Shown here one piece after another: positions 1 through 44,710 of a DNA stretch of 44,710 nucleotides. Every line of letters begins with the position of its first letter. Within the stretch, counting starts at the first letter, position 1. Source of the stretch: a virus; the IMG/VR virus record IMGVR_UViG_3300037419_000655, positions 1-44,710 of that record; one strand, given 5' to 3'. The notes beneath the pieces were generated by a model. It was not told where the DNA came from. It saw only the letters and a program-made list of their open reading frames with translations, and did not search any database. The position numbers were made by a program, and so were the translations under genes.

Positions 1-117
1 TCGCGACCCGCCTCTCCGCGAAGGTAGAGGCGGGGTTCTCGGCTGTCGTGGGCTTTTCCACGCGCGTGGTCGAGCTGAAAACCGGCTACGAGCGCCGCAA
101 CGCCAACTGGCTCAATC
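1..117. repeat. Terminal overlap, copy 1 (identical to 44594-44710)
   Basis: Read by eye, the 117 nt tcgcgacccgcctctccgcg...caactggctcaatc occur at both window ends. The repeat lies inside a coding region. Confidence 0.95.
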
Positions 118-584
118 CCAAGCGCCGCTTTACCGCACGCACCGCAGGCTGGACGCCCGACATGCGCGCCGAGTTGCTGAACCTCGCACACGCGGCCCGT
201 GGCTCGCTCTACGGCTTTCTGTTCAAGGACTGGAACGACTACAGCGTCACCGCGCAGTCGCTCGGCACCGCACCGTCCGGTTCCACGCCCGTGCAGTTGG
301 TCAAGACCTACACCTACGGCTCGGAAACCTACACCCGCACGATCACCAAGCCCGTCGCCTCCACGGTCACGGTCTACCAGAACGGTGTCGCCAAGGCGGG
401 CTCGCTGGACGAAACCACCGGGCTGTTCACGCCGACGACCGCATGGACGGCCGGGGCTGCCTTGACGTGGACCGGCGAGTTCCTGGTGCCCGTGCGTTTC
501 GCCTCGGACGACATCGAGTTCGTCCTGCCGCACCGCGACATCGCGGAAGTGGTCTGCGAGCTGGTCGAGGTGTTCGGTGAGTAA
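1..584 (+). CDS. Distal tail protein, DUF2460 / RcGTA g12-like (5' end supplied by 44584-44593)
   Basis: The frame of ORF 48-584 is open to base 1. It follows the tape measure and precedes DUF2163-like, NlpC/P60 and host-specificity genes, which is the conserved GTA-type order. Confidence 0.75.
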   Translation, partial: ATRLSAKVEAGFSAVVGFSTRVVELKTGYERRNANWLNPKRRFTARTAGWTPDMRAELLNLAHAARGSLYGFLFKDWNDYSVTAQSLGTAPSGSTPVQLVKTYTYGSETYTRTITKPVASTVTVYQNGVAKAGSLDETTGLFTPTTAWTAGAALTWTGEFLVPVRFASDDIEFVLPHRDIAEVVCELVEVFGE

Positions 585-2664
585 GACCATCCCGGTCGCA
601 CTCGACACCCACAAGGCGCAGTCCAGCACGACCCTGACCGACCTGTTGCTGCTCGGTCCGCTGGACGACGGCACCTATCGCGGCATGACGCTGCTGGATG
701 CCGATGTCGCGTATGACGACACAGGCGGCCTGATTGCGCCGACCCGCACCGCCGGCAGCGTGACCTACAAGGCGCGCACGGGCATGGAGCTGTCCGCGCT
801 GGAATCCACGGCCGATCTCGGCGTGGACAACGCGGAAGCCAACACGCTCCTGCCGATTGCCGGGTTCGAGGTCGAGGGCATCACGCAGGCGCAGATCGAC
901 GCGGGCGCGCTCGATAAAACCCCCTTCGTCGTTTACCGGGTCAACTACCAGAGCCTCACCGCCGGCTCCCATGAGGTCGTCGCCTCGGGGACCGTGGGCG
1001 AGGTCCGCCAGAAGGTCGGCGGGCTGACGGTGATCGAGCTGCGCTCGTTGTCCCAACAGCTCAAGCAGTCGATTGTCGAATTGGATTCGCTGTCCTGCCG
1101 CGCCAAGTTCGGCTCGCAGGTGGGCGAGGAACGCTTCCCCTGCGGCTTCGACCTGACGGCGGAATGGGTCAGCGGCACGGTGCTGGCGGTGGGCACGGAA
1201 ACCGACCGCGAGTTCGCCGATACCGGACTCACGCAGGACGACGACTACTTCGCGCCCGGCCTCGTGGAATGGTTGACCGGCAACAACGCCGGCCAGCAGA
1301 CCGAGGTCGAGGCGTTCGGATCGGGCACGGTCACGCTGCTGTTCCCGACCGTCAACCCGATCCTCCTCGGGGATACGTACCGCATCCGCCGCGAATGCAC
1401 GAAGTTGCATTACGGCCACAACGGCTGTCGCGAGTTTTGGGGCAGCAACTGGACGCTGCATTTCCGGGGCGAGCCGCATATCCCGATTGGCGATACGGGC
1501 GCGCTCAACACCCCCGGAGCCGGCACCTCGCAGACCAGCCTCAACGGCACGGGCGAGGTCGTCACCACGCCGTCTTCCGGTGGTGGTACGGACAGCGGCT
1601 CGGGCTATCCGGTCCCCGATGGCGGCAACACCTCCACCACGCGCACGCGCGGCGCGACGGTGTTGGACCCGGTGGCCTATGGAGCCGATCCCACGGGCGC
1701 CACGGACTCCACGGCAGCGTTCAATGCGGCGTTCGCCGCGCTGCCGGGCGATGGCGGCACCATCCGGCCCTCGGCGGGCACGTACAAGATCAATCCGAAC
1801 ACCAGCATCCAGCCGGTCAGCTACTCGTTCCTCGACCTGCTGACCCACGATGTCACGCTGGATGAAAGCTACACCGCGACCGACCACAAGTATGGGTTGT
1901 TGATCCAAGGCATCACGCAGTTCGAGGTCGCGGGCGGAAAGATCATCGGCTACCGCAACAAGGGCGCGGTCCCGTCCGGCACGACGGCCGAATGGGGCCA
2001 CTGCATCGCTTGCTACACCTCGACCTTCATCACCATCCGTGACATCACGCTCCGCGATGCGATGGGCGACGGCATCTCCATCGGCGGCAGCGACGACGTG
2101 GCGATCGACAACGTGATCTCCACCAACAACCGCCGACAGGGCCTGTCGATCGTCAACGGCTCGCGCATCGATGTCACCGACTCGGAGTTCAGTCACACCA
2201 ACGGCACCTCGCCCGAGTGCGGCATCGACATCGAGCCGGAGAACGGCAACACCTGCGACAGCATCAACATCAAGAATTGCCGCCTGACCCGGAACCACAA
2301 GTACGGCCTGAACGTCCTCATGCGCGGCACGGTAACGGGCGCGACGATCAGCAACATCACGATCGACGGCTGCACCATCGACTACCAGGACAGCAACGGC
2401 GTCGTGTTCCACGGCGGTAGCGGGGTGGACTTCACCAACAACACCGTGCGCCTCAACAGCGCGACGGGCGTGCGGCAGGAAGGCACCAACAGCCTGACGA
2501 TCTCGGGCAACACGTTCGAGAACAACTACACCCGCGACGGCACGGTCACGGACGGCACCTTCCAGAGCATCACCGGCACCACGGGCGTCCCGGCGGGCGA
2601 CCTGCTCATCTCCAGCGCAGGCACCGGCCTGAGCGTCCTGACGAACACCTACTACAAACGCTGA
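577..2664 (+). CDS. Tail hub protein (DUF2163 + BR0599-like N-terminal half) fused to a C-terminal right-handed beta-helix / pectate-lyase-like domain, 695 aa
   Basis: GTG start overlaps the upstream stop by 8 nt. The N-terminal half ends in ECTKLHYGHNGCREFWG...FRGEPHIP. After a G/S/T linker come VLDPVAYGADPTGATDSTAAFNAAF...GTYKI and NNRRQGLSI...GIDIEPEN repeats, typical of beta-helix depolymerases. Confidence 0.8.
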   Translation: MSKTIPVALDTHKAQSSTTLTDLLLLGPLDDGTYRGMTLLDADVAYDDTGGLIAPTRTAGSVTYKARTGMELSALESTADLGVDNAEANTLLPIAGFEVEGITQAQIDAGALDKTPFVVYRVNYQSLTAGSHEVVASGTVGEVRQKVGGLTVIELRSLSQQLKQSIVELDSLSCRAKFGSQVGEERFPCGFDLTAEWVSGTVLAVGTETDREFADTGLTQDDDYFAPGLVEWLTGNNAGQQTEVEAFGSGTVTLLFPTVNPILLGDTYRIRRECTKLHYGHNGCREFWGSNWTLHFRGEPHIPIGDTGALNTPGAGTSQTSLNGTGEVVTTPSSGGGTDSGSGYPVPDGGNTSTTRTRGATVLDPVAYGADPTGATDSTAAFNAAFAALPGDGGTIRPSAGTYKINPNTSIQPVSYSFLDLLTHDVTLDESYTATDHKYGLLIQGITQFEVAGGKIIGYRNKGAVPSGTTAEWGHCIACYTSTFITIRDITLRDAMGDGISIGGSDDVAIDNVISTNNRRQGLSIVNGSRIDVTDSEFSHTNGTSPECGIDIEPENGNTCDSINIKNCRLTRNHKYGLNVLMRGTVTGATISNITIDGCTIDYQDSNGVVFHGGSGVDFTNNTVRLNSATGVRQEGTNSLTISGNTFENNYTRDGTVTDGTFQSITGTTGVPAGDLLISSAGTGLSVLTNTYYKR

Positions 2665-3113
2665 TGCCTCGACTGATCCCGCGACTGTCCGCTGCGGAGC
2701 GGACGGCGTTCATTGCGGCTGCGCGTTCGCATCTGGAGGTGCCCTTCAAGCACCGTGGGCGCTCATCCAGAGGATTGGACTGTCTCGGGCTTGTGGCAGT
2801 GAGCTTGGCGGCCATCGGCTACGCGCCGCAGCAGGACGAGCGTCTTTACGGGCGGCATCCCGAGCCGGATGGAGAAAAGCTGCGCGCGTCTCTGTGCGAG
2901 CATTTCGGCGACCAGATCGCGCTCGACCGCACAGCCCCCGGTTGCGTGGTTTACATGCGCTGGCACAAGCGACCCAACCACGTCGCCATCATCGGCGACT
3001 ACTACCTCGGCGGCCTGTCGCTCATTCACGCACTCTGGGAGTCGGATCGCGTTGTTGAGACGCGACTGGCTGGCCCGTGGCCTCGCCGCATCCTCGGAGC
3101 GTGGCGTCCATGA
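2664..3113 (+). CDS. NlpC/P60-family cell-wall peptidase (RcGTA g14-like), 149 aa
   Basis: ATG overlaps the upstream TGA. Has a GLDCLGLV Cys motif and an HVAIIGD His motif, and sits between the hub and host-specificity genes. Confidence 0.75.
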   Translation: MPRLIPRLSAAERTAFIAAARSHLEVPFKHRGRSSRGLDCLGLVAVSLAAIGYAPQQDERLYGRHPEPDGEKLRASLCEHFGDQIALDRTAPGCVVYMRWHKRPNHVAIIGDYYLGGLSLIHALWESDRVVETRLAGPWPRRILGAWRP

Positions 3114-6100
3114 GCGGCAGCACCATTGGTGGTGTCGTTGGCGGCGTCATTGGCGCGTACTTCGGCAACGCCCAGCTCGGATGGATGATCGGCTCCGCCA
3201 TCGGCGGCTATGTTGATCCTGATGTCATCAAGGGGCCGCGTCTCAAGGACGCGCAGGTCCAGACCTCACAGGAGGGCGTGCCGCGCCCCATCGTGTTCGG
3301 CACGGCGGTCGTCGCGGGCAACGTCATCCAGCGTGGCCCGCTGATTGAGCACAAGCACAAGGAGCGCACGGGCAAGGGCGGTCCCGAGCAGGTCACGTAC
3401 ACCTACACACGCACCTATGCCATCCGCGTGTGCGAAGGCCCGATTGCCGGCATCCGCCGCATCTGGCGCGACGACAAGCTGATCTATGACGTGCGCGATC
3501 CGTCCACGCCGGACGACGGCACCGACCCGTCCGTGTGGCAGGCGGCGGCGATGGCCTTGGCCGGTGACACGCAGAGCTGGGCCTCCAAGCTCACCATCTA
3601 CCTCGGCGACGAAACGCAGCTCCCCGATCCGACGCTGGAAGCCCTGCCTGCGGAACTGGGCGGTGGCGCGGGGGACGTGCCGGCCTATCGCGGCTCGGCG
3701 TATGTCGTCATTGCAAACGACGACCTGACCGACCGGCAGGGCACGCTCCCGCAGTACCGCTTCGAGGTGGTCTCCTGCGGCGACACCGTGACCATCCCCG
3801 GCGAGGACCCGCCGTGGATCCATAGCTTCACGGGGACCACGCAGTCCATCTTCGACATCGGCGCAGACCAGACCGGCACCTTCATGGTGTCGGGTTGGAA
3901 CGACAACCTGCGCATCACCACGAACGGCAGCTTCTGGTCCGGCGTGGATTACAGCGGGACGGGGATCAGCACCAGCCTCGCGATCGCGGACATCTGGAAC
4001 GACGGTGGCTGGTACTTCGCCGTCAACCAGACCGTGGCCTCGCCGTCCAGCGGGCGGACGTGGGACACGACGATCATCCCCGCGTACCCCATCCATCCCC
4101 AATCGGTGGGCAAGGTCGCCGGCACGTATTGGGCCGGCGTCCATGACGTGGTGGGCACGACCAAGGTGTTCCAGCCGCGCGACACCGTGGGCAGCACCGT
4201 GATCGACTACGGGGCCAACTACGGCATCCCGGAGTGCATTTCCGATACGTCGGCGGGCGAAATCCTGCTCTGCACGACGACGGGCAAGATCCTGAAGTCG
4301 GGCGTGGTCGTCCACGACACGGGCGGCGTCGTGATTGTCACGCAGTTCGCGCGCCACGGCACCACCATCGTGGGGGCGTTCGGCGGCGGCTACCTGCTGT
4401 CCACCGACGACGGCGCGACGTGGACGACAGGCACCGGCCCCGCCCTCGACGGCGTGGCCTATTCGTCCCACTGGTACGGCGTGACGAACGAGGGCATCTA
4501 CGCGACCGACGACCCGGCCGGCACCTGGACGCTGGTGGATGACTATTTCGCCGGAAACGGAGGGGGCTCCTACATCTGCGCCTCCGAAAACGGCGCGGTC
4601 CTCGCCACCACGCAGGACGGCAAGACCGCCTACCTGCCGGCCTACCGCACGGTGCCGGACGCGCCCAGCTTCCAGGTGGACGACAGCGGCAACCTCTACG
4701 GCCCCGACCGCACGGGCATCGCGCCGTGTGGGGACATCACCGTCGCCGACGTGGTGGAAAGCCTGTGCTCGCGCGTGGGCATCACGGCGGGCCAGATGGA
4801 TCTCACCCAACTCACCGACGTGGTGCGCGGCGTGGTCATCGGCCGGCAGATGGCCTGCGCCGATGCCATCCGGTCGTTGCAGCAGGGCTACTTCTTCGAC
4901 TTCCCCGAATGGGACTTGAAGCTGCGCGGCGTCATGCGCGGTGGTGCGGCCCTGTGGACGATCACCAACGACGACCTCGTGTGGTCGGACGACGACGAGG
5001 AAACCCGCGCGCAGTCGGTGGAGTTCCCTCGGAAGATCAACTTGGAATCGCCGGACCCCGCGAAGAATTACGAAGCCGTCAAGCAGACGGCCGAACGGCG
5101 CACCGAGAACATCAAGGCGCTCGGCGAAACGACCATCGAGCTGCCCATCGTGCAGACGGCGGACGAACGCGCCCGCACCGCCGAGAAGATGCTCAAGATC
5201 GCGTGGGAAGAAGCGAACGGGCGCACGCAGTTCCAGTTGCCGGAGGAGTTCACCGCCCTCACGCCGTCCGATCCGTTCACCAAGGACAGCAAGCGGTGGC
5301 GTGCGGACAAGGTGGAATACGGCGACGGCGTGGTCAAGGTCGAAGCCGTGCGCGATCGCATCTCGGCCTACACCTCCGCAGCGGTGGGCAACCAGACCGA
5401 TCCGGGCATCCCGCCGAGCAGTATCCGGGGCCCGACGATCTTCTCGGCGCTGAACCTGCCGTCCCTGCGCACGCAGGACAACACGCCGGGCATGTACGTC
5501 GCGGCGAAGGGCCTGCTCCCCGGCTGGATCGGCTGCGACCTGCAACTGTCCGTGGACGACGGCGAGACCTACACCACCGTCCTGCGGATGACCAACCACG
5601 CCACGCTGGGCGTGCTGACCGCAGACCAGACAGCCGCGGCCACCACGCTGTCGGTGGACGTGGGAGTGGACACGCTGGAGTCGGCCACGGCATCGCAGGT
5701 CGTGGCGGGCGCAAACCTCTACGCCATTCCCAACGCCAACGACACGGCGGAAGTGTCGGCATTCGAGACCGCCACGGAAACCGACACGGGCGAGTACGAC
5801 CTCAGCACCCTCACGCGACCGAAGCTGGACACGACGGCGGCAGAGCACTACGCGGGCGACCGCTTCGTGCTGCTGGACAGCGCGATCTACTTCCTGCCGA
5901 TCGACGTGCGGTATGCGGGTCAAACGCTGATTTTCCGGCCCGTCACCTTGGGCACGGCCGCAGAAAACAACGCGACCTTCGAGGTCGTCTATCTGCCGCA
6001 GTTCACCAGCGCGCCCACGGTGGACTTCCTCGAAACCGAGCTGGGCGAGGTCATCACGACCGAAACCGGCGAATACCTCCAGTTGGATATCGCTGCATGA
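3110..6100 (+). CDS. Host-specificity / central tail protein (lambda J / RcGTA g15-like), 996 aa
   Basis: ATGA overlap at 3110-3113, so this start is preferred over the GTG at 3077. Glycine-zipper N-terminus GGVVGGVIGAYFGNAQLGWMIGSAIGG, large size and position support the call. The middle part carries Asp-box-like motifs. Confidence 0.85.
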   Translation: MSGSTIGGVVGGVIGAYFGNAQLGWMIGSAIGGYVDPDVIKGPRLKDAQVQTSQEGVPRPIVFGTAVVAGNVIQRGPLIEHKHKERTGKGGPEQVTYTYTRTYAIRVCEGPIAGIRRIWRDDKLIYDVRDPSTPDDGTDPSVWQAAAMALAGDTQSWASKLTIYLGDETQLPDPTLEALPAELGGGAGDVPAYRGSAYVVIANDDLTDRQGTLPQYRFEVVSCGDTVTIPGEDPPWIHSFTGTTQSIFDIGADQTGTFMVSGWNDNLRITTNGSFWSGVDYSGTGISTSLAIADIWNDGGWYFAVNQTVASPSSGRTWDTTIIPAYPIHPQSVGKVAGTYWAGVHDVVGTTKVFQPRDTVGSTVIDYGANYGIPECISDTSAGEILLCTTTGKILKSGVVVHDTGGVVIVTQFARHGTTIVGAFGGGYLLSTDDGATWTTGTGPALDGVAYSSHWYGVTNEGIYATDDPAGTWTLVDDYFAGNGGGSYICASENGAVLATTQDGKTAYLPAYRTVPDAPSFQVDDSGNLYGPDRTGIAPCGDITVADVVESLCSRVGITAGQMDLTQLTDVVRGVVIGRQMACADAIRSLQQGYFFDFPEWDLKLRGVMRGGAALWTITNDDLVWSDDDEETRAQSVEFPRKINLESPDPAKNYEAVKQTAERRTENIKALGETTIELPIVQTADERARTAEKMLKIAWEEANGRTQFQLPEEFTALTPSDPFTKDSKRWRADKVEYGDGVVKVEAVRDRISAYTSAAVGNQTDPGIPPSSIRGPTIFSALNLPSLRTQDNTPGMYVAAKGLLPGWIGCDLQLSVDDGETYTTVLRMTNHATLGVLTADQTAAATTLSVDVGVDTLESATASQVVAGANLYAIPNANDTAEVSAFETATETDTGEYDLSTLTRPKLDTTAAEHYAGDRFVLLDSAIYFLPIDVRYAGQTLIFRPVTLGTAAENNATFEVVYLPQFTSAPTVDFLETELGEVITTETGEYLQLDIAA

Positions 6101-7098
6101 AGATTTCTGCACTGACCCCCGTGTCGTCGGTGGACGGCACGGAGCTTTCGCCGTGCAACCAATCCAGCACCACGGTTCGCACGACCCTGCAAGCCATCGC
6201 CAACCTGTTCAAAGGAACGCGCGGAACGGCGATTGCTTCGGCATCCAGCATCAGCTTGGGCGCGGCGACCGGCTCCAACCTGCACATCACCGGCACCACG
6301 ACGATCACCTCGCTCGGCACGGTTGCGGCGGGCGTCGAGCGGAGGGTGATCTTCGACGGCGCGCTGACGCTCACCCACAACGCCACGAGTCTGGTGTTGC
6401 CCGGTAACGCCAACATCACCACGGCGGCCGGGGACTCTGCCGTCTTTATCTCGGAAGGTTCGGGCAACTGGCGCTGCGTGTCCTACAACAAGGCGGACGG
6501 CACGTCGGTGGGCGCGGCGACCATCGCCAACGATTCGGTCACCTACGCCAAGATGCAGAACGTCTCGGCGACGCAGCGTGTGATCGGCCGCAACACCGCA
6601 GGTTCAGGTGACCCCGAGGAGGTGACGTTCGCGCAGTTCATGGAGTGGGTGGGCACGCCCTCCAACGACGACTTCATCCAGCGCAAGTCCGGGGCGTTCA
6701 CCAACCGCACGGTGACGCAAGTCTCGGCGGACCTGCAAGGCACCGGCCTCATTACCGACGCCGTGGGTTATCGCACCGTTCCGCAGAACAGCCAGAGCGC
6801 CGCTTATACGTTGGTCGCCGCCGACTCCGGCAAGCACATCCTCCACCCGTCCGCCGACACCACCGCGCGCACGTTCACCATCCCGGCCAATAGCTCAGTG
6901 GCGTATCCGGTGGGCACCGCCCTGACGTTCGTCAACCAGAACGGAGCGGGCTCGATCACCATCGCGATCACCACCGACACCATGCGCCTGGCGGGCGCGG
7001 GCACGACAGGCAGCCGCACGCTCGCCGCCAACGGCATCGCCACCGCCCTCAAGGTCACTTCGACCGAGTGGATCATCTCGGGCACGGGGTTGACGTAA
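6097..7098 (+). CDS. Tail fibre-like protein, 333 aa
   Basis: ATGA overlap with the upstream stop. Starts at MKISALTPVSS within the long frame 4726-7098. Ser/Thr/Gly/Ala-rich with two related modules, each ending in a Trp-containing ...W.(C/I)(V/I)S... segment. Confidence 0.6.
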   Translation: MKISALTPVSSVDGTELSPCNQSSTTVRTTLQAIANLFKGTRGTAIASASSISLGAATGSNLHITGTTTITSLGTVAAGVERRVIFDGALTLTHNATSLVLPGNANITTAAGDSAVFISEGSGNWRCVSYNKADGTSVGAATIANDSVTYAKMQNVSATQRVIGRNTAGSGDPEEVTFAQFMEWVGTPSNDDFIQRKSGAFTNRTVTQVSADLQGTGLITDAVGYRTVPQNSQSAAYTLVAADSGKHILHPSADTTARTFTIPANSSVAYPVGTALTFVNQNGAGSITIAITTDTMRLAGAGTTGSRTLAANGIATALKVTSTEWIISGTGLT

Positions 7099-7806
7099 AT
7101 GAGTGCCATCCAGCAAGTGCTGCTAGCCGAGGGCGGCGGTAGCAGCGCCAGCGTGGTCGCCTGCCTGCTGCATTTCGACGGCACCGGCTCCACGTTCGTG
7201 GATGAGACAGGCAAGACCTGCACCGCCTCCGGCGGGGCCACGCAGAGTGCGACGCAATCCGTCTTCGGCGGGAAGTCGCTGGACCTGTCGGGATCGGCCG
7301 GTCGCGTTGAGGTCGCCGACTCGACGGACTTCGACTTCGGCACGGGCGCATTCCTGATCGAGTGGCGCGAGTACCACACCAGCAACACGGGATTCCAGAA
7401 CGCCTTTTCGCGCGGCTACAACATCGCGGGAGGCATGTTCTTCCAGTCCGCCAGCAGCGGCGCCAGCACGCGCGCCCTGTATTTCGTGGATTCGGGCGGC
7501 ACAGCCCAAAGCATCACCACGGCGGTCTCTTACGGCACCCTGAATACTTGGGCCGCTTGGGCGATCCAGCGCGATGCAACGGGAGTGGTGCGTATTTTCA
7601 GGGACGGCACGCAGTTGGCGTCCGGCGGGCCGTCCACCAACTCACAGCTCAGCCTCGGCCTGCGCGCCCCATTCGTGATCGGCGCCGACAATGCATCGTC
7701 GTTCTGGCTGCATGGCTACATTGACGAGTTCCGCGTGCAGAAGGGCGTGGCGCCGTATACGTCGAGCGGCTACACCCCGGCCTCAAGTGCGTTCACGTAT
7801 CCATAA
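7099..7806 (+). CDS. Concanavalin-A/LamG-like lectin-fold protein (putative receptor-binding accessory), 235 aa
   Basis: ATG follows directly after the upstream TAA. The pattern CLLHFDG...FGGKSL.L...V.V.DS.DFDFGTG.F.IEW... is typical of LamG/Laminin_G_3 domains in tail fibres. Confidence 0.55.
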   Translation: MSAIQQVLLAEGGGSSASVVACLLHFDGTGSTFVDETGKTCTASGGATQSATQSVFGGKSLDLSGSAGRVEVADSTDFDFGTGAFLIEWREYHTSNTGFQNAFSRGYNIAGGMFFQSASSGASTRALYFVDSGGTAQSITTAVSYGTLNTWAAWAIQRDATGVVRIFRDGTQLASGGPSTNSQLSLGLRAPFVIGADNASSFWLHGYIDEFRVQKGVAPYTSSGYTPASSAFTYP

Positions 7807-8752
7807 GCGGTTGTAGCTTCGGCCGCCGCACCCACGCCTCGATGGTGTGGTACGACAGCGCGGACAAGGCGACGGACGCGACCAGCGTCACCGGCAACAC
7901 GACCTGCCACGATTGTCCGTCCAGCAGGCGCGCGATCGGGTAGTGCCAGAGATAGATCCCATAAGACAGCTTGCCGAGGTAGGTCATCACCCGCGATTCC
8001 AGCCACGCGGGATGCTCGCCGATGATGGCGAACGCGGCGGCGATCTCGACCGTCGTGATGCCCGGCCCCTGTGCGTACTCGCCCTTCCACGGCAGGTAGA
8101 AGGCGACGAACGCCAGCGCCACCAATGCGGGCCATGCGGGGAACTTCTGACGCGGGAAGTGCGCGAGCAGGCAGCCCAGCACCAGCCCCGACAGGCGCAT
8201 GTCAAACCGCGTGTAGAACGCATCCCAGCCGTGCGCCTGTAGGCGCCAGACGGTCGCCGCGACAAACCCCCACGCCAATGCCTTCACGCTCGGCCGGAAG
8301 CGATAGAACACCAGCGGCCACAGCAGGTAAAAATGCTCCTCGACCGCCAGGCTCCACGTGTGGCCGAGATAGTCCGGCATCGCCCAGAACGTCTTGGCGT
8401 AGTCGGACAGGTACAGGATCGACAGCCCCGCCTCGATGTAGTGCGGGTAATTCGGCACGACGACGTAGAACACCGTCAGGTACACGGCCAGCATGACGGC
8501 CAGAGGCGGCGTCAGCCGGCGCAGGCGGCGGATGTAGAACTGCCGGAGGGTTGGCTGCGTCTCAGCCAGCAGCCGCGTGATGAGGTAGCCGGACAGGACG
8601 AAGAACACGTCCACGCCGATGAACCCGCCGCGCGCCCAGCCGGCCCCGGAATGGCAGCACACCACCGCGAGGACCGCGAGGGTGCGCAGGCCATCCAAGC
8701 CGGGGATGTATTGCATCGCCCGGAGGCCGTCAATGGCCGGGAGGTGTTTCAT
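7793..8752 (-). CDS. Acyltransferase-3 family membrane protein (OafA/O-antigen acetylase type), 319 aa
   Basis: MKHLPAIDGLRAMQYIPGLDGLRTLAVLAVVCCH...GVDVFFVLSGYLIT is the family signature, and the protein has many TM segments. The ATG at 8752 has a GGAGA RBS. Its 3' end overlaps the convergent LamG gene by 14 nt. Confidence 0.85.
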   Translation of the reverse strand: MKHLPAIDGLRAMQYIPGLDGLRTLAVLAVVCCHSGAGWARGGFIGVDVFFVLSGYLITRLLAETQPTLRQFYIRRLRRLTPPLAVMLAVYLTVFYVVVPNYPHYIEAGLSILYLSDYAKTFWAMPDYLGHTWSLAVEEHFYLLWPLVFYRFRPSVKALAWGFVAATVWRLQAHGWDAFYTRFDMRLSGLVLGCLLAHFPRQKFPAWPALVALAFVAFYLPWKGEYAQGPGITTVEIAAAFAIIGEHPAWLESRVMTYLGKLSYGIYLWHYPIARLLDGQSWQVVLPVTLVASVALSALSYHTIEAWVRRPKLQPLMDT

Positions 8753-8767
8753 GCGTTGTCTCCCCAA

Positions 8768-8778
8768 CACCCTATCGC
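8768..8778. promoter_or_regulatory. Candidate integrase arm-type site (CACCCTATCGC), left arm of attP
   Basis: Same CACCCTAT octamer as the three phased copies at 8987-9016 on the other side of the tRNA-derived core. Confidence 0.45.
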
Positions 8779-8809
8779 ACTGTATCCCATTGATTCGGTT
8801 AGACGGAAA

Positions 8810-8869
8810 TTGGCGGTTTTGGCGGCCGTAAAATCAGCCAGTTTCCCTTTCGATTCATGCGTTTGGCGG
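8810..8869. repeat. Three direct TTGGCGG heptamers (8810, 8819, 8863) in the attP left arm
   Basis: Read directly from aaTTGGCGGttTTGGCGGcc ... gtTTGGCGGtg. They may be accessory-protein (Xis/IHF-like) sites. Confidence 0.3.
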
Positions 8870-8879
8870 TGACTGCAAC

Positions 8880-8929
8880 GCTGCCTGGGGGGCAGAGGGT
8901 CGTCGGTTCGAATCCGGCTACCCCGACCA
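8880..8929 (+). other. attP core: 3' fragment of a tRNA-Pro(GGG) gene (anticodon arm, variable loop, T arm, acceptor 3' strand, CCA)
   Basis: gctgc-CTGGGGG-gcaga / gggtc / gtcgg-TTCGAAT-ccggc / taccccg-a-CCA. The required 5' acceptor strand cggggta and a D arm are absent upstream, so this is a fragment. It lies next to the integrase. Confidence 0.7.
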
Positions 8930-8986
8930 AATTTCCAATATCTTTCAGCAGGTTACGGGCGCAACGCCTGTGGATAAAATCGCCTG

Positions 8987-9016
8987 CACCCTATTTCCAC
9001 CCTATTACCACCCTAT
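8987..9016. repeat. Three tandem CACCCTAT repeats with 11-bp phasing (8987, 8998, 9009), candidate Int arm-type sites
   Basis: gCACCCTATttcCACCCTATtacCACCCTATcg. The last copy overlaps the integrase stop codon. Confidence 0.55.
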
Positions 9017-10113
9017 CGCGGCAGCAAAATGCCGACCGCGACCTCCTGCCACGGGGCTTCGTGCCCCTCCAGATAGACCTCGGTCATGGCGGCGCTGCTG
9101 TGCCCCATAAGCGCCTGGACCTGTTCCAGCGTCCACCCGGCATCCTTGAGCAGCGCGCCGCCGAGGCTACGTACCTCATGAAACGTGGGCGGGTTGTCGC
9201 CCTCAATGCCAGCTTCGTCGCGCGCATCGGCGAACGCCCGCGATAGCTGCTCGGGCAGGACTTGCGTGTGATGGCTTCGGTCCTTGGCGCGCATGTGGCT
9301 TGGGCGCGCTTTCCCTGGCAACCGGTGGATCAGGTAGGGCGACAGCACGGAATCACGGCAGCGGGCAATCAGGGCCGCCAGCTCATCGTTCACGGTGATT
9401 TTCAGCCGCACGCCCGTGGACCCTTCGGTCTTGCTCGGGACGACGCACAGCGCCCCGCCACGCTCGTCCGAGAATCGCAGAGACACCACGTCCTCGCGCC
9501 GCAGCAGCGTCAGCAGGGACAGATCCATCGCGTTCTGCACCCATGCGGGCGCTTTGGCGTGGATCGCCTTGTACGTTTCCAGTGTCAGCCGCTCGCGCTG
9601 GCGTTCGTGGGTGAACTTGCGGGTCGCCAAGGCCACGTTGGTGTCGGCCCAGCCTTCCTCCACCGCGCAGGCGAGAATCCAGCCCAGCACGAGCCGGAAC
9701 TGTTGCCGCGCTCGGGGCGATTCGGTGACGCCCCGGATGAAGGTGGCGCAGTCCTTGACGGTCAGCGTCGCGACGGTGCGATCCCCCAGCCCCTTCTCAA
9801 TGCGCTGGATGACGCTTTCATAGACCTCGGCGGTCTTGGGTGCCCACTTGCGGCCCGGCACGTCATCGCGGCGGAACACGGTGATCGCATCCGCCACCGT
9901 CTCCTGTGCGCCCGTCACCCGCTCCACAAGGTCGCCGCTCGTCACCAGCAGGGCATTGAGCTTCTTGGCCGCGGCGAATGCCTTGGCCTTGTCCTGCCCC
10001 ATCCACGTCTCTTTCCGCGTCACCGGATGCCGGTACTTGAACCCGCCCCGGTTGGGGTAGAGGTTGTCCGGCCAGCCGGCGCGGGCTTTGGATCGGGCGC
10101 GTCCCATTGCCAT
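9013..10113 (-). CDS. int: Tyrosine recombinase / phage integrase, 366 aa
   Basis: The lambda-Int-like N-terminus GWPDNLYPNRGGFKYRHP suggests an arm-binding domain. The C-terminus HEVRSLGGALL...LMGHSSAAMTEVYLEGH carries H-x-x-R, the second His and the catalytic Tyr. Adjacent to attP. Confidence 0.95.
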   Translation of the reverse strand: MAMGRARSKARAGWPDNLYPNRGGFKYRHPVTRKETWMGQDKAKAFAAAKKLNALLVTSGDLVERVTGAQETVADAITVFRRDDVPGRKWAPKTAEVYESVIQRIEKGLGDRTVATLTVKDCATFIRGVTESPRARQQFRLVLGWILACAVEEGWADTNVALATRKFTHERQRERLTLETYKAIHAKAPAWVQNAMDLSLLTLLRREDVVSLRFSDERGGALCVVPSKTEGSTGVRLKITVNDELAALIARCRDSVLSPYLIHRLPGKARPSHMRAKDRSHHTQVLPEQLSRAFADARDEAGIEGDNPPTFHEVRSLGGALLKDAGWTLEQVQALMGHSSAAMTEVYLEGHEAPWQEVAVGILLPR

Positions 10114-10116
10114 ACG

Positions 10117-10314
10117 TTAACTCGCTTCCAACACCCGCTTCACCAGCTCATCGTCCTCGGCCAGCCAGGCGTGGACGTCCACGAACCACTGGCCGCCGAC
10201 CTTGCGCCCCGGCACCTTGCCGTCGCGCAGCCAACGCTGCACCGTGATCTCAGCGGGGCGGCTGGCCTCGTCGAAATACTTGTCGACCCAAGCGTCGGCC
10301 TTGAGCAGTCTCAT
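10117..10314 (-). CDS. xis: Excisionase-like DNA-binding protein, 65 aa
   Basis: Small ORF immediately upstream of int. ITVQRWLRDGKVPGRKVGGQWFVDVHAW resembles winged-helix Xis/AlpA-type proteins. Confidence 0.7.
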   Translation of the reverse strand: MRLLKADAWVDKYFDEASRPAEITVQRWLRDGKVPGRKVGGQWFVDVHAWLAEDDELVKRVLEAS

Positions 10315-10345
10315 CCTGCCATCCAGACGTGGGCGTGGTGGGTCA

Positions 10346-10678
10346 TCACCAGTAGTTCGCGGTCAGGTGAATGGAATAGCTGCACTTGTGGCGCTCTGCG
10401 ATGCCGCGCAGCCATTCCTCAAGCTCGTTCTTCACCTGCTCGGCCTCACTCCATGTCACGGTCTCGCCGTAGCCGTAGGTCAGATAGTCGTGCGCGACGA
10501 TGGAGCCTTCGGGCGCGCTGATCTGGTAGCCGTCGTCATAGCTGTCCTTCATGACGAGCAGGCTGTAATTGCGCTGGCCGATCTTTAGGTTGTCGTCGGA
10601 CGTGATGCCGGCCTCGTCCAGAATCGCGCGATAGGTCTTGCGGGCGAGGTCGTCCGGAATCAGGACGCCAAGAATCAT
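10346..10678 (-). CDS. Hypothetical protein, 110 aa
   Basis: Internal ATG (MILGVLIPDD...) of ORF 10346-10954. The upstream part of that ORF is Arg/Pro-rich and overlaps the next gene. Confidence 0.55.
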   Translation of the reverse strand: MILGVLIPDDLARKTYRAILDEAGITSDDNLKIGQRNYSLLVMKDSYDDGYQISAPEGSIVAHDYLTYGYGETVTWSEAEQVKNELEEWLRGIAERHKCSYSIHLTANYW

Positions 10679-10695
10679 TGCGTTCGGGTGTGTGC

Positions 10696-10974
10696 TCACG
10701 TCCTCTCCTTCGCCTCCGGGGTGGGGCGGGTCTTGCGCGGCTTGCGCATGGGCAAGGCCTGCCAGCGGTAGCCGCAGCAGCGGCAGGTGTGGTCGATGTG
10801 GTCGCGGTGCGTGGTGGCGAGGTACGACAACGCGCTTGCGTAGCGGTTTTCGGGTCGCGCGTACTTGTTGGTGTCGAGGTGCCACGTTGAGCCAGCCGCC
10901 CGGAAAACGCGGTAGATGTCGCTGTGTCCGCACTTCTCGCACGGCAGCTCGCAAGGCTTCACTGGTGCGCTCAT
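10696..10974 (-). CDS. Small Cys-rich (zinc-ribbon-like) protein, 92 aa
   Basis: Starts at MSAPVKPCELPCEKCGH and ends with HTCRCCGY, giving two Cys pairs. Lies directly after the stop of the upstream gene. Confidence 0.5.
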   Translation of the reverse strand: MSAPVKPCELPCEKCGHSDIYRVFRAAGSTWHLDTNKYARPENRYASALSYLATTHRDHIDHTCRCCGYRWQALPMRKPRKTRPTPEAKERT

Positions 10975-10975
10975 C

Positions 10976-11272
10976 TCACTCCCCACCAGGCACGGGAACC
11001 AGCGACTCCACCAAATCTTCTGCGCAATCTTCCAGCGAATGCGCACGCCCCTCTAGGAAGGACTGTGTCGTGTCCATCCGCTTCGCTTGGTTCATCCACG
11101 CTGCCGACAGCCCCTTCACCCGTTCCTCCATCCCCCGCAACCGCTCGTAATCGGCGAGTGCGACTAGGGCCTCTTCCAGCTCGGTGGCGCATATCCAAAA
11201 CGCCGCAGACTCTTTTCTGGCCTGCTCGCGCCATTTCGCGGGGAGGTTCCGCAGGCGCTCGATATTTGTCAT
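10976..11272 (-). CDS. Hypothetical protein, 98 aa
   Basis: Start MTNIERLRNLPAKW forms an ATGA overlap (11269-11272) with the upstream gene's stop. Confidence 0.55.
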   Translation of the reverse strand: MTNIERLRNLPAKWREQARKESAAFWICATELEEALVALADYERLRGMEERVKGLSAAWMNQAKRMDTTQSFLEGRAHSLEDCAEDLVESLVPVPGGE

Positions 11273-11541
11273 GGACGGTCCCCAGCGATAGCCTCGGCTT
11301 CCTCTTGCGACAACCCCCAGCCGACGCACTTCAGCGGATCAAGGCCCAATGGCGTTAGATACGACGGCAGCGTGTCCGGCACGTTCGTGCAGTTCCAGAA
11401 CCACCACTGATCGCAGATGGATTGCGGCGTGGCGACTTGGTAGGTGATGCCAAGCTGCCGCATGACGGTTTGCGCGTGGCGCATTTCCCCGTCCAAGTTT
11501 GCGCTGTGCAGGTCATAGCGCAGGTGGATTTTGTCGCTCAT
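11269..11541 (-). CDS. Hypothetical protein, 90 aa
   Basis: Ordinary amino-acid composition (MSDKIHLRYDLHSANLDGEM...), with start and stop coupled to neighbouring genes. Confidence 0.6.
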   Translation of the reverse strand: MSDKIHLRYDLHSANLDGEMRHAQTVMRQLGITYQVATPQSICDQWWFWNCTNVPDTLPSYLTPLGLDPLKCVGWGLSQEEAEAIAGDRP

Positions 11542-12011
11542 GGGCGGCCCTTAAGGGCGGCGTCGATGGCGGCGTCTAGCTGTTCGCCGTCGAGGTACAA
11601 ATACGAGAAGCCATCGCGCGCCCCGTAGTCCTTGCGCTGCCTTACGGCCAGCTCGACAGGCGGGTCGTCGTGCAGGAACCGATACCGTTCCGCATCCCGC
11701 CCATCCCGCTCCCGCTGGGCCGCGAGTTGGGATTCGGCGGCTTTGCAGTCGTGCATCCAATCGGCCGCATCCTCCCGCGCCTCCGCAAGCTGACGCTCCA
11801 AGCTGACGATATAGGCATGGATGGTGGACAGGTCTGCGCGGCAAGCTTGCACGGTCGCCGAATGATCAGGCACGGTCAGCAGGCCGCGTGCCGGATCGAG
11901 CAGCGCATCCATGCGCGTGAAAGCATCGGCAACCTCGGCTACTTCGGCGGGGGTGTCAGTCGGGCCGTTCGTGCCCACCGGGCCGAACCCTTGCAAGTCC
12001 TTAGCGCGCAT
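11538..12011 (-). CDS. Hypothetical coiled-coil protein (Ead/Ea22-like flavour), 157 aa
   Basis: Central heptad-like region and an AERYRFL motif, as seen in early-region phage proteins. ATGA-type coupling at its 3' end. Confidence 0.55.
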   Translation of the reverse strand: MRAKDLQGFGPVGTNGPTDTPAEVAEVADAFTRMDALLDPARGLLTVPDHSATVQACRADLSTIHAYIVSLERQLAEAREDAADWMHDCKAAESQLAAQRERDGRDAERYRFLHDDPPVELAVRQRKDYGARDGFSYLYLDGEQLDAAIDAALKGRP

Positions 12012-12222
12012 TGCCTTCCCCCTGGTCCTGCGCGGCGGCCTGTGCGAATAGCTTTTGGCACGCTCGCGCCTTGCAGCGTGCCGGTTGCGCTACGTCGCGC
12101 GCGATACCGGCGTCTCGCACGTTGAGGTAGCTGCTGCACGCCGCTGTGCCGTCGGGTCGCAGGGCGCGGTAGACGAGCCTCGAAAGCCCCTCTGACAAGA
12201 TGCCTGCACGGATTTCAGCCAC
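12001..12222 (-). CDS. Hypothetical protein, 73 aa (GTG start)
   Basis: ORF in the operon frame, overlapping neighbours by 8-11 nt. Third-codon positions are moderately G/C-rich. Confidence 0.4.
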   Translation of the reverse strand: MAEIRAGILSEGLSRLVYRALRPDGTAACSSYLNVRDAGIARDVAQPARCKARACQKLFAQAAAQDQGEGNAR

Positions 12223-12889
12223 GGCCGCCTCCCTGGTCCTGCGCGGCGCGGATCGCGTTGCATTTCAGACACAACTCGCCGGACTGCACGTAGCGGTTCC
12301 GCGCGTCCACCCATTCGTGCTCGCACACCCCGCTCGGCCCGCTGGCGAGGGCGGCTTCTAGCCATTCACGGATTAGCTTGCGCAGCGTGTTGTCGCCGAA
12401 AATGAAGAAGCAGTCGTACCCGCGCATCGCCTTGAACGCCCGCTCGACCATCGCCTCAGACACCCCCGGCGCGCGCTGCGGGGTGGCTCGCTCCCCCAAT
12501 CCATCGCAGTCGGGGCAGCGCGCTTTCGGATCGGAGAAGGCGTATCCCCCCAGCGTCAGGTCTACTGTCCCGACGCCACCGCAGGTTTCGCACTCATCGG
12601 CCTCCCCGCCCTGCACCTGCGGGCTGGCAACGTCGTGTGTGTCGCAAAGGCCGGGGTTCCACTTGCAGTCCTCACACCCCTCCGGCGCGGCCTGCGGGCT
12701 GGCGGTGAGGGCGGCAGCAGCAGCGTTCGCGGCTTGCTGGATAAGCTCGATGTAGGACGGGCCACCTTCCTCTGCCGGCTCATCCCACTGCACGGTGTTG
12801 TGGTAGGCGTCGCCCGCGCTCTCTAGCGCCTGCAAAATAGCGTCGATCAACGGGCTTCCGGTGCCGCTGAAACTCAGGTATCCGCTCAT
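12215..12889 (-). CDS. Protein with DnaJ-type CxxCxGxG zinc-finger repeats, 224 aa
   Basis: CETCGGVG and CPDCDGLG motifs plus extra Cys pairs (CEDC, CLKC). The ATG at 12889 has a GGAGG RBS. An alternative ATG at 12937 makes an ATGA overlap, but that stretch has A/T-rich third positions. Confidence 0.6.
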   Translation of the reverse strand: MSGYLSFSGTGSPLIDAILQALESAGDAYHNTVQWDEPAEEGGPSYIELIQQAANAAAAALTASPQAAPEGCEDCKWNPGLCDTHDVASPQVQGGEADECETCGGVGTVDLTLGGYAFSDPKARCPDCDGLGERATPQRAPGVSEAMVERAFKAMRGYDCFFIFGDNTLRKLIREWLEAALASGPSGVCEHEWVDARNRYVQSGELCLKCNAIRAAQDQGGGRG

Positions 12890-12933
12890 CGGATCGCCTC
12901 CAATACAGCGACGTGGGCCGCCTGGTGGGGTGG

Positions 12934-13221
12934 TCATGGGGTGGCTCCGATGTTGGCGAGGGCTGCCGTCAGGCGCTCATCGGCTTGCTCGTGGCGGATG
13001 AGGCTTGCCGGACTGCCATCATTGGCGAACGCTTGAAGGGCCGCGCGGTATTCCTTGACTGCCGCGACTAGCTCGGCCACGGCCTTTTCCGCTGCGTCAG
13101 ACCGCGCGCGCCATTTCTCAAGCGCCGTTTCATCGAACAGATGAGCCTCGCGCCAGAGTTCCGCTCGATCGGCGTTCGTGCGCATCACGCCAAGCACGTT
13201 CACGGCATCCTTCCCACTCAT
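12934..13221 (-). CDS. Hypothetical helical protein, 95 aa
   Basis: Start MSGKDAVNVLGV forms an ATGA overlap (13218-13221). The upstream part of ORF 12934-13524 is Arg/Gly-rich junk. Confidence 0.55.
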   Translation of the reverse strand: MSGKDAVNVLGVMRTNADRAELWREAHLFDETALEKWRARSDAAEKAVAELVAAVKEYRAALQAFANDGSPASLIRHEQADERLTAALANIGATP

Positions 13222-14054
13222 GGCGACTGCGGCTCCTTGAGGTTGGCGGAGGTGGCGAGGGCGGCGAGTTGCGCTTCTGCGGCGGCCAATTCTTCGCGCC
13301 GCTTGGCAACCGCATCGGCGGCGTTTTTGAGGGCGTGCTGATCCATGCGCTGCGCAAGATCGGCGGGGAACTCGACGCCGTATTTGGCTGCCGACTTCCT
13401 CAGGTCCGTCCACTTCCAAACAAATTCCGTTGTCTGCATCGCCGTTTCGATGCGTGCGCGAATCTCCGCCGCCGCCTGCGCAATGGCCTCGTCCTCTGAC
13501 GTGCAAGGGGCCGCATCGGTCCACCCGCCACTACCGTCGTAGTAGCGGTTCATCCGCCACAGCAGATCGCCATTGCTGCGTCCAAACAGGCACAGCAGGC
13601 GAACGTCACGGTTGCGGCCTTCGGGGTCTATGAACTTGTCTAACGGCACAACCTCGACGGCGCTCCCGTACTCTTGGGTGACGACGAAGTGCGTGATGCG
13701 TTTCTCGACGAAGTCCTCGACGCGCTCTAGCGCCTTAAACTGCGCCAGTTTCTTGAGGCGCGTTGTGTGGGCCACCTCGGCGTCACGCAGCTCACGTTGC
13801 GAGTCCATGATCTGCTGCCGCAATTCACCGGCCCTTGCCTGCAAGGCTTCGACCTCGGCGTGCAGCTTGGCGGTAGGCGGCTCACGACAGACCGTGCCCA
13901 CCACCTCGGGGTTGCCGGCGTGGTCGCCATAGTCGGTCTCGTAGATCGGCGCGATGACGTGTCGCTGATGACCAGCAGGGCTGACGTACTCGGCCTCACG
14001 ACCATCGAGCAGGAACACTCGCTCGCCGGACTGAAATTCCTCATTGCGCTCCAT
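13218..14054 (-). CDS. Hypothetical protein with a central coiled coil, 278 aa
   Basis: Long ORF of normal composition directly downstream of the exonuclease/SSB-like pair. No catalytic motif recognised. Confidence 0.7.
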   Translation of the reverse strand: MERNEEFQSGERVFLLDGREAEYVSPAGHQRHVIAPIYETDYGDHAGNPEVVGTVCREPPTAKLHAEVEALQARAGELRQQIMDSQRELRDAEVAHTTRLKKLAQFKALERVEDFVEKRITHFVVTQEYGSAVEVVPLDKFIDPEGRNRDVRLLCLFGRSNGDLLWRMNRYYDGSGGWTDAAPCTSEDEAIAQAAAEIRARIETAMQTTEFVWKWTDLRKSAAKYGVEFPADLAQRMDQHALKNAADAVAKRREELAAAEAQLAALATSANLKEPQSP

Positions 14055-14063
14055 GTGCGTTCC

Positions 14064-14855
14064 TCAGGCGGCTTGGGTTAGAAGGAAGGCCGGGTTGTAT
14101 TTCTTCAGGCACACCCACAACCGCAGGGCGGCCTCGAACGTCTGCCAGCCTTCGGCGATGTCCTCCTCGCTCCACTTGTGCGAGGCGACCTTGCCCGGAT
14201 GCGTGCGGCTGAAGAACACGTTGGCACAGGGGGCGGCCGGAAGGCCCAGCCCCACCTGGTACGCCGCAAGCTGCCAGTGCTGGTCCCATGCCAGCCTCTT
14301 GGGCTTGCCGTACTTGTCCGTCTCGGTGAAATCGCCGTCTTTGCCTTTGAAATCGACCACGATGCCGGTGGACGGGGAATGCAGGTCCACCTTGCCGCCG
14401 TAGCCCATCGGGTGCGCGAAGCTCGCCTCGCTGACCCAATCGGCCACGCCCGGAAACAGGCGCTCGATCTCCGCGCGGACGCCTTCGACGTGCGGCCGGT
14501 ACTTCGCCGACACCACGCGGCCCTTGAAATGCGATTCGCAGGCGTCGTGGATGCGCGTGCCTTCTTCCGCCGCCGCCCGCGTCTGCGCCTGCGCGTCCTC
14601 GCGGATGCGGGCCAGCAGGGCATCACTCGACTCGCCGACGATCTCCGGCAACGTGCGCGCCGCCAGGATGGCCTGCTCGATCTGCCAGTTCACGAGCTGC
14701 GGTTTGTCGATCACCTTCAGGACAGTCGTCACGCTCGGCACGAGGCCGAGGTGACGATCCCATCGCAGGTTGATCCCGCGCATGCCCCCATCCTTCGTGG
14801 GGACTTCGTAGCAGGGACTTCCGTCCCTGCGGTACCAGTGGCCGGAGTCGTTCAC
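14064..14855 (-). CDS. PD-(D/E)XK exonuclease of the RecB/Cas4-like family, 263 aa
   Basis: Motifs GTRIHDACE, GGKVDLHS, VVDFKGK (D/ExK) and QLAAYQ (QxxxY). GTGA overlap with the upstream gene. Confidence 0.8.
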   Translation of the reverse strand: MNDSGHWYRRDGSPCYEVPTKDGGMRGINLRWDRHLGLVPSVTTVLKVIDKPQLVNWQIEQAILAARTLPEIVGESSDALLARIREDAQAQTRAAAEEGTRIHDACESHFKGRVVSAKYRPHVEGVRAEIERLFPGVADWVSEASFAHPMGYGGKVDLHSPSTGIVVDFKGKDGDFTETDKYGKPKRLAWDQHWQLAAYQVGLGLPAAPCANVFFSRTHPGKVASHKWSEEDIAEGWQTFEAALRLWVCLKKYNPAFLLTQAA

Positions 14856-15481
14856 GCGAACGCCTCGCCGAACGGATCATCGTCCGCAAACTCGGAGGCG
14901 CGCTGTTCGTCCACGTCTTCCTCGCTGGCCGGCTTCAACTGGCCCCGGATCTTCTCCTTGACGAACTCCGGCACCTTGTCGAACTGATCCCTCTTGCCGG
15001 CGTGGTAGATCACCAGTTCGCCGGAAGGAGCGACCGCAGGCATGGACTTCGGCAGCGGGCCGACCGTCGCCACGTTGGCGTAGACCTTCCCGTTGTTGGC
15101 CTTGTTGTGGACGACTGTCAGCGTGGCGCAGCGGCCCACGACCTTCTGCACGTCGAACTTCGCGGCTTGCTCATCGGTCAGGCTTGCGCCGTACCAGCTT
15201 TCCACGGTCGCGCGCAGCACCGCCTTGGCGTTCATGCTCAGGGTGAAGCGTTCGTAGATGACGGCGGGGCCTTCAAACGGCGCGCCTTCCTCGCCCCACT
15301 CGATCTGATCCTGCGGGATCTCGAACTTGAGCATGAGGACGTGCTTCGGCTTGGGGTACATCGCGGAACCAGGCTGCAAGCCGATGTCGTAGAGCGCGGT
15401 GCAGACGGCGAAATACGTGCCCGCAGGAATCGGGCGAAAGTCGCCGGAGCCACCGCCAACAGGTGCATACAAACCAGACAT
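14852..15481 (-). CDS. DUF669-like phage ssDNA-binding protein, 209 aa
   Basis: Starts at MSGLYAPV with a GGAG RBS. DFRPIPAGTYFAVCTAL matches the DUF669 N-terminus, and the acidic C-terminal tail ADDDPFGEAFA resembles the SSB tail. Confidence 0.65.
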   Translation of the reverse strand: MSGLYAPVGGGSGDFRPIPAGTYFAVCTALYDIGLQPGSAMYPKPKHVLMLKFEIPQDQIEWGEEGAPFEGPAVIYERFTLSMNAKAVLRATVESWYGASLTDEQAAKFDVQKVVGRCATLTVVHNKANNGKVYANVATVGPLPKSMPAVAPSGELVIYHAGKRDQFDKVPEFVKEKIRGQLKPASEEDVDEQRASEFADDDPFGEAFA

Positions 15482-15676
15482 TTCATTCACTCCAGAATTG
15501 CCGGAGAACCCGCCCCGGCACGGCCGCACGCCTTCAATTCCGCCGCGTGTGGTGAGCGTTTTCATCCGAAGGCCAGTTCGCATCCGCCATCGCGTCGCGC
15601 GCGTACTGCTCGGCCATGCGGGCTTCTTCGGGGGTGTAGGTGGAGGCGGGCAGGGCGCTACTCCTGCTGTTGCCCG

Positions 15677-15781
15677 TCAGTCGGGCGACTCCTCGGGCGG
15701 TTCCCGCTTGGCCTTCGCGGCCAACCCGAAGCGATCCAGTTGCGCTGGCACCGTGTCTGCTTTCCACGCCGCCGCCTCCAT
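15677..15781 (-). CDS. Possible micro-ORF, 34 aa (MEAAAWKADTVPAQLDRFGLAAKAKREPPEESPD)
   Basis: Found by manual translation. High G/C at third positions, and it lies in an otherwise unassigned 310-nt stretch. Confidence 0.25.
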   Translation of the reverse strand: MEAAAWKADTVPAQLDRFGLAAKAKREPPEESPD

Positions 15782-15790
15782 AGAACGTGT

Positions 15791-15994
15791 TCACGCGGTC
15801 GCCCTCGCGGCCCGCACGCGCCGATCGACCTCGCGCAGCTCCGGCGGCAGGTAGCCCAGCGAGCGATCCGCCGACGTGTCCACGACGCCGCCATAGCGTT
15901 CGACCTGCTCCACAATCTGGCGCTGGCCCAGAACTTGGATCAGCAGCATCAGCGCGCCATACAGCGCGAGGGTCACGATGATTACCGCGAGCAT
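15791..15994 (-). CDS. Small membrane protein, 67 aa
   Basis: Hydrophobic N-terminus MLAVIIVTLALYGALMLLIQVL and a strong AAGGAGA RBS. Confidence 0.5.
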   Translation of the reverse strand: MLAVIIVTLALYGALMLLIQVLGQRQIVEQVERYGGVVDTSADRSLGYLPPELREVDRRVRAARATA

Positions 15995-16086
15995 TTCGGC
16001 GTCTCCTTCGGTTCGGGCTTGCGTTCGGCGAGCGCACGCAGCAGATATTCGTGGAACTCGCGGGAATTGGGGTCGGGCAGGTTCAC
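15982..16086 (-). CDS. Possible micro-ORF, 34 aa (GTG start)
   Basis: GTGA overlap with the stop of the upstream micro-ORF. Reads VNLPDPNSREFHEYLLRALAERKPEPKETPKCSR. Confidence 0.3.
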   Translation of the reverse strand: MNLPDPNSREFHEYLLRALAERKPEPKETPKCSR

Positions 16087-16184
16087 GGGGTTAGCTCCTT
16101 GTCGAATGCCAACAGGCCAATGAAGATCAACGTGCCGCCGATCAGCAGCGCAATGGCGGTCCAAAACGCGCACTGAAACGTCAT
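16083..16184 (-). CDS. Hydrophobic micro-protein, 33 aa
   Basis: MTFQCAFWTAIALLIGGTLIFIGLLAFDKELTP. ATGA overlap at 16181-16184. Confidence 0.45.
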   Translation of the reverse strand: MTFQCAFWTAIALLIGGTLIFIGLLAFDKELTP

Positions 16185-16273
16185 GGCTGCCTCCCGAACA
16201 CGGAGATCGCCAGCAGAATCCAGAAGGCGCTCCAGATGAGGAACAGGCCCAACTCGGCGGCGATGCGTTTCAT
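16181..16273 (-). CDS. Hydrophobic micro-protein, 30 aa
   Basis: MKRIAAELGLFLIWSAFWILLAISVFGRQP. ATGA overlaps at both ends (16270-16273 and 16181-16184). Confidence 0.45.
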   Translation of the reverse strand: MKRIAAELGLFLIWSAFWILLAISVFGRQP

Positions 16274-16491
16274 GCCGCGTCCTCCCCGCGCCAGTACCGC
16301 CGCGCCTCGTCCTCGCATGCCTGCGCCTTGTCGTAGTGCAGGCTGGCCTCCGTGCGGAGGCTCGCGGCGATGGCGTCGCGCAGTCGCGGCGACAGCTTCG
16401 GGTCCTTCTGCGCTTCGTCGGCCATCGCATTCGCGAGGCGCGAATGGCTGCGGAACGTTTCCGCCATCGCGTACAGGTATTCGGTGTTCAT
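16270..16491 (-). CDS. Hypothetical protein, 73 aa
   Basis: Normal composition (MNTEYLYAMAETFRSHSRLANAMADEAQKD...), coupled to its neighbours. Confidence 0.6.
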   Translation of the reverse strand: MNTEYLYAMAETFRSHSRLANAMADEAQKDPKLSPRLRDAIAASLRTEASLHYDKAQACEDEARRYWRGEDAA

Positions 16492-16691
16492 TCCTCACCC
16501 CCGTTGTATTCGTCCCACTGCTGCTGCTGGAACTCGGCCCATGCGTCGGCGTTGGCTTCGGCAAAGGCGGTGAGCAGCCACGGGCCGTTCTCTTTCAGCC
16601 AGTCGCGGCGTTCGGCCGATTCGCGGGCAAGCGCGGCATCGGCGTTCGCTTCGTTGCGATCCAGTACGCGGTCAATGTCGTCGTAGGTCAT
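16488..16691 (-). CDS. Hypothetical acidic protein, 67 aa
   Basis: Start MTYDDIDRVLDRNE forms an ATGA overlap at 16688-16691. Confidence 0.55.
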   Translation of the reverse strand: MTYDDIDRVLDRNEANADAALARESAERRDWLKENGPWLLTAFAEANADAWAEFQQQQWDEYNGGEE

Positions 16692-16918
16692 GGCAGCTCG
16701 ACCCCTTCGGGAAACAGGGCGCGATTCAGCGCGGACCAGAAGTCGTGCCCTTGCGGGGACTCGGCCCAAGTGAACGCGGTCATCAGCTCGTACGCGTCGC
16801 CGCGAAAATGGGGGATCGCGTCGGCGGCGCGTTGCAGCTCGGCTGCGAACCGCTCGCGGTCATGCGACCGAATGCGCATCCCGAGCGTCTGGTAGAGGGT
16901 TGTCTCTTTGACATTCAC
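16688..16918 (-). CDS. Hypothetical protein, 76 aa (GTG start)
   Basis: GTGA overlap with the upstream stop at 16915-16918. Reads VNVKETTLYQTLGMRIRSHDRERF... Confidence 0.5.
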   Translation of the reverse strand: MNVKETTLYQTLGMRIRSHDRERFAAELQRAADAIPHFRGDAYELMTAFTWAESPQGHDFWSALNRALFPEGVELP

Positions 16919-17103
16919 AGTTCGACCCCCGCGACGTTCCCGAACGGCCACAGGCAGCCCTTGATGTCGTCCTCGCGCTCCCGAATCCGCGCGTCGTAGT
17001 CCTTGCGGTCCAGCGGCTTGGTCGGGATGCGCTCGCTGTGATGGGCGCGCGTGATGAGCTGCGCCACGAGCTGGACCGGCGAGTGGGCGAGGATGGCGGG
17101 CAT
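16915..17103 (-). CDS. Hypothetical protein, 62 aa (alternative TTG start at 17241 would give 108 aa)
   Basis: The ATG at MPAILAHSPVQLV is the conservative start. The upstream Ser/Ala-rich extension is uncertain. Confidence 0.4.
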   Translation of the reverse strand: MPAILAHSPVQLVAQLITRAHHSERIPTKPLDRKDYDARIREREDDIKGCLWPFGNVAGVEL

Positions 17104-17247
17104 GTCACAGCCCTCCGCGACTGAATCGCACGCCAAGAGGCCCGACCTGCGCCACCTTGAGATTGCCTGAGAAGTACCGACCCTCGAACCGAAAGAAGGG
17201 GCGCAGGCAATAGACGCGGTGGAAGCTGACGTGCCAACCAAAGATGC

Positions 17248-17445
17248 TCACGACAGCACCTCCGGCTTGAGCTGCACCGAAGGGTCGTCGGCGTTGAGGA
17301 GCGTCGCCTGTGCGCGAGCCGTCACGAGGTCGCGGAATTGCGACGCATGGGCCTGCTCAGCAAAGCGAGGCTGGCAGTTGGCGTCGAAACCGGCGAACCA
17401 TTCCAGGGTTCCGCGCCGACGAATCGCGTAGGTCTGCGTGCCCAT
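17248..17445 (-). CDS. First gene of the early-left operon, hypothetical, 65 aa
   Basis: ATG preceded by the RBS GGAGACGGAG. Lies downstream of the candidate PL/operator region. Confidence 0.6.
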   Translation of the reverse strand: MGTQTYAIRRRGTLEWFAGFDANCQPRFAEQAHASQFRDLVTARAQATLLNADDPSVQLKPEVLS

Positions 17446-17472
17446 CTCCGTCTCCCTGCCAGCGGGGTTGCT

Positions 17473-17515
17473 GGCGTAACGTCGGCCTCCGTTGACCGTG
17501 ACGCTACGTTACGCC
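17473..17515. promoter_or_regulatory. Candidate left operator pair: GGCGTAACGT (17473-17482) and its inverted copy ACGTTACGCC (17506-17515)
   Basis: A perfect 10-bp inverted repeat containing the CGTAACG heptamer, which is also clustered between the repressor and cro genes. Confidence 0.5.
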
Positions 17516-17534
17516 TATCGGCGGGCTGACGCAA
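17506..17534 (-). promoter_or_regulatory. Candidate leftward early promoter (PL-like)
   Basis: On the minus strand: -35 TTGCGT (17534-17529), a 17-bp spacer, then -10 TAACGT (17511-17506). The -10 lies inside the operator copy. Confidence 0.35.
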
Positions 17535-17540
17535 CAGGGT

Positions 17541-17598
17541 GTTACGATTTGGCAATAGAATGCTACGTTCCAGAAATGGAACGGTAGCGAATCGTAAC
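17541..17598. repeat. Nested inverted repeats
   Basis: Outer arms GTTACGATT (17541-17549) and AATCGTAAC (17590-17598) are perfect complements. Inner arms GCTACGTTCCA (17562-17572) and TGGAACGGTAGC (17577-17588) match apart from one extra G. Confidence 0.6.
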
Positions 17599-17633
17599 AA
17601 GAGGAAGTCCCAGCATCGCCGGGGAAAAGCCCC

Positions 17634-17966
17634 TTAGTTCGGGGCGGGCTCCGGGGCCTTGTGCGCCGCCAGTTGGCGGGCTAGCCCGAGAAGCATCTGA
17701 CGCTGCTCCGGCGTCAGCAAACGGTACAACTCGATCAGGTCTTGCTCGTCCTTCAGCTCTATAACCACTGCGTCATCCCCCACCGCCTCGGCCACGGTCA
17801 TGCCCGCCCATCGGGCCATGACCTTCAATTCGTCAACCGACACAGGACGCTTCCCCTGGAGCTTCAGGGTGATGGCTTGGCCGGAAATACCCAATTCCCG
17901 GCCCACCTCGGCCTTACTCACATTGCGAGCGGCGAGGGCGGCAGCTATCCGTTCGTACCAACGCAT
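17634..17966 (-). CDS. XRE-family HTH repressor (cI-like, no S24 peptidase domain), 110 aa
   Basis: MRWYERIAAALAARNVSKAEVGRELGISGQAITLKLQGKRP is a classic HTH_3. Divergent from a cro-like gene. The C-terminal about 50 aa are helical and carry no Ala-Gly/Ser-Lys autocleavage motifs. Confidence 0.8.
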   Translation of the reverse strand: MRWYERIAAALAARNVSKAEVGRELGISGQAITLKLQGKRPVSVDELKVMARWAGMTVAEAVGDDAVVIELKDEQDLIELYRLLTPEQRQMLLGLARQLAAHKAPEPAPN

Positions 17967-18000
17967 TGTCTGGGGGGACTCTCTCACTAGACGCGACGAA

Positions 18001-18058
18001 AATCGTAACGGAACGTTACCGATTTGTCCGTGACACCCCGTTACAACAGGCGTAACGG
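18001..18058. promoter_or_regulatory. Candidate right operator region
   Basis: AATCGTAACG-gaa-CGTTACCGATT (18001-18024) and CCGTTAC-N7-GTAACGG (18038-18058), in the 109-bp repressor/cro intergenic region. Confidence 0.55.
18030..18058 (+). promoter_or_regulatory. Candidate rightward early promoter (PR-like)
   Basis: -35 GTGACA (18030-18035), a 17-bp spacer, then -10 TAACGG (18053-18058), overlapping the second inverted repeat. The -10 is weak, and the cro-like ATG follows about 18 nt later with no obvious SD. Confidence 0.3.
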
Positions 18059-18075
18059 TGTGATACGCTCCGATC

Positions 18076-18297
18076 ATGGAAGCCATCAAGAAGCTACGCC
18101 GCTCGGGCATGGACACGGCCGCACTCGTCGCCGGCATCGGCTGCAAGTCGCCCCTGATCTACATGTACGAGAACGGCCGCCGGTTCCCGAGCAAGAAGAA
18201 CTTCGTCTGCATCGTCGAGCTGGCTGAGTCGCGCGGACTGACGTTGCTCGCTCGGGATTTCATTGCTGACAACGAGAAGTGCGAAAGCGATAGCTGA
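18076..18297 (+). CDS. Cro-like XRE-family HTH protein, 73 aa
   Basis: MEAIKKLRRSGMDTAALVAGIGCKSPLIYMYENGRRFP is an HTH. Divergent from the repressor. Confidence 0.75.
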   Translation: MEAIKKLRRSGMDTAALVAGIGCKSPLIYMYENGRRFPSKKNFVCIVELAESRGLTLLARDFIADNEKCESDS

Positions 18298-18303
18298 GAA
18301 CAA

Positions 18304-18334
18304 GGCTCGGTCCTTTGGGATCGGGCCTTTTTTG
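18304..18334 (+). terminator. Intrinsic terminator between the cro-like and cII-like genes (tR1-like position)
   Basis: GGCTCGGTCC-tttg-GGATCGGGCC gives a 10-bp stem with two G-U pairs, followed by TTTTTT. Confidence 0.7.
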
Positions 18335-18367
18335 TACGCGGAAACAGGGGTCAAGTGGAGTCAAGTG

Positions 18368-18727
18368 ATGTCAAGCCTTGAAACGCAAAACTCACTGCGC
18401 CTTGCCTTCGGCGTGCAAAACGGCCCGAAAGACGCCCCGGCCAAGCTGCTGCGGATGATCGAGTCCGAGCAGCAGGCCATCGCGGTTTCGGTCGCTTACA
18501 GCGGTTTCAAGCTCGCCTATATCGGCGCGTGCCTCGGCAAGTCCGAGAGCTATGTGTCCCTGTTGCGCGCCGGCAAACGCCCGATGCCCGAGAAGCTGGT
18601 CGGCCCGTTCTGCGCGGCCACCGGCACAAACCTGTTGCGCCAATTCCGCGACCTGCAAGCCGCGTTGTCCGAGTGCGACGCGCGGCGTGAGGTCGAGCGC
18701 CTGGCGTCCATGTTGGAGGTCGCATGA
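18368..18727 (+). CDS. cII-like regulatory protein (CP76/186-CII flavour), 119 aa
   Basis: ATG has a GGAG 9 nt upstream. The segment GACLGKSESYVSLLRAGKRPMPEKLVGPFCAATGTNLLRQ resembles phage CII-type HTH regulators, and the gene follows cro. Confidence 0.45.
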   Translation: MSSLETQNSLRLAFGVQNGPKDAPAKLLRMIESEQQAIAVSVAYSGFKLAYIGACLGKSESYVSLLRAGKRPMPEKLVGPFCAATGTNLLRQFRDLQAALSECDARREVERLASMLEVA

Positions 18728-19044
18728 ACCGCTGCGCCACCGCCAAGACCTGCCACGACTGTGGCCGAGAGTTTTACGGCAATACCAGCCAGCGCCGCTG
18801 CCATGCCTGTCGCTATGTCTCGGAGATAGTCCGCCGCCGCGCCATCGGCGCTGTAGGGCGCGCCGTGCGCCGCGGGCTACTCGCGGACCTCCGCTACACG
18901 CACGTCGCCTGCGTCGATTGCGGGGCGCGTGCGGAGCATTACGACCACCGCGACTACGGCAAGCCGCTCGCGGTTGATCCGGTTTGCCGCTGCTGCAACT
19001 ACCGGCGCGGCCCTGCCGCTGCGCCTGCGAGGGAGGTCGCATGA
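18724..19044 (+). CDS. Cys-rich protein with an Endo VII/HNH-like C-terminus, 106 aa
   Basis: ATGA overlap. N-terminal CHDC...CHAC ribbon, and a C-terminal EHYDHRDYGKPLAVDPVCRCCNYRRG that resembles the DH...C..CN..G nuclease motif. Confidence 0.45.
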   Translation: MNRCATAKTCHDCGREFYGNTSQRRCHACRYVSEIVRRRAIGAVGRAVRRGLLADLRYTHVACVDCGARAEHYDHRDYGKPLAVDPVCRCCNYRRGPAAAPAREVA

Positions 19045-19199
19045 ACACCGAACACCACGAATCCATCTCCGAGCTGGAAGCCGGCGTCGCCGCGCAGCTC
19101 AAGCAAGCCGGGTGGGACGACAACGCCCAGCGCCACGAGAAGGCCGCCGAAGCCTATGGCATTCGCGAACTGACACAGGAATGGGAGACGCGGCAGTGA
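19041..19199 (+). CDS. Hypothetical protein, 52 aa
   Basis: ATGA overlap at 19041-19044. Reads MNTEHHESISELEAGVAAQLKQ... Confidence 0.45.
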   Translation: MNTEHHESISELEAGVAAQLKQAGWDDNAQRHEKAAEAYGIRELTQEWETRQ

Positions 19200-19339
19200 G
19201 CTACCAGCAACGTTTCCGCGATGCCTTCTGGCGCTGGTTCTTCGACGCGGACGCCGCCGAGGTCGCGCTCGCCTATCTCGGCATCACCCCATCACTGAAA
19301 GCCGAACTCGCCCGCATTGGGGAGGCCCGTCATGCGTGA
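19196..19339 (+). CDS. Hypothetical protein, 47 aa (GTG start)
   Basis: GTGA overlap at 19196-19199. Reads VSYQQRFRDAFWRWFFDADAAEV... Confidence 0.4.
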   Translation: MSYQQRFRDAFWRWFFDADAAEVALAYLGITPSLKAELARIGEARHA

Positions 19340-19550
19340 GATCCAAACACCGACCGCCGAGGAAATCGCGTTCGCGCGGTTCCAGGTGGCCCGCGCCATC
19401 CGCCGCAACCGCGACAAGCCGATCACCACGGCGGAGGAACGCGACAGCGACCAGCGCCGGCATCGCCTCATCTGCCCGCACTGCAATCCAACGGCGAAAG
19501 CGATGCAGCGGGTGCGGGATCAGTGGGTGGTGGCGGGCATCAAACCGTAG
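19332..19550 (+). CDS. Hypothetical protein, 72 aa
   Basis: GGAGG RBS at 19321, then the ATG at 19332. Contains a CPHC motif. Confidence 0.55.
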   Translation: MREIQTPTAEEIAFARFQVARAIRRNRDKPITTAEERDSDQRRHRLICPHCNPTAKAMQRVRDQWVVAGIKP

Positions 19551-19575
19551 GGGCAGGGTGACAGGGGGAAGGGGC

Positions 19576-20337
19576 ATGGCAAAGCGCAAGACGATCACGA
19601 AGAAGGTCCGGTTTGAGGTTTTCAAGCGGGACTCCTTCACTTGCCAGTATTGCGGCAAGGCCGCCCCGGATGTCGTCCTTCACGTTGACCACATTGACCC
19701 GGTCAGCAAGGGCGGCACTAACGACATCCTCAACCTGATTACCTCCTGCGTTGAGTGCAACAGCGGGAAGGGCGCGACGCCTCTGGATGACCAGGCGATG
19801 CTTGCGAAGCAGCGCGCCCAGCTCCAAGAGCTTTCCGACCGCCGCGAGCAGTTGAAGATGATGCTCGACTGGCGCAAGGGCATGAAGTCGATTGATGAGC
19901 TGGCCTTGGAGGCTGCTCGCGATCACTTCGCCACGACCTTTGAAGGGTGGGGGATCGAATCTGACACGGCGGTTGCCAAGCTGCGCCAGCACATCCGCAA
20001 GTTCGGGGTTCAGGCGGTCATGGAGGCGATGGACATCGCCCGCGACCGCTACGCCCCGACGATCACACCCGAGTCAGTCAATGAGGCATGGGGCAAGGTC
20101 GGTGGCATCTGCCACAACCGGGCTAACCCTGATGAGGGTCGCCTGCGGTATGCCCGAGGAATCATCAGGAACCGCTTCTATTACGTGAATGAGCGGGTCG
20201 CGTTTGACTTGTTGCGCGAGGCGCAGGCGGTCGGCGTGTCCGATGAAGAAATGCAGGAGATCGCCAAGAAGGCCCGCCACTGGACCGACTGGCAAAGCTG
20301 GATGCGTGAGGTTATCGCCGAGGTGCGCGATGCCTAG
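19576..20337 (+). CDS. HNH endonuclease domain protein with an about 170-aa C-terminal extension, 253 aa
   Basis: FEVFKRDSFTCQYCGK...LHVDHIDPVSKGGTNDILNLITSCVECNSGKG is a canonical HNH. The C-terminal part is unassigned. Lies directly upstream of the replication gene. Confidence 0.8.
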   Translation: MAKRKTITKKVRFEVFKRDSFTCQYCGKAAPDVVLHVDHIDPVSKGGTNDILNLITSCVECNSGKGATPLDDQAMLAKQRAQLQELSDRREQLKMMLDWRKGMKSIDELALEAARDHFATTFEGWGIESDTAVAKLRQHIRKFGVQAVMEAMDIARDRYAPTITPESVNEAWGKVGGICHNRANPDEGRLRYARGIIRNRFYYVNERVAFDLLREAQAVGVSDEEMQEIAKKARHWTDWQSWMREVIAEVRDA

Positions 20338-21142
20338 CCGCATCATCCGCGACGAGATCCTGACCAGCGAGCGGGTTGACCTGCTCGACTTCGCTGCCGA
20401 GGTGTTCTATCGGCGGCTGCTGAACAAGGTGGACGACTACGGGCTGTATGACGCTCGTCCCTCCGTCCTGCGCGCCACCCTCTACCCGCTGAGGATTGAC
20501 CGCGTGCGTGAGGCCGACTGCTCCCGCTGGATCGCTGCGTGCGAAAAGGCCGGGCTGATCGCTCTCTACCACCACGACGGCAAGCCCTACTTGCAGGTGT
20601 TGCGGGTGCGCTGGCAGATCCGTGCGGCGCCGAAGTACCCCATGCCGCCGGAAGATGTAAACACATGCAAGCAAGTGGAAGCATGTGCTCACTTAGTCGT
20701 TGACGTTGACGCTGTCGTTGTCGCTGAAAAAGCACATGGTCGGCAAGCCGACCGATTCAGCGAGTTTTGGGAGCTGTACCCCAAGAAGGTGGCCCGTAAG
20801 CCGGCCGCCGAGAAGTGGAAGGCCAAGAAGCTCGACGCGAAGGCGAGCGAGATCCTGGCCGACGTGCGGGCGCGCATGAAGTCCGACCGTCGATGGCTTG
20901 AGGGCTACATCCCCAACGCGACGACCTACCTGACGCAGGAGCGGTGGCAGGACGAAATTCAGGGCGCTGTTAAGCCGCCGTCTGCCGTGCCATCCGGGAA
21001 GCCGGCCGGGCCCAGCGAGTCGCCGCTGGAAAACCAACTGAACTGGATCGCGGAAATGGTCCGCCGTGGCGTGATGACGGATGAGGACGCCGTCCGCGAG
21101 CGTGAGAAGGCCACCGCGAAGCACCGTGGAGTCACCGCATGA
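20330..21142 (+). CDS. Putative replication initiation / replisome-organiser protein, 270 aa
   Basis: Start MPSRIIRDEILTSERV. The C-terminal FWELYPKKVARKPAAEKWKAKKLD...YIPNATTYLTQERWQDE pattern recurs in phage DnaD/DnaT-like replication proteins. Position fits the early-right operon. Confidence 0.5.
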   Translation: MPSRIIRDEILTSERVDLLDFAAEVFYRRLLNKVDDYGLYDARPSVLRATLYPLRIDRVREADCSRWIAACEKAGLIALYHHDGKPYLQVLRVRWQIRAAPKYPMPPEDVNTCKQVEACAHLVVDVDAVVVAEKAHGRQADRFSEFWELYPKKVARKPAAEKWKAKKLDAKASEILADVRARMKSDRRWLEGYIPNATTYLTQERWQDEIQGAVKPPSAVPSGKPAGPSESPLENQLNWIAEMVRRGVMTDEDAVREREKATAKHRGVTA

Positions 21143-21348
21143 GCAACCTTTACCGCGACTGGCATCGCGCGCATCCGCGTGCCAGCGCCATCGCTCTCGA
21201 TCTCCTCAAGCATCGCGACCTGTTGAACCTGCGCGCCGGCCGGCTCGTGCGCGACGTGATGGACGTGTTCGGTGTCGGCGGCTGCACGGCCCGGATCGCG
21301 GTGGCGATGGCGCGACGCAACGCGCACGAAACGCGGAGGGCCGCATGA
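21139..21348 (+). CDS. Hypothetical small protein (possible HTH), 69 aa
   Basis: ATGA overlap. Contains VRDVMDVFGVGGCTARIAVAMARR. Confidence 0.5.
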   Translation: MSNLYRDWHRAHPRASAIALDLLKHRDLLNLRAGRLVRDVMDVFGVGGCTARIAVAMARRNAHETRRAA

Positions 21349-21527
21349 ACTGGATCAAGCGCGACGGCCGCTACATCGACTCCGAGTGCGGACGGTTCCG
21401 CATCAACAAGGCTGGCAACCCTCCGGTCTACCAGCCCATCCGCCTGATTCCGCCGCCGTCCGTGATCCTCGGGTTCGGCCCGCTGACGCTGCAACAGGCC
21501 AAGAAGAAGTGCGAGGAGGCGGTGTGA
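21345..21527 (+). CDS. Hypothetical protein, 60 aa
   Basis: ATGA overlap at 21345-21348. Reads MNWIKRDGRYIDSECGRFRINK... Confidence 0.5.
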   Translation: MNWIKRDGRYIDSECGRFRINKAGNPPVYQPIRLIPPPSVILGFGPLTLQQAKKKCEEAV

Positions 21528-22153
21528 GTCGCATCGAAACCATCGGCAACGCCACGCTGTACCTCGGCGACTGCCGCGACATTCTACCCACGCTCGGGAA
21601 GGTGGATGCGGTGATTACCGATCCGCCGTATGGGATTCAGGCCGATAAGGGAAAGGCGCATAGCAGCATCCGCGACAACGACACTTGGCAGGATACGGGA
21701 TGGGACGACTCGCGCCCCGCCGCCGAAGTGTTCGTCCTGATGCTGGCAGCAGCGCCGCGAGTTGCTATTTGGGGCGGCAACTATTTCGCAGATCTTCTCC
21801 CTGCTTCTAGCGGATGGCTGTGCTGGCGGAAACCGGAGGCGGAGACAGGTTTTTCGCTTGCCGATGTAGAGCTTTGCTGGACGAACATTTCCTTTGCAGC
21901 CCGCACTCGGACACTGCCGCGCCGGGATGGCAACGAGCATCCAACACAGAAGCCTGTCGCGCTGATGGAGTGGACGGCGAGTTTTGTGCCGGGGCAAATA
22001 GTCCTTGACCCCTTCATGGGCAGCGGCACCACGGGCGTCGCCTGCATGAACCTCGGCCGCCAGTTCATCGGCATCGAGCGTGAGCCCAAGTATTTCGACA
22101 TCGCCTGCCGCCGCATCGAGGACGCGCAGCGGCAAGGGAGGCTGATCGCATGA
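21524..22153 (+). CDS. Orphan DNA methyltransferase, N6-A/N4-C beta-class, 209 aa
   Basis: GTGA overlap with a GAGGAGG RBS. Motif IV VITDPPYG comes before motif I LDPFMGSGTTGVA, and HPTQKP is present. No restriction partner gene is present. Confidence 0.9.
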   Translation: MSRIETIGNATLYLGDCRDILPTLGKVDAVITDPPYGIQADKGKAHSSIRDNDTWQDTGWDDSRPAAEVFVLMLAAAPRVAIWGGNYFADLLPASSGWLCWRKPEAETGFSLADVELCWTNISFAARTRTLPRRDGNEHPTQKPVALMEWTASFVPGQIVLDPFMGSGTTGVACMNLGRQFIGIEREPKYFDIACRRIEDAQRQGRLIA

Positions 22154-22293
22154 AAACCAAGCGCAAGCCCATGCCGCAGCAGATGGCCCCGAAGCGCGCG
22201 AACCCGCCCGGCCGCTACACCTGCCCGTGTTGCGGGGAGAAGTTGAGCGGCCCGGCGCGGCTGTATGTGTGCCCGAATCGGAGGTGGGCGTGA
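22150..22293 (+). CDS. Basic Cys-containing micro-protein, 47 aa
   Basis: Manual translation gives MKTKRKPMPQQMAPKRANPPGRYTCPCCGEKLSGPARLYVCPNRRWA. ATGA overlap upstream and GTGA overlap downstream. Confidence 0.4.
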   Translation: MKTKRKPMPQQMAPKRANPPGRYTCPCCGEKLSGPARLYVCPNRRWA

Positions 22294-22703
22294 AACTCGC
22301 TACCGAATCTGACCGTTCCCGCTATATCGCCTTCCTCCAGGCGCAGGCGTTGCCGCTGGATGTGTCGTGCGGACCGTGGAAGTCCACCCGCAGCAACGAG
22401 CAGAACAACCTGCTGTTCGGCGTCATCTACCCACCCATTGCCGAGGCGATGGGCTACGAAGTGGATGGGGACAACGGCATTCACGCCTTCATGTGCGGGA
22501 CGTTTTTCGGCTGGGTGGACAAGCCCGTGCCGAAGTCGCCGCGCAACCCGGAGGGCGTCGCCAGCTTCCCGCGCCGGACGACTACGCGCGATGAAAACGG
22601 CAAGCGTGACGTGATCGACAAAGCGACGTTCACCAAGTTCGTGGACATGGTGGACCGGATTGCGGCGAAGGCTGGCGTGTTTGTGCCGAGGGCTGCCGCA
22701 TGA
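22290..22703 (+). CDS. NinB/Orf-like recombination mediator, 137 aa (GTG start)
   Basis: KSTRSNEQNNLLFGVIYPPIAEAMG resembles the lambda NinB RSLDQNRKLWACLGDV segment. Context is consistent with a nin-like region. Confidence 0.45.
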   Translation: MKLATESDRSRYIAFLQAQALPLDVSCGPWKSTRSNEQNNLLFGVIYPPIAEAMGYEVDGDNGIHAFMCGTFFGWVDKPVPKSPRNPEGVASFPRRTTTRDENGKRDVIDKATFTKFVDMVDRIAAKAGVFVPRAAA

Positions 22704-23074
22704 CGCTCGCCAAGCGCAAGACCCGCACCAAGGCGCAACTGGATTACCACGACCGGGCGGCGGCGCTCGGCTGTGTGGTGTGCATCAAGCGCGGTTGCAG
22801 CCAGCCGAACGAGACACACCTGCACCACCGCAACTTCAACGACTGGCACGGGGCCAAGCAGTTGGGGCAGGACGCGGTGGTCGCGATGTGCGCGTGGCAC
22901 CACGACGGGCGACTGATCGAGGGTTGGAACAGCGAAGGAATGCGGCGCACCTTCGGCCCGAGTTTCAAGCACGCGGCCGACTTCCGCGAGTGGACGTATG
23001 ACGTGCTGCCGGGATACGGCCGGGGCACGGAGGCATGGCAGAAGTACCAAGACGAATTGTTGGAGGAAAAGTGA
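22700..23074 (+). CDS. Ref-like / HNH-superfamily (RecA-dependent nuclease type) protein, 124 aa
   Basis: YHDRAAALGCVVCIKRGC...THLHHRN...GAKQLGQDAVVAMCAWHH fits the pattern C..C...HH...K..D...C..HH. Confidence 0.5.
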   Translation: MTLAKRKTRTKAQLDYHDRAAALGCVVCIKRGCSQPNETHLHHRNFNDWHGAKQLGQDAVVAMCAWHHDGRLIEGWNSEGMRRTFGPSFKHAADFREWTYDVLPGYGRGTEAWQKYQDELLEEK

Positions 23075-23364
23075 ACGGGCCAGGCTGGACGGGAACCGAA
23101 TTGAACGTGCTTCGTTCGCTGTATCCCAAGCACGGCTCGATCGGCGTGCATGAATCATTGCCGCACAAGACGACGGCGGCGATCCGGGCGCAAGCCGCGC
23201 GGCTGGGCATCAAGTCACATTGCCCACCGAAGCAGAAAACGGACGAGGCGTGGGGACTGCCGGCGCAGGACGTGTTGCAGCAGTTGGAGTGCGTGCGATT
23301 CCGCAAGTGGCGCGGCCCGGTCAACGCGGGGCCGCTGGTGGCGACGATTGGGAGGGCGGCGTGA
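23071..23364 (+). CDS. Hypothetical protein, 97 aa (GTG start)
   Basis: GTGA overlap at 23071-23074 with GGAGGAAAA upstream. Confidence 0.5.
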   Translation: MNGPGWTGTELNVLRSLYPKHGSIGVHESLPHKTTAAIRAQAARLGIKSHCPPKQKTDEAWGLPAQDVLQQLECVRFRKWRGPVNAGPLVATIGRAA

Positions 23365-23537
23365 TTACCGAGGAAATGGTGGAGGCGGGGCTGCGAGCGA
23401 TCCTCTCGCGATGGGATTACCCGCCTGTGCAGCCTGATCGGGCAGACGTGCGCGCCGTTCTGGAGGCGGCCATCGCAACTCAGCCCATCCCGTATCGCAT
23501 CACCGAAGCCGGCCGCAAGGCACTGGAGGGGAAGTGA
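23361..23537 (+). CDS. Hypothetical protein, 58 aa (GTG start)
   Basis: GTGA overlap at 23361-23364 with a GGAGGG RBS. Confidence 0.45.
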   Translation: MITEEMVEAGLRAILSRWDYPPVQPDRADVRAVLEAAIATQPIPYRITEAGRKALEGK

Positions 23538-23538
23538 C

Positions 23539-23814
23539 ATGGGTCGCCGCGTTCGCATCAATCCTGCCGTACAAGCCCGCCTCAATCAGCGGGTGCGCGG
23601 CGCACGTCGGGAAACCATTTACAAGATGATCGCCAAGCGCAACTGCGGGCAGGTTCCGTGCTTCGTTTGCGGCCGCCATGTGGCGCATAACAGGGCCACG
23701 CTAGAGCACATCGTTCGGCGACGGGATGGTGGCACAGACGACATGAGCAACCTGTCGATCTCTCATGAGTGGTGCAACAGCCATCGTGACGCCATTGAAG
23801 CGAGGCGCGCATGA
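23539..23814 (+). CDS. HNH endonuclease, 91 aa
   Basis: CFVCGRH...ATLEHIVRRRDGGTDDMSNLSISHEWCNSHR is an HNH motif. Confidence 0.8.
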   Translation: MGRRVRINPAVQARLNQRVRGARRETIYKMIAKRNCGQVPCFVCGRHVAHNRATLEHIVRRRDGGTDDMSNLSISHEWCNSHRDAIEARRA

Positions 23815-24215
23815 GCGGCACCTTCTCCCGCAACAAAGGCGCGCGTGCGGAACGCGAACTGTGCGGACTGCTGCGCGACCACCTCGGCGGCGAGTTCAGC
23901 CGCAATCTCAAGCAATACCAGAAGTCGCAGGAAGGCGACGTGGAGCAACTGGTCGGGCCGTACCTGATCGAGTGCAAGGCGCACGCCACGCTGAACCTGA
24001 AAGCCTGGTGGGGGCAAGTATCGCAGGCCGCATCGCGTCATGCCGAACGGCCGATTCCCTGCCTCGCCTACAAGGTGCCGCGCAAAGGTTGGCGATTCCG
24101 AGTGCCGATGCGCGAGGCGTGGGCGAGCGGGCAGCAGTGGGGCCGGGAGTTGACTTACACGATGGACCTGTCACCAGACGGGTTCTTTCTCTTGGTGCGC
24201 GAACACGGTCAATAG
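23811..24215 (+). CDS. PD-(D/E)XK resolvase-like nuclease (Hjc/RecU-type Holliday-junction resolvase candidate), 134 aa
   Basis: NKGARAERELCGLLRD ... EGDVEQL ... YLIECKAH gives an E...D...ExK arrangement. Confidence 0.55.
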   Translation: MSGTFSRNKGARAERELCGLLRDHLGGEFSRNLKQYQKSQEGDVEQLVGPYLIECKAHATLNLKAWWGQVSQAASRHAERPIPCLAYKVPRKGWRFRVPMREAWASGQQWGRELTYTMDLSPDGFFLLVREHGQ

Positions 24216-24223
24216 GGGGCCGT

Positions 24224-24511
24224 ATGAACTACGCACTGTTTGGGGAGTGGGTGCGGGACCGGGTGGAGGACTTGGTGCGCTTCGGCGTGCCGCGTGATGA
24301 GGCCGAGCATCTGATGCGCGGTGTCGAGTACGCGGCCGTCGCAGCCGAGGCCAAGGAACGCAGCGATAACCAGTTCCTTCTCGACTTCCGCCGCCTCGGA
24401 ACAAAGGCCACCGCAATCAAGCACGAGATGACGGAAGCCGGCGCGCGAAAGAAGCGCAGGACGCTCCTAAATCGTGTACCGGAGTTTGGGTCTAAGTTGC
24501 GTTCGGCCTAG
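24224..24511 (+). CDS. Hypothetical protein, 95 aa
   Basis: Starts at MNYALFGEWVRDRV within frame 23765-24511. Has a basic C-terminus. Confidence 0.5.
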   Translation: MNYALFGEWVRDRVEDLVRFGVPRDEAEHLMRGVEYAAVAAEAKERSDNQFLLDFRRLGTKATAIKHEMTEAGARKKRRTLLNRVPEFGSKLRSA

Positions 24512-24551
24512 GACACTGTCAAGCCATCAGAAACCGCAAAGGAGCGGTGAG

Positions 24552-24824
24552 ATGGCGGTCGAGATCGGCAACACCCTTCGCTTCATCACCGGCTGTAGCT
24601 TTGAGCTAGATCGCAACGACCTAGATATCCGAGCCACCGCCAACGGCTTTGTCGTGACGAAACGCAAGGCTGGCGACGAAGGCAACTTGGGCCGCGCCCA
24701 CGTATTCACCAACGCTGCTGCAATGGCGGCGTGGATTCGCAAGGAATACACCCCGAAGGTCGCCAAGAAGGCCAAGAAGCCGGCGAAGAAGAAGTCCGCC
24801 AAGAAGAAGGCCGGCGGTGCGTGA
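24552..24824 (+). CDS. Small protein with a histone-H1-like Lys/Ala tail, 90 aa
   Basis: GGAG RBS. The C-terminus is KVAKKAKKPAKKKSAKKKAGGA. Confidence 0.6.
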   Translation: MAVEIGNTLRFITGCSFELDRNDLDIRATANGFVVTKRKAGDEGNLGRAHVFTNAAAMAAWIRKEYTPKVAKKAKKPAKKKSAKKKAGGA

Positions 24825-25126
24825 TGACCTCCCTGACCATCGTGTCATCCCGCAACGACGACAACAGCACCACGCTGACGGTCACGTTGCCGGCCCGCCG
24901 CAATGGCGAGGTCAACTTCGGGGCGCTCGCGCGGATCAACCGCGACTTGTTGCTGATCAACCCGCAGGCGTTCGACCCGCCTGATCCTCCGCCGCTGACC
25001 ACGGCAGTGCGCGATGGGCATACCGCCGATGGTGCGGGCATTGTCCTCGCCGAGCTGCGCCACGACGCGGCCGAAGCTGCCAACCCCTTGAACACGGCCG
25101 ATACGGTCGGGCCGGGTGAGGCATGA
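24824..25126 (+). CDS. Hypothetical protein, 100 aa
   Basis: The ATG at 24824 shares a base with the upstream TGA. An in-frame GTG at 24821 is an alternative start. Confidence 0.5.
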   Translation: MTSLTIVSSRNDDNSTTLTVTLPARRNGEVNFGALARINRDLLLINPQAFDPPDPPPLTTAVRDGHTADGAGIVLAELRHDAAEAANPLNTADTVGPGEA

Positions 25127-25338
25127 AGCCGGTCGTGGAGTTCGGCCGATTCGTCGGGGTCGGCAAGCATCCGTATTCCGGCGAGATCAACGCCACGCTG
25201 GCCGGCATTACCGGCCATCCGAAGCTGGGCAGCGAGAACATCGTCTACACCAGCCGCATTGAGCGGATCGGGTATGCGGACGACGGCGACATCATCGAAG
25301 TCGAGACGCGCAACACGATCTACCGGAGGCGCGCATGA
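25123..25338 (+). CDS. Hypothetical protein, 71 aa
   Basis: ATGA overlap and normal composition. Confidence 0.55.
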   Translation: MKPVVEFGRFVGVGKHPYSGEINATLAGITGHPKLGSENIVYTSRIERIGYADDGDIIEVETRNTIYRRRA

Positions 25339-25544
25339 AGCGCCTGACCATTCGCACCGAGAACCAATGGCGCAGCGTGAAGGATGGCGCGGGCGTGGAT
25401 CTGCTGCGCGTGTCGTTCCATGCGAACCGCTTCCTGTGGGCGGGCGCGGTGACGATCGCGGGCTTCGGATTCGGGTTCACCTACTGGCACGTCAAGCTGC
25501 CGGAGTGGAAGCCGATGGAGCGCGGAATGGAACACGCGCCATGA
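25335..25544 (+). CDS. Small membrane protein, 69 aa
   Basis: ATGA overlap. Contains the TM segment FLWAGAVTIAGFGFGFTYW. Confidence 0.5.
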   Translation: MKRLTIRTENQWRSVKDGAGVDLLRVSFHANRFLWAGAVTIAGFGFGFTYWHVKLPEWKPMERGMEHAP

Positions 25545-25720
25545 GCCTACTCGCCAAGCTCATCCCGCAGATCAAGCTGCGCGTCCTGCTGCCATGCACC
25601 GCATGGGGCGCGGTGTGCTTCGGGACCATGCACGGCCCGCGCATCGTGTACGCGCTGGTGGTCGGCTGCGTCGCCATCGCCCTTGGGGTCGGCGTCATGG
25701 ACGGGAGGAAGATCCGTTGA
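25541..25720 (+). CDS. Small membrane protein, 59 aa
   Basis: ATGA overlap at 25541-25544. Two hydrophobic stretches. Confidence 0.45.
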   Translation: MSLLAKLIPQIKLRVLLPCTAWGAVCFGTMHGPRIVYALVVGCVAIALGVGVMDGRKIR

Positions 25721-26460
25721 CTCGCATCCTGACGATCGACATCGAAACGCGGCCGATGGAGTCACGCCATTGGGGGCTGTGGAGCCAGAACATCGGCATC
25801 AGCCAGATCCAGCGACCGGACGGGATGCTCTGCTTCGCGGCGCAGTTTCACGGGGAACGCCGCGTCCACTTCGCAAGCCAGTGGGGCGATGGTGAGCGGG
25901 GCATGGTCAAGGCCGCGCATCGCCTGCTGGACGAGGCGGACGTGGTGATGGGATGGAACAGCGACAAATTCGACATCCCGTGGCTGCAACGGTGTTTCAT
26001 CGAACAGAAGATGCCGGAGCCCGCTCCGTTCAAGTCGTATGACTTGATGAAGGTGGTCAAGAAAAAGGCGCGACTTCCATCCTACAAGCTCGCCTTCGTA
26101 GCGCAGTGGTTGGGGGTGGGGAGCAAGCTGCGCACGGGCGGCTGGGACTTGTGGGATGACGTGCTGGCCGGCGACACCAAGGCGCACGACAAGATGCGCC
26201 GCTACAACATCCAAGACACGCGCCTGACTGACGCCGTGTATTCCGAGCTGCACAGCCGGGGTTGGGCTTCGCCGCCTGTCAACGCCTCGATTCGTGGCGG
26301 CTTCGTCTGCCCGCATTGCGAGAGCGAGCGGCTTCAGTCGCGCGGCTTCATGGAGAGCGCGACGCGCCTCTACCAGCGGTGGTTCTGCCGCGACTGCGGT
26401 CGGTGGTCGAAGTCCGTCCATTCCGAACCGGGCAGCGCAAAGCTCAAGGCGGCGGCCTGA
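25717..26460 (+). CDS. DnaQ/PolB-exo-like 3'-5' exonuclease with a C-terminal zinc ribbon, 247 aa (TTG start)
   Basis: TTGA overlap. ExoI ILTIDIETRP, ExoII MGWNSDKFDIPWL and ExoIII YNIQDTRL motifs. The C-terminus has CPHC...CRDC. Confidence 0.8.
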   Translation: MTRILTIDIETRPMESRHWGLWSQNIGISQIQRPDGMLCFAAQFHGERRVHFASQWGDGERGMVKAAHRLLDEADVVMGWNSDKFDIPWLQRCFIEQKMPEPAPFKSYDLMKVVKKKARLPSYKLAFVAQWLGVGSKLRTGGWDLWDDVLAGDTKAHDKMRRYNIQDTRLTDAVYSELHSRGWASPPVNASIRGGFVCPHCESERLQSRGFMESATRLYQRWFCRDCGRWSKSVHSEPGSAKLKAAA

Positions 26461-26645
26461 TGCTGCTGCCAAACCACCCGCGCCTTCGCTTCGCACTCAA
26501 GCTGCTGCTGGCGGTGACGTTCCCTATTTGGGTTTTTGCGCTGATCCCCATCGCAGTTGTTGCGTTGGTGGGAATTATGGTTTGGGAGAGTGTCTGTGAC
26601 ATCGTGGACGGCCGGCCATCACGTGGGCTTGGGGCCGGCCGATGA
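26460..26645 (+). CDS. Small membrane protein, 61 aa
   Basis: MLLPNHPRLRFALKLLLAVTFPIWVFALIPIAVVALVGIMVW. The start shares a base with the upstream stop. Confidence 0.5.
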   Translation: MLLPNHPRLRFALKLLLAVTFPIWVFALIPIAVVALVGIMVWESVCDIVDGRPSRGLGAGR

Positions 26646-27160
26646 GCGCAGAAACCGCCATCGAGGTACAGGCTGACTACCAGATCAAGGGGCCGGATCT
26701 CCGCAGCTACTACGCCGGCTTTACCCGCCGCGCATTGCCCGAGGGTGCGATCTGGCGGCTGTCCCTCGCATCCTCCTGCCTGCCCACCGGACACCCCGGC
26801 TACATGGCGTGGATGACGACCGTCTCCGGCACGGAGCGGTTCGTGCCCGAGCTGCAACGCTGGGCCGTTGGGCTGGGGGCGACCATTGCCCGCATGAAGC
26901 CCAAGCTGCGCCAGCGGGGCCGGCAGTACGTCGCGAGCTACGGCCACGCATGGGGGCGGCAGGCGAGCCTGGATGGCCTCGTGCTGGCCCTGTTTGGGGC
27001 GGAGAACGTCACGAGCCTGCGGGAGCGCGCCGAGGCCCACAAATGCGACCGCGAGGCGTACCAGCGTATCCGTGACTTCGTGGCGGGGGCGATCCTGCTC
27101 GCTTCGTGGCAGTATGAGGACAGCCTGCGGTGGGCGCATCGGGTGGCGCGAGATGCTTAG
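26642..27160 (+). CDS. Hypothetical protein at the position expected for a late-gene regulator, 172 aa
   Basis: ATGA overlap and normal composition. No recognisable motif. It is the last sizeable gene before the late/lysis terminator. Confidence 0.6.
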   Translation: MSAETAIEVQADYQIKGPDLRSYYAGFTRRALPEGAIWRLSLASSCLPTGHPGYMAWMTTVSGTERFVPELQRWAVGLGATIARMKPKLRQRGRQYVASYGHAWGRQASLDGLVLALFGAENVTSLRERAEAHKCDREAYQRIRDFVAGAILLASWQYEDSLRWAHRVARDA

Positions 27161-27380
27161 CTGGCGTATCTCACCGCCGCAGCCGAAGCCCAAGGCGGGC
27201 GATACCCGCGAGGTGACGAGACTGCTGTGGTGGCCGACGCGAGCGGGCGACGAGGTTCGGTGGCTTGGCCTCGCTCGTATCCGGCAAGAGGCATACATCG
27301 GCTGGTGCTGCCCGCCTGAGATGCGTCCTTACAAATGCCTCAAGTGGCGAAACGTCGAATGGGTGGCGAGGGACGCATGA
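27153..27380 (+). CDS. Hypothetical Trp-rich protein, 75 aa
   Basis: The ATG at 27153 overlaps the upstream gene by 8 nt. Confidence 0.5.
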   Translation: MLSWRISPPQPKPKAGDTREVTRLLWWPTRAGDEVRWLGLARIRQEAYIGWCCPPEMRPYKCLKWRNVEWVARDA

Positions 27381-27610
27381 CTGACTGGCAAGCAAACTAT
27401 CTGAGTTTGGTGGCCGAGCTGCGTGAGCAGGCCGATTGGTGGCAGGCCAGAGCCAAGGAATGCACAAGGCCCGGAGAAAGCGCAATGCTTGACGGGTGCT
27501 CGCGCAAAATTCGGATGATCGTTGATGACTTTAGAGACGAACAAGGCAATCGCAGGCCGACAGGACCGCGCGCTACGCCCGCCAGCCTAGAAAATCCGCG
27601 CGACACTTAG
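27377..27610 (+). CDS. Hypothetical protein, 77 aa
   Basis: ATGA overlap at 27377-27380. Reads MTDWQANYLSLVAELREQADWW... Confidence 0.55.
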   Translation: MTDWQANYLSLVAELREQADWWQARAKECTRPGESAMLDGCSRKIRMIVDDFRDEQGNRRPTGPRATPASLENPRDT

Positions 27611-27645
27611 GGTGATGGGGAGATTTATTTCCCCGCCCGGATGCT

Positions 27646-27670
27646 CCGGCTAAGGACGCCGGGTTCTTTT
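27646..27670 (+). terminator. Putative intrinsic terminator at the early/late boundary
   Basis: CCGGC-taaggac-GCCGG followed by gTTCTTTT. An alternative outer pairing CCCGG(27636-27640)/CCGGG(27659-27663) competes with it. Confidence 0.45.
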
Positions 27671-27685
27671 CTAGGGGGCCTCCGA

Positions 27686-28159
27686 GTGACCACGATTGCG
27701 TACTCGGCAGGCACGATGGCCGCCGATACGCAGGTCTCCGCAGGCGGGCGCAAGTTCCGCACGCACAAGGTCAAGCGCCTGAAGTGCGGCGGGCTGATCG
27801 GCTCCAGCGGCAAGCTGGCCGACATCCTGAAGATCCAGCGGTGGGCCGAGGCGGGCTTCCCCGAGGCTGACAAGCCGGACTTCGGCGACGAGGGCGAGTT
27901 CGAGTGCCTGATCGTCACCGGGGCGGGCGACGTGTACCTCTTGGACGAGGACATGGAGCTGATGCCCTTCATGGATGCCTTCATCGCGGTCGGGTCCGGT
28001 GGCCCGTATGCGATGGCGGCGATGGAGTGCGGCCGGAATCCGGCCGAGGCGGTGGCGGTGGCGGCGAAGTTCGACGCCAACACGTCCGAGCCGGTCGAGG
28101 TGTTTCGCGTGGAACCGAAGGAGGCTCCGCGTGGACGACGACGCGCTCGCCGAGCTTGA
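27686..28159 (+). CDS. HslV / proteasome-beta-like Ntn-hydrolase peptidase, 157 aa (GTG start)
   Basis: V-TTIAYSAG places Thr right after the initiator. HKVKRL, LIVTGAGDV and IAVGSGGPYAMAA parallel E. coli HslV TTIVSV, KKVRRL, LIITGNGDV and IAIGSGGPYAQAA. Confidence 0.8.
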   Translation: MTTIAYSAGTMAADTQVSAGGRKFRTHKVKRLKCGGLIGSSGKLADILKIQRWAEAGFPEADKPDFGDEGEFECLIVTGAGDVYLLDEDMELMPFMDAFIAVGSGGPYAMAAMECGRNPAEAVAVAAKFDANTSEPVEVFRVEPKEAPRGRRRARRA

Positions 28160-28334
28160 TCTGGCCGCGATGGACCTGCTGCGCTGCTACGAACGGTTGG
28201 GCGTCGCGGCCATTGTCGTGACGTACCCCGGCGAGGCCATTTTCGTGCGCTGCCAGAACGCAGGCGACGTGGTGCCGCTGTGCAAACGGGTGATCGAAGA
28301 ACACGCAGCGCCGGCCGACCGGACGCTGAATTAG
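28131..28334 (+). CDS. Hypothetical protein, 67 aa (GTG start), overlapping the HslV-like 3' end by 29 nt
   Basis: An AAGGAGG RBS lies just upstream of the GTG. Reads VDDDALAELDLAAMDLLRCYERLGVAAIVV... Confidence 0.45.
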   Translation: MDDDALAELDLAAMDLLRCYERLGVAAIVVTYPGEAIFVRCQNAGDVVPLCKRVIEEHAAPADRTLN

Positions 28335-28360
28335 GCGCTTGCGCCAACAGGGGTAAGCGC

Positions 28361-28543
28361 GTGAAAGACGTAGGCAAGGACTTGGCGCTCGCTACGCCTG
28401 GAATAGGCGTGGCGGCGACGGGGATCATGGGATTCCCGTGGTCGCAACTGAGCTACATGCTCGCGGCGATCTACACGTTCCTGCTGATCTGCAAGTTCGT
28501 GTGGGACCGGGTGAAGGGATGGCAGGCCAAGCGCCGCGCCTAA
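28361..28543 (+). CDS. Holin candidate (two TM segments, basic C-terminus), 60 aa (GTG start)
   Basis: LALATPGIGVAATGIMGFPW and LSYMLAAIYTFLLICKFVW are followed by DRVKGWQAKRRA. Lies immediately upstream of, and overlapping, the endolysin. Confidence 0.6.
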   Translation: MKDVGKDLALATPGIGVAATGIMGFPWSQLSYMLAAIYTFLLICKFVWDRVKGWQAKRRA

Positions 28544-28986
28544 GCCCGAAAGCCGCAGGTGCCGTCCTGGCGCTGGCGGCGGGCATCGTGGCGATGTGGG
28601 AGGGCTACCGGCCCATCCCGTACCGCGACGTGATCGGCGTCCCCACGGTCTGCTACGGCCACGCACATGACGTACAGGACCGCACGTACACGCGGGCCGA
28701 GTGCAAGGCGCTGCTGGAAGGCGATCTGGCGCAAGCCTACGCCACGGTGCGGCGCTGCATCACGTGGCCGCTCAAGGATTACGAAGCGGCGGCCCTGACG
28801 AGCGCCACGTACAACATCGGGCCTCGTGTGGTCTGCGGCTCCACGCTGCAAACGCTGGCGAACCAGGGCGACATGACCGGGGCGTGCAACCAGCTCATGC
28901 GCTGGAATCGTGCCGGTGGTCGGGAAGTTCTGGGCCTGACGCGACGCCGCGCGGCCGAGCGTGCGATGTGCTTGGGGGAAACATGA
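28519..28986 (+). CDS. SAR-type endolysin, GH24 (T4/P21 lysozyme family), 155 aa
   Basis: The weakly hydrophobic N-terminus AAGAVLALAAGIVAMW precedes the catalytic EGYRPIPYRDVIGVPTVCYGH (E-x8-D-x5-T). Confidence 0.85.
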   Translation: MAGQAPRLSPKAAGAVLALAAGIVAMWEGYRPIPYRDVIGVPTVCYGHAHDVQDRTYTRAECKALLEGDLAQAYATVRRCITWPLKDYEAAALTSATYNIGPRVVCGSTLQTLANQGDMTGACNQLMRWNRAGGREVLGLTRRRAAERAMCLGET

Positions 28987-29102
28987 AACGCATCGCCTTC
29001 TGGCTGTCGTGGATGTGCGCGGTGCTGGCCTTCCGGCTGGCGCATTACGCGAAGGACGGCGTGGGCGAGGCGGACGAGTACAAGGTGGGCGGGACGGACT
29101 GA
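28983..29102 (+). CDS. Hydrophobic micro-protein, 39 aa
   Basis: ATGA overlap with the endolysin stop. Reads MKRIAFWLSWMCAVLAFRLAHYAK... Confidence 0.4.
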   Translation: MKRIAFWLSWMCAVLAFRLAHYAKDGVGEADEYKVGGTD

Positions 29103-29281
29103 TGACGCTGTTTCTTGTTGGACTTGCCTGCCTCATCGTCGGTAGCTGGCTGGGGATTGCGCTTGCGCGATTCCATAAGCCTATTCGCGCATGGCGGGAA
29201 CGCATATGGCGATTGGCCCTGTATGGCGACCCGCGCGAGGAGTTGTGTGCCTTCATTCGTGGCGATCGTGACGCCCGATGA
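29102..29281 (+). CDS. Small membrane protein, 59 aa
   Basis: The start shares a base with the upstream TGA. Reads MTLFLVGLACLIVGSWLGIALARF... Confidence 0.45.
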   Translation: MTLFLVGLACLIVGSWLGIALARFHKPIRAWRERIWRLALYGDPREELCAFIRGDRDAR

Positions 29282-29379
29282 CTGAGATTCGCCCGCTACA
29301 GGCTCCGGCCTTTCAGCCATTCGCTCGCAACCTGCTAACGGTCGCGATCTGCGGCGCGTTGTATGGCGTGTTCGCATGA
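29278..29379 (+). CDS. Possible micro-protein, 33 aa
   Basis: ATGA overlaps at both ends and a hydrophobic C-terminus LLTVAICGALYGVFA. Third-position G/C bias is only moderate. Confidence 0.3.
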   Translation: MTEIRPLQAPAFQPFARNLLTVAICGALYGVFA

Positions 29380-29507
29380 CCCCTAACAAGCGCGCCACCC
29401 TGCTGACCGCCTTGGTCGCCGTGATCGGCGCGGGCTTGGTCGTGTGGCACCTGATGACAGGTGGCGAGTGGGCGCAGTTGCTGGCGGCGATCTGGCCGCG
29501 TTCGTAA
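29376..29507 (+). CDS. Small membrane protein, 43 aa
   Basis: ATGA overlap. Reads MTPNKRATLLTALVAVIGAGLVVWHL..., with high G/C at third positions. Confidence 0.4.
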   Translation: MTPNKRATLLTALVAVIGAGLVVWHLMTGGEWAQLLAAIWPRS

Positions 29508-29515
29508 AAGTCCGT

Positions 29516-29544
29516 GGTGTCAGCAAGACCGTGTAGCTGGCACC
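29516..29544 (+). other. Stable hairpin in the 162-nt non-coding spacer
   Basis: GGTGTCAGC-aagaccgtgta-GCTGGCACC gives 9 bp including one G-U pair. Confidence 0.4.
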
Positions 29545-29629
29545 TCCACCAACCCCGAAGTACGCGAAGGCCGAAAAGGGGTGCTGCACGTACCGGGTTA
29601 GGGACTCGGGCGGATACGGTCATATACGA

Positions 29630-29655
29630 GGCTCGCTTCGGCGGGCCTTTTGTTT
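29630..29655 (+). terminator. Intrinsic terminator inside the lysis region
   Basis: GGCTCGC-ttcg-GCGGGCC followed by TTTTGTTT. Confidence 0.65.
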
Positions 29656-29669
29656 CTGAGGGCACGACA

Positions 29670-30200
29670 ATGAAGCTGGCCGCACTCCTGGCGCTGGTTC
29701 TCTCCGGGTGTGGCTGCGTGTCATTGCCCGTTCCCGATGTCCACCTGACGACCCATCGCTTGGACATGGCCGGCGGCATCTGCTCGGGCACGGCGATCGC
29801 GGACAACAAGCTGCTGACCGCCTACCACTGCAAGGCCCTTGGCGGCCCGCTGGTGAAGGTGGATGGCTGGGAGGTCGCCCCGGAGTCCTACTCCGGCAAC
29901 GAGGACCACGACACGTTGGTCATCACGCTGCCCGGCCATCCGTTCACGCATTGGGCGCGCATTGGGGCGCGACCGAAGCAAGGTGATCGCGTGCGGTGGT
30001 GGGGCAATCCCGAAGGGGAGCAGGACGTGTATCGGCAGGGCTACGTCGCCAAGGTGACGGACAGCGCCATCATCGTGGACGCCACGATCTGCCATGGGGA
30101 CTCGGGCAGCGGCCTGATGAACGACGCAGGCGAAGTGGTGGGTGTGGTGAGCGCCATGAGTGACGAAAACGGCTGCACGTTCCTGCTGGCGCACGGATGA
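29670..30200 (+). CDS. Lipoprotein trypsin-like (S1/chymotrypsin-fold) serine protease, 176 aa
   Basis: Signal peptide with the lipobox MKLAALLALVLSGC. His motif TAYHC, Asp in EDHDTLVI, and Ser motif CHGDSGSGL. Confidence 0.8.
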   Translation: MKLAALLALVLSGCGCVSLPVPDVHLTTHRLDMAGGICSGTAIADNKLLTAYHCKALGGPLVKVDGWEVAPESYSGNEDHDTLVITLPGHPFTHWARIGARPKQGDRVRWWGNPEGEQDVYRQGYVAKVTDSAIIVDATICHGDSGSGLMNDAGEVVGVVSAMSDENGCTFLLAHG

Positions 30201-30541
30201 AACTGCTGGACGCGGTTGTCCCGTATTGGTTCTGGATCAAATGGGGAGCGGTCCTGATCGCCTTGGCGCTGCTGGTGCGCTGGCTGGTCGGTATGGGCTA
30301 TGACCACTGCGAGCTGGAGCACTTCAAGGCGCAGGACGCGCTGATCCAGCAGGCCGCCACGCGCGCCGCTGTAACCGACAAGAAACTGGCCGAGGCGCTG
30401 CGCAAGCTGCCGCCCACGGGCCACCGCGTAAGCGAGGCGGTCCATGCGCATCCGACAAGCCCTGACTGCCGCGTGCCTGACGCCGTTGCTGATGAGTTGC
30501 AGGACGGTATCCGTGCCGGTGCGGCCAACACCGCCCCCTGA
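30197..30541 (+). CDS. Rz: i-spanin (Rz-like), 114 aa
   Basis: ATGA overlap. N-terminal TM WFWIKWGAVLIALALLVRWLV, then a helical periplasmic part. The downstream lipoprotein gene overlaps it. Confidence 0.7.
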   Translation: MKLLDAVVPYWFWIKWGAVLIALALLVRWLVGMGYDHCELEHFKAQDALIQQAATRAAVTDKKLAEALRKLPPTGHRVSEAVHAHPTSPDCRVPDAVADELQDGIRAGAANTAP

Positions 30542-30689
30542 TGCCTCGCAGCTCTGCGAACGGCTACAGGACGTGCGTCGCGGCATGACGCTGGACGACC
30601 TGCTCCAGTGGGCGGGCGTGACGATCGAGCAATACAACCGATGCGCAGCGCGGCACAAGGCGCTGAGTGATTGGGCGAGGGGTAAGTGA
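30444..30689 (+). CDS. Rz1: o-spanin (Rz1-like lipoprotein), 81 aa
   Basis: Lipobox LTPLLMSC and a Pro-rich mature N-terminus. Starts inside the Rz frame and extends beyond it (overlapped architecture). Confidence 0.75.
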   Translation: MRIRQALTAACLTPLLMSCRTVSVPVRPTPPPDASQLCERLQDVRRGMTLDDLLQWAGVTIEQYNRCAARHKALSDWARGK

Positions 30690-30790
30690 GCATTCGCCGG
30701 CTGCCCGATTGGCCCGTGCTGTTCTGGCGCTGGTTCTGTGACGAATACGACTACGACCAGTCTCCCGACTGGCGTTGGAGTGGTGTGTAG
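30686..30790 (+). CDS. Possible Trp-rich micro-ORF, 34 aa (GTG start)
   Basis: GTGA overlap with the Rz1 stop. Its TAG shares a base with the GTG of the beta-helix gene. Reads VSIRRLPDWPVLFWRWFCDEYDYDQSPDWRWSGV. Confidence 0.3.
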   Translation: MSIRRLPDWPVLFWRWFCDEYDYDQSPDWRWSGV

Positions 30791-31899
30791 TGGCCGACAC
30801 GAAAGACCTTCTGGCGCAGGCATCGGCGGCGCTGGATGCGGAGCGTGTTGCTTCGCAGGCAACGATTGACGCCCTGAAGGCAACGAACGACAGCCTGAGC
30901 GCGGCGAATGTGCAGCTCCAGGCGCAGCTCGACACCGCCAACGCGACGATTGCCGGCCTCAAGGCTGCCAGCGATCCGTGGGCTGCGGTGGACAAGACCG
31001 GCGCGACGGACGTGACGGACAAGGTGCAGGCCCTGTGGAACAAGGGTCTGCCCATGCCAGCGGGCACGTACCTGCTGGATGCGGTGAAGGGGCTGACGGT
31101 CTCGACGGCCGTCAAGCTGGACCCGCAGACCGTTCTCAAGATCAAGCCGAACGATGCGGCGCGCTACTGCCTCGTCACCGTACTGGCGGGTGGTTCGATC
31201 GACGGCGGCCAGATCTTGGGCGACCGCGATACACATGCCTACTCGACCACCGGCACCGATGAGTGGGGCTATGGCCTCCACCTCAAGGGCAACGGGGCGA
31301 AGGCCAGCAACGTCCAAATCAGCCGCTGCACGGGCGATGGCTGGATCGTGAGCGGCGACAACGTGGAGGCGCGCAACATCGTCTCGACGGGGAATCGCCG
31401 CCAAGGGTGCAGCGTGTTTGCCTGCACGGGCTTTCGGGCCTACGACTGCGTATCCAGTGACACCGCAGGCGCGCCGAATGGGCCGTGTGCGGGATGGGAC
31501 TTCGAGCCGGACAGCGGAAGCATCACGGATGCCCGCCTGGAGCGGTGCATCGCACGGAACAACCGTGCTGGGTTCCTTGGCTGGGTGCGCTCCAACGTGA
31601 CGGGCAATGTGGACGTGACGCTGGTGGACTGCATCACGGACAACAACGCAAACGGAATGCAGGCCCACGGCTACAACGGCAAGGTCAGCATCAAGGTGCA
31701 GGGCGGCACGCACACCAACCGCAGCTCCGGTTGTCGGGTTGAAGCGGGATCGACCTTTGCGGTGGACGGCTGCACGTTTGCGTTCACGGGCAAGGACCGC
31801 ACGGACTTCACCGTGACCGGGCAGGACAGCCGCACCAAGTACGACATCTATGTCCTCACCGGGGGCAAGGCGGTCGTGGGGACGAATACGTACACGTGA
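30790..31899 (+). CDS. Coiled-coil + right-handed beta-helix (pectate-lyase-superfamily, depolymerase/tailspike-like) protein, 369 aa
   Basis: GTG at 30790, with GGAG 9 nt upstream (the ORF track uses TTG at 30775). N-terminal heptads, then AVDKTGATDVTDKVQALW...GTYLL and STGNRRQGCSV...GWDFEPDSG, paralogous to the hub C-terminus. Confidence 0.8.
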   Translation: MADTKDLLAQASAALDAERVASQATIDALKATNDSLSAANVQLQAQLDTANATIAGLKAASDPWAAVDKTGATDVTDKVQALWNKGLPMPAGTYLLDAVKGLTVSTAVKLDPQTVLKIKPNDAARYCLVTVLAGGSIDGGQILGDRDTHAYSTTGTDEWGYGLHLKGNGAKASNVQISRCTGDGWIVSGDNVEARNIVSTGNRRQGCSVFACTGFRAYDCVSSDTAGAPNGPCAGWDFEPDSGSITDARLERCIARNNRAGFLGWVRSNVTGNVDVTLVDCITDNNANGMQAHGYNGKVSIKVQGGTHTNRSSGCRVEAGSTFAVDGCTFAFTGKDRTDFTVTGQDSRTKYDIYVLTGGKAVVGTNTYT

Positions 31900-31975
31900 G
31901 CAAGGGCAGCAACCGACGCCGAGAGGATCGCCCAGGCGGTCGAGGCGAATTGGGCTGGCATCAACTGGAATAGCC

Positions 31976-32305
31976 GTGAGCCGCAAGCTGCTAACGCTGA
32001 AGCCCCGGGTACTGACAGCGGAGCCAAGGCTCCAGACGGTGAACCCGAACAGTTGGCGGGACGGCAAGACCACGGCTGAGCGTGGGTATGGAGCGAGATG
32101 GCAGCGGGCCAGGCTGCGCTTCCTCGCCAAGCATCCGCTCTGTGTGATGTGTGAGGCTGAGGATAGGGTCGGCGCTGCGACGGTCGTTGATCACATCAAG
32201 CCGCATCGTGGGGACATGGTGCTGTTCTGGGATGAGGCGAACTGGCAGCCGTTGTGCGCCAATCACCACTCCTCGGACAAGGCGAAGGCGGAAGCCGAGG
32301 GGTAG
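31976..32305 (+). CDS. Terminase-associated HNH endonuclease, 109 aa (GTG start)
   Basis: GYGARWQRARLRFLAKHPLCVMCE...VVDHIKPHRGD...NWQPLCANHH. Lies immediately upstream of TerS/TerL, as in HK97-like cos phages. Confidence 0.85.
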   Translation: MSRKLLTLKPRVLTAEPRLQTVNPNSWRDGKTTAERGYGARWQRARLRFLAKHPLCVMCEAEDRVGAATVVDHIKPHRGDMVLFWDEANWQPLCANHHSSDKAKAEAEG

Positions 32306-32403
32306 GGGGCCTCGATCTCTAGGGCTGCCCCGCCGCCATGACCACTCGTCCCCGCATGTAGAGATTAAATCCCGCTTTGATTTATGACTGAGAGGTTAAG
32401 ACG

Positions 32404-32745
32404 ATGGCACGAGGCGGCTATCGGCCTGGTGCTGGGCGTCCACCGGGCTCAGGCAAGGGCCAAAACGAAGGCTCGATTCACGATGAGGGCGCGGCCGAGC
32501 CGTGTGCGGCTGACCTTGAGCCTGTCGAGCGCACGCCGCTCGAATACATGCTCGCGGTGATGAACGACACGACGGCCGATGCGGCGCGTCGTGACCGCAT
32601 GGCGATTGCTGCTGCCCCGTTCGTCCACGGGAAAATCCCCGAGGGCGGCAAGAAGGAGCAGGCGAAGGGCGCGGCCAGGGCTGTGGCGGCCGAGGGCAAG
32701 TTCCGCCCCGGCGAGCCGCCCAAGTTGTCGGTGGTCCAGAAGTAG
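32404..32745 (+). CDS. terS: Terminase small subunit, 113 aa
   Basis: Position between HNH and TerL. The segment TPLEYMLAVMNDTTADAARRDRMAIAAAPFVH is typical of HK97/P27-type small subunits. Confidence 0.7.
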   Translation: MARGGYRPGAGRPPGSGKGQNEGSIHDEGAAEPCAADLEPVERTPLEYMLAVMNDTTADAARRDRMAIAAAPFVHGKIPEGGKKEQAKGAARAVAAEGKFRPGEPPKLSVVQK

Positions 32746-32748
32746 CGC

Positions 32749-34458
32749 ATGGAGTGGACGACAGCCTGCCCCGATTGGGAGAGCAGGCTGATCGAGGGGC
32801 GGTCCATCATCCCGCCTCCGATCTTCCCGGAGCAGGCCGAGCAAGCTCTAGCGATCTTCAAGCAGTTGCGCGTTGTCGATCTGCCCAAGACGGTATGGGA
32901 TGAGGCGCTAGGGGGATATCGGAGCCCCAACTTCGGCGAGTGCGCCGAGCAGTGGGTGTTCGATTTCGTCGCGGCCATCTTTGGCGCGTACGACGCGGAG
33001 ACGGGCAACCAGCTCATCCGCGAGTTCTACCTGCTCATCAGCAAGAAGAACACGAAGTCCACCATCGCGGCCGGCATCATGCTGACGGCGGTGATCTTGT
33101 GCTGGCGCAACGACGAGGAGCATCTGATCCTCGCGCCGACCAAGGAAGTGGCGGACAACAGCTTCAAGCCGGCCGCTGGCATGGTTCGCGCCGACGACGA
33201 CCTGCTCGCGCTGTTCCATATCCAGGACCATCTGCGAACGATCACCCACCGGGAGACGAATGCGTCCCTGAAGGTGGTCGCGGCGGACACCGAGACGGTA
33301 TCGGGCAAGAAGTCCGGGCGCGTGCTGGTGGACGAGCATTGGGTGTTCGGCAAGCGCGCGAACGCCGAGGCGATGTTCATGGAGGCGTTGGGCGGCCAAG
33401 TGTCGCGCAACGAGGGTTGGGTGATCTACCTGACCACGCAGTCCGACGAGCCGCCCGCGGGCGTCCTCAAGGACAAGCTGTCGTATTTCCGCGATGTCCG
33501 GGACGGAAAGATCCAGGACCGCAAGTCCCTCGGGGTGCTGTACGAGTTCCCCGAGCGGATGCTGAAGGACAAGTCCTACCTAGACCCGGCCAACTTTTAC
33601 ATCACCAACCCGAACATCGGGAAGTCGGTGAGTGCGGAGTGGCTGTCGGACCAGCTCGTCAAGCAGCAATCCAAGACGGACGGCTCGCTACAGCAGTTCC
33701 TTGCGAAGCATCTCAACGTCGAAATCGGCCTAAACCTTCGGACCGACCGATGGGCGGGTGCGGACTTTTGGGAGGACGCAGGCGACAAGTCGATCACCCT
33801 CGACTACATCCTCGCGAACTGCGACGTGGTGGTGCCGGGGATCGACGGTGGCGGCCTGGACGACCTGTTGGGGCTGTCCTTGCTGGGCCGCGAGATGGGC
33901 ACCGGGCGCTGGCTCCACTGGGGCCATGCGTGGGCTCACAAGATCGCCTTGGAACGCCGCAAGGATATCGCGCCCCGCCTGCTGGACTTCCAGCAGGAAG
34001 GCGACCTGACGATTGTGGAGCGTCCGGGGCAGGACGTTGCGGAGGTGGCGGATTTTGTCTGCCGCGTGCGTGACGCTGGACTGCTCGCGGCCAAGCACCC
34101 CATCGGGGTGGACGCGGCCGGCATTGGCGACATCGTGGACGAGCTGTTGTCGCGCGGCTTTCAGGTCGAGGACATCACGGCGGTTCAACAGGGATGGCGC
34201 TTGAACGGCGCGATCAAAACCACCGAGCGCAAGGTCGCGGGTGGCGAGTTCGCGCACGGGGCGAGTCCGCTCATGGCCTGGTGCGTCAGCAACGCCCGCA
34301 TCGAGGACAAGGGCAACGCCATCTCGATCACGAAGCAGGCTTCCGGCAAGGCAAAGATCGACCCGCTCATGGCGGTGTTTAGCTCCGTTTCGCTGATGGC
34401 GCTCAATCCAGCGCCCGCGCGGAACCCCTACGAATCCCGAGGAATCCGGACACTGTGA
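32749..34458 (+). CDS. terL: Terminase large subunit, 569 aa
   Basis: Size, position and HK97-type Terminase_1 features, including a Walker-like region and the nuclease C-terminus (...GKAKIDPLMA). Confidence 0.9.
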   Translation: MEWTTACPDWESRLIEGRSIIPPPIFPEQAEQALAIFKQLRVVDLPKTVWDEALGGYRSPNFGECAEQWVFDFVAAIFGAYDAETGNQLIREFYLLISKKNTKSTIAAGIMLTAVILCWRNDEEHLILAPTKEVADNSFKPAAGMVRADDDLLALFHIQDHLRTITHRETNASLKVVAADTETVSGKKSGRVLVDEHWVFGKRANAEAMFMEALGGQVSRNEGWVIYLTTQSDEPPAGVLKDKLSYFRDVRDGKIQDRKSLGVLYEFPERMLKDKSYLDPANFYITNPNIGKSVSAEWLSDQLVKQQSKTDGSLQQFLAKHLNVEIGLNLRTDRWAGADFWEDAGDKSITLDYILANCDVVVPGIDGGGLDDLLGLSLLGREMGTGRWLHWGHAWAHKIALERRKDIAPRLLDFQQEGDLTIVERPGQDVAEVADFVCRVRDAGLLAAKHPIGVDAAGIGDIVDELLSRGFQVEDITAVQQGWRLNGAIKTTERKVAGGEFAHGASPLMAWCVSNARIEDKGNAISITKQASGKAKIDPLMAVFSSVSLMALNPAPARNPYESRGIRTL

Positions 34459-35897
34459 AAGCGACTCGGGAAGAAATGGCAGCGGCCATCGAGCGCGCCC
34501 GCAATTCGGCGACCTTGCGCGAGCCGGAGTGGTGGCGGCAGATGCCGGCCTTTGCGCCGACGATCTCCGGGCAGACGGTCACGCCGGAAACCGCCTTGGC
34601 GGTCACGGCAGTCTATGCGTGCGTGCTGATCCTCGCCGAATCGGTGGCGTCGCTACCGTTGAGCGTATATCGCCGGCTGCCCAATGGCGGCAAGGAAGTC
34701 GCGACCAACCATCCGGTCCATCAACTGCTCCACGTCGCCCCCAACGACGAGCAGACGGCCTTCGAGGCCATCGAGTACCGCATGGCCTGCCTCGGGCTGC
34801 GAGGCAATGCCTACAGCGCGCTGACGATCAACGGGCGCGGTGACATTCGCGACATCCAGCCGCTCCGCCCGCAGCACATGCGGCTGGACCGGGACGCGGC
34901 GGGCCGCTTGGTGTTCGACTACCAGGAGCCGGGCGCGGCGAAGGTCTACCCCAAGAACCTGATCTGGTACACGCGCGGCTTCGGGACGGACGGCGTGACC
35001 GGTCTGTCGCCCATCGGCGTGCATCGCGAGGCCATCGGCTACGCGATGACGCTGAACGAGCATGGCAATCGGATGTTCGCTAACGGGGCGATGGTGGGCT
35101 CAACCATCGAAGTGCCGGTGGAGTGGTCGGAAACTGCCTTCCAGAACTTCAAGGCCGACTTCAAGGAAAACCACGGCGGGCGGCTCAACGCTAACAAGCC
35201 GCTGATCCTCGAGGCGGGTGCGAAGTTCAACACCATCGGCATGTCGCTGGTGGATGCAGAATACATCGCCAGCCTCAAGAATGCGATTGCGGAAGTTGCG
35301 CGAATCTACCGCATTCCGCTGCACATGCTCAACGAGTTGGAGAACGCGACGTTCTCGAACATTGAGCACCAGTCGCTGGAGTTCGTGACCCGCACGCTGC
35401 TCCCGTGGCTCAAGCGCATCGAGGATTCCGCGAACCGCGACCTGTTCGGGCCGCTGGAGCGCGGAACGTACTACGTCAAGTTCAACGTGGACGCCCTGCT
35501 GCGCGGTGACATCAAGAGCCGGTATGAGGCGTACCAGATCGCGGTCGGCGGCAATAACGGCCCCGGCTGGATGGCCCGTAACGAGGTCCGTGTCCTAGAG
35601 GACATGGACCCATTGCCGGGGCTGGACGAGATCTACGTCCCGGCTGCACCTGCTGCGCCAAAGCCCGGCGATCCGGCAGCAGAGAAGCCGCAGAAGGCCG
35701 GCAACAAGCTGCCCGCCATCGTCAAGGCGCTGCGGATAGAGCGCGAACGGCGCACGGACGACAGCAATTTCCACGGCTGGGCCAGCGATTACCTGCATCG
35801 CATGTGCGAAGGCACGGATACCAACCCCCACGACATGCTGGATGACCTCCAGACCCTCGGCGTAGAAGGCGCAATCGACCAATGGCTGAAATCCTGA
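34455..35897 (+). CDS. Portal protein, HK97 family, 480 aa
   Basis: GTGA overlap with TerL. Size and order (TerL-portal-protease-capsid) fit, along with the conserved ...NLIWYTRGFGTDGVTGLSPI... core. Confidence 0.9.
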   Translation: MKATREEMAAAIERARNSATLREPEWWRQMPAFAPTISGQTVTPETALAVTAVYACVLILAESVASLPLSVYRRLPNGGKEVATNHPVHQLLHVAPNDEQTAFEAIEYRMACLGLRGNAYSALTINGRGDIRDIQPLRPQHMRLDRDAAGRLVFDYQEPGAAKVYPKNLIWYTRGFGTDGVTGLSPIGVHREAIGYAMTLNEHGNRMFANGAMVGSTIEVPVEWSETAFQNFKADFKENHGGRLNANKPLILEAGAKFNTIGMSLVDAEYIASLKNAIAEVARIYRIPLHMLNELENATFSNIEHQSLEFVTRTLLPWLKRIEDSANRDLFGPLERGTYYVKFNVDALLRGDIKSRYEAYQIAVGGNNGPGWMARNEVRVLEDMDPLPGLDEIYVPAAPAAPKPGDPAAEKPQKAGNKLPAIVKALRIERERRTDDSNFHGWASDYLHRMCEGTDTNPHDMLDDLQTLGVEGAIDQWLKS

Positions 35898-36505
35898 TCT
35901 ACGACGACATCGGCCCAGAGGAGTGGGGCGGGGTGTCGGCAAAGGCCGTCAAGGCGCAGCTCGACGCGATGCCGGAGGCCGACCAGATCGTGGTCCGCAT
36001 CAACTCGCCGGGCGGCGACGTGTTCGACGGCTTCGCGATCTACAACCTGCTCAAGCAGCACCCGGCCCACATCACCGTCAAGGTGGACGGCATGGCGGCC
36101 TCGGCTGCGTCGGTCATTGCGATGGCTGGCGACACCATCGAGATGGCCTCCAACGCTCGCATGATGATCCACAACCCGTGGACGCTCGCTGTGGGCGACT
36201 CGGCGGAAATGCGGAAGAAGGCCGAACTGCTCGACCAGATCAAGGAATCCATCGTCGCGACCTACAAGGCGCGCGTGAAGATGGAGGAGGCCGACATCGC
36301 CGAAGCGATGGACTCCGAATGGTGGTTCGGCGCCAAGGCTGCCATCGAGCATGGCTTCGCCGACGCCGAGTCCGGCGCTGCCAAGGCCATCAATAACACC
36401 GCGAAGCCGTGGATTCGCAATGCGCCCGTGGAGCCTGTCGCTCCCGAGCCGCCTGCTGTCCCCGAGTTCCGCATCGCTGCCCGCCAGCGGTTCCCCATTA
36501 GCTAA
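35882..36505 (+). CDS. Prohead maturation protease, ClpP/S14-like, 207 aa
   Basis: INSPGGDVFDGFAIYNLL...VDGMAASAASVIAMAGD contains the Ser-site context of ClpP-type head proteases. Confidence 0.9.
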   Translation: MAEILIYDDIGPEEWGGVSAKAVKAQLDAMPEADQIVVRINSPGGDVFDGFAIYNLLKQHPAHITVKVDGMAASAASVIAMAGDTIEMASNARMMIHNPWTLAVGDSAEMRKKAELLDQIKESIVATYKARVKMEEADIAEAMDSEWWFGAKAAIEHGFADAESGAAKAINNTAKPWIRNAPVEPVAPEPPAVPEFRIAARQRFPIS

Positions 36506-36558
36506 GGGCGGACGCCCCAGCTAAACGCCAACGGCGGACGCCTGAGGCAATCAACCAA

Positions 36559-36581
36559 GCCGCCGAGAGGCGGTTTTTTTG
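36559..36581 (+). terminator. Short intrinsic terminator between the protease and capsid genes
   Basis: CCGCC-gaga-GGCGG followed by TTTTTTT. Confidence 0.55.
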
Positions 36582-36615
36582 TGCCCGAAAGGGCGTCCAA
36601 CTGAGACAACCCCAA

Positions 36616-37800
36616 ATGATCGACAACAAGCTGCTGGCCGAACGCGGCCAGTGCATCGAAGCCATGCGCGCATTGCTGAACCGCGCCGAGGCAGAAGGCC
36701 GCGATCTGTCGGCCGACGAGCAGGCCGAGTACGGCCGCCACGAAGCCCGTCAGACCGAGATCGGCAACCTCGCCAAGCGCGCCGAGAAGTTCGGCCAGCT
36801 CGACGCGGAAGTGGGCCAGGCGGTGAACACCGTCACCAAGCTCGCCGTCGCGGCGGATGGCCGCAAGGACTTCCGCAACAGCGCCGAATACAAGGAAGCC
36901 CTCGATGTCGTGCTGCGCCGTGGTTCGGCGGGCATTCTCGACCCGCGCATCCACAACGCCCTTCAGGTCGGCACCAACTCCGAGGGCGGCTATGTCGTCC
37001 CGCAGGAGTTCGAGACGACCCTGCTGGAAGCCCTCCAGGACATCAATGAGATCCGCAACTACGTCTCGGTGATCTCGACGGCCTCGCAGCACCACATCCC
37101 GGTCGAATCGACGCTCGGTTCAGCGGCGTGGACGGCGGAAGAAGCGGCCTACAACGAGTCCGATGCGGCGTTCAACCGCGTCACGCTGAACGACTACAAG
37201 GCCACCACGATCATCAAGGTGTCCGAGGAGCTGCTCCGCGATTCGTTCTTCGACATGCAGGGCTACCTGGCCCGCAACTTCGGCAAGCGGTTCGGCATCC
37301 TTGAGGAAGCCGCGTTCGTCAACGGCGACGGCTCGGCCAAACCGACCGGCATCGTGCCGGGCGCGTCGCTGGGCAAGACCGCTGCGGGCACCGCCGCGAT
37401 CACCACGGACGAACTGATCGACCTGTATCACTCGCTGAATCGTCCGTACCGTAAGAACGCGGTGTGGATGATGGCCGATGGCACCGCCAAGCTGATCCGC
37501 AAGCTGAAGGACACCACCAACCAGTACCTCTGGCAGCCGGGCCTTGTGGCCGGTCAGCCGGACACGCTGCTGGGTCGTCCGGTCATCGTGTCCAACTCGA
37601 TGCCGGCCGCGACCACGGGCCTGAAGTCGGTGGTGTTCGGTGACCTGTCGTACTACACGGTCGCCGACCGTCAGGGCGTCACCGTACAGCGTCTGAACGA
37701 GCTGTACGCCGCCACCGGCCAGGTGGGCTTCCGCGCCTTCAAGCGCACCGACGGCAAGGTCACGCTGTCGGAAGCCATCAAGTACCTGATCCAGGCGTAA
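36616..37800 (+). CDS. Major capsid protein, HK97 fold with an N-terminal delta (scaffold) domain, 394 aa
   Basis: Helical about 100-aa N-terminus, then the HK97-type core (...GGYVVPQEFETTLLEAL...). No separate scaffold gene is present. Confidence 0.9.
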   Translation: MIDNKLLAERGQCIEAMRALLNRAEAEGRDLSADEQAEYGRHEARQTEIGNLAKRAEKFGQLDAEVGQAVNTVTKLAVAADGRKDFRNSAEYKEALDVVLRRGSAGILDPRIHNALQVGTNSEGGYVVPQEFETTLLEALQDINEIRNYVSVISTASQHHIPVESTLGSAAWTAEEAAYNESDAAFNRVTLNDYKATTIIKVSEELLRDSFFDMQGYLARNFGKRFGILEEAAFVNGDGSAKPTGIVPGASLGKTAAGTAAITTDELIDLYHSLNRPYRKNAVWMMADGTAKLIRKLKDTTNQYLWQPGLVAGQPDTLLGRPVIVSNSMPAATTGLKSVVFGDLSYYTVADRQGVTVQRLNELYAATGQVGFRAFKRTDGKVTLSEAIKYLIQA

Positions 37801-37807
37801 GACCTCG

Positions 37808-37840
37808 GCGGGGTCGGGCTTCGGCTCGGCCCCGCTTTTT
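37808..37840 (+). terminator. Strong intrinsic terminator after the capsid gene
   Basis: GCGGGGTCGGGC-ttcg-GCTCGGCCCCGC gives 12 bp including two G-U pairs, followed by TTTTT. Confidence 0.8.
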
Positions 37841-37850
37841 GGGAGGCGAT

Positions 37851-38021
37851 ATGGCAGTTCGCATGTTGTGTGCAATGGCCGGCGACGACTTCTCGGTCGT
37901 GGCGGGCGAGAAATACGAATCGGACGCGGCCCATGAGGCGCGGCTGATTGAGGCCGGCTTGGCAGAGCCGTGGGTGGAGGAGGGCGAGAAGCCCGCCCCG
38001 AAGGCCAAGAAGCAGAAATGA
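37851..38021 (+). CDS. Small head-region protein, 56 aa
   Basis: GGGAGG RBS. Reads MAVRMLCAMAGDDFSVVAGEKYESD... ATGA overlap with the connector gene. Confidence 0.5.
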   Translation: MAVRMLCAMAGDDFSVVAGEKYESDAAHEARLIEAGLAEPWVEEGEKPAPKAKKQK

Positions 38022-38605
38022 TCCTTTCCCGCGTCACCGCGCCTGTCGCGACGCCTGTCTCTCTGACCGAGGCCAAGGCGCACCTGCGCGTCACCGGCAC
38101 CGATGAGGACACGACGATCCAGATGTACCTCGACGCAGCCGTCGCCCATGTGGACGGCGCGGAGGGCTTGCTGGGGCGCTGTCTCGTGACGCAGGAGTGG
38201 GACTACACGATCAACCGCTTCCCGTGCCGCGTGCCGCATCACCCCGGGCGCACTTGGAACGCAATCGACGTGCCGTTGCCGACGCTACAGAGCGTCACCA
38301 GCGTGAAGTATTACGACCCGGACGGTGTGCAGCAGACGATGGACCCGGCCGGCTACATCGCCAGCGGGCAGCAGATCGTGCCTGTGGACGCATGGCCGGA
38401 CTACGACACCACGCGCCCCGGCGCGGTCACGGTGCGGTTCACGGCCGGCTACGGCAACGCGACGGCGGTGCCTGCGGCAATCAAGGCCGCGATCCTGCTC
38501 TACATCGGCGACCTGTACGCCAACCGCGAGGCGCAGGGCGAGCAACTGTTTGCCAATGACGCGGCGCGCCGCCTGCTCGCCCCATTCCGGAAGGTGCGGG
38601 TGTGA
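38018..38605 (+). CDS. Head-tail connector (gp6-like) protein, 195 aa
   Basis: PVSLTEAKAHLRVTGTDEDTTIQMYLDAAVAHVDG is the typical Phage_connect_1 N-terminus. Confidence 0.8.
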   Translation: MILSRVTAPVATPVSLTEAKAHLRVTGTDEDTTIQMYLDAAVAHVDGAEGLLGRCLVTQEWDYTINRFPCRVPHHPGRTWNAIDVPLPTLQSVTSVKYYDPDGVQQTMDPAGYIASGQQIVPVDAWPDYDTTRPGAVTVRFTAGYGNATAVPAAIKAAILLYIGDLYANREAQGEQLFANDAARRLLAPFRKVRV

Positions 38606-38931
38606 AGGCGGGTTCGCTGCGGTCCTACATCACGCTCCAGACGCGCGACAGCGGCACGGACGACGCCGGCCAGCCGATACAGACGTGGACGACGCTCGCC
38701 ACGGTATGGGCGGACATCCGCGGCGCGAACGGGCTGAACACCATCAAGGCGTCGCTGGATGGCGTGGAGATCAACGCCTACAGCTTCCGCATCCGGTATC
38801 GCACGGACGTGGATGCCGCCAAACGCGTGGTGTACGGCGGCCAGAACTACGACGTGAAGCAGGTGCGGCACGACTTCGCGCGGAAGGAGTGGACGGATCT
38901 CATTTGCGAGGTCGGCGGCAATGACGGTTAG
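38602..38931 (+). CDS. Head closure / head-tail adaptor protein, 109 aa (GTG start)
   Basis: GTGA overlap. MKAGSLRSYITLQTR...W...VWADIRG follows the head-tail joining family pattern. Confidence 0.7.
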   Translation: MKAGSLRSYITLQTRDSGTDDAGQPIQTWTTLATVWADIRGANGLNTIKASLDGVEINAYSFRIRYRTDVDAAKRVVYGGQNYDVKQVRHDFARKEWTDLICEVGGNDG

Positions 38932-39400
38932 CGCCAAGCTCGACGTGTCCGGCTGGACGAAGGCGCTGGACAAGTTGGCCGGCGAGAAGCGCGTCAGCCT
39001 CGCCCGCTCCATGTGCGTGGCGGGCGGCGAAGTCCTGCGCGACGAGGCCAAGTTGCTGGCTCCGGTCAAGGACGGCGTGCTGAAGGACGCGATCTACCTC
39101 GCCTACAAGGACGCGCTGTCGGGCGAGTCGCGGCAGGTGTATTCGGTGAGCTGGAATCACCGCAAGGCTCCACACGGCCACCTGATCGAGTTCGGCCACT
39201 GGCAGCCCTACAAGGTCGTCAAGTTGCCAAACGGTGACTGGTTCACCACCAAGGAAAAGCTGCCGAGTCCGAAATGGATCTCGGCCAAGCCGTTCCTGCG
39301 GCCGGCCTACGACATCGCGAAAGAGCGCGCCGTGCAGGCCATGATCGAGCGCGGCAAGCAGCGCCTGCCGGAATTGCTGGGAGAAGACAGTGGGGATTGA
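38921..39400 (+). CDS. HK97 gp10-like neck / tail-completion protein, 159 aa
   Basis: HGHLIEFGH motif and position after the adaptor. Confidence 0.75.
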   Translation: MTVSAKLDVSGWTKALDKLAGEKRVSLARSMCVAGGEVLRDEAKLLAPVKDGVLKDAIYLAYKDALSGESRQVYSVSWNHRKAPHGHLIEFGHWQPYKVVKLPNGDWFTTKEKLPSPKWISAKPFLRPAYDIAKERAVQAMIERGKQRLPELLGEDSGD

Positions 39401-39740
39401 GGCCAGCATCAAGACGGCGCTGGCGTCGATTGCGGGCGGGCGCGTGTATCCCGACACGCCACCGGACAACCCGACGTTCCCGTGCATCGTGTACCAGCAA
39501 GTCGGCGGCGATGTCATCAACCCGCTGGAATGCACCGACCCGAACCTCGACAACGCCCGCATCCAAGTATGGGTGTGGGCAAAGACGCGCCTGGAAGCGT
39601 CCAGCGTCATGCGTCAGGTCCGCATCGCGCTGACAGGATCGCTGAAAGCCTATGCGCTCGGCGCTCCGGTATCCGATTACGTTGAAGAATTGAAGAACTA
39701 CGGCAGCCGTACCGATTTCAGCATCTGGTACGCGCCATAA
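39390..39740 (+). CDS. DUF3168-like tail terminator / completion protein, 116 aa (GTG start)
   Basis: IKTALASIAGGRVYPDTPPDNPTFPCIVYQQVGG matches the family N-terminus. It is the last gene before the major tail protein. Confidence 0.7.
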   Translation: MGIEASIKTALASIAGGRVYPDTPPDNPTFPCIVYQQVGGDVINPLECTDPNLDNARIQVWVWAKTRLEASSVMRQVRIALTGSLKAYALGAPVSDYVEELKNYGSRTDFSIWYAP

Positions 39741-39810
39741 GAAATGTCCCTACGGCGCGCCTAGCAAGGCGTGGCGACACCTGTGTGCGACGGGCAGCGG
39801 GGCGAGGCAA

Positions 39811-39906
39811 CCGGTGAAGGACGCGGGCGGTACCGCCCAAAGTCCCTGACGGGTCCGGTGAAGGCTAATGGCGGCGAGGATCAATCGCCGCTCATGCCCT
39901 GACGGG
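39811..39906 (+). repeat. Two tandem hairpin modules with conserved flanks (39811-39853 and 39855-39906)
   Basis: Each module is CCGGTGAAGG + imperfect GC hairpin + CCCTGACGGG. The hairpins are GGAC..GGGCG-gtac-CGCCC..GTCC and GGC..GGCGGCGA-ggatcaa-TCGCCGC..GCC. Confidence 0.45.
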
Positions 39907-39936
39907 CTGGGCTAACTACTGTCGCAGCTATTTCGA

Positions 39937-39966
39937 GGCCCGCCATTGCGCGGGCCTTCTCGTTTC
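39937..39966 (+). terminator. Intrinsic terminator-like hairpin inside the tail operon
   Basis: GGCCCGC-cattgc-GCGGGCC followed by TTCTCGTTTC. Confidence 0.55.
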
Positions 39967-40115
39967 AAGCCCCGACTAGCCCTCGTCGTGAGACGCGCGA
40001 AATCGGGCACCTGTTTGGCCCCGGTCTGCGGACCCGTGCCAACCCGCAATCGGAATACGCGATTCCGAGCAGACCGCCGTGAGGCGGCCTTTCCCATCGA
40101 GATGGAACAACACAA

Positions 40116-40763
40116 ATGGCATACACGATCGCGAATGGCTCGACCATTCATATCGGCTCGGCGGTCGGCTCTTCGCTGACTGTCACCGTTGCTACGAACG
40201 CCTCCCCGTGCGTGATGACCTCGACGGCCCACGGCCTGTCGAACGGCGACTACATCATCGTGACCTCGGGCTGGTCCCGCGTCACCGACAAGGTGTGGCG
40301 CGTCGCCAACGTCACCGCCAACACGTTCGAGCTGGAAGGCAGCAACACCAGCGACACGACCGTCTACGCGGCCGGTTCGGGCACGGGCTCGGTCAAGAAG
40401 GTCACGACCTGGACCCAGCTCACGCAGGTGCTGTCGGTCAGCTCACAGGGTGGCGAACAGCAGTACGCGACCTATCAGCCGCTGGAAGGCGACCGCGAAG
40501 TCCGCATCCCGACCGTCAAGAGCGGCGGCGGCCTCGACATCGAGGTTGGCGACGACCCGACGCTCGCGGGCTTCCAGGCGTTCATGACCGCCAACGACGC
40601 GCGCACCGCCTATGCGGTCCGCATCACGGCGGCCAATAGCGGCAAGTCGCTGTTCTACAGCTACATCTCGGCCGACAAGGTGCCGCAGATGAACGTCAAC
40701 GACGTGCAGAAAGCGCGCATCTCGCTGTCGCATCTGAACGAAGCCGTGCGCTACGCGACCTAA
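40116..40763 (+). CDS. Major tail (tube) protein, 215 aa
   Basis: Position before the chaperone/frameshift pair and the tape measure. Gly/Ser/Thr/Val-rich beta-type sequence. Confidence 0.8.
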   Translation: MAYTIANGSTIHIGSAVGSSLTVTVATNASPCVMTSTAHGLSNGDYIIVTSGWSRVTDKVWRVANVTANTFELEGSNTSDTTVYAAGSGTGSVKKVTTWTQLTQVLSVSSQGGEQQYATYQPLEGDREVRIPTVKSGGGLDIEVGDDPTLAGFQAFMTANDARTAYAVRITAANSGKSLFYSYISADKVPQMNVNDVQKARISLSHLNEAVRYAT

Positions 40764-40769
40764 TGGACC

Positions 40770-40803
40770 GGGGAGGCCCGGTGCATTGGGCCTCCCCTTT
40801 TCC
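40770..40803 (+). terminator. Strong intrinsic terminator after the major tail gene
   Basis: GGGGAGGCCC-ggtgcatt-GGGCCTCCCC followed by TTTTCC. Confidence 0.8.
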
Positions 40804-40818
40804 TGAAGGAGCAACACG

Positions 40819-41127
40819 ATGTTCAAGATTCAAGCCAACCCCACCATTGACGCGAAGCTGACCCTCATCGGTCAGGGCCGTGAACAGGTGTTGGAGTTGA
40901 CGTTCAAGCATTCCACCCGATCCGATTACCTTCAGTTGCTGTCGGATGTGCGCGAGGAAAAGCGCAAGCCCGAAGACGCGCTGGCGAGCCTGATCGAGAA
41001 GTGGAACGCCGATATGACCGTCTCGGCTGATGCAATGAAGGCGCTGGACGAACACCAGCCCGGCGCGCTCATGGCGATCCTCAATGCCTACGGTGACGCC
41101 TTGCTGGTATCGCGCAAGGGAAACTGA
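40819..41127 (+). CDS. Tail assembly chaperone (gpG-like), 102 aa
   Basis: GAAGGAG RBS. Lies between the major tail protein and the tape measure, and ends just after the slippery site. Confidence 0.8.
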   Translation: MFKIQANPTIDAKLTLIGQGREQVLELTFKHSTRSDYLQLLSDVREEKRKPEDALASLIEKWNADMTVSADAMKALDEHQPGALMAILNAYGDALLVSRKGN

Positions 41128-41474
41128 TCGGCAGCGCCCGCGTCCTCCGCGACGGACTTCCGACGCCGGAGGACTTGGAGCAAGCGGGCCTCGCGCCCGA
41201 GGACTGCACGACGCCCAACGAGGACGGCGTGTATTACGACCTCGGCGACAAAGCGTGGCGCTGCCAGATATGGGAAGAAAACTGGCCCGCGCTCAGTTTG
41301 TACCTGCGACTGCATACGCAGTGGCGCGTCGGCTTCAGCGGTGCCGTAGGACTGGATTACAACGTCCTGTTCCACGAATTGGACCGGATGCACCTCGACC
41401 CCGATGACTACGACGACCTGTTCGGGTCCGTCCGCGTGATCGAAGAAACGATGCTGAACCCCAAGCCCGCCTAG
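40819..41474 (+). CDS. Tail assembly chaperone frameshift product (gpGT-like; 40819-41124 joined to 41124-41474), about 218 aa
   Basis: The -1 frame continues [23 protein letters not shown]...[34 protein letters not shown], which resembles the DUF1799 TAC extension. Confidence 0.7.
41118..41124 (+). promoter_or_regulatory. -1 programmed frameshift slippery heptamer G GGA AAC
   Basis: In the G frame the codons read AAG GGA AAC TGA. The -1 frame is open from here to 41474. Confidence 0.75.
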
Positions 41475-41493
41475 TGCGGGCTTTTTCCTTTTT
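41463..41493 (+). terminator. Intrinsic terminator between the chaperone and tape-measure genes
   Basis: AAGCCCGC-ctagt-GCGGGCTT followed by TTTCCTTTTT. Confidence 0.65.
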
Positions 41494-41502
41494 GAGAGTC
41501 CC

Positions 41503-44500
41503 ATGACCGAAGAAAGCATCGGCACTGCCCGCCTAGATCTGGTGGCGGACACGTCCGAGTTTGTCGTCGGCGTGGAGGCTGCCAAGAAAGCGACGGCTGA
41601 CCTTGGACGTGCGACGCAACAGTCCGCCAAGGTCGCGGCCGATGGCATTGCCAAGACCAACGCGGCGGCCCGGAGTACGGCCGATGCGATTCGCGGTTCG
41701 GCCAACGCGGTCGAACAGAACACGCGACGCCAAATCAATTCGCTCGAAAAGCTGGCCCGTACATACGGGCTGACCCGTGAGGAGCAGATCCGTTACCGGA
41801 TCGAAACGCAGACCACGGGCGACGTACAGAAGCGCCTGCTGGCGATCTTTGACCAGCAGGTCGCGAAAGTTAACAGCAGCGGCCGCGCGCTCGATGCCTA
41901 TGGCATGAGCGCCAAGCAGACCGCCGCTGCCTTGCGCGGAGTCCCGGCACAGCTCACTGACATCTTCACCGGCCTTGCCACCGGCCAGCGTCCGATCAAC
42001 ATCCTGCTCCAGCAGGGCGGTCAGTTGAAGGACATGTTCGGCGGCATCGTGCCGGCCATCCGTGCCGTTGGTGGCGCTGTTGCGGGCCTCATCAACCCGT
42101 TCACCCTGGCGGCGGCAGCGGTCATCGGGCTGGGAGTGGCGTGGAACAAGGCCAACGACGAAGCCGAGGCGTTCAACAAGGCGCTCATCCTGTCGGGCAA
42201 TGCAGCAGGCCTGACACGCCAGCAGTTGGAAGGTGTCGCGGCCTCGATTGCGAACACGACCGACGCCACGCAGGGCAAGGTGTCCGAGGCGCTGGCGCAG
42301 GTGGCGGCGTCCGGGCAGTTCACCGCCAAGCAGATGCAGATGGTCGCGCAGGCGGCCGTCGAAATGCAGCAGGCGACCGGCCAGTCGATCGAAAAGACGG
42401 TGCAGGACTTCGCCTCGCTCAAGGGCGATCCGCTCGACGGCATCCTCAAGCTCAACGACGCGATTGGTGACGGCACCAACGTCGTCCGCTTCCTGACGCA
42501 AGCCCAGGCCGAGGAAATCGCCAAGCTCAAGGAGCAGGGCGACACCGCAGGGGCCACGGACCTGGCGTTCAAGGCGCTGTTCGATGGCATCAACTCGCGC
42601 GCTCCACAGGCTGCGCAACAGATGTCGCTGCTCGGCGGCGTGCTGCACACCATTTCGGTCGAGGCCAAGCAAGACCTCGACGCCATCGTCGGGTTCTTCC
42701 GGGGTGCGGACGAAGGCATCCGTAGCTTCATCCTCACCCACGAGAAGATGTTGCGGTCGGTAGGCAATGTGGCGGCGGCTTTGCCGGGCAACATCTTCGG
42801 CAACGCGCAGTTGGATGTCCTCAATTCGACCATTGACGCCGCCAAGCGCGCGTCCCGCCCGACCTTCTCCAATGTCACGGACGGGAGCGGCGCGGCGGAC
42901 GCCTCCAAGATTCACGCCCGCGAAGAAGCGCAGCAGGAATTTGACCGGCTCGCCCTGAGCAACCTCAGCAAGCGCGAGAAGCTCGAAAACGAGATCAAGG
43001 ACATCCGCGAGAAGGGGCTCGCGGCGGGCAAGTCCCAGCTTGCCATCGAGACGGCCGTGGCCAACGCCCGAGCCCGCTACGCCGAAAGCCAGAAGAAAGG
43101 CAACTCCGGCGCGGGCATTGAATCGGCCACGTCAAAGAATGCCATCCAGGCGTTCGAGGACCAGCTCAAGAAAGAACAGGGGCTGATCGCCAACCAGACG
43201 CAGGTGCTGGAGGCGAACTACGCCGCCCGCAACATCACGGTGGCCGCCTATTACAAGGAACAGAAGCGCCTCGCCCAAGAAAACACCGACGTGCAGGTCA
43301 AGGCGCTGGAGGGGGAGATCGCCGCGCTCAACGCCCGAAACGTCAAGGGCAAGGTGTCCATCGAGAACGCGACGCAGATCGCGCAGAAGGAAGCCGAGCT
43401 TGCCAAGGTCCGCGCCGATGGCGCAACCAAGCTGGAAGTCCTGAACATTCAGGAGGCCGCGCAACTCAAGCAGCGCCAGCAGTTGCTGACCTCCTACAAC
43501 GACGCACTGAAGCAGACTGAGGACACGCTCAAGGACGAGCTGGACAACCAAGTCCTCCGCATCTCGATGGGCGAGCGCGAGTTCGAGATGCGCTCGCGGA
43601 TCAACCAGATCCTGCGGCAGCAGTCGAAGGAATTGCTGGACTTGGCCCGCGCTCGCGACGCCGATCCGGCCAACGCCGACCTGTACGACAAGCAGGCCGC
43701 CGCACTGGAAGCCTCCGTGCAGCGCCAGGTGCAGGCCGTGCGCGACGGCTACAAGGCCATGTCAGAGGCGCAGGCGAACTGGTCGAACGGCGCGATCAAG
43801 GCGTTCACCGACTACGCGGACGCCGCCAACGACGTGGCGGGACAGACCTACGGCATCTTCTCGGATGCCCTGCATGGTCTGGAGGATGTCTTCGTTGACT
43901 TCTTCACCAAGGGCAAGGCGGACTGGAAGGGCTTTTTTGACGGCATCGCGGCCGAGATCACCCGGTTCGTGGTCCGTCAGCAACTGAGCAAGCTCGCGCA
44001 GAAGTTCCTGCCGGGCCTGACGGGCGATCAGGGCGATTCCTCGGCCAGCGCCCTGTCCGGTGCAGCGGGGCAGCTCGCGGCGTCCGCGACGCCGTTGTAT
44101 GGCGCGGCGGCGGCCCTGAGCGCGTCTGCGTCCGCCTTGGCTGCGGCCGGTGGCGCTCAGGGCATCAGCGGCGGTGCCACCACGGGCGGCAGCGGCGGTT
44201 GGATCGATGCGCTGTTCTCCCTGTTCTCCAGCGGTGGCGGCGAGCAGTGGTACGCCAACGGCGGCGCGTTCTCGCGAGGGCAAGAAGTCCAAGCGTTCGC
44301 CTATGGCGGCGTCGTCTCCAGTCCGACCAATTTCGGCATGTCCGGTGGCCGCCTCGGATTGATGGGCGAGGCGGGCCCCGAAGCCATCCTGCCATTGCAT
44401 CGCGGTCCTGACGGAAAGCTCGGCGTGCGGATGGAAGCGGCGAACGAGCCGCAGCGCACCGGCCCGACCGTCGTCCAGCAGACGGTCCTCGTGCAGGGCC

Positions 44501-44580
44501 GCATCGACTCCCGCACCGCTTCCCAATTCGCGCAGGCGACCGCCCGCGAACAGAACCGCGCGTCCTCCCGGAATCGCTAA
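41503..44580 (+). CDS. Tail tape measure protein (lambda-family C-terminus), 1025 aa
   Basis: Long helical protein after the G/GT pair. The C-terminus ...[44 protein letters not shown] is the lambda-type TMP signature. Confidence 0.95.
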
Positions 44581-44583
44581 CCC

Positions 44584-44710
44584 ATGACGATCATCGCGAC
44601 CCGCCTCTCCGCGAAGGTAGAGGCGGGGTTCTCGGCTGTCGTGGGCTTTTCCACGCGCGTGGTCGAGCTGAAAACCGGCTACGAGCGCCGCAACGCCAAC
44701 TGGCTCAATC
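44584..44710 (+). CDS. 5' part of the distal tail protein gene (continues as 1-584 after circularisation)
   Basis: ATG at 44584 sits 3 nt after the tape-measure stop and reads MTIIATRLSAKVEAGFSAVVGFSTRVVELKTGYERRNANWLN, in frame with ORF 48-584 through the duplicated segment. Confidence 0.75.
   Translation, partial: MTIIATRLSAKVEAGFSAVVGFSTRVVELKTGYERRNANWLN
44594..44710. repeat. Terminal overlap, copy 2 (identical to 1-117)
   Basis: Same 117 nt as the window start, consistent with a circularised contig. Confidence 0.95.

Follow-up and report, generated by a model that had tools for sequence, protein, structure and literature searches.

A small proteasome/HslV-like threonine peptidase of the PPH family at the head of the lysis gene cluster of a temperate phage

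The window, i.e., the whole stretch of DNA analysed here, comprises positions 1 to 44,710 of the IMG/VR record IMGVR_UViG_3300037419_000655 and represents the genome of a temperate, siphophage-like virus that encodes an integrase, a terminase, a portal protein and tail proteins. A megablast search of the whole window against GenBank phages returned just one match, of 53 bp, so the phage is unsequenced as an isolate. On the plus strand, the ORF at 27641-28159 contains the gene (27686-28159) for a 157-residue proteasome/HslV-like N-terminal-threonine peptidase, assigned to the PPH family by PHROG and profile searches, an AlphaFold2 (AF2) model and Foldseek. Translation from the in-family start, GTG 27686, gives the N-terminus VTTIAYSAG and is preceded at a spacing of 7 nt by the Shine-Dalgarno sequence AGGGGG (27673-27678). 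An N-terminal Met/Val-Thr-Thr is found in 241 of the 262 family members, which have a median length of 147 residues, and the GC3 of the gene is 0.85, compared with 0.65 for the genome. A start at the upstream ATG 27641, adding a 15-residue propeptide, was rejected: this ATG lies inside a hairpin, and the family begins with Met-Thr-Thr. The related locus L002 contains no conserved in-frame extension from it because a TGA intervenes, and inspection by eye reveals no such ATG in L011. The coding sequence proposed in an earlier, sequence-only reading of this DNA is real, with an fMet-Thr-Thr N-terminus and all catalytic residues of an Ntn-threonine peptidase. The motifs cited there (HKVKRL, LIVTGAGDV and IAVGSGGPYAMAA, and the tail PRGRRRARRA) are each found in the translation. 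The gene encodes a small proteasome/HslV-like threonine peptidase.

Directly upstream lies the gene for a conserved, all-helical protein of 172 residues (26642-27160, plus strand), a candidate late-gene regulator (Q-like antiterminator), homologues of which precede PPH or lysis genes in most related loci. The protein has no match among Pfam, PHROG or PDB sequences, and its AF2 model (pLDDT 86) has as best, non-significant fold match the AlpA-loaded complex (7xyb_G, E=0.44); no significant sequence or fold support for a Q antiterminator was found in these searches. A 91-residue ORF between the two genes (27335-27610) was rejected as a gene since it fails the GC3 filter and has no family match, and the region is taken as a non-coding leader. 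Its conserved part (27608-27634, plus strand) consists of a -10-like box, TAGGGT (27608-27613), which may be a promoter element, and a first hairpin, GGGGAGA-TTTA-TTTCCCC (27617-27634). In L012, L031 and L067 this hairpin recurs, together with boxes of similar sequence (TATGGG, TATGAG), as far from the start of PPH as in the window; in L002 only the -10-like box lines up.

The leader is followed by a terminator-like hairpin with a T-run (27636-27672, plus strand), in which CCCGG (27636-27640) pairs with CCGGG (27659-27663), followed by TTCTTTTCT, just 5' of the PPH ribosome-binding site. As a bare pattern this hairpin is at chance level (one site, with 1.7 expected in shuffled sequences). Hairpin and T-run are kept at the same place in L002, L011, L012, L031 and L067, while L003 contains a different hairpin and TTTC at that position, and no compensatory changes were found among the relatives compared. 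A terminator with antitermination is thus a putative reading of a short hairpin that shows no covariation and is at chance as a bare pattern. The placement of the peptidase gene at the head of the lysis cluster, behind a terminator-like hairpin, agrees with the earlier reading and is borne out by the family matches of the downstream genes and by the conservation of the hairpin in relatives.

The lysis cassette, all on the plus strand, starts with a T7-type class II holin (28361-28543; phrog_920, E=5e-12, with a weak match to Pfam Phage_holin_2_2) and a GH24 endolysin (28519-28986; PF00959, E=2e-38; phrog_7, 4e-52). The endolysin ORF was listed from GTG 28438; the gene more probably begins at ATG 28519, in which case the protein would have an N-terminal hydrophobic, SAR-like segment. 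Further downstream are a Trypsin_2 serine protease with a lipoprotein signal (MKLAALLALVLSGC; 29670-30200; PF13365, E=2e-11; phrog_9683, 1.7e-11) and a spanin pair (30197-30689), comprising an i-spanin candidate (30197-30541) and an overlapping o-spanin-like ORF (30444-30689) that matches the Rz-like spanin family phrog_456 (E=5e-11). Both spanin positions are kept in relatives. The Trypsin_2 lipoprotein follows the endolysin in L001-4, L011, L012, L020, L031-33 and L043-54, and is the second conserved protease of the module.

Between the peptidase and holin genes lies a GTG-initiated ORF for an acidic protein of 67 residues (28131-28334, plus strand; pI 4.4, three Cys). It shares 29 nt with the 3' end of the peptidase gene and has an AAGGAGG ribosome-binding site (28118-28124) 6 nt upstream, one base from the position implied earlier; both features are seen in the sequence as had been described. 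The ORF is translationally coupled to PPH. Its product is 54% identical to that of a 71-residue ORF in L002, though the DNA has diverged, and 36% identical to that of a 66-residue gene located after the spanins in a Lysobacter panacisoli prophage (L001); in a database of 5.8 billion proteins it is represented by five clusters only. The ORF is relocated in L001/L032 and absent from L011, L012, L020 and L043-54, and a role as obligate partner or inhibitor of PPH was rejected because of this relocation and its absence from many PPH loci. By these comparisons it is a real gene, though its product is not an obligate PPH partner. The ORF is part of a mosaic recombination block (28081-28363, plus strand), which contains the last 79 nt of the PPH gene, encoding the basic tail, the AAGGAGG site and the entire 67-residue ORF, and which is 94.8% identical at the nucleotide level to L003 and L004. 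Outside the block, the PPH body of L003 and L004 has no nucleotide similarity to that of the window (40% amino acid identity), and the holin belongs to another family.

The equivalents of the catalytic residues in the peptidase are Thr2, Asp14, Lys28, Gly42, Ser104-Gly105 and Asp130. In an alignment of 39 homologues, extending down to 29% identity, Asp14, Lys28, Gly42, Gly103, Gly105 and Asp130 are invariant, and Met1, Thr2, Thr3 and Ser104 are conserved in at least 90% of the sequences. A search with the PPH family profile against solved structures identifies HslV (1m4y, E=1e-11) and BPH, the beta-proteobacteria proteasome homologue (5ovs, 4e-11), as well as proteasome beta5; position 2 of the profile falls on HslV Thr1 and the catalytic Lys aligns too. 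The protein also matches phrog_1040, "peptidase HslV family", with E=1.5e-35. The AF2 model has a pLDDT of 94, and its best Foldseek matches in the PDB are BPH (5ovt, E=1.5e-8) and HslV (1m4y), with matches to proteasome beta subunits as well; 46 predicted viral structures match the model at E<=1e-3. The profile alignment and the Foldseek result agree on the membership of the proteasome/HslV superfamily of Ntn peptidases that the sequence-only reading had recognized. Taken together, these comparisons indicate with high confidence that the protein would be a catalytically competent Ntn peptidase of the PPH family.

The model contains one helix (residues 44-55) between strands 37-42 and 72-77, where HslV has helices H1 and H2, and its last secondary-structure element is strand 137-141. 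The core of about 145 residues is followed by a disordered basic tail of 12 residues (about 146-157). The Arg-rich tail highlighted earlier is thus present, but it is in part a by-product of recombination of the block in which the start of the following gene and its ribosome-binding site lie, and basic C-terminal tails recur in about 30% of the family.

PPH was published as a phage family in 2021, defined by a size of about 140 residues and by the absence of H2 and of S12/H5, with WP_042125023.1 as representative of a set distinct from AAH, RPC and BPH (PMC8665760). The present assignment is based on phrog_1040, the size and the missing H2, and the published set was compared by its description. 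With that set the protein shares a length of ~140-150 residues, a Met-Thr-Thr start without propeptide, the Thr/Asp/Lys triad, the oxyanion Gly and the GSG loop, the absence of H2 and the C-terminal S12/H5, and the occurrence in tailed phages or prophages of Proteobacteria. There is no essential difference; the member described here adds the Arg-rich tail of 12 residues. The family is large, with 13,714, 9,846 and 896 clusters at 50% identity for E<=1e-3, 1e-10 and 1e-30, respectively. Homologues were found by tblastn in 123 phage records, many of which are annotated as HslV-family peptidase, and they also occur in Lysobacter and Stenotrophomonas prophages; a scan of genome contigs gave one prophage only. 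For a phage to encode an HslV-like protein but no unfoldase is thus nothing new, because the family is published and annotated (PPH in 2021, PHROGs, many GenBank phages), and this part of the novelty claimed earlier falls away. The other part stands: no function has been described, and a literature survey on what PPH or HslV-like proteins of phages do yielded, apart from the bioinformatic description of 2021, nothing but brief mentions in annotated genomes. The 2021 paper names neither a function nor a time of expression for PPH and states no rule on its gene neighbourhood (PMC8665760). What is added here is the position between a late leader and a lysis cassette, the optional presence of the gene and the swapping of its alleles.

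Among the proteasome-like N-terminal-nucleophile hydrolases, PPH proteins are a compact branch, found in phages, of the group that contains HslV and BPH. With HslV (ClpQ), one of the two best solved matches in sequence and structure, the protein has the fold and catalytic residues in common, but the identity is 17-23%, the chain is ~20-30 residues shorter, and H2 and part of the first hairpin are absent; the profile alignment shows extra HslV residues at the H2 position. The scores with the HslV equivalog models are 27.4 bits for NF003964 (cut-off 137) and 27.1 bits for TIGR03692 (cut-off 157.75), and the Pfam Proteasome model gives 14.2 against a cut-off of 22.4. The protein is not HslV, because it scores far under the HslV cut-offs and has no helix H2, and the orthology implied by the earlier comparison with HslV is not borne out. 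A recent capture of HslV from the host was rejected on the same grounds (~20% identity, equivalog scores far too low, no H2). BPH (PDB entries 5ovs, 5ovt and 5ovu), the best Foldseek match, forms a double heptamer of chains of ~180-200 residues that contain both H1 and H2, and is chromosomal in bacteria. PPH does not match it in size or H2, and the profile aligns well over the C-terminal half only. Like PPH, BPH belongs to group I and has no known ATPase partner and no known substrate (PMC8665760).

No partner ATPase is evident in the genome. A six-frame scan of the 44.7 kb for Walker-A motifs yielded one loose match, in a tail protein, and family scans of 24 window proteins revealed no AAA+ or HslU protein. 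The terminase, with a variant Walker-A motif, is the sole P-loop gene in the window. HslU, the AAA+ partner of HslV, is as a rule encoded in one operon with it, but no hslU gene adjoins PPH or is present elsewhere in the genome; the neighbours of PPH are the small ORF and the holin. The two kinds of scan agree with the earlier statement that the window has no unfoldase.

To place the gene in a wider context, related loci were searched with a 12-sequence clade alignment, and the resulting context survey is biased towards the clade of the PPH studied. The order exonuclease, 172-residue gene, PPH, (small ORF), holin, GH24 endolysin, Trypsin_2, spanins and terminase holds in L001-4, L011, L012, L020, L031-34 and L043-54, with relatives down to ~35% identity. 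Among 14 close relatives with this layout, PPH is present in six (L060-63, L067 and L068) and absent from eight (L058, L059, L064-66, L070, L071 and L094). Alleles in this one slot differ widely, with identities of 40-99%, and tRNA genes adjoin PPH in L001, L020 and L050. As judged from the 3' end mosaic with its junction within the gene, the alleles are swapped by recombination. In the temperate phage PPH is an optional accessory gene, first in the presumed late lysis operon. This arrangement resembles the lambdoid pR'-tR' slot: a gene of regulator type precedes a leader with a terminator-like hairpin, and dispensable cargo, tRNAs among it, stands before holin, endolysin and spanins. In lambdoid phages, accessory genes (tRNA genes, and stx in Stx phages) gather between the late promoter/terminator and the lysis genes. 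Unlike the lambdoid slot, the regulator of 172 residues has no detectable similarity to known Q proteins, and promoter and antitermination are putative here. In other lineages the context of PPH is different, including HNH genes, TerL and portal, primase, PhoH and NAD genes and tRNAs, and in phiM5 PPH is flanked by the genes for the terminase large subunit and the portal protein. Of the lineages examined, some two thirds have no lysis gene nearby. Because the context varies in this way among phage lineages, the position in the present genome may say little about function.

The reading preferred here, and regarded as somewhat better than an even bet, is that the protein is an unfoldase-independent cytoplasmic peptidase of the PPH family, an accessory enzyme made late together with the lysis genes. 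From the chemistry of the family, removal of the initiator Met would make Thr residue 1 and the nucleophile. The equivalents of Asp17, Lys33 and Gly47 and the GSG loop, the presence and conservation of which were computed here, would complete the active site. The enzyme may then need no unfoldase, acting on peptides or on a cytoplasmic substrate that is either unstructured or specific. The absence of a propeptide, of H2 and of an AAA+ gene suggests that it would therefore probably be unfoldase-independent. HslV by itself shows weak peptidase activity (PMC7730581). We infer this from absence, since BPH, the closest partnerless solved relative, has no known substrate either, and the chance that PPH acts without any ATPase is put a little below even. 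As to timing, the gene is the first after the leader hairpin and T-run, in the slot that separates the regulator-like gene from the lysis genes; PPH would for this reason be made late with the lysis proteins, probably by read-through (antitermination) as at the lambdoid pR'-tR' site. It is considered reasonably likely that PPH is accessory and expressed late, together with the lysis genes.

Several more specific functions can be weighed against this evidence. The protein might be a lysis-accessory protease, made with holin and endolysin and cutting a cytoplasmic target so as to set lysis timing or weaken the envelope. Candidate targets include an inhibitor of lysis and an enzyme of host envelope synthesis, e.g., LpxC, a known substrate of host HslV(U). 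PPH lies within 3-4 genes of a GH24 endolysin in four genome types, i.e., in Xanthomonadales temperate phages, in virulent Escherichia/Klebsiella/Salmonella siphophages of 41-46 kb (in the one shown, PPH directly precedes holin, holin and endolysin), in contig L014, with PPH two genes 3' of the endolysin, and in Stephanstirmvirinae phages of 137-150 kb, with the order endolysin, PhoH, x, PPH-like. Of the 68 ORFs that follow PPH in 20 dereplicated loci, 12 encode endolysins, although these loci were found with a clade-biased pattern and are non-independent. In addition, a second protease, the Trypsin_2 lipoprotein, is conserved in the same cassette, and in E. coli the overproduction of HslV lowers LpxC (PMC7730581). 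Against such a role, PPH is not needed for lysis, because close relatives with the same cassette have none. The lineages without a nearby lysis gene point in the same direction, and the adjacency may be positional only, reflecting a lambdoid late slot that gathers accessory genes. A lysis-accessory function is accordingly viewed as unlikely. We are equally hesitant about the broader idea that PPH peptidases are widespread, unrecognised lysis-associated effectors that cut, e.g., the LPS-synthesis enzyme LpxC; if true, PPH would act alongside the periplasmic lipoprotein protease of the same cassette in this phage group.

Another improbable option is a host-takeover or anti-defence protease that degrades or processes a specific host protein, such as a stress regulator or an immunity factor, with the lysis adjacency being incidental. 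Presence/absence polymorphism and divergent alleles are common among genes dealing with the host, and both are seen in the PPH slot, with its highly diverged alleles. Moreover, PPH is very widespread in unrelated phages and varied contexts, and in large phages it is found among auxiliary genes (PhoH, NAD salvage, phosphatase). However, expression would be late against early-acting defences if the terminator reading is right, and the search, with the PADLOC library outside its scope, found no defence-related neighbour or known anti-defence homology.

The sequence-only reading had suggested that the protein could borrow or poison host HslU, either in a PPH-HslU hybrid protease with new targets or by titrating HslU or mixing into HslV rings. 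Proteobacteria, the hosts, generally have hslVU, HslV is among the closest solved relatives, and the phage contains no AAA+ gene. However, the H1/H2 face of HslV is the side that contacts HslU, and H2 of this docking surface is missing in PPH, while the identity and equivalog scores given above place it far from HslV. The catalytic residues are invariant, which would be unnecessary for pure sequestration and therefore argues for catalysis rather than mere sequestration. The proposal is weakened on both counts and is now rated as quite unlikely.

It is highly improbable that PPH, instead of being a hydrolase in vivo, ligates peptides or acts as a transpeptidase, or that it serves to process a single phage protein: connectase, an archaeal proteasome homologue, is a specific ligase within the proteasome-like superfamily (PMC8665760) but belongs to a distant group, while PPH clusters with HslV and BPH; the site between TerL and portal occupied in phiM5 can hold morphogenetic processing enzymes, but the phage studied already has a ClpP-like prohead protease (35882-36505; PF00574, E=9e-33) adjoining the portal gene, on which ground PPH as prohead protease was rejected for this phage; and PPH is not accompanied by any conserved gene that could encode a candidate substrate.

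Taken purely as a sequence finding, the protein is an unremarkable member of a family that had been named before. That family is among the commonest of phage-encoded peptidases, with hundreds to thousands of clusters at 50% identity, and PPH is the only proteasome relative native to viruses. The unfoldase-independent, late-made accessory peptidase preferred here is found in a clean genetic setting, a temperate phage of the Lysobacter/Stenotrophomonas group in which PPH would be the first of the late lysis genes to be transcribed. Relatives with PPH, without PPH and with very different alleles provide natural controls. Identifying the substrate would reveal what use an active site of the proteasome type has in the absence of an unfoldase, and could bring to light a new step in late infection.

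Translation of the window from GTG 27686 yields a 157-residue product (27686-28159, + strand) with the N-terminus VTTIAYSAG, the motifs HKVKRL, LIVTGAGDV and IAVGSGGPYAMAA, and the C-terminal end PRGRRRARRA, which confirms the open reading frame, motifs and surroundings described in the sequence-only reading. The Shine-Dalgarno element AGGGGG lies 7 nt 5′ of the GTG, and the ORF has a GC3 of 0.85, the GC content of the genome being 64.7%. A start at ATG 27641 is unlikely, since this ATG lies within a hairpin, the in-frame extension is absent in relatives, and 241 of the 262 homologues start with M/V-T-T. At the related locus L012 (3564-4040) the codon before TTIAY is ATC (Ile) rather than the ATG or GTG of the other loci, and GGAGG is found 8 nt earlier; the start there would be either this rare ATC codon or an upstream ATG that gives a longer precursor.

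The window protein is an ordinary member of the phage proteasome-like peptidases (PPH), a phage family already described and annotated. By sequence comparison, matches of the single sequence in general libraries are weak (Pfam Proteasome, E=0.035, under the gathering score; NCBIfam HslV equivalogs, 27 bits with cut-offs of 137-158; PDB HslV, E=0.002), while a phage-specific library assigns the protein without ambiguity (phrog_1040, "peptidase HslV family", residues 1-147, E=1.5e-35). In an alignment of 39 homologues, with identities as low as 29%, residues D14, K28, G42, G103, G105 and D130 are invariant, and conservation is 90% or higher at M1, T2, T3 and S104. The conserved residues are the equivalents of proteasome Thr1, Asp17, Lys33, Gly47, the Ser129-Gly130 loop and Asp166. 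The active site is complete and strongly conserved. A search with the profile of this alignment, a check that had been proposed, matched HslV (1m4y, E=1e-11), the beta-proteobacteria proteasome homologue BPH (5ovs, 4e-11) and proteasome β5, with profile position 2 falling on the catalytic Thr.

PPH proteins comprise about 140 residues, belong to group I together with HslV and BPH, lack helix H2 and the C-terminal S12/H5 elements, and occur in Caudovirales and in Proteobacteria prophage regions (PMC8665760). All of these family features that were checked on the window protein are present. Its AlphaFold2 model (pLDDT 94, pTM 0.86) has BPH (5ovt) and HslV (1m4y) as best solved structural matches, with E about 1e-8 and 20-21% identity. 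The model contains a single helix, 44-55, as opposed to two in HslV, and ends with strand 137-141, the final 12 residues being of low confidence; propeptide and H2 are both absent. No AAA+ unfoldase gene is encoded in the window, as originally stated: a six-frame scan for the Walker-A pattern [AG]x4GK[ST] gave one loose match, inside a tail protein. The earlier assignment to the HslV/proteasome-like Ntn threonine peptidases holds, but the protein is not HslV, because three defining HslV features, the score, the partner and H2, fail. The missing H2 and the invariance of the catalytic residues make it less likely that the ATPase HslU of the host is used or blocked, put forward earlier as borrowing or poisoning. 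We infer that removal of the Met would expose Thr1, and that PPH would be a cytoplasmic enzyme independent of an unfoldase, with peptides or a specific or unstructured protein as substrate.

The genome in the window is that of a temperate siphophage-like virus, for which megablast against GenBank phages found no isolate sequence. Tail genes (48-6100) and an integrase (9013-10113, −) are followed by replication genes (from 20189), RusA (23811), an RNase_H_2-type exonuclease (25594-26460), a conserved 172-aa protein (26642-27160, +) and a 525-nt region without good coding signal (27161-27685). From 27686 onward lie PPH, a 67-aa ORF, a T7-type holin (28361-28543), a GH24 endolysin (ending at 28986), small membrane ORFs, a Trypsin_2 lipoprotein protease (29670-30200, +) and spanins (30197-30689), and then tailspike, TerS, TerL and portal genes (from 30775), a ClpP-like prohead protease (35882-36505), a candidate capsid gene (from 36616), assigned by position only, and an ORF of tape-measure size (41503-44580). 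The integrase is adjoined by an O-antigen acetyltransferase-like gene (7793-8770, −; phrog_6705, E=9e-48), likely a lysogenic-conversion gene.

Most IMG/VR loci, as well as six contigs anchored on PPH (35-68% identity), retain the order exonuclease, 172-aa homologue, PPH, holin, GH24 endolysin, Trypsin_2, spanins, terminase. PPH is the first cistron of a lysis-proximal cluster, in line with its proposed position heading the lysis genes. In 20 dereplicated loci, 68 ORFs lie 3′ of PPH, of which 12 encode endolysins and five the trypsin-like protease. The leader directly 5′ of the PPH ribosome-binding site is conserved as well. The window and five related loci (L002, L011, L012, L031 and L067) have in common a CCCGG...CCGGG hairpin with a T-rich run behind it, L003 has another hairpin and TTTC in the same place, and a -10-like box and a first hairpin farther upstream are common to several loci. 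The hairpin shows no compensatory changes among the compared loci and as a bare pattern is not above chance. The layout looks similar to the lambdoid pR′-leader-tR′ arrangement and may be read in this way, in which case PPH would be made late, via read-through of the leader terminator.

The 172-aa protein has no significant match to known antiterminators. It is all-helical, with 72 homologue clusters and no match in Pfam, PHROG and PDB searches, and its gene is always located 5′ of the late and lysis genes, 97 to 1,045 nt from PPH, making it a candidate new late-gene regulator family. tRNA genes also occupy the PPH slot at L001, L020 and L050. Several phages and prophages, unrelated to one another, have tRNA genes directly adjacent to PPH: those for Gln and Trp in Lysobacter panacisoli (L001, 6478-6719), Ser in Stenotrophomonas sp. 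AB1 (L020, 5438-5524), Thr in an IMG/VR contig (L050, 4842-4917) and Trp in Salmonella phage SPAsTU (L010, 3011-3086).

The PPH gene is optional, and its alleles are swapped. In a survey anchored on the exonuclease gene, not on PPH, 14 close relatives had a downstream lysis cassette; PPH is present in six (L060-63, L067, L068) and absent in eight (L058, L059, L064-66, L070, L071, L094). Segment 28081-28363, which contains the 3′-terminal 79 nt of the PPH gene in addition to the 67-aa ORF and its ribosome-binding site, has 94.8% nucleotide identity to L003/L004. In the PPH body, by contrast, nucleotide similarity is absent (40% amino acid identity), and the holin is of another family. A recombination junction in the 3′ end of the PPH gene thus explains why the otherwise diverged PPH proteins P0034 and P0046 carry the identical tail EAPRGRRRARRA. 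Lys/Arg-rich tails unrelated in sequence occur in 85 of 262 homologues, at some loci without an overlapping ORF, and the basic tail may serve a separate function. In one 42,035-bp record (IMGVR_UViG_3300047469_000099; L036 and L038) there are two distinct PPH genes, with 38% and 36% identity to that of the window; they lie near the two contig ends, each preceded by the same set of large ORFs.

The 67-aa ORF (GTG 28131 to 28334), preceded by AAGGAGG at 28118-28124, overlaps the peptidase gene by 29 nt and is a real gene: its product is 54% identical to a protein of L002, whose DNA is diverged at this site, and shares 36% identity with a 66-aa protein encoded in the Lysobacter panacisoli prophage. 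The protein is acidic (pI 4.4), contains three Cys and gave no match in family searches. An obligate partnership with PPH was rejected, as the Lysobacter homologue is placed after the spanins, not after PPH, and many PPH loci are without the ORF.

Several further features of the lysis region were observed. The probable start ATG 28519 of the endolysin ORF (28438-28986, +) would give the N-terminus MAGQAPRLSPKAAGAVLALAAGIVAMW, which would be a hydrophobic segment typical of signal-anchor-release (SAR) endolysins; the partner of this putative SAR-type endolysin is a small holin of class II. The gap between endolysin and protease contains two small ORFs with hydrophobic stretches (28961-29281, +, containing MTLFLVGLACLIVGSWLGIALA; 29376-29507, +, MTPNKRATLLTALVAVIGAGLVVW), which may encode further lysis-control or exclusion proteins. 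The Trypsin_2 protease carries the lipoprotein signal MKLAALLALVLSGC and lies between endolysin and spanins, as in most relatives; to our knowledge, no lysis cassette has been described in which a periplasmic lipoprotein protease has an assigned role. In seven related IMG/VR contigs of 57-58% GC (L043, L044, L045, L048, L049, L052, L054), in-frame TAG codons interrupt the GH24 endolysin genes just 3′ of PPH and, wherever the junction was read, the trypsin-like protease genes, at about positions 5.6-8.6 kb of each locus. Each contig also encodes an anticodon-CTA tRNA 2.4-3.5 kb downstream of PPH, and the late/lysis genes of these phages therefore appear dependent on amber suppression or TAG recoding.

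In the survey of homologues and neighbours suggested by the sequence-only reading, PPH lies near lysis genes in about 4 of ~15 genome types, counting GH24 endolysins only and with lineages not all independent. Holin, holin and endolysin genes are directly downstream in a 45-kb virulent E. coli siphophage, of a group also infecting Klebsiella and Salmonella; the endolysin is two genes 5′ in contig L014; and Stephanstirmvirinae phages (137-150 kb) have the order endolysin, PhoH, x, PPH-like. Elsewhere the neighbours are HNH genes (OP1, DSL-LC04), TerL and portal (phiM5), primase (XM05), tRNAs (SPAsTU), PhoH (a Vibrio phage) or NAD-salvage genes (MD18). The link to lysis genes is thus suggestive, not established.

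The family is very large. Homologues are found in 123 GenBank phage records, every one below 60% identity, and 46 predicted structures of viral proteins reach E<=1e-3. Against 1.84 billion cluster representatives the profile retrieves 896 clusters with a threshold of E<=1e-30, and the number rises to 9,846 with E<=1e-10; nearly all of the best 150 matches are 137-170 aa long and aligned from residue 1. A literature search gave no reported function for phage HslV-like/PPH proteins. HslV by itself is weakly active, and its overproduction in E. coli reduces LpxC (PMC7730581); as a speculative lead only, LpxC might be considered a concrete candidate for a lysis-related PPH target. The present analysis adds to the PPH family a conserved late-leader position, optional presence and mosaic allele exchange, together with the independent status of the small ORF and a recurrent, still unproven, PPH-endolysin neighbourhood.

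Follow-up and report, generated by a model that had tools for sequence, protein, structure and literature searches.

The gap between the tail terminator gene and the major tail gene of this phage carries an optional, accessory RNA cassette that is structured on the + strand (Part A, 39741-39966), followed by a constitutive leader of the major tail gene (Part B, 39967-40115). An earlier note on this DNA had treated the whole gap as a single 375-nt island, which proved to be these two units; its core idea, a structured + strand RNA, is strongly supported by covariation among about eight divergent, independent lineages. All coordinates are those of the window, i.e. the whole stretch of 44,710 nt analysed here (IMG/VR record IMGVR_UViG_3300037419_000655).

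Setting in the late operon

The following features, all on the + strand, define the gap and its surroundings:

39390-39740, +, tail terminator gene (PF11367, phrog_347); the cassette begins directly after its stop codon
39741-39966, +, Part A, the optional cassette
39967-40115, +, Part B, the constitutive leader
40116-40763, +, major tail protein gene (PF08813, phrog_584), followed by a strong predicted terminator (40770-40803)

The stop codon of the tail terminator gene (39738-39740) and the ATG of the major tail gene (40116) bear out the 375 nt reported earlier (39741-40115), the biggest gap in the late operon, where all others are <=110 nt. The description of the structural genes as tightly packed holds insofar as this gap stands out, but the packing is not uniform, as smaller gaps exist at 36506-36615, 37801-37838, 40764-40818 and 41475-41502, each with one strong predicted intrinsic terminator. 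The open reading frames in the large gap are all short and, as had been claimed, just Arg/Pro-rich, and the two copies of the conserved flanks described below, 44 nt apart, are out of frame with each other, an arrangement that speaks against conservation at the coding level. A scan of 38500-41500 gave no promoter-like (sigma-70-type) site. A sigma-54-like motif (GGGCACCTGTTTGGCC) at 40005-40020 is probably a chance match because its GG is lost in relatives (GCGCAC).

Fold of the cassette

At the core of Part A, two abutting hairpins (M1 and M2) are enclosed by a closing helix (P1) and a short one (P1a), arranged on the + strand as follows:

39741-39786, +, S5, variable 5' region delimited by segmentation of the 12 copies, with a local hairpin at 39754-39775
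39787-39793, +, P1 5' strand GCGACGG, partner 39919-39925; also predicted independently by RNAalifold
39794-39805, +, J1, unpaired 5' side of the asymmetric P1-P1a loop, 7-14 nt and variable in sequence across copies
39806-39808, +, P1a 5' strand GGC, a tentative 3-bp helix closing a three-way junction, pairing with GCU 39911-39913
39811-39852, +, module M1, with a variable inner hairpin at 39819-39845
39811-39813/39850-39852, +, M1 outer stem, CCG/CGG
39814-39818/39846-39849, +, M1 internal loop, GUGAA/CUGA, invariant in every copy
39853-39907, +, module M2, 0 nt from M1, with an inner hairpin at 39863-39898
39853-39857/39903-39907, +, M2 outer stem, GUCCG/CGGGC
39858-39862/39899-39902, +, M2 internal loop, GUGAA/CUGA, invariant
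39878-39884, +, M2 terminal loop, GGAUCAA
39908-39925, +, 3' side of the junction: UGG 39908-39910, P1a GCU 39911-39913 and P1 CUGUCGC 39919-39925
39914-39918, +, J3, A-rich, UAGGCCAAA-like in four variants
39926-39934, +, U-rich spacer AGCUAUUUC between P1 and terminator, semi-conserved and CUAUUUCC-like in most variants
39935-39966, +, predicted intrinsic terminator at the 3' end of the cassette: hairpin 39935-39959, tail UCGUUUC 39960-39966

The two tandem modules had been recognized earlier, at 39811-39853 and 39855-39906, and both carry exact 10-nt flanks (CCGGTGAAGG and CCCTGACGGG); the two-flank pattern matched the window sequence twice against 0.00 matches expected (100 shuffles), and our structure model of the element (R1) found one copy over the window. 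The observation that the helices of the two modules differ in sequence yet stay paired also stands, each inner helix folding as a hairpin. S5 is placed outside the core because it is not conserved between variants; in two of them (L143 and L211) it is reduced to just 7 nt between stop codon and P1, which leaves no room there for a promoter of the element's own. Two further pairings were rejected: an outer helix (P0, GAAAU/AUUUC) present in the minimum-energy fold of the window sequence is not conserved in relatives, and a pairing of J1 with the spacer, present in just 3-4 variants, cannot coexist with P1 for topological reasons.

Comparative support for the RNA

The earlier note had suggested aligning related phages and testing for covariation, and in that comparison the helices proved to be rewritten between relatives with their pairing kept. 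We collected 12 copies of the cassette (24 modules), 11 of them distinct and used for the pair counts. In this alignment, which was fitted by hand, 98.2% of cells are paired and 13 of 25 pairs show compensatory changes, against <=3 compensatory pairs when the strands are slid out of register. The covariation score is 0.421 (slid controls <=0.057), and none of 500 shuffles scored as high. RNAalifold, run on a plain MAFFT alignment, recovers P1, M1 and M2 (22 pairs, 12 compensatory); P1a is not among the helices that it predicts.

The same pattern runs through the individual helices. Four of the seven pairs of P1 are compensatory (GCGACAG/CUGUCGC, ACGGCAG/CUGCCGU, GAGGCAG/CUGUCUC, GACCAG/CUGGUC), and P1a appears as GGC/GCC, GGC/GCU or GUC/GAC, with one compensatory pair and zero mispairs. 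The M1 outer stem covaries (ACG/CGU in L200), as does the M1 inner helix (GGAC/GUCC, GGAU/AUCC and, in L208, GU../..AC). Three positions of the M2 outer stem have 3-4 pair types each, and no mispair occurs among the variants of this stem (GUCCG/CGGGC, GAACG/CGUUC, GUGCG/CGCAC, GAUCG/CGAUC, GGUGG/CCACC, GAUAG/CUAUC). All helix sequences differ between copies, while GUGAA and CUGA are the same in each of the 24 modules. The RNA is assigned to the + strand by its G-U pairs, which occur in P1, P1a and the outer stem of M2 and would turn into A-C mismatches if the opposite strand were read.

The inner hairpins are palindromes that are near-perfect up to the tip (GGGCGGTACCGCCC, CCCCTGCGCAGGGG, GGGCTAGCCC), and the UUGAUCC loop of the nearest relatives, which L196 and L208 also have, is reverse-complemented in the M2 terminal loop of the window. 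The flipped loop recurs in three contigs that apparently come from the same phage (L132-L134, tail-terminator protein 99% identical). Palindromes and inverted loop together point to template switching at the DNA level, by which paired changes in local hairpins could arise without selection on an RNA. This explanation fails for P1 and the M2 outer stem, since their strands lie 45-130 nt apart.

An optional insert at a mosaic site

All 12 copies occupy an identical site in identical orientation. The site is empty in a near-identical phage (L142), which lacks both the element and its terminator, and other relatives carry different inserts at this position, a mosaic hot spot at which at least four alternatives were seen. 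In two relatives (L145 and L214) a plain terminator stands here without the structured RNA, and in another (L207) a 46-aa open reading frame separates the cassette terminator from the leader of the tail gene. The element was not found in the corresponding gaps of the cultured relatives Bcep176, PS-1 and Aval (56, 94 and 80 nt respectively). Judged by the usual features of a moron, an independent transcription unit within a late operon that has its own promoter and terminator and a patchy occurrence among relatives, the cassette shows a predicted terminator and a presence/absence pattern, and no sigma-70-type promoter, the only promoter type scanned for, was found.

Terminators of the cassette and the operon

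The terminator-like hairpin that had been placed at 39937-39966 was confirmed at 39935-39959, with its U-rich tail at 39960-39966. It reads GAGGCCCGC-CAUUGC-GCGGGCCUUC, a GC-rich stem of 9-10 bp (-18 kcal/mol) with a U-rich tract directly after it, as expected of an intrinsic terminator; its interrupted T-run kept it from being called in a simple terminator scan. A hairpin with a U-rich tail and a covarying stem follows P1 in 12 of 12 copies at a distance of 9-11 nt, and that of L207 is canonical (GCCCGCC-TAGT-GCGGGC followed by TTTTT). Four other strong predicted terminators lie in the operon, two upstream (36559-36580 and 37808-37840) and two downstream (40770-40803 and 41463-41493) of the cassette, and none of them is accompanied by such an RNA, so read-through of terminators in this operon cannot depend on the cassette alone. 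The capsid and tail genes, which are highly expressed, are each flanked by strong hairpins.

The leader of the major tail gene

Part B contains four hairpins and a ribosome-binding site:

39967-40115, +, Part B, constitutive leader of the major tail gene, in all close relatives with or without Part A
39969-40008, +, hairpin H1, with inner CGUC-GUGA-GACG at 39984-39995
40017-40040, +, hairpin H2, deleted in three variants
40050-40068, +, hairpin H3
40074-40087, +, hairpin H4, CCGCC-GTGA-GGCGG, with a GUGA loop
40099-40107, +, ribosome-binding site, GAGAUGGAA

H4 is the small hairpin already noticed ahead of the ribosome-binding site. RNAalifold predicts 32 pairs in Part B, 11 of them compensatory. 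Most likely, this leader would stabilise the highly expressed tail message or tune its translation.

Searches for known families and dispersed copies

The cassette is an RNA described in no library searched here. An Rfam scan, as proposed in the earlier note, yielded no family that fits it: Rfam 15 gave zero matches over the entire window at the gathering threshold, sub-threshold noise only in 39600-40250 at E-values up to 10, and nothing at the element in nine relatives at E-values up to 5. A search for tRNA and tmRNA found none, and a literature search for both motifs returned nothing relevant. On architecture and/or sequence we rejected IS110 bridge RNA, type III toxin-antitoxin repeats, integron attC, Y RNA, and the hammerhead and hairpin ribozymes.

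Scanning genome contigs for the single-module pattern gave at least 120 single chance matches, with no multi-copy genome among the matches listed, 47 of which fall in secA (Walker-A region). Junction and tandem pattern scans of viral and metagenome sequences located tandem copies solely at this phage locus, the other matches being chance matches in coding sequence and an AT-rich repeat, unrelated to the element, that is dispersed in JGI24699J35502. The earlier suggestion of captured REP-type repeats is therefore not supported, given that 12 of 12 copies share site and orientation and that no dispersed copies occur among the matches listed.

What the cassette may do

Our preferred explanation, which we hold tentatively, is that the cassette is a stable protein-binding RNA end-module; the fold, its conservation, the strand and the modular build are shown by the comparison, whereas we infer both the stability of the RNA and its binding to protein. 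The RNA would be made within the late transcript, since 38500-41500 has no promoter-like site and the stop codon lies 7 nt from P1 in L143 and L211. From the 3' UTR, the structured domain and the terminator hairpin could then give rise to a discrete RNA module that forms a 3' end and resists nucleases. Its pair of identical internal loops might serve as a binding platform for a protein dimer or two copies of a protein, and the bound protein, encoded by host or phage, would be either sequestered (the RNA as decoy) or kept on the RNA (as scaffold).

Such a module would resemble 3' UTR-derived sRNAs in its position, with a stop codon before it and an intrinsic terminator behind it, in having no promoter of its own that we found, and in its U-rich spacer at the terminator. 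Such sRNAs typically present a seed in single-stranded form and are bound by Hfq, whereas the cassette is nearly fully structured and has its conserved residues in internal loops. We could match those loops, GUGAA/CUGA, to no known protein-binding motif. They resemble the kink-turn or box C/D motif (C box RUGAUGA, D box CUGA) in that GUGAAG on the 5' strand faces an exact CUGA on the 3' strand, and tandem sheared G-A pairs beside a G-C-closed stem are possible (G6-A6', A7-G5'). The kink-turn was nevertheless rejected: its bulge would be 2 nt (GU) rather than 3, and the register that it requires (G9-C3', G10-C2') is contradicted by a double change in M1 of L208 that keeps G10-C1' as U-A. Among the proteins scanned, no L7Ae-type or Nop-domain protein lies near the element, and it has no guide segments. 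TIGR-Tas arrays are built of regular 36-nt units, in which edge repeats alternate with loop repeats and spacers measure 9 nt, and lie beside a Nop-domain protein (PMC12045711); the cassette is not one of them, with only two units, variable parts that are paired helices rather than spacers, and no Nop-domain neighbour.

A second possibility, which we consider unlikely though worth serious attention, is that the cassette is a cis-acting gate for read-through, in which the nascent two-hairpin RNA would load a factor onto RNA polymerase, as nutR does, or bind the polymerase itself, as put does, so that polymerase passes the terminators at 39935-39966, 40770-40803 and 41463-41493 and transcription into the tail genes is set. 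In lambda, the cro stop codon is followed by nutR, the tR1 terminator and the downstream genes, and the cassette repeats this layout of stop codon, RNA element, intrinsic terminator and next genes. It lacks both a boxA-like sequence and a pentaloop hairpin of the boxB type, however, and it lies in a late structural operon.

The likeness to put is of another kind. The put RNA of HK022 (putL/putR), which acts as a processive antiterminator independently of proteins, comprises two stem-loops in ~70 nt, with functionally important non-helical regions, and suppresses terminators by binding the zinc-binding domain of the RNA polymerase beta' subunit (PMC9378689). The cassette is likewise a cis-transcribed phage RNA of two adjacent stem-loops upstream of terminators, with almost no linker between them and with important non-helical regions. 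The put sites, known from lambdoid phages of enterobacteria, follow closely on early promoters where operons begin, and lack a closing helix; the cassette sits mid-operon, its modules alone measure ~97 nt, and it has a P1/P1a frame, two identical loops and an optional distribution, so that neither the size nor the position of a put site is matched. Model R1 found nothing in the HK022 early region (best <=8.8 bits in 22000-32000), a result that is indicative only, the record carrying no put annotation by which to locate the sites.

The joint presence or absence of the element and its terminator, and the strong terminators downstream, would suit such a gate. Yet the near-identical phage L142 manages without the cassette, and PHROGs and Pfam recognized no N-like or Q-like antiterminator among the genes between 22227 and 32745. 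Moreover, the two strong terminators upstream of the element in the same operon, together with the plain terminators without the RNA in L145 and L214, imply that a general antitermination mechanism must already exist.

We think it quite improbable that the cassette is a processing or stability element, at which host RNases would cut or trim the transcript, separating the head/neck message from the major-tail message and shielding the upstream 3' end, in the manner of the RNase III sites between T7 genes or of lambda sib for int. The T7 sites are hairpins whose asymmetric internal loops are conserved; capsid and tail genes are bracketed by strong hairpins, and Part B is itself a row of covarying hairpins. 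But this role calls for no more than a plain terminator hairpin, which fills it at other places in the operon and also in L145 and L214. At 3 and 5 bp, the outer stems are too short for a usual RNase III substrate, and two invariant, identical loops with a closing helix and a junction exceed what end protection needs.

The architecture is aptamer-like, with conserved nucleotides in the loops and junctions of a multi-helix domain enclosed by P1 and with covarying, variable helices, and a tandem-aptamer riboswitch, each internal loop binding a small ligand and P1 formation controlling the terminator 9-11 nt behind, deserves mention on that account. Glycine and NAD+-I riboswitches also have two similar domains in tandem. 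We nevertheless regard a riboswitch as very unlikely. Co-transcriptional folds of nine variants gave the 5' half of the terminator no consistent alternative partner, and neither a conserved antiterminator nor another switchable pairing was found in them; no Rfam family matches the gap of the window or those of nine relatives; and a metabolite switch between structural genes that is simply absent from close relatives has no obvious rationale. The earlier reading of the region as a riboswitch-like leader is weakened by the same lack of an alternative pairing and by L207, where a different gene follows the terminator and parts the element from the leader.

Least probable of all is a DNA-level or selfish element without RNA function, either a captured REP/MITE-like repeat or a quasi-palindrome hot spot maintained through template switching or recognised as folded ssDNA: the near-perfect inner palindromes, the M2 loop inverted relative to relatives, the mosaic site and the short conserved flanks of imperfect GC-rich palindromes, as in REP/BIME, would fit it, but the element is single-copy per genome, fixed in site and orientation and not dispersed among the scan matches listed, its modules stand in direct tandem inside a long-range helix that covaries, its G-U pairs fit one strand only, and its loops are invariant across lineages whose helices have no common sequence.

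Implications

To our knowledge, structured RNAs within phage structural operons have rarely been described, and almost none has a known role. For so few sequences, the comparative support is unusually clean, with helices fully rewritten around two identical, unchanged loops. Near-identical phages with and without the cassette provide a natural control, so its function is directly testable. The late operon of this lineage is full of strong terminators bracketing the capsid and tail genes, which raises the question of how transcription passes them.

As a speculation that we rate as possible but doubtful, the cassette may represent either a new class of phage protein-binding RNA, whose loops capture a dimeric host factor late in infection, or a protein-independent, mid-operon reprogrammer of RNA polymerase, and in either case an 'RNA moron' spreading by recombination among Burkholderiales-type siphophages. 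Examples of host factors that might be captured are a defence, RNA-decay or transcription protein. Should the cassette prove to bind a host or phage protein, the moron concept would gain an accessory gene made of RNA only; should it govern read-through of terminators, it would represent a new antitermination device in mid-operon.

A mosaic site between the tail terminator and major tail protein genes

The 375-nt gap at 39741-40115, between the tail terminator gene and the major tail protein (MTP) gene, is the largest in the structural operon, and, as the earlier note had described, the ORFs across it are only short and Arg/Pro-rich. Relatives were gathered via the tail-terminator protein, MTP homologues and the DNA pattern (collected loci and contigs are numbered with an L), and among them this site is a mosaic. 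Versions of a two-module element are found in the window type, L143, L211, L207, L209, L200, L196 and L208. The site is empty in L142, where TTTAAGCCGCGCC (the window sequence from 39967) directly follows the stop codon, and it holds a small ORF of ~69 aa in L136-L138 (about 3346-3555), in an ATGA overlap with the upstream stop codon. The gap is short in more distant relatives (111 nt in L206, 101 nt in L213 and 64 nt in L214), with only a plain strong terminator at the site in L214 and L145, and the cultured relatives Bcep176, PS-1 and Aval are without the element. A different insert of ~110-130 nt, closed by a long covarying stem, is present in L141 (585-700) and L195 (2276-2385). The two stems read AACGCACGACGACG/CGTCGTCGTGCGTT versus AACGCACGGCAGCG/CGCTGCCGTGCGTT, with a conserved core AGCGAGCGGGTGACTGCCCAAGTCCCGCCG and a short U-tail, and this insert may be another accessory RNA.

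The empty site, the other inserts and the short gaps indicate that what had been taken for one island is two units: an optional cassette (Part A, 39741-39966) and a constitutive leader of the MTP gene (Part B, 39967-40115). Judged from these sequence comparisons, the tail-terminator/MTP gene junction is a hot spot for accessory inserts.

Structure and covariation of the cassette

The two modules of Part A share identical 10-nt flanks, and their pattern, CCGGTGAAGG-N(10-40)-CCCTGACGGG, is present twice against 0.00 expected by chance. The conserved flank copies lie 44 nt apart and hence in different reading frames, which argues against a coding explanation. A common core was found in twelve copies from about eight divergent lineages.

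Features of Part A
39787-39793, +, closing helix P1, pairing with 39919-39925
39794-39805, +, junction strand J1 of an asymmetric loop, opposite the A-rich J3 (39914-39918)
39806-39808, +, tentative 3-bp closing helix P1a, pairing with 39911-39913
39811-39852, +, module M1, outer stem of 3 bp
39853-39907, +, module M2, outer stem of 5 bp
39926-39934, +, spacer
39935-39966, +, terminator (GC-rich hairpin with a U-rich tail)

The outer stems of M1 and M2 abut with 0 nt between them, and the inner segments of both modules fold as hairpins. Each module runs from its outer stem through an internal loop (5'-GUGAA-3'/5'-CUGA-3') to an inner helix, which begins GG/CC and continues as a variable hairpin of 10-52 nt. 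In L208 the G10-C1' pair is replaced by U-A, fixing the register of the inner helix and hence a 5-by-4 loop. The internal-loop letters are identical in 24 of 24 modules, and the helices have essentially no sequence in common between lineages: M2 outer stems include GUCCG/CGGGC, GAACG/CGUUC, GUGCG/CGCAC, GAUCG/CGAUC, GGUGG/CCACC and GAUAG/CUAUC, and P1 occurs as GCGACAG/CUGUCGC, ACGGCAG/CUGCCGU, GAGGCAG/CUGUCUC and GACCAG/CUGGUC.

This covariation supports the earlier suggestion of a structured RNA. In a hand-curated alignment of 11 distinct copies, fitted to the model and with variable hairpin tips N-padded, 98.2% of 275 cells are paired and both-side changes occur in 13 of the 25 pairs; the covariation score is 0.421, against at most 0.057 with partners slid by 1-3 columns, and none of 500 shuffles reached the observed values. 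Despite the fitting, there was no freedom in placing the stems of M1 and M2, since they adjoin invariant motifs. Given the real sequences in a plain MAFFT alignment, RNAalifold recovered P1 as well as both stems, outer and inner, of each module (22 pairs, 12 compensatory) and did not predict P1a. G-U pairs are workable on the + strand only, and the element is therefore assigned to that strand.

The inner hairpins are near-perfect palindromes. The M2 terminal loop (39878-39884) is GGATCAA (GGAUCAA) in the window and in three contigs, L132-L134, that seem to come from the same phage, and its exact reverse complement TTGATCC (UUGAUCC) in the nearest relatives (L003, L005, L006 and L007) and the distant L196 and L208; the loop has flipped while the stem was kept, as expected of template switching at a quasi-palindrome. 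Together these features point to DNA-level template switching, which can produce paired changes in local hairpins without selection but cannot easily explain P1, the M2 outer stem or the invariant loops.

Distribution of the motif

A covariance model built from the collected copies finds one copy in the window (135 bits; next best 14 bits) and, in the 30 loci of a relaxed pattern scan, nothing beyond a contig already known. Rfam 15 gave no match in the window or in nine relatives, and a literature text search with the motifs found nothing relevant.

The earlier note had also raised captured REP repeats. Scanning the single-module pattern in 185,579 species' genomes gave at least 120 isolated matches; these were coding sequences hit by chance, and no genome with multiple copies was among the matches listed. 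Among these, 47 loci (L016-L131) are 58-nt matches, CCGGTGAAGG-N38-CCCTGACGGG, from very diverse bacteria, and every one falls within the Walker-A segment of secA (GEGKTLVATLPAYLNALTG); a highly conserved gene can yield repeated matches even to 20 specified bases. In metagenomes the tandem pattern picked up, besides chance hits, a dispersed repeat of one AT-rich organism, unrelated to the element and based on GTCCCTGACGGGAC. This repeat (L163-L185, metagenome JGI24699J35502) is ~200 nt long, with many copies in both orientations and the palindrome GTCCCTGACGGGAC/GTCCCGTCAGGGAC, and looks like a REP/MITE family that matched by chance. Since all true copies share one site and one orientation, these scans do not support REP capture. 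The earlier observation is confirmed and its interpretation was partly right, standing as to a structured RNA, unsupported as to REP repeats and falling as to a single island.

The phage and its late operon

The window looks like a complete, circularly permuted genome of ~44.7 kb, since the tape measure ends near the window end and tail genes resume at its start (1-6100, 41503-44710). The phage is a siphovirus of ~64% G+C, probably temperate, as judged from its closest relatives. Its large terminase is closest to those of Burkholderia phages Bcep176 and phiBt and a Bordetella phage (66-70% identity), making a host among the Burkholderiales probable. NinB-like and RusA-like genes occur within 22227-24215; the gene next to the terminase (31850-32305) encodes an HNH endonuclease. 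The late operon (+ strand) runs terminase, portal, protease, major capsid, adaptor/neck, tail terminator, MTP, chaperones and tape measure.

Genes and strong intrinsic terminators of the late operon
32404-34458, +, terminase
36559-36580, terminator before the major capsid gene
36616-37800, +, major capsid gene
37808-37840, terminator after the major capsid gene
39390-39740, +, tail terminator gene
40116-40763, +, MTP gene
40770-40803, terminator after the MTP gene
41463-41493, terminator after the chaperone genes
41503-44580, +, tape measure gene

With strong terminators bracketing the major capsid and MTP genes and following the chaperone genes, late transcription must be segmented or else be generally resistant to terminators; PHROGs and Pfam searches of genes between 22227 and 32745 recognised no antiterminator protein of the Q or N type. 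Between the two tail-chaperone ORFs (40819-41127, 41175-41474) lies a stable hairpin (41138-41178, -27 kcal/mol). These ORFs overlap in relatives such as L196, unlike in the window, where the chaperone frameshift arrangement may differ from the usual.

Transcription of the cassette and the MTP leader

No sigma-70-like promoter was found in 38500-41500, and in L143 and L211 P1 lies just 7 nt beyond the stop codon, so that the element is most likely part of the late transcript. A sigma-54 candidate at 40005-40020 (GGGCACCTGTTTGGCC, GG-N10-GC spacing) is probably chance, its GG being lost in relatives (GCGCAC) because it sits in a covarying stem.

In every copy a hairpin with a covarying stem follows P1 by 9-11 nt. 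In L207 the cassette ends in a canonical terminator, and a 46-aa ORF (L207 2204-2344) lies between it and the leader, indicating that the element travels with the terminator and not with the MTP leader. This L207 terminator (2157-2185, AAGCCCGCCTAGTGCGGGCTTTTTC) is identical to the window terminator after the chaperone genes (41463-41493); terminator hairpins may be joints at which modules recombine.

Part B is present in relatives with or without Part A. Across 11 variants RNAalifold predicts four hairpins, and of their 32 pairs 11 are compensatory.

Hairpins of Part B
39969-40008, H1, GNRA loop (GUGA or GAGA)
40017-40040, H2, deleted in three variants
40050-40068, H3, UCGGAAU/AUUCCGA in some copies, UCGCAG/CUGCGA in others
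40074-40087, H4, invariant; the small hairpin noticed earlier (CCGCC-GUGA-GGCGG)

The simplest reading of Part B is a 5' leader that would stabilise the message of a very highly expressed gene or tune its translation.

Possible functions

Beyond the structure, strand, conservation and modular make-up that the copies display, we infer a function for Part A. Most economically, the structured domain and terminator would together make up a stable, discrete end-module of RNA within the tail-terminator gene's 3' UTR. Its two identical, strictly conserved loops would be recognition sites for two protein copies or a dimer, the RNA acting as decoy or as scaffold for the bound protein.

An antitermination gate keeps real weight: the arrangement is that of lambda cro-nutR-tR1, and the pair of hairpins is reminiscent of HK022 put (PMC9378689), although the covariance model has no match in the HK022 early region (nor in the Bcep176 structural region). 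However, no such RNA accompanies the terminators further upstream in the operon, relatives carry a bare terminator or nothing at the site, and the cassette is dispensable, all of which favours the end-module. A role in processing or stability is a weaker alternative, as is ligand sensing; in co-transcriptional folds of nine variants the terminator 5' half has no conserved alternative partner, so that a riboswitch-type platform is not evident.

The loop is similar to a box C/D kink-turn in having an exact CUGA, with GUGAAG instead of RUGAUGA, and fails on bulge length and register. In architecture or sequence, Part A departs from TIGR-Tas arrays (PMC12045711), IS110 bridge RNAs, type III antitoxin repeats, attC sites, Y RNAs and the self-cleaving ribozymes known. 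Given this misfit to known families, Part A is a structured RNA motif that is new but of a generally familiar kind, found so far only in metagenomic phage contigs, and the natural variants with and without the cassette help make its function testable.
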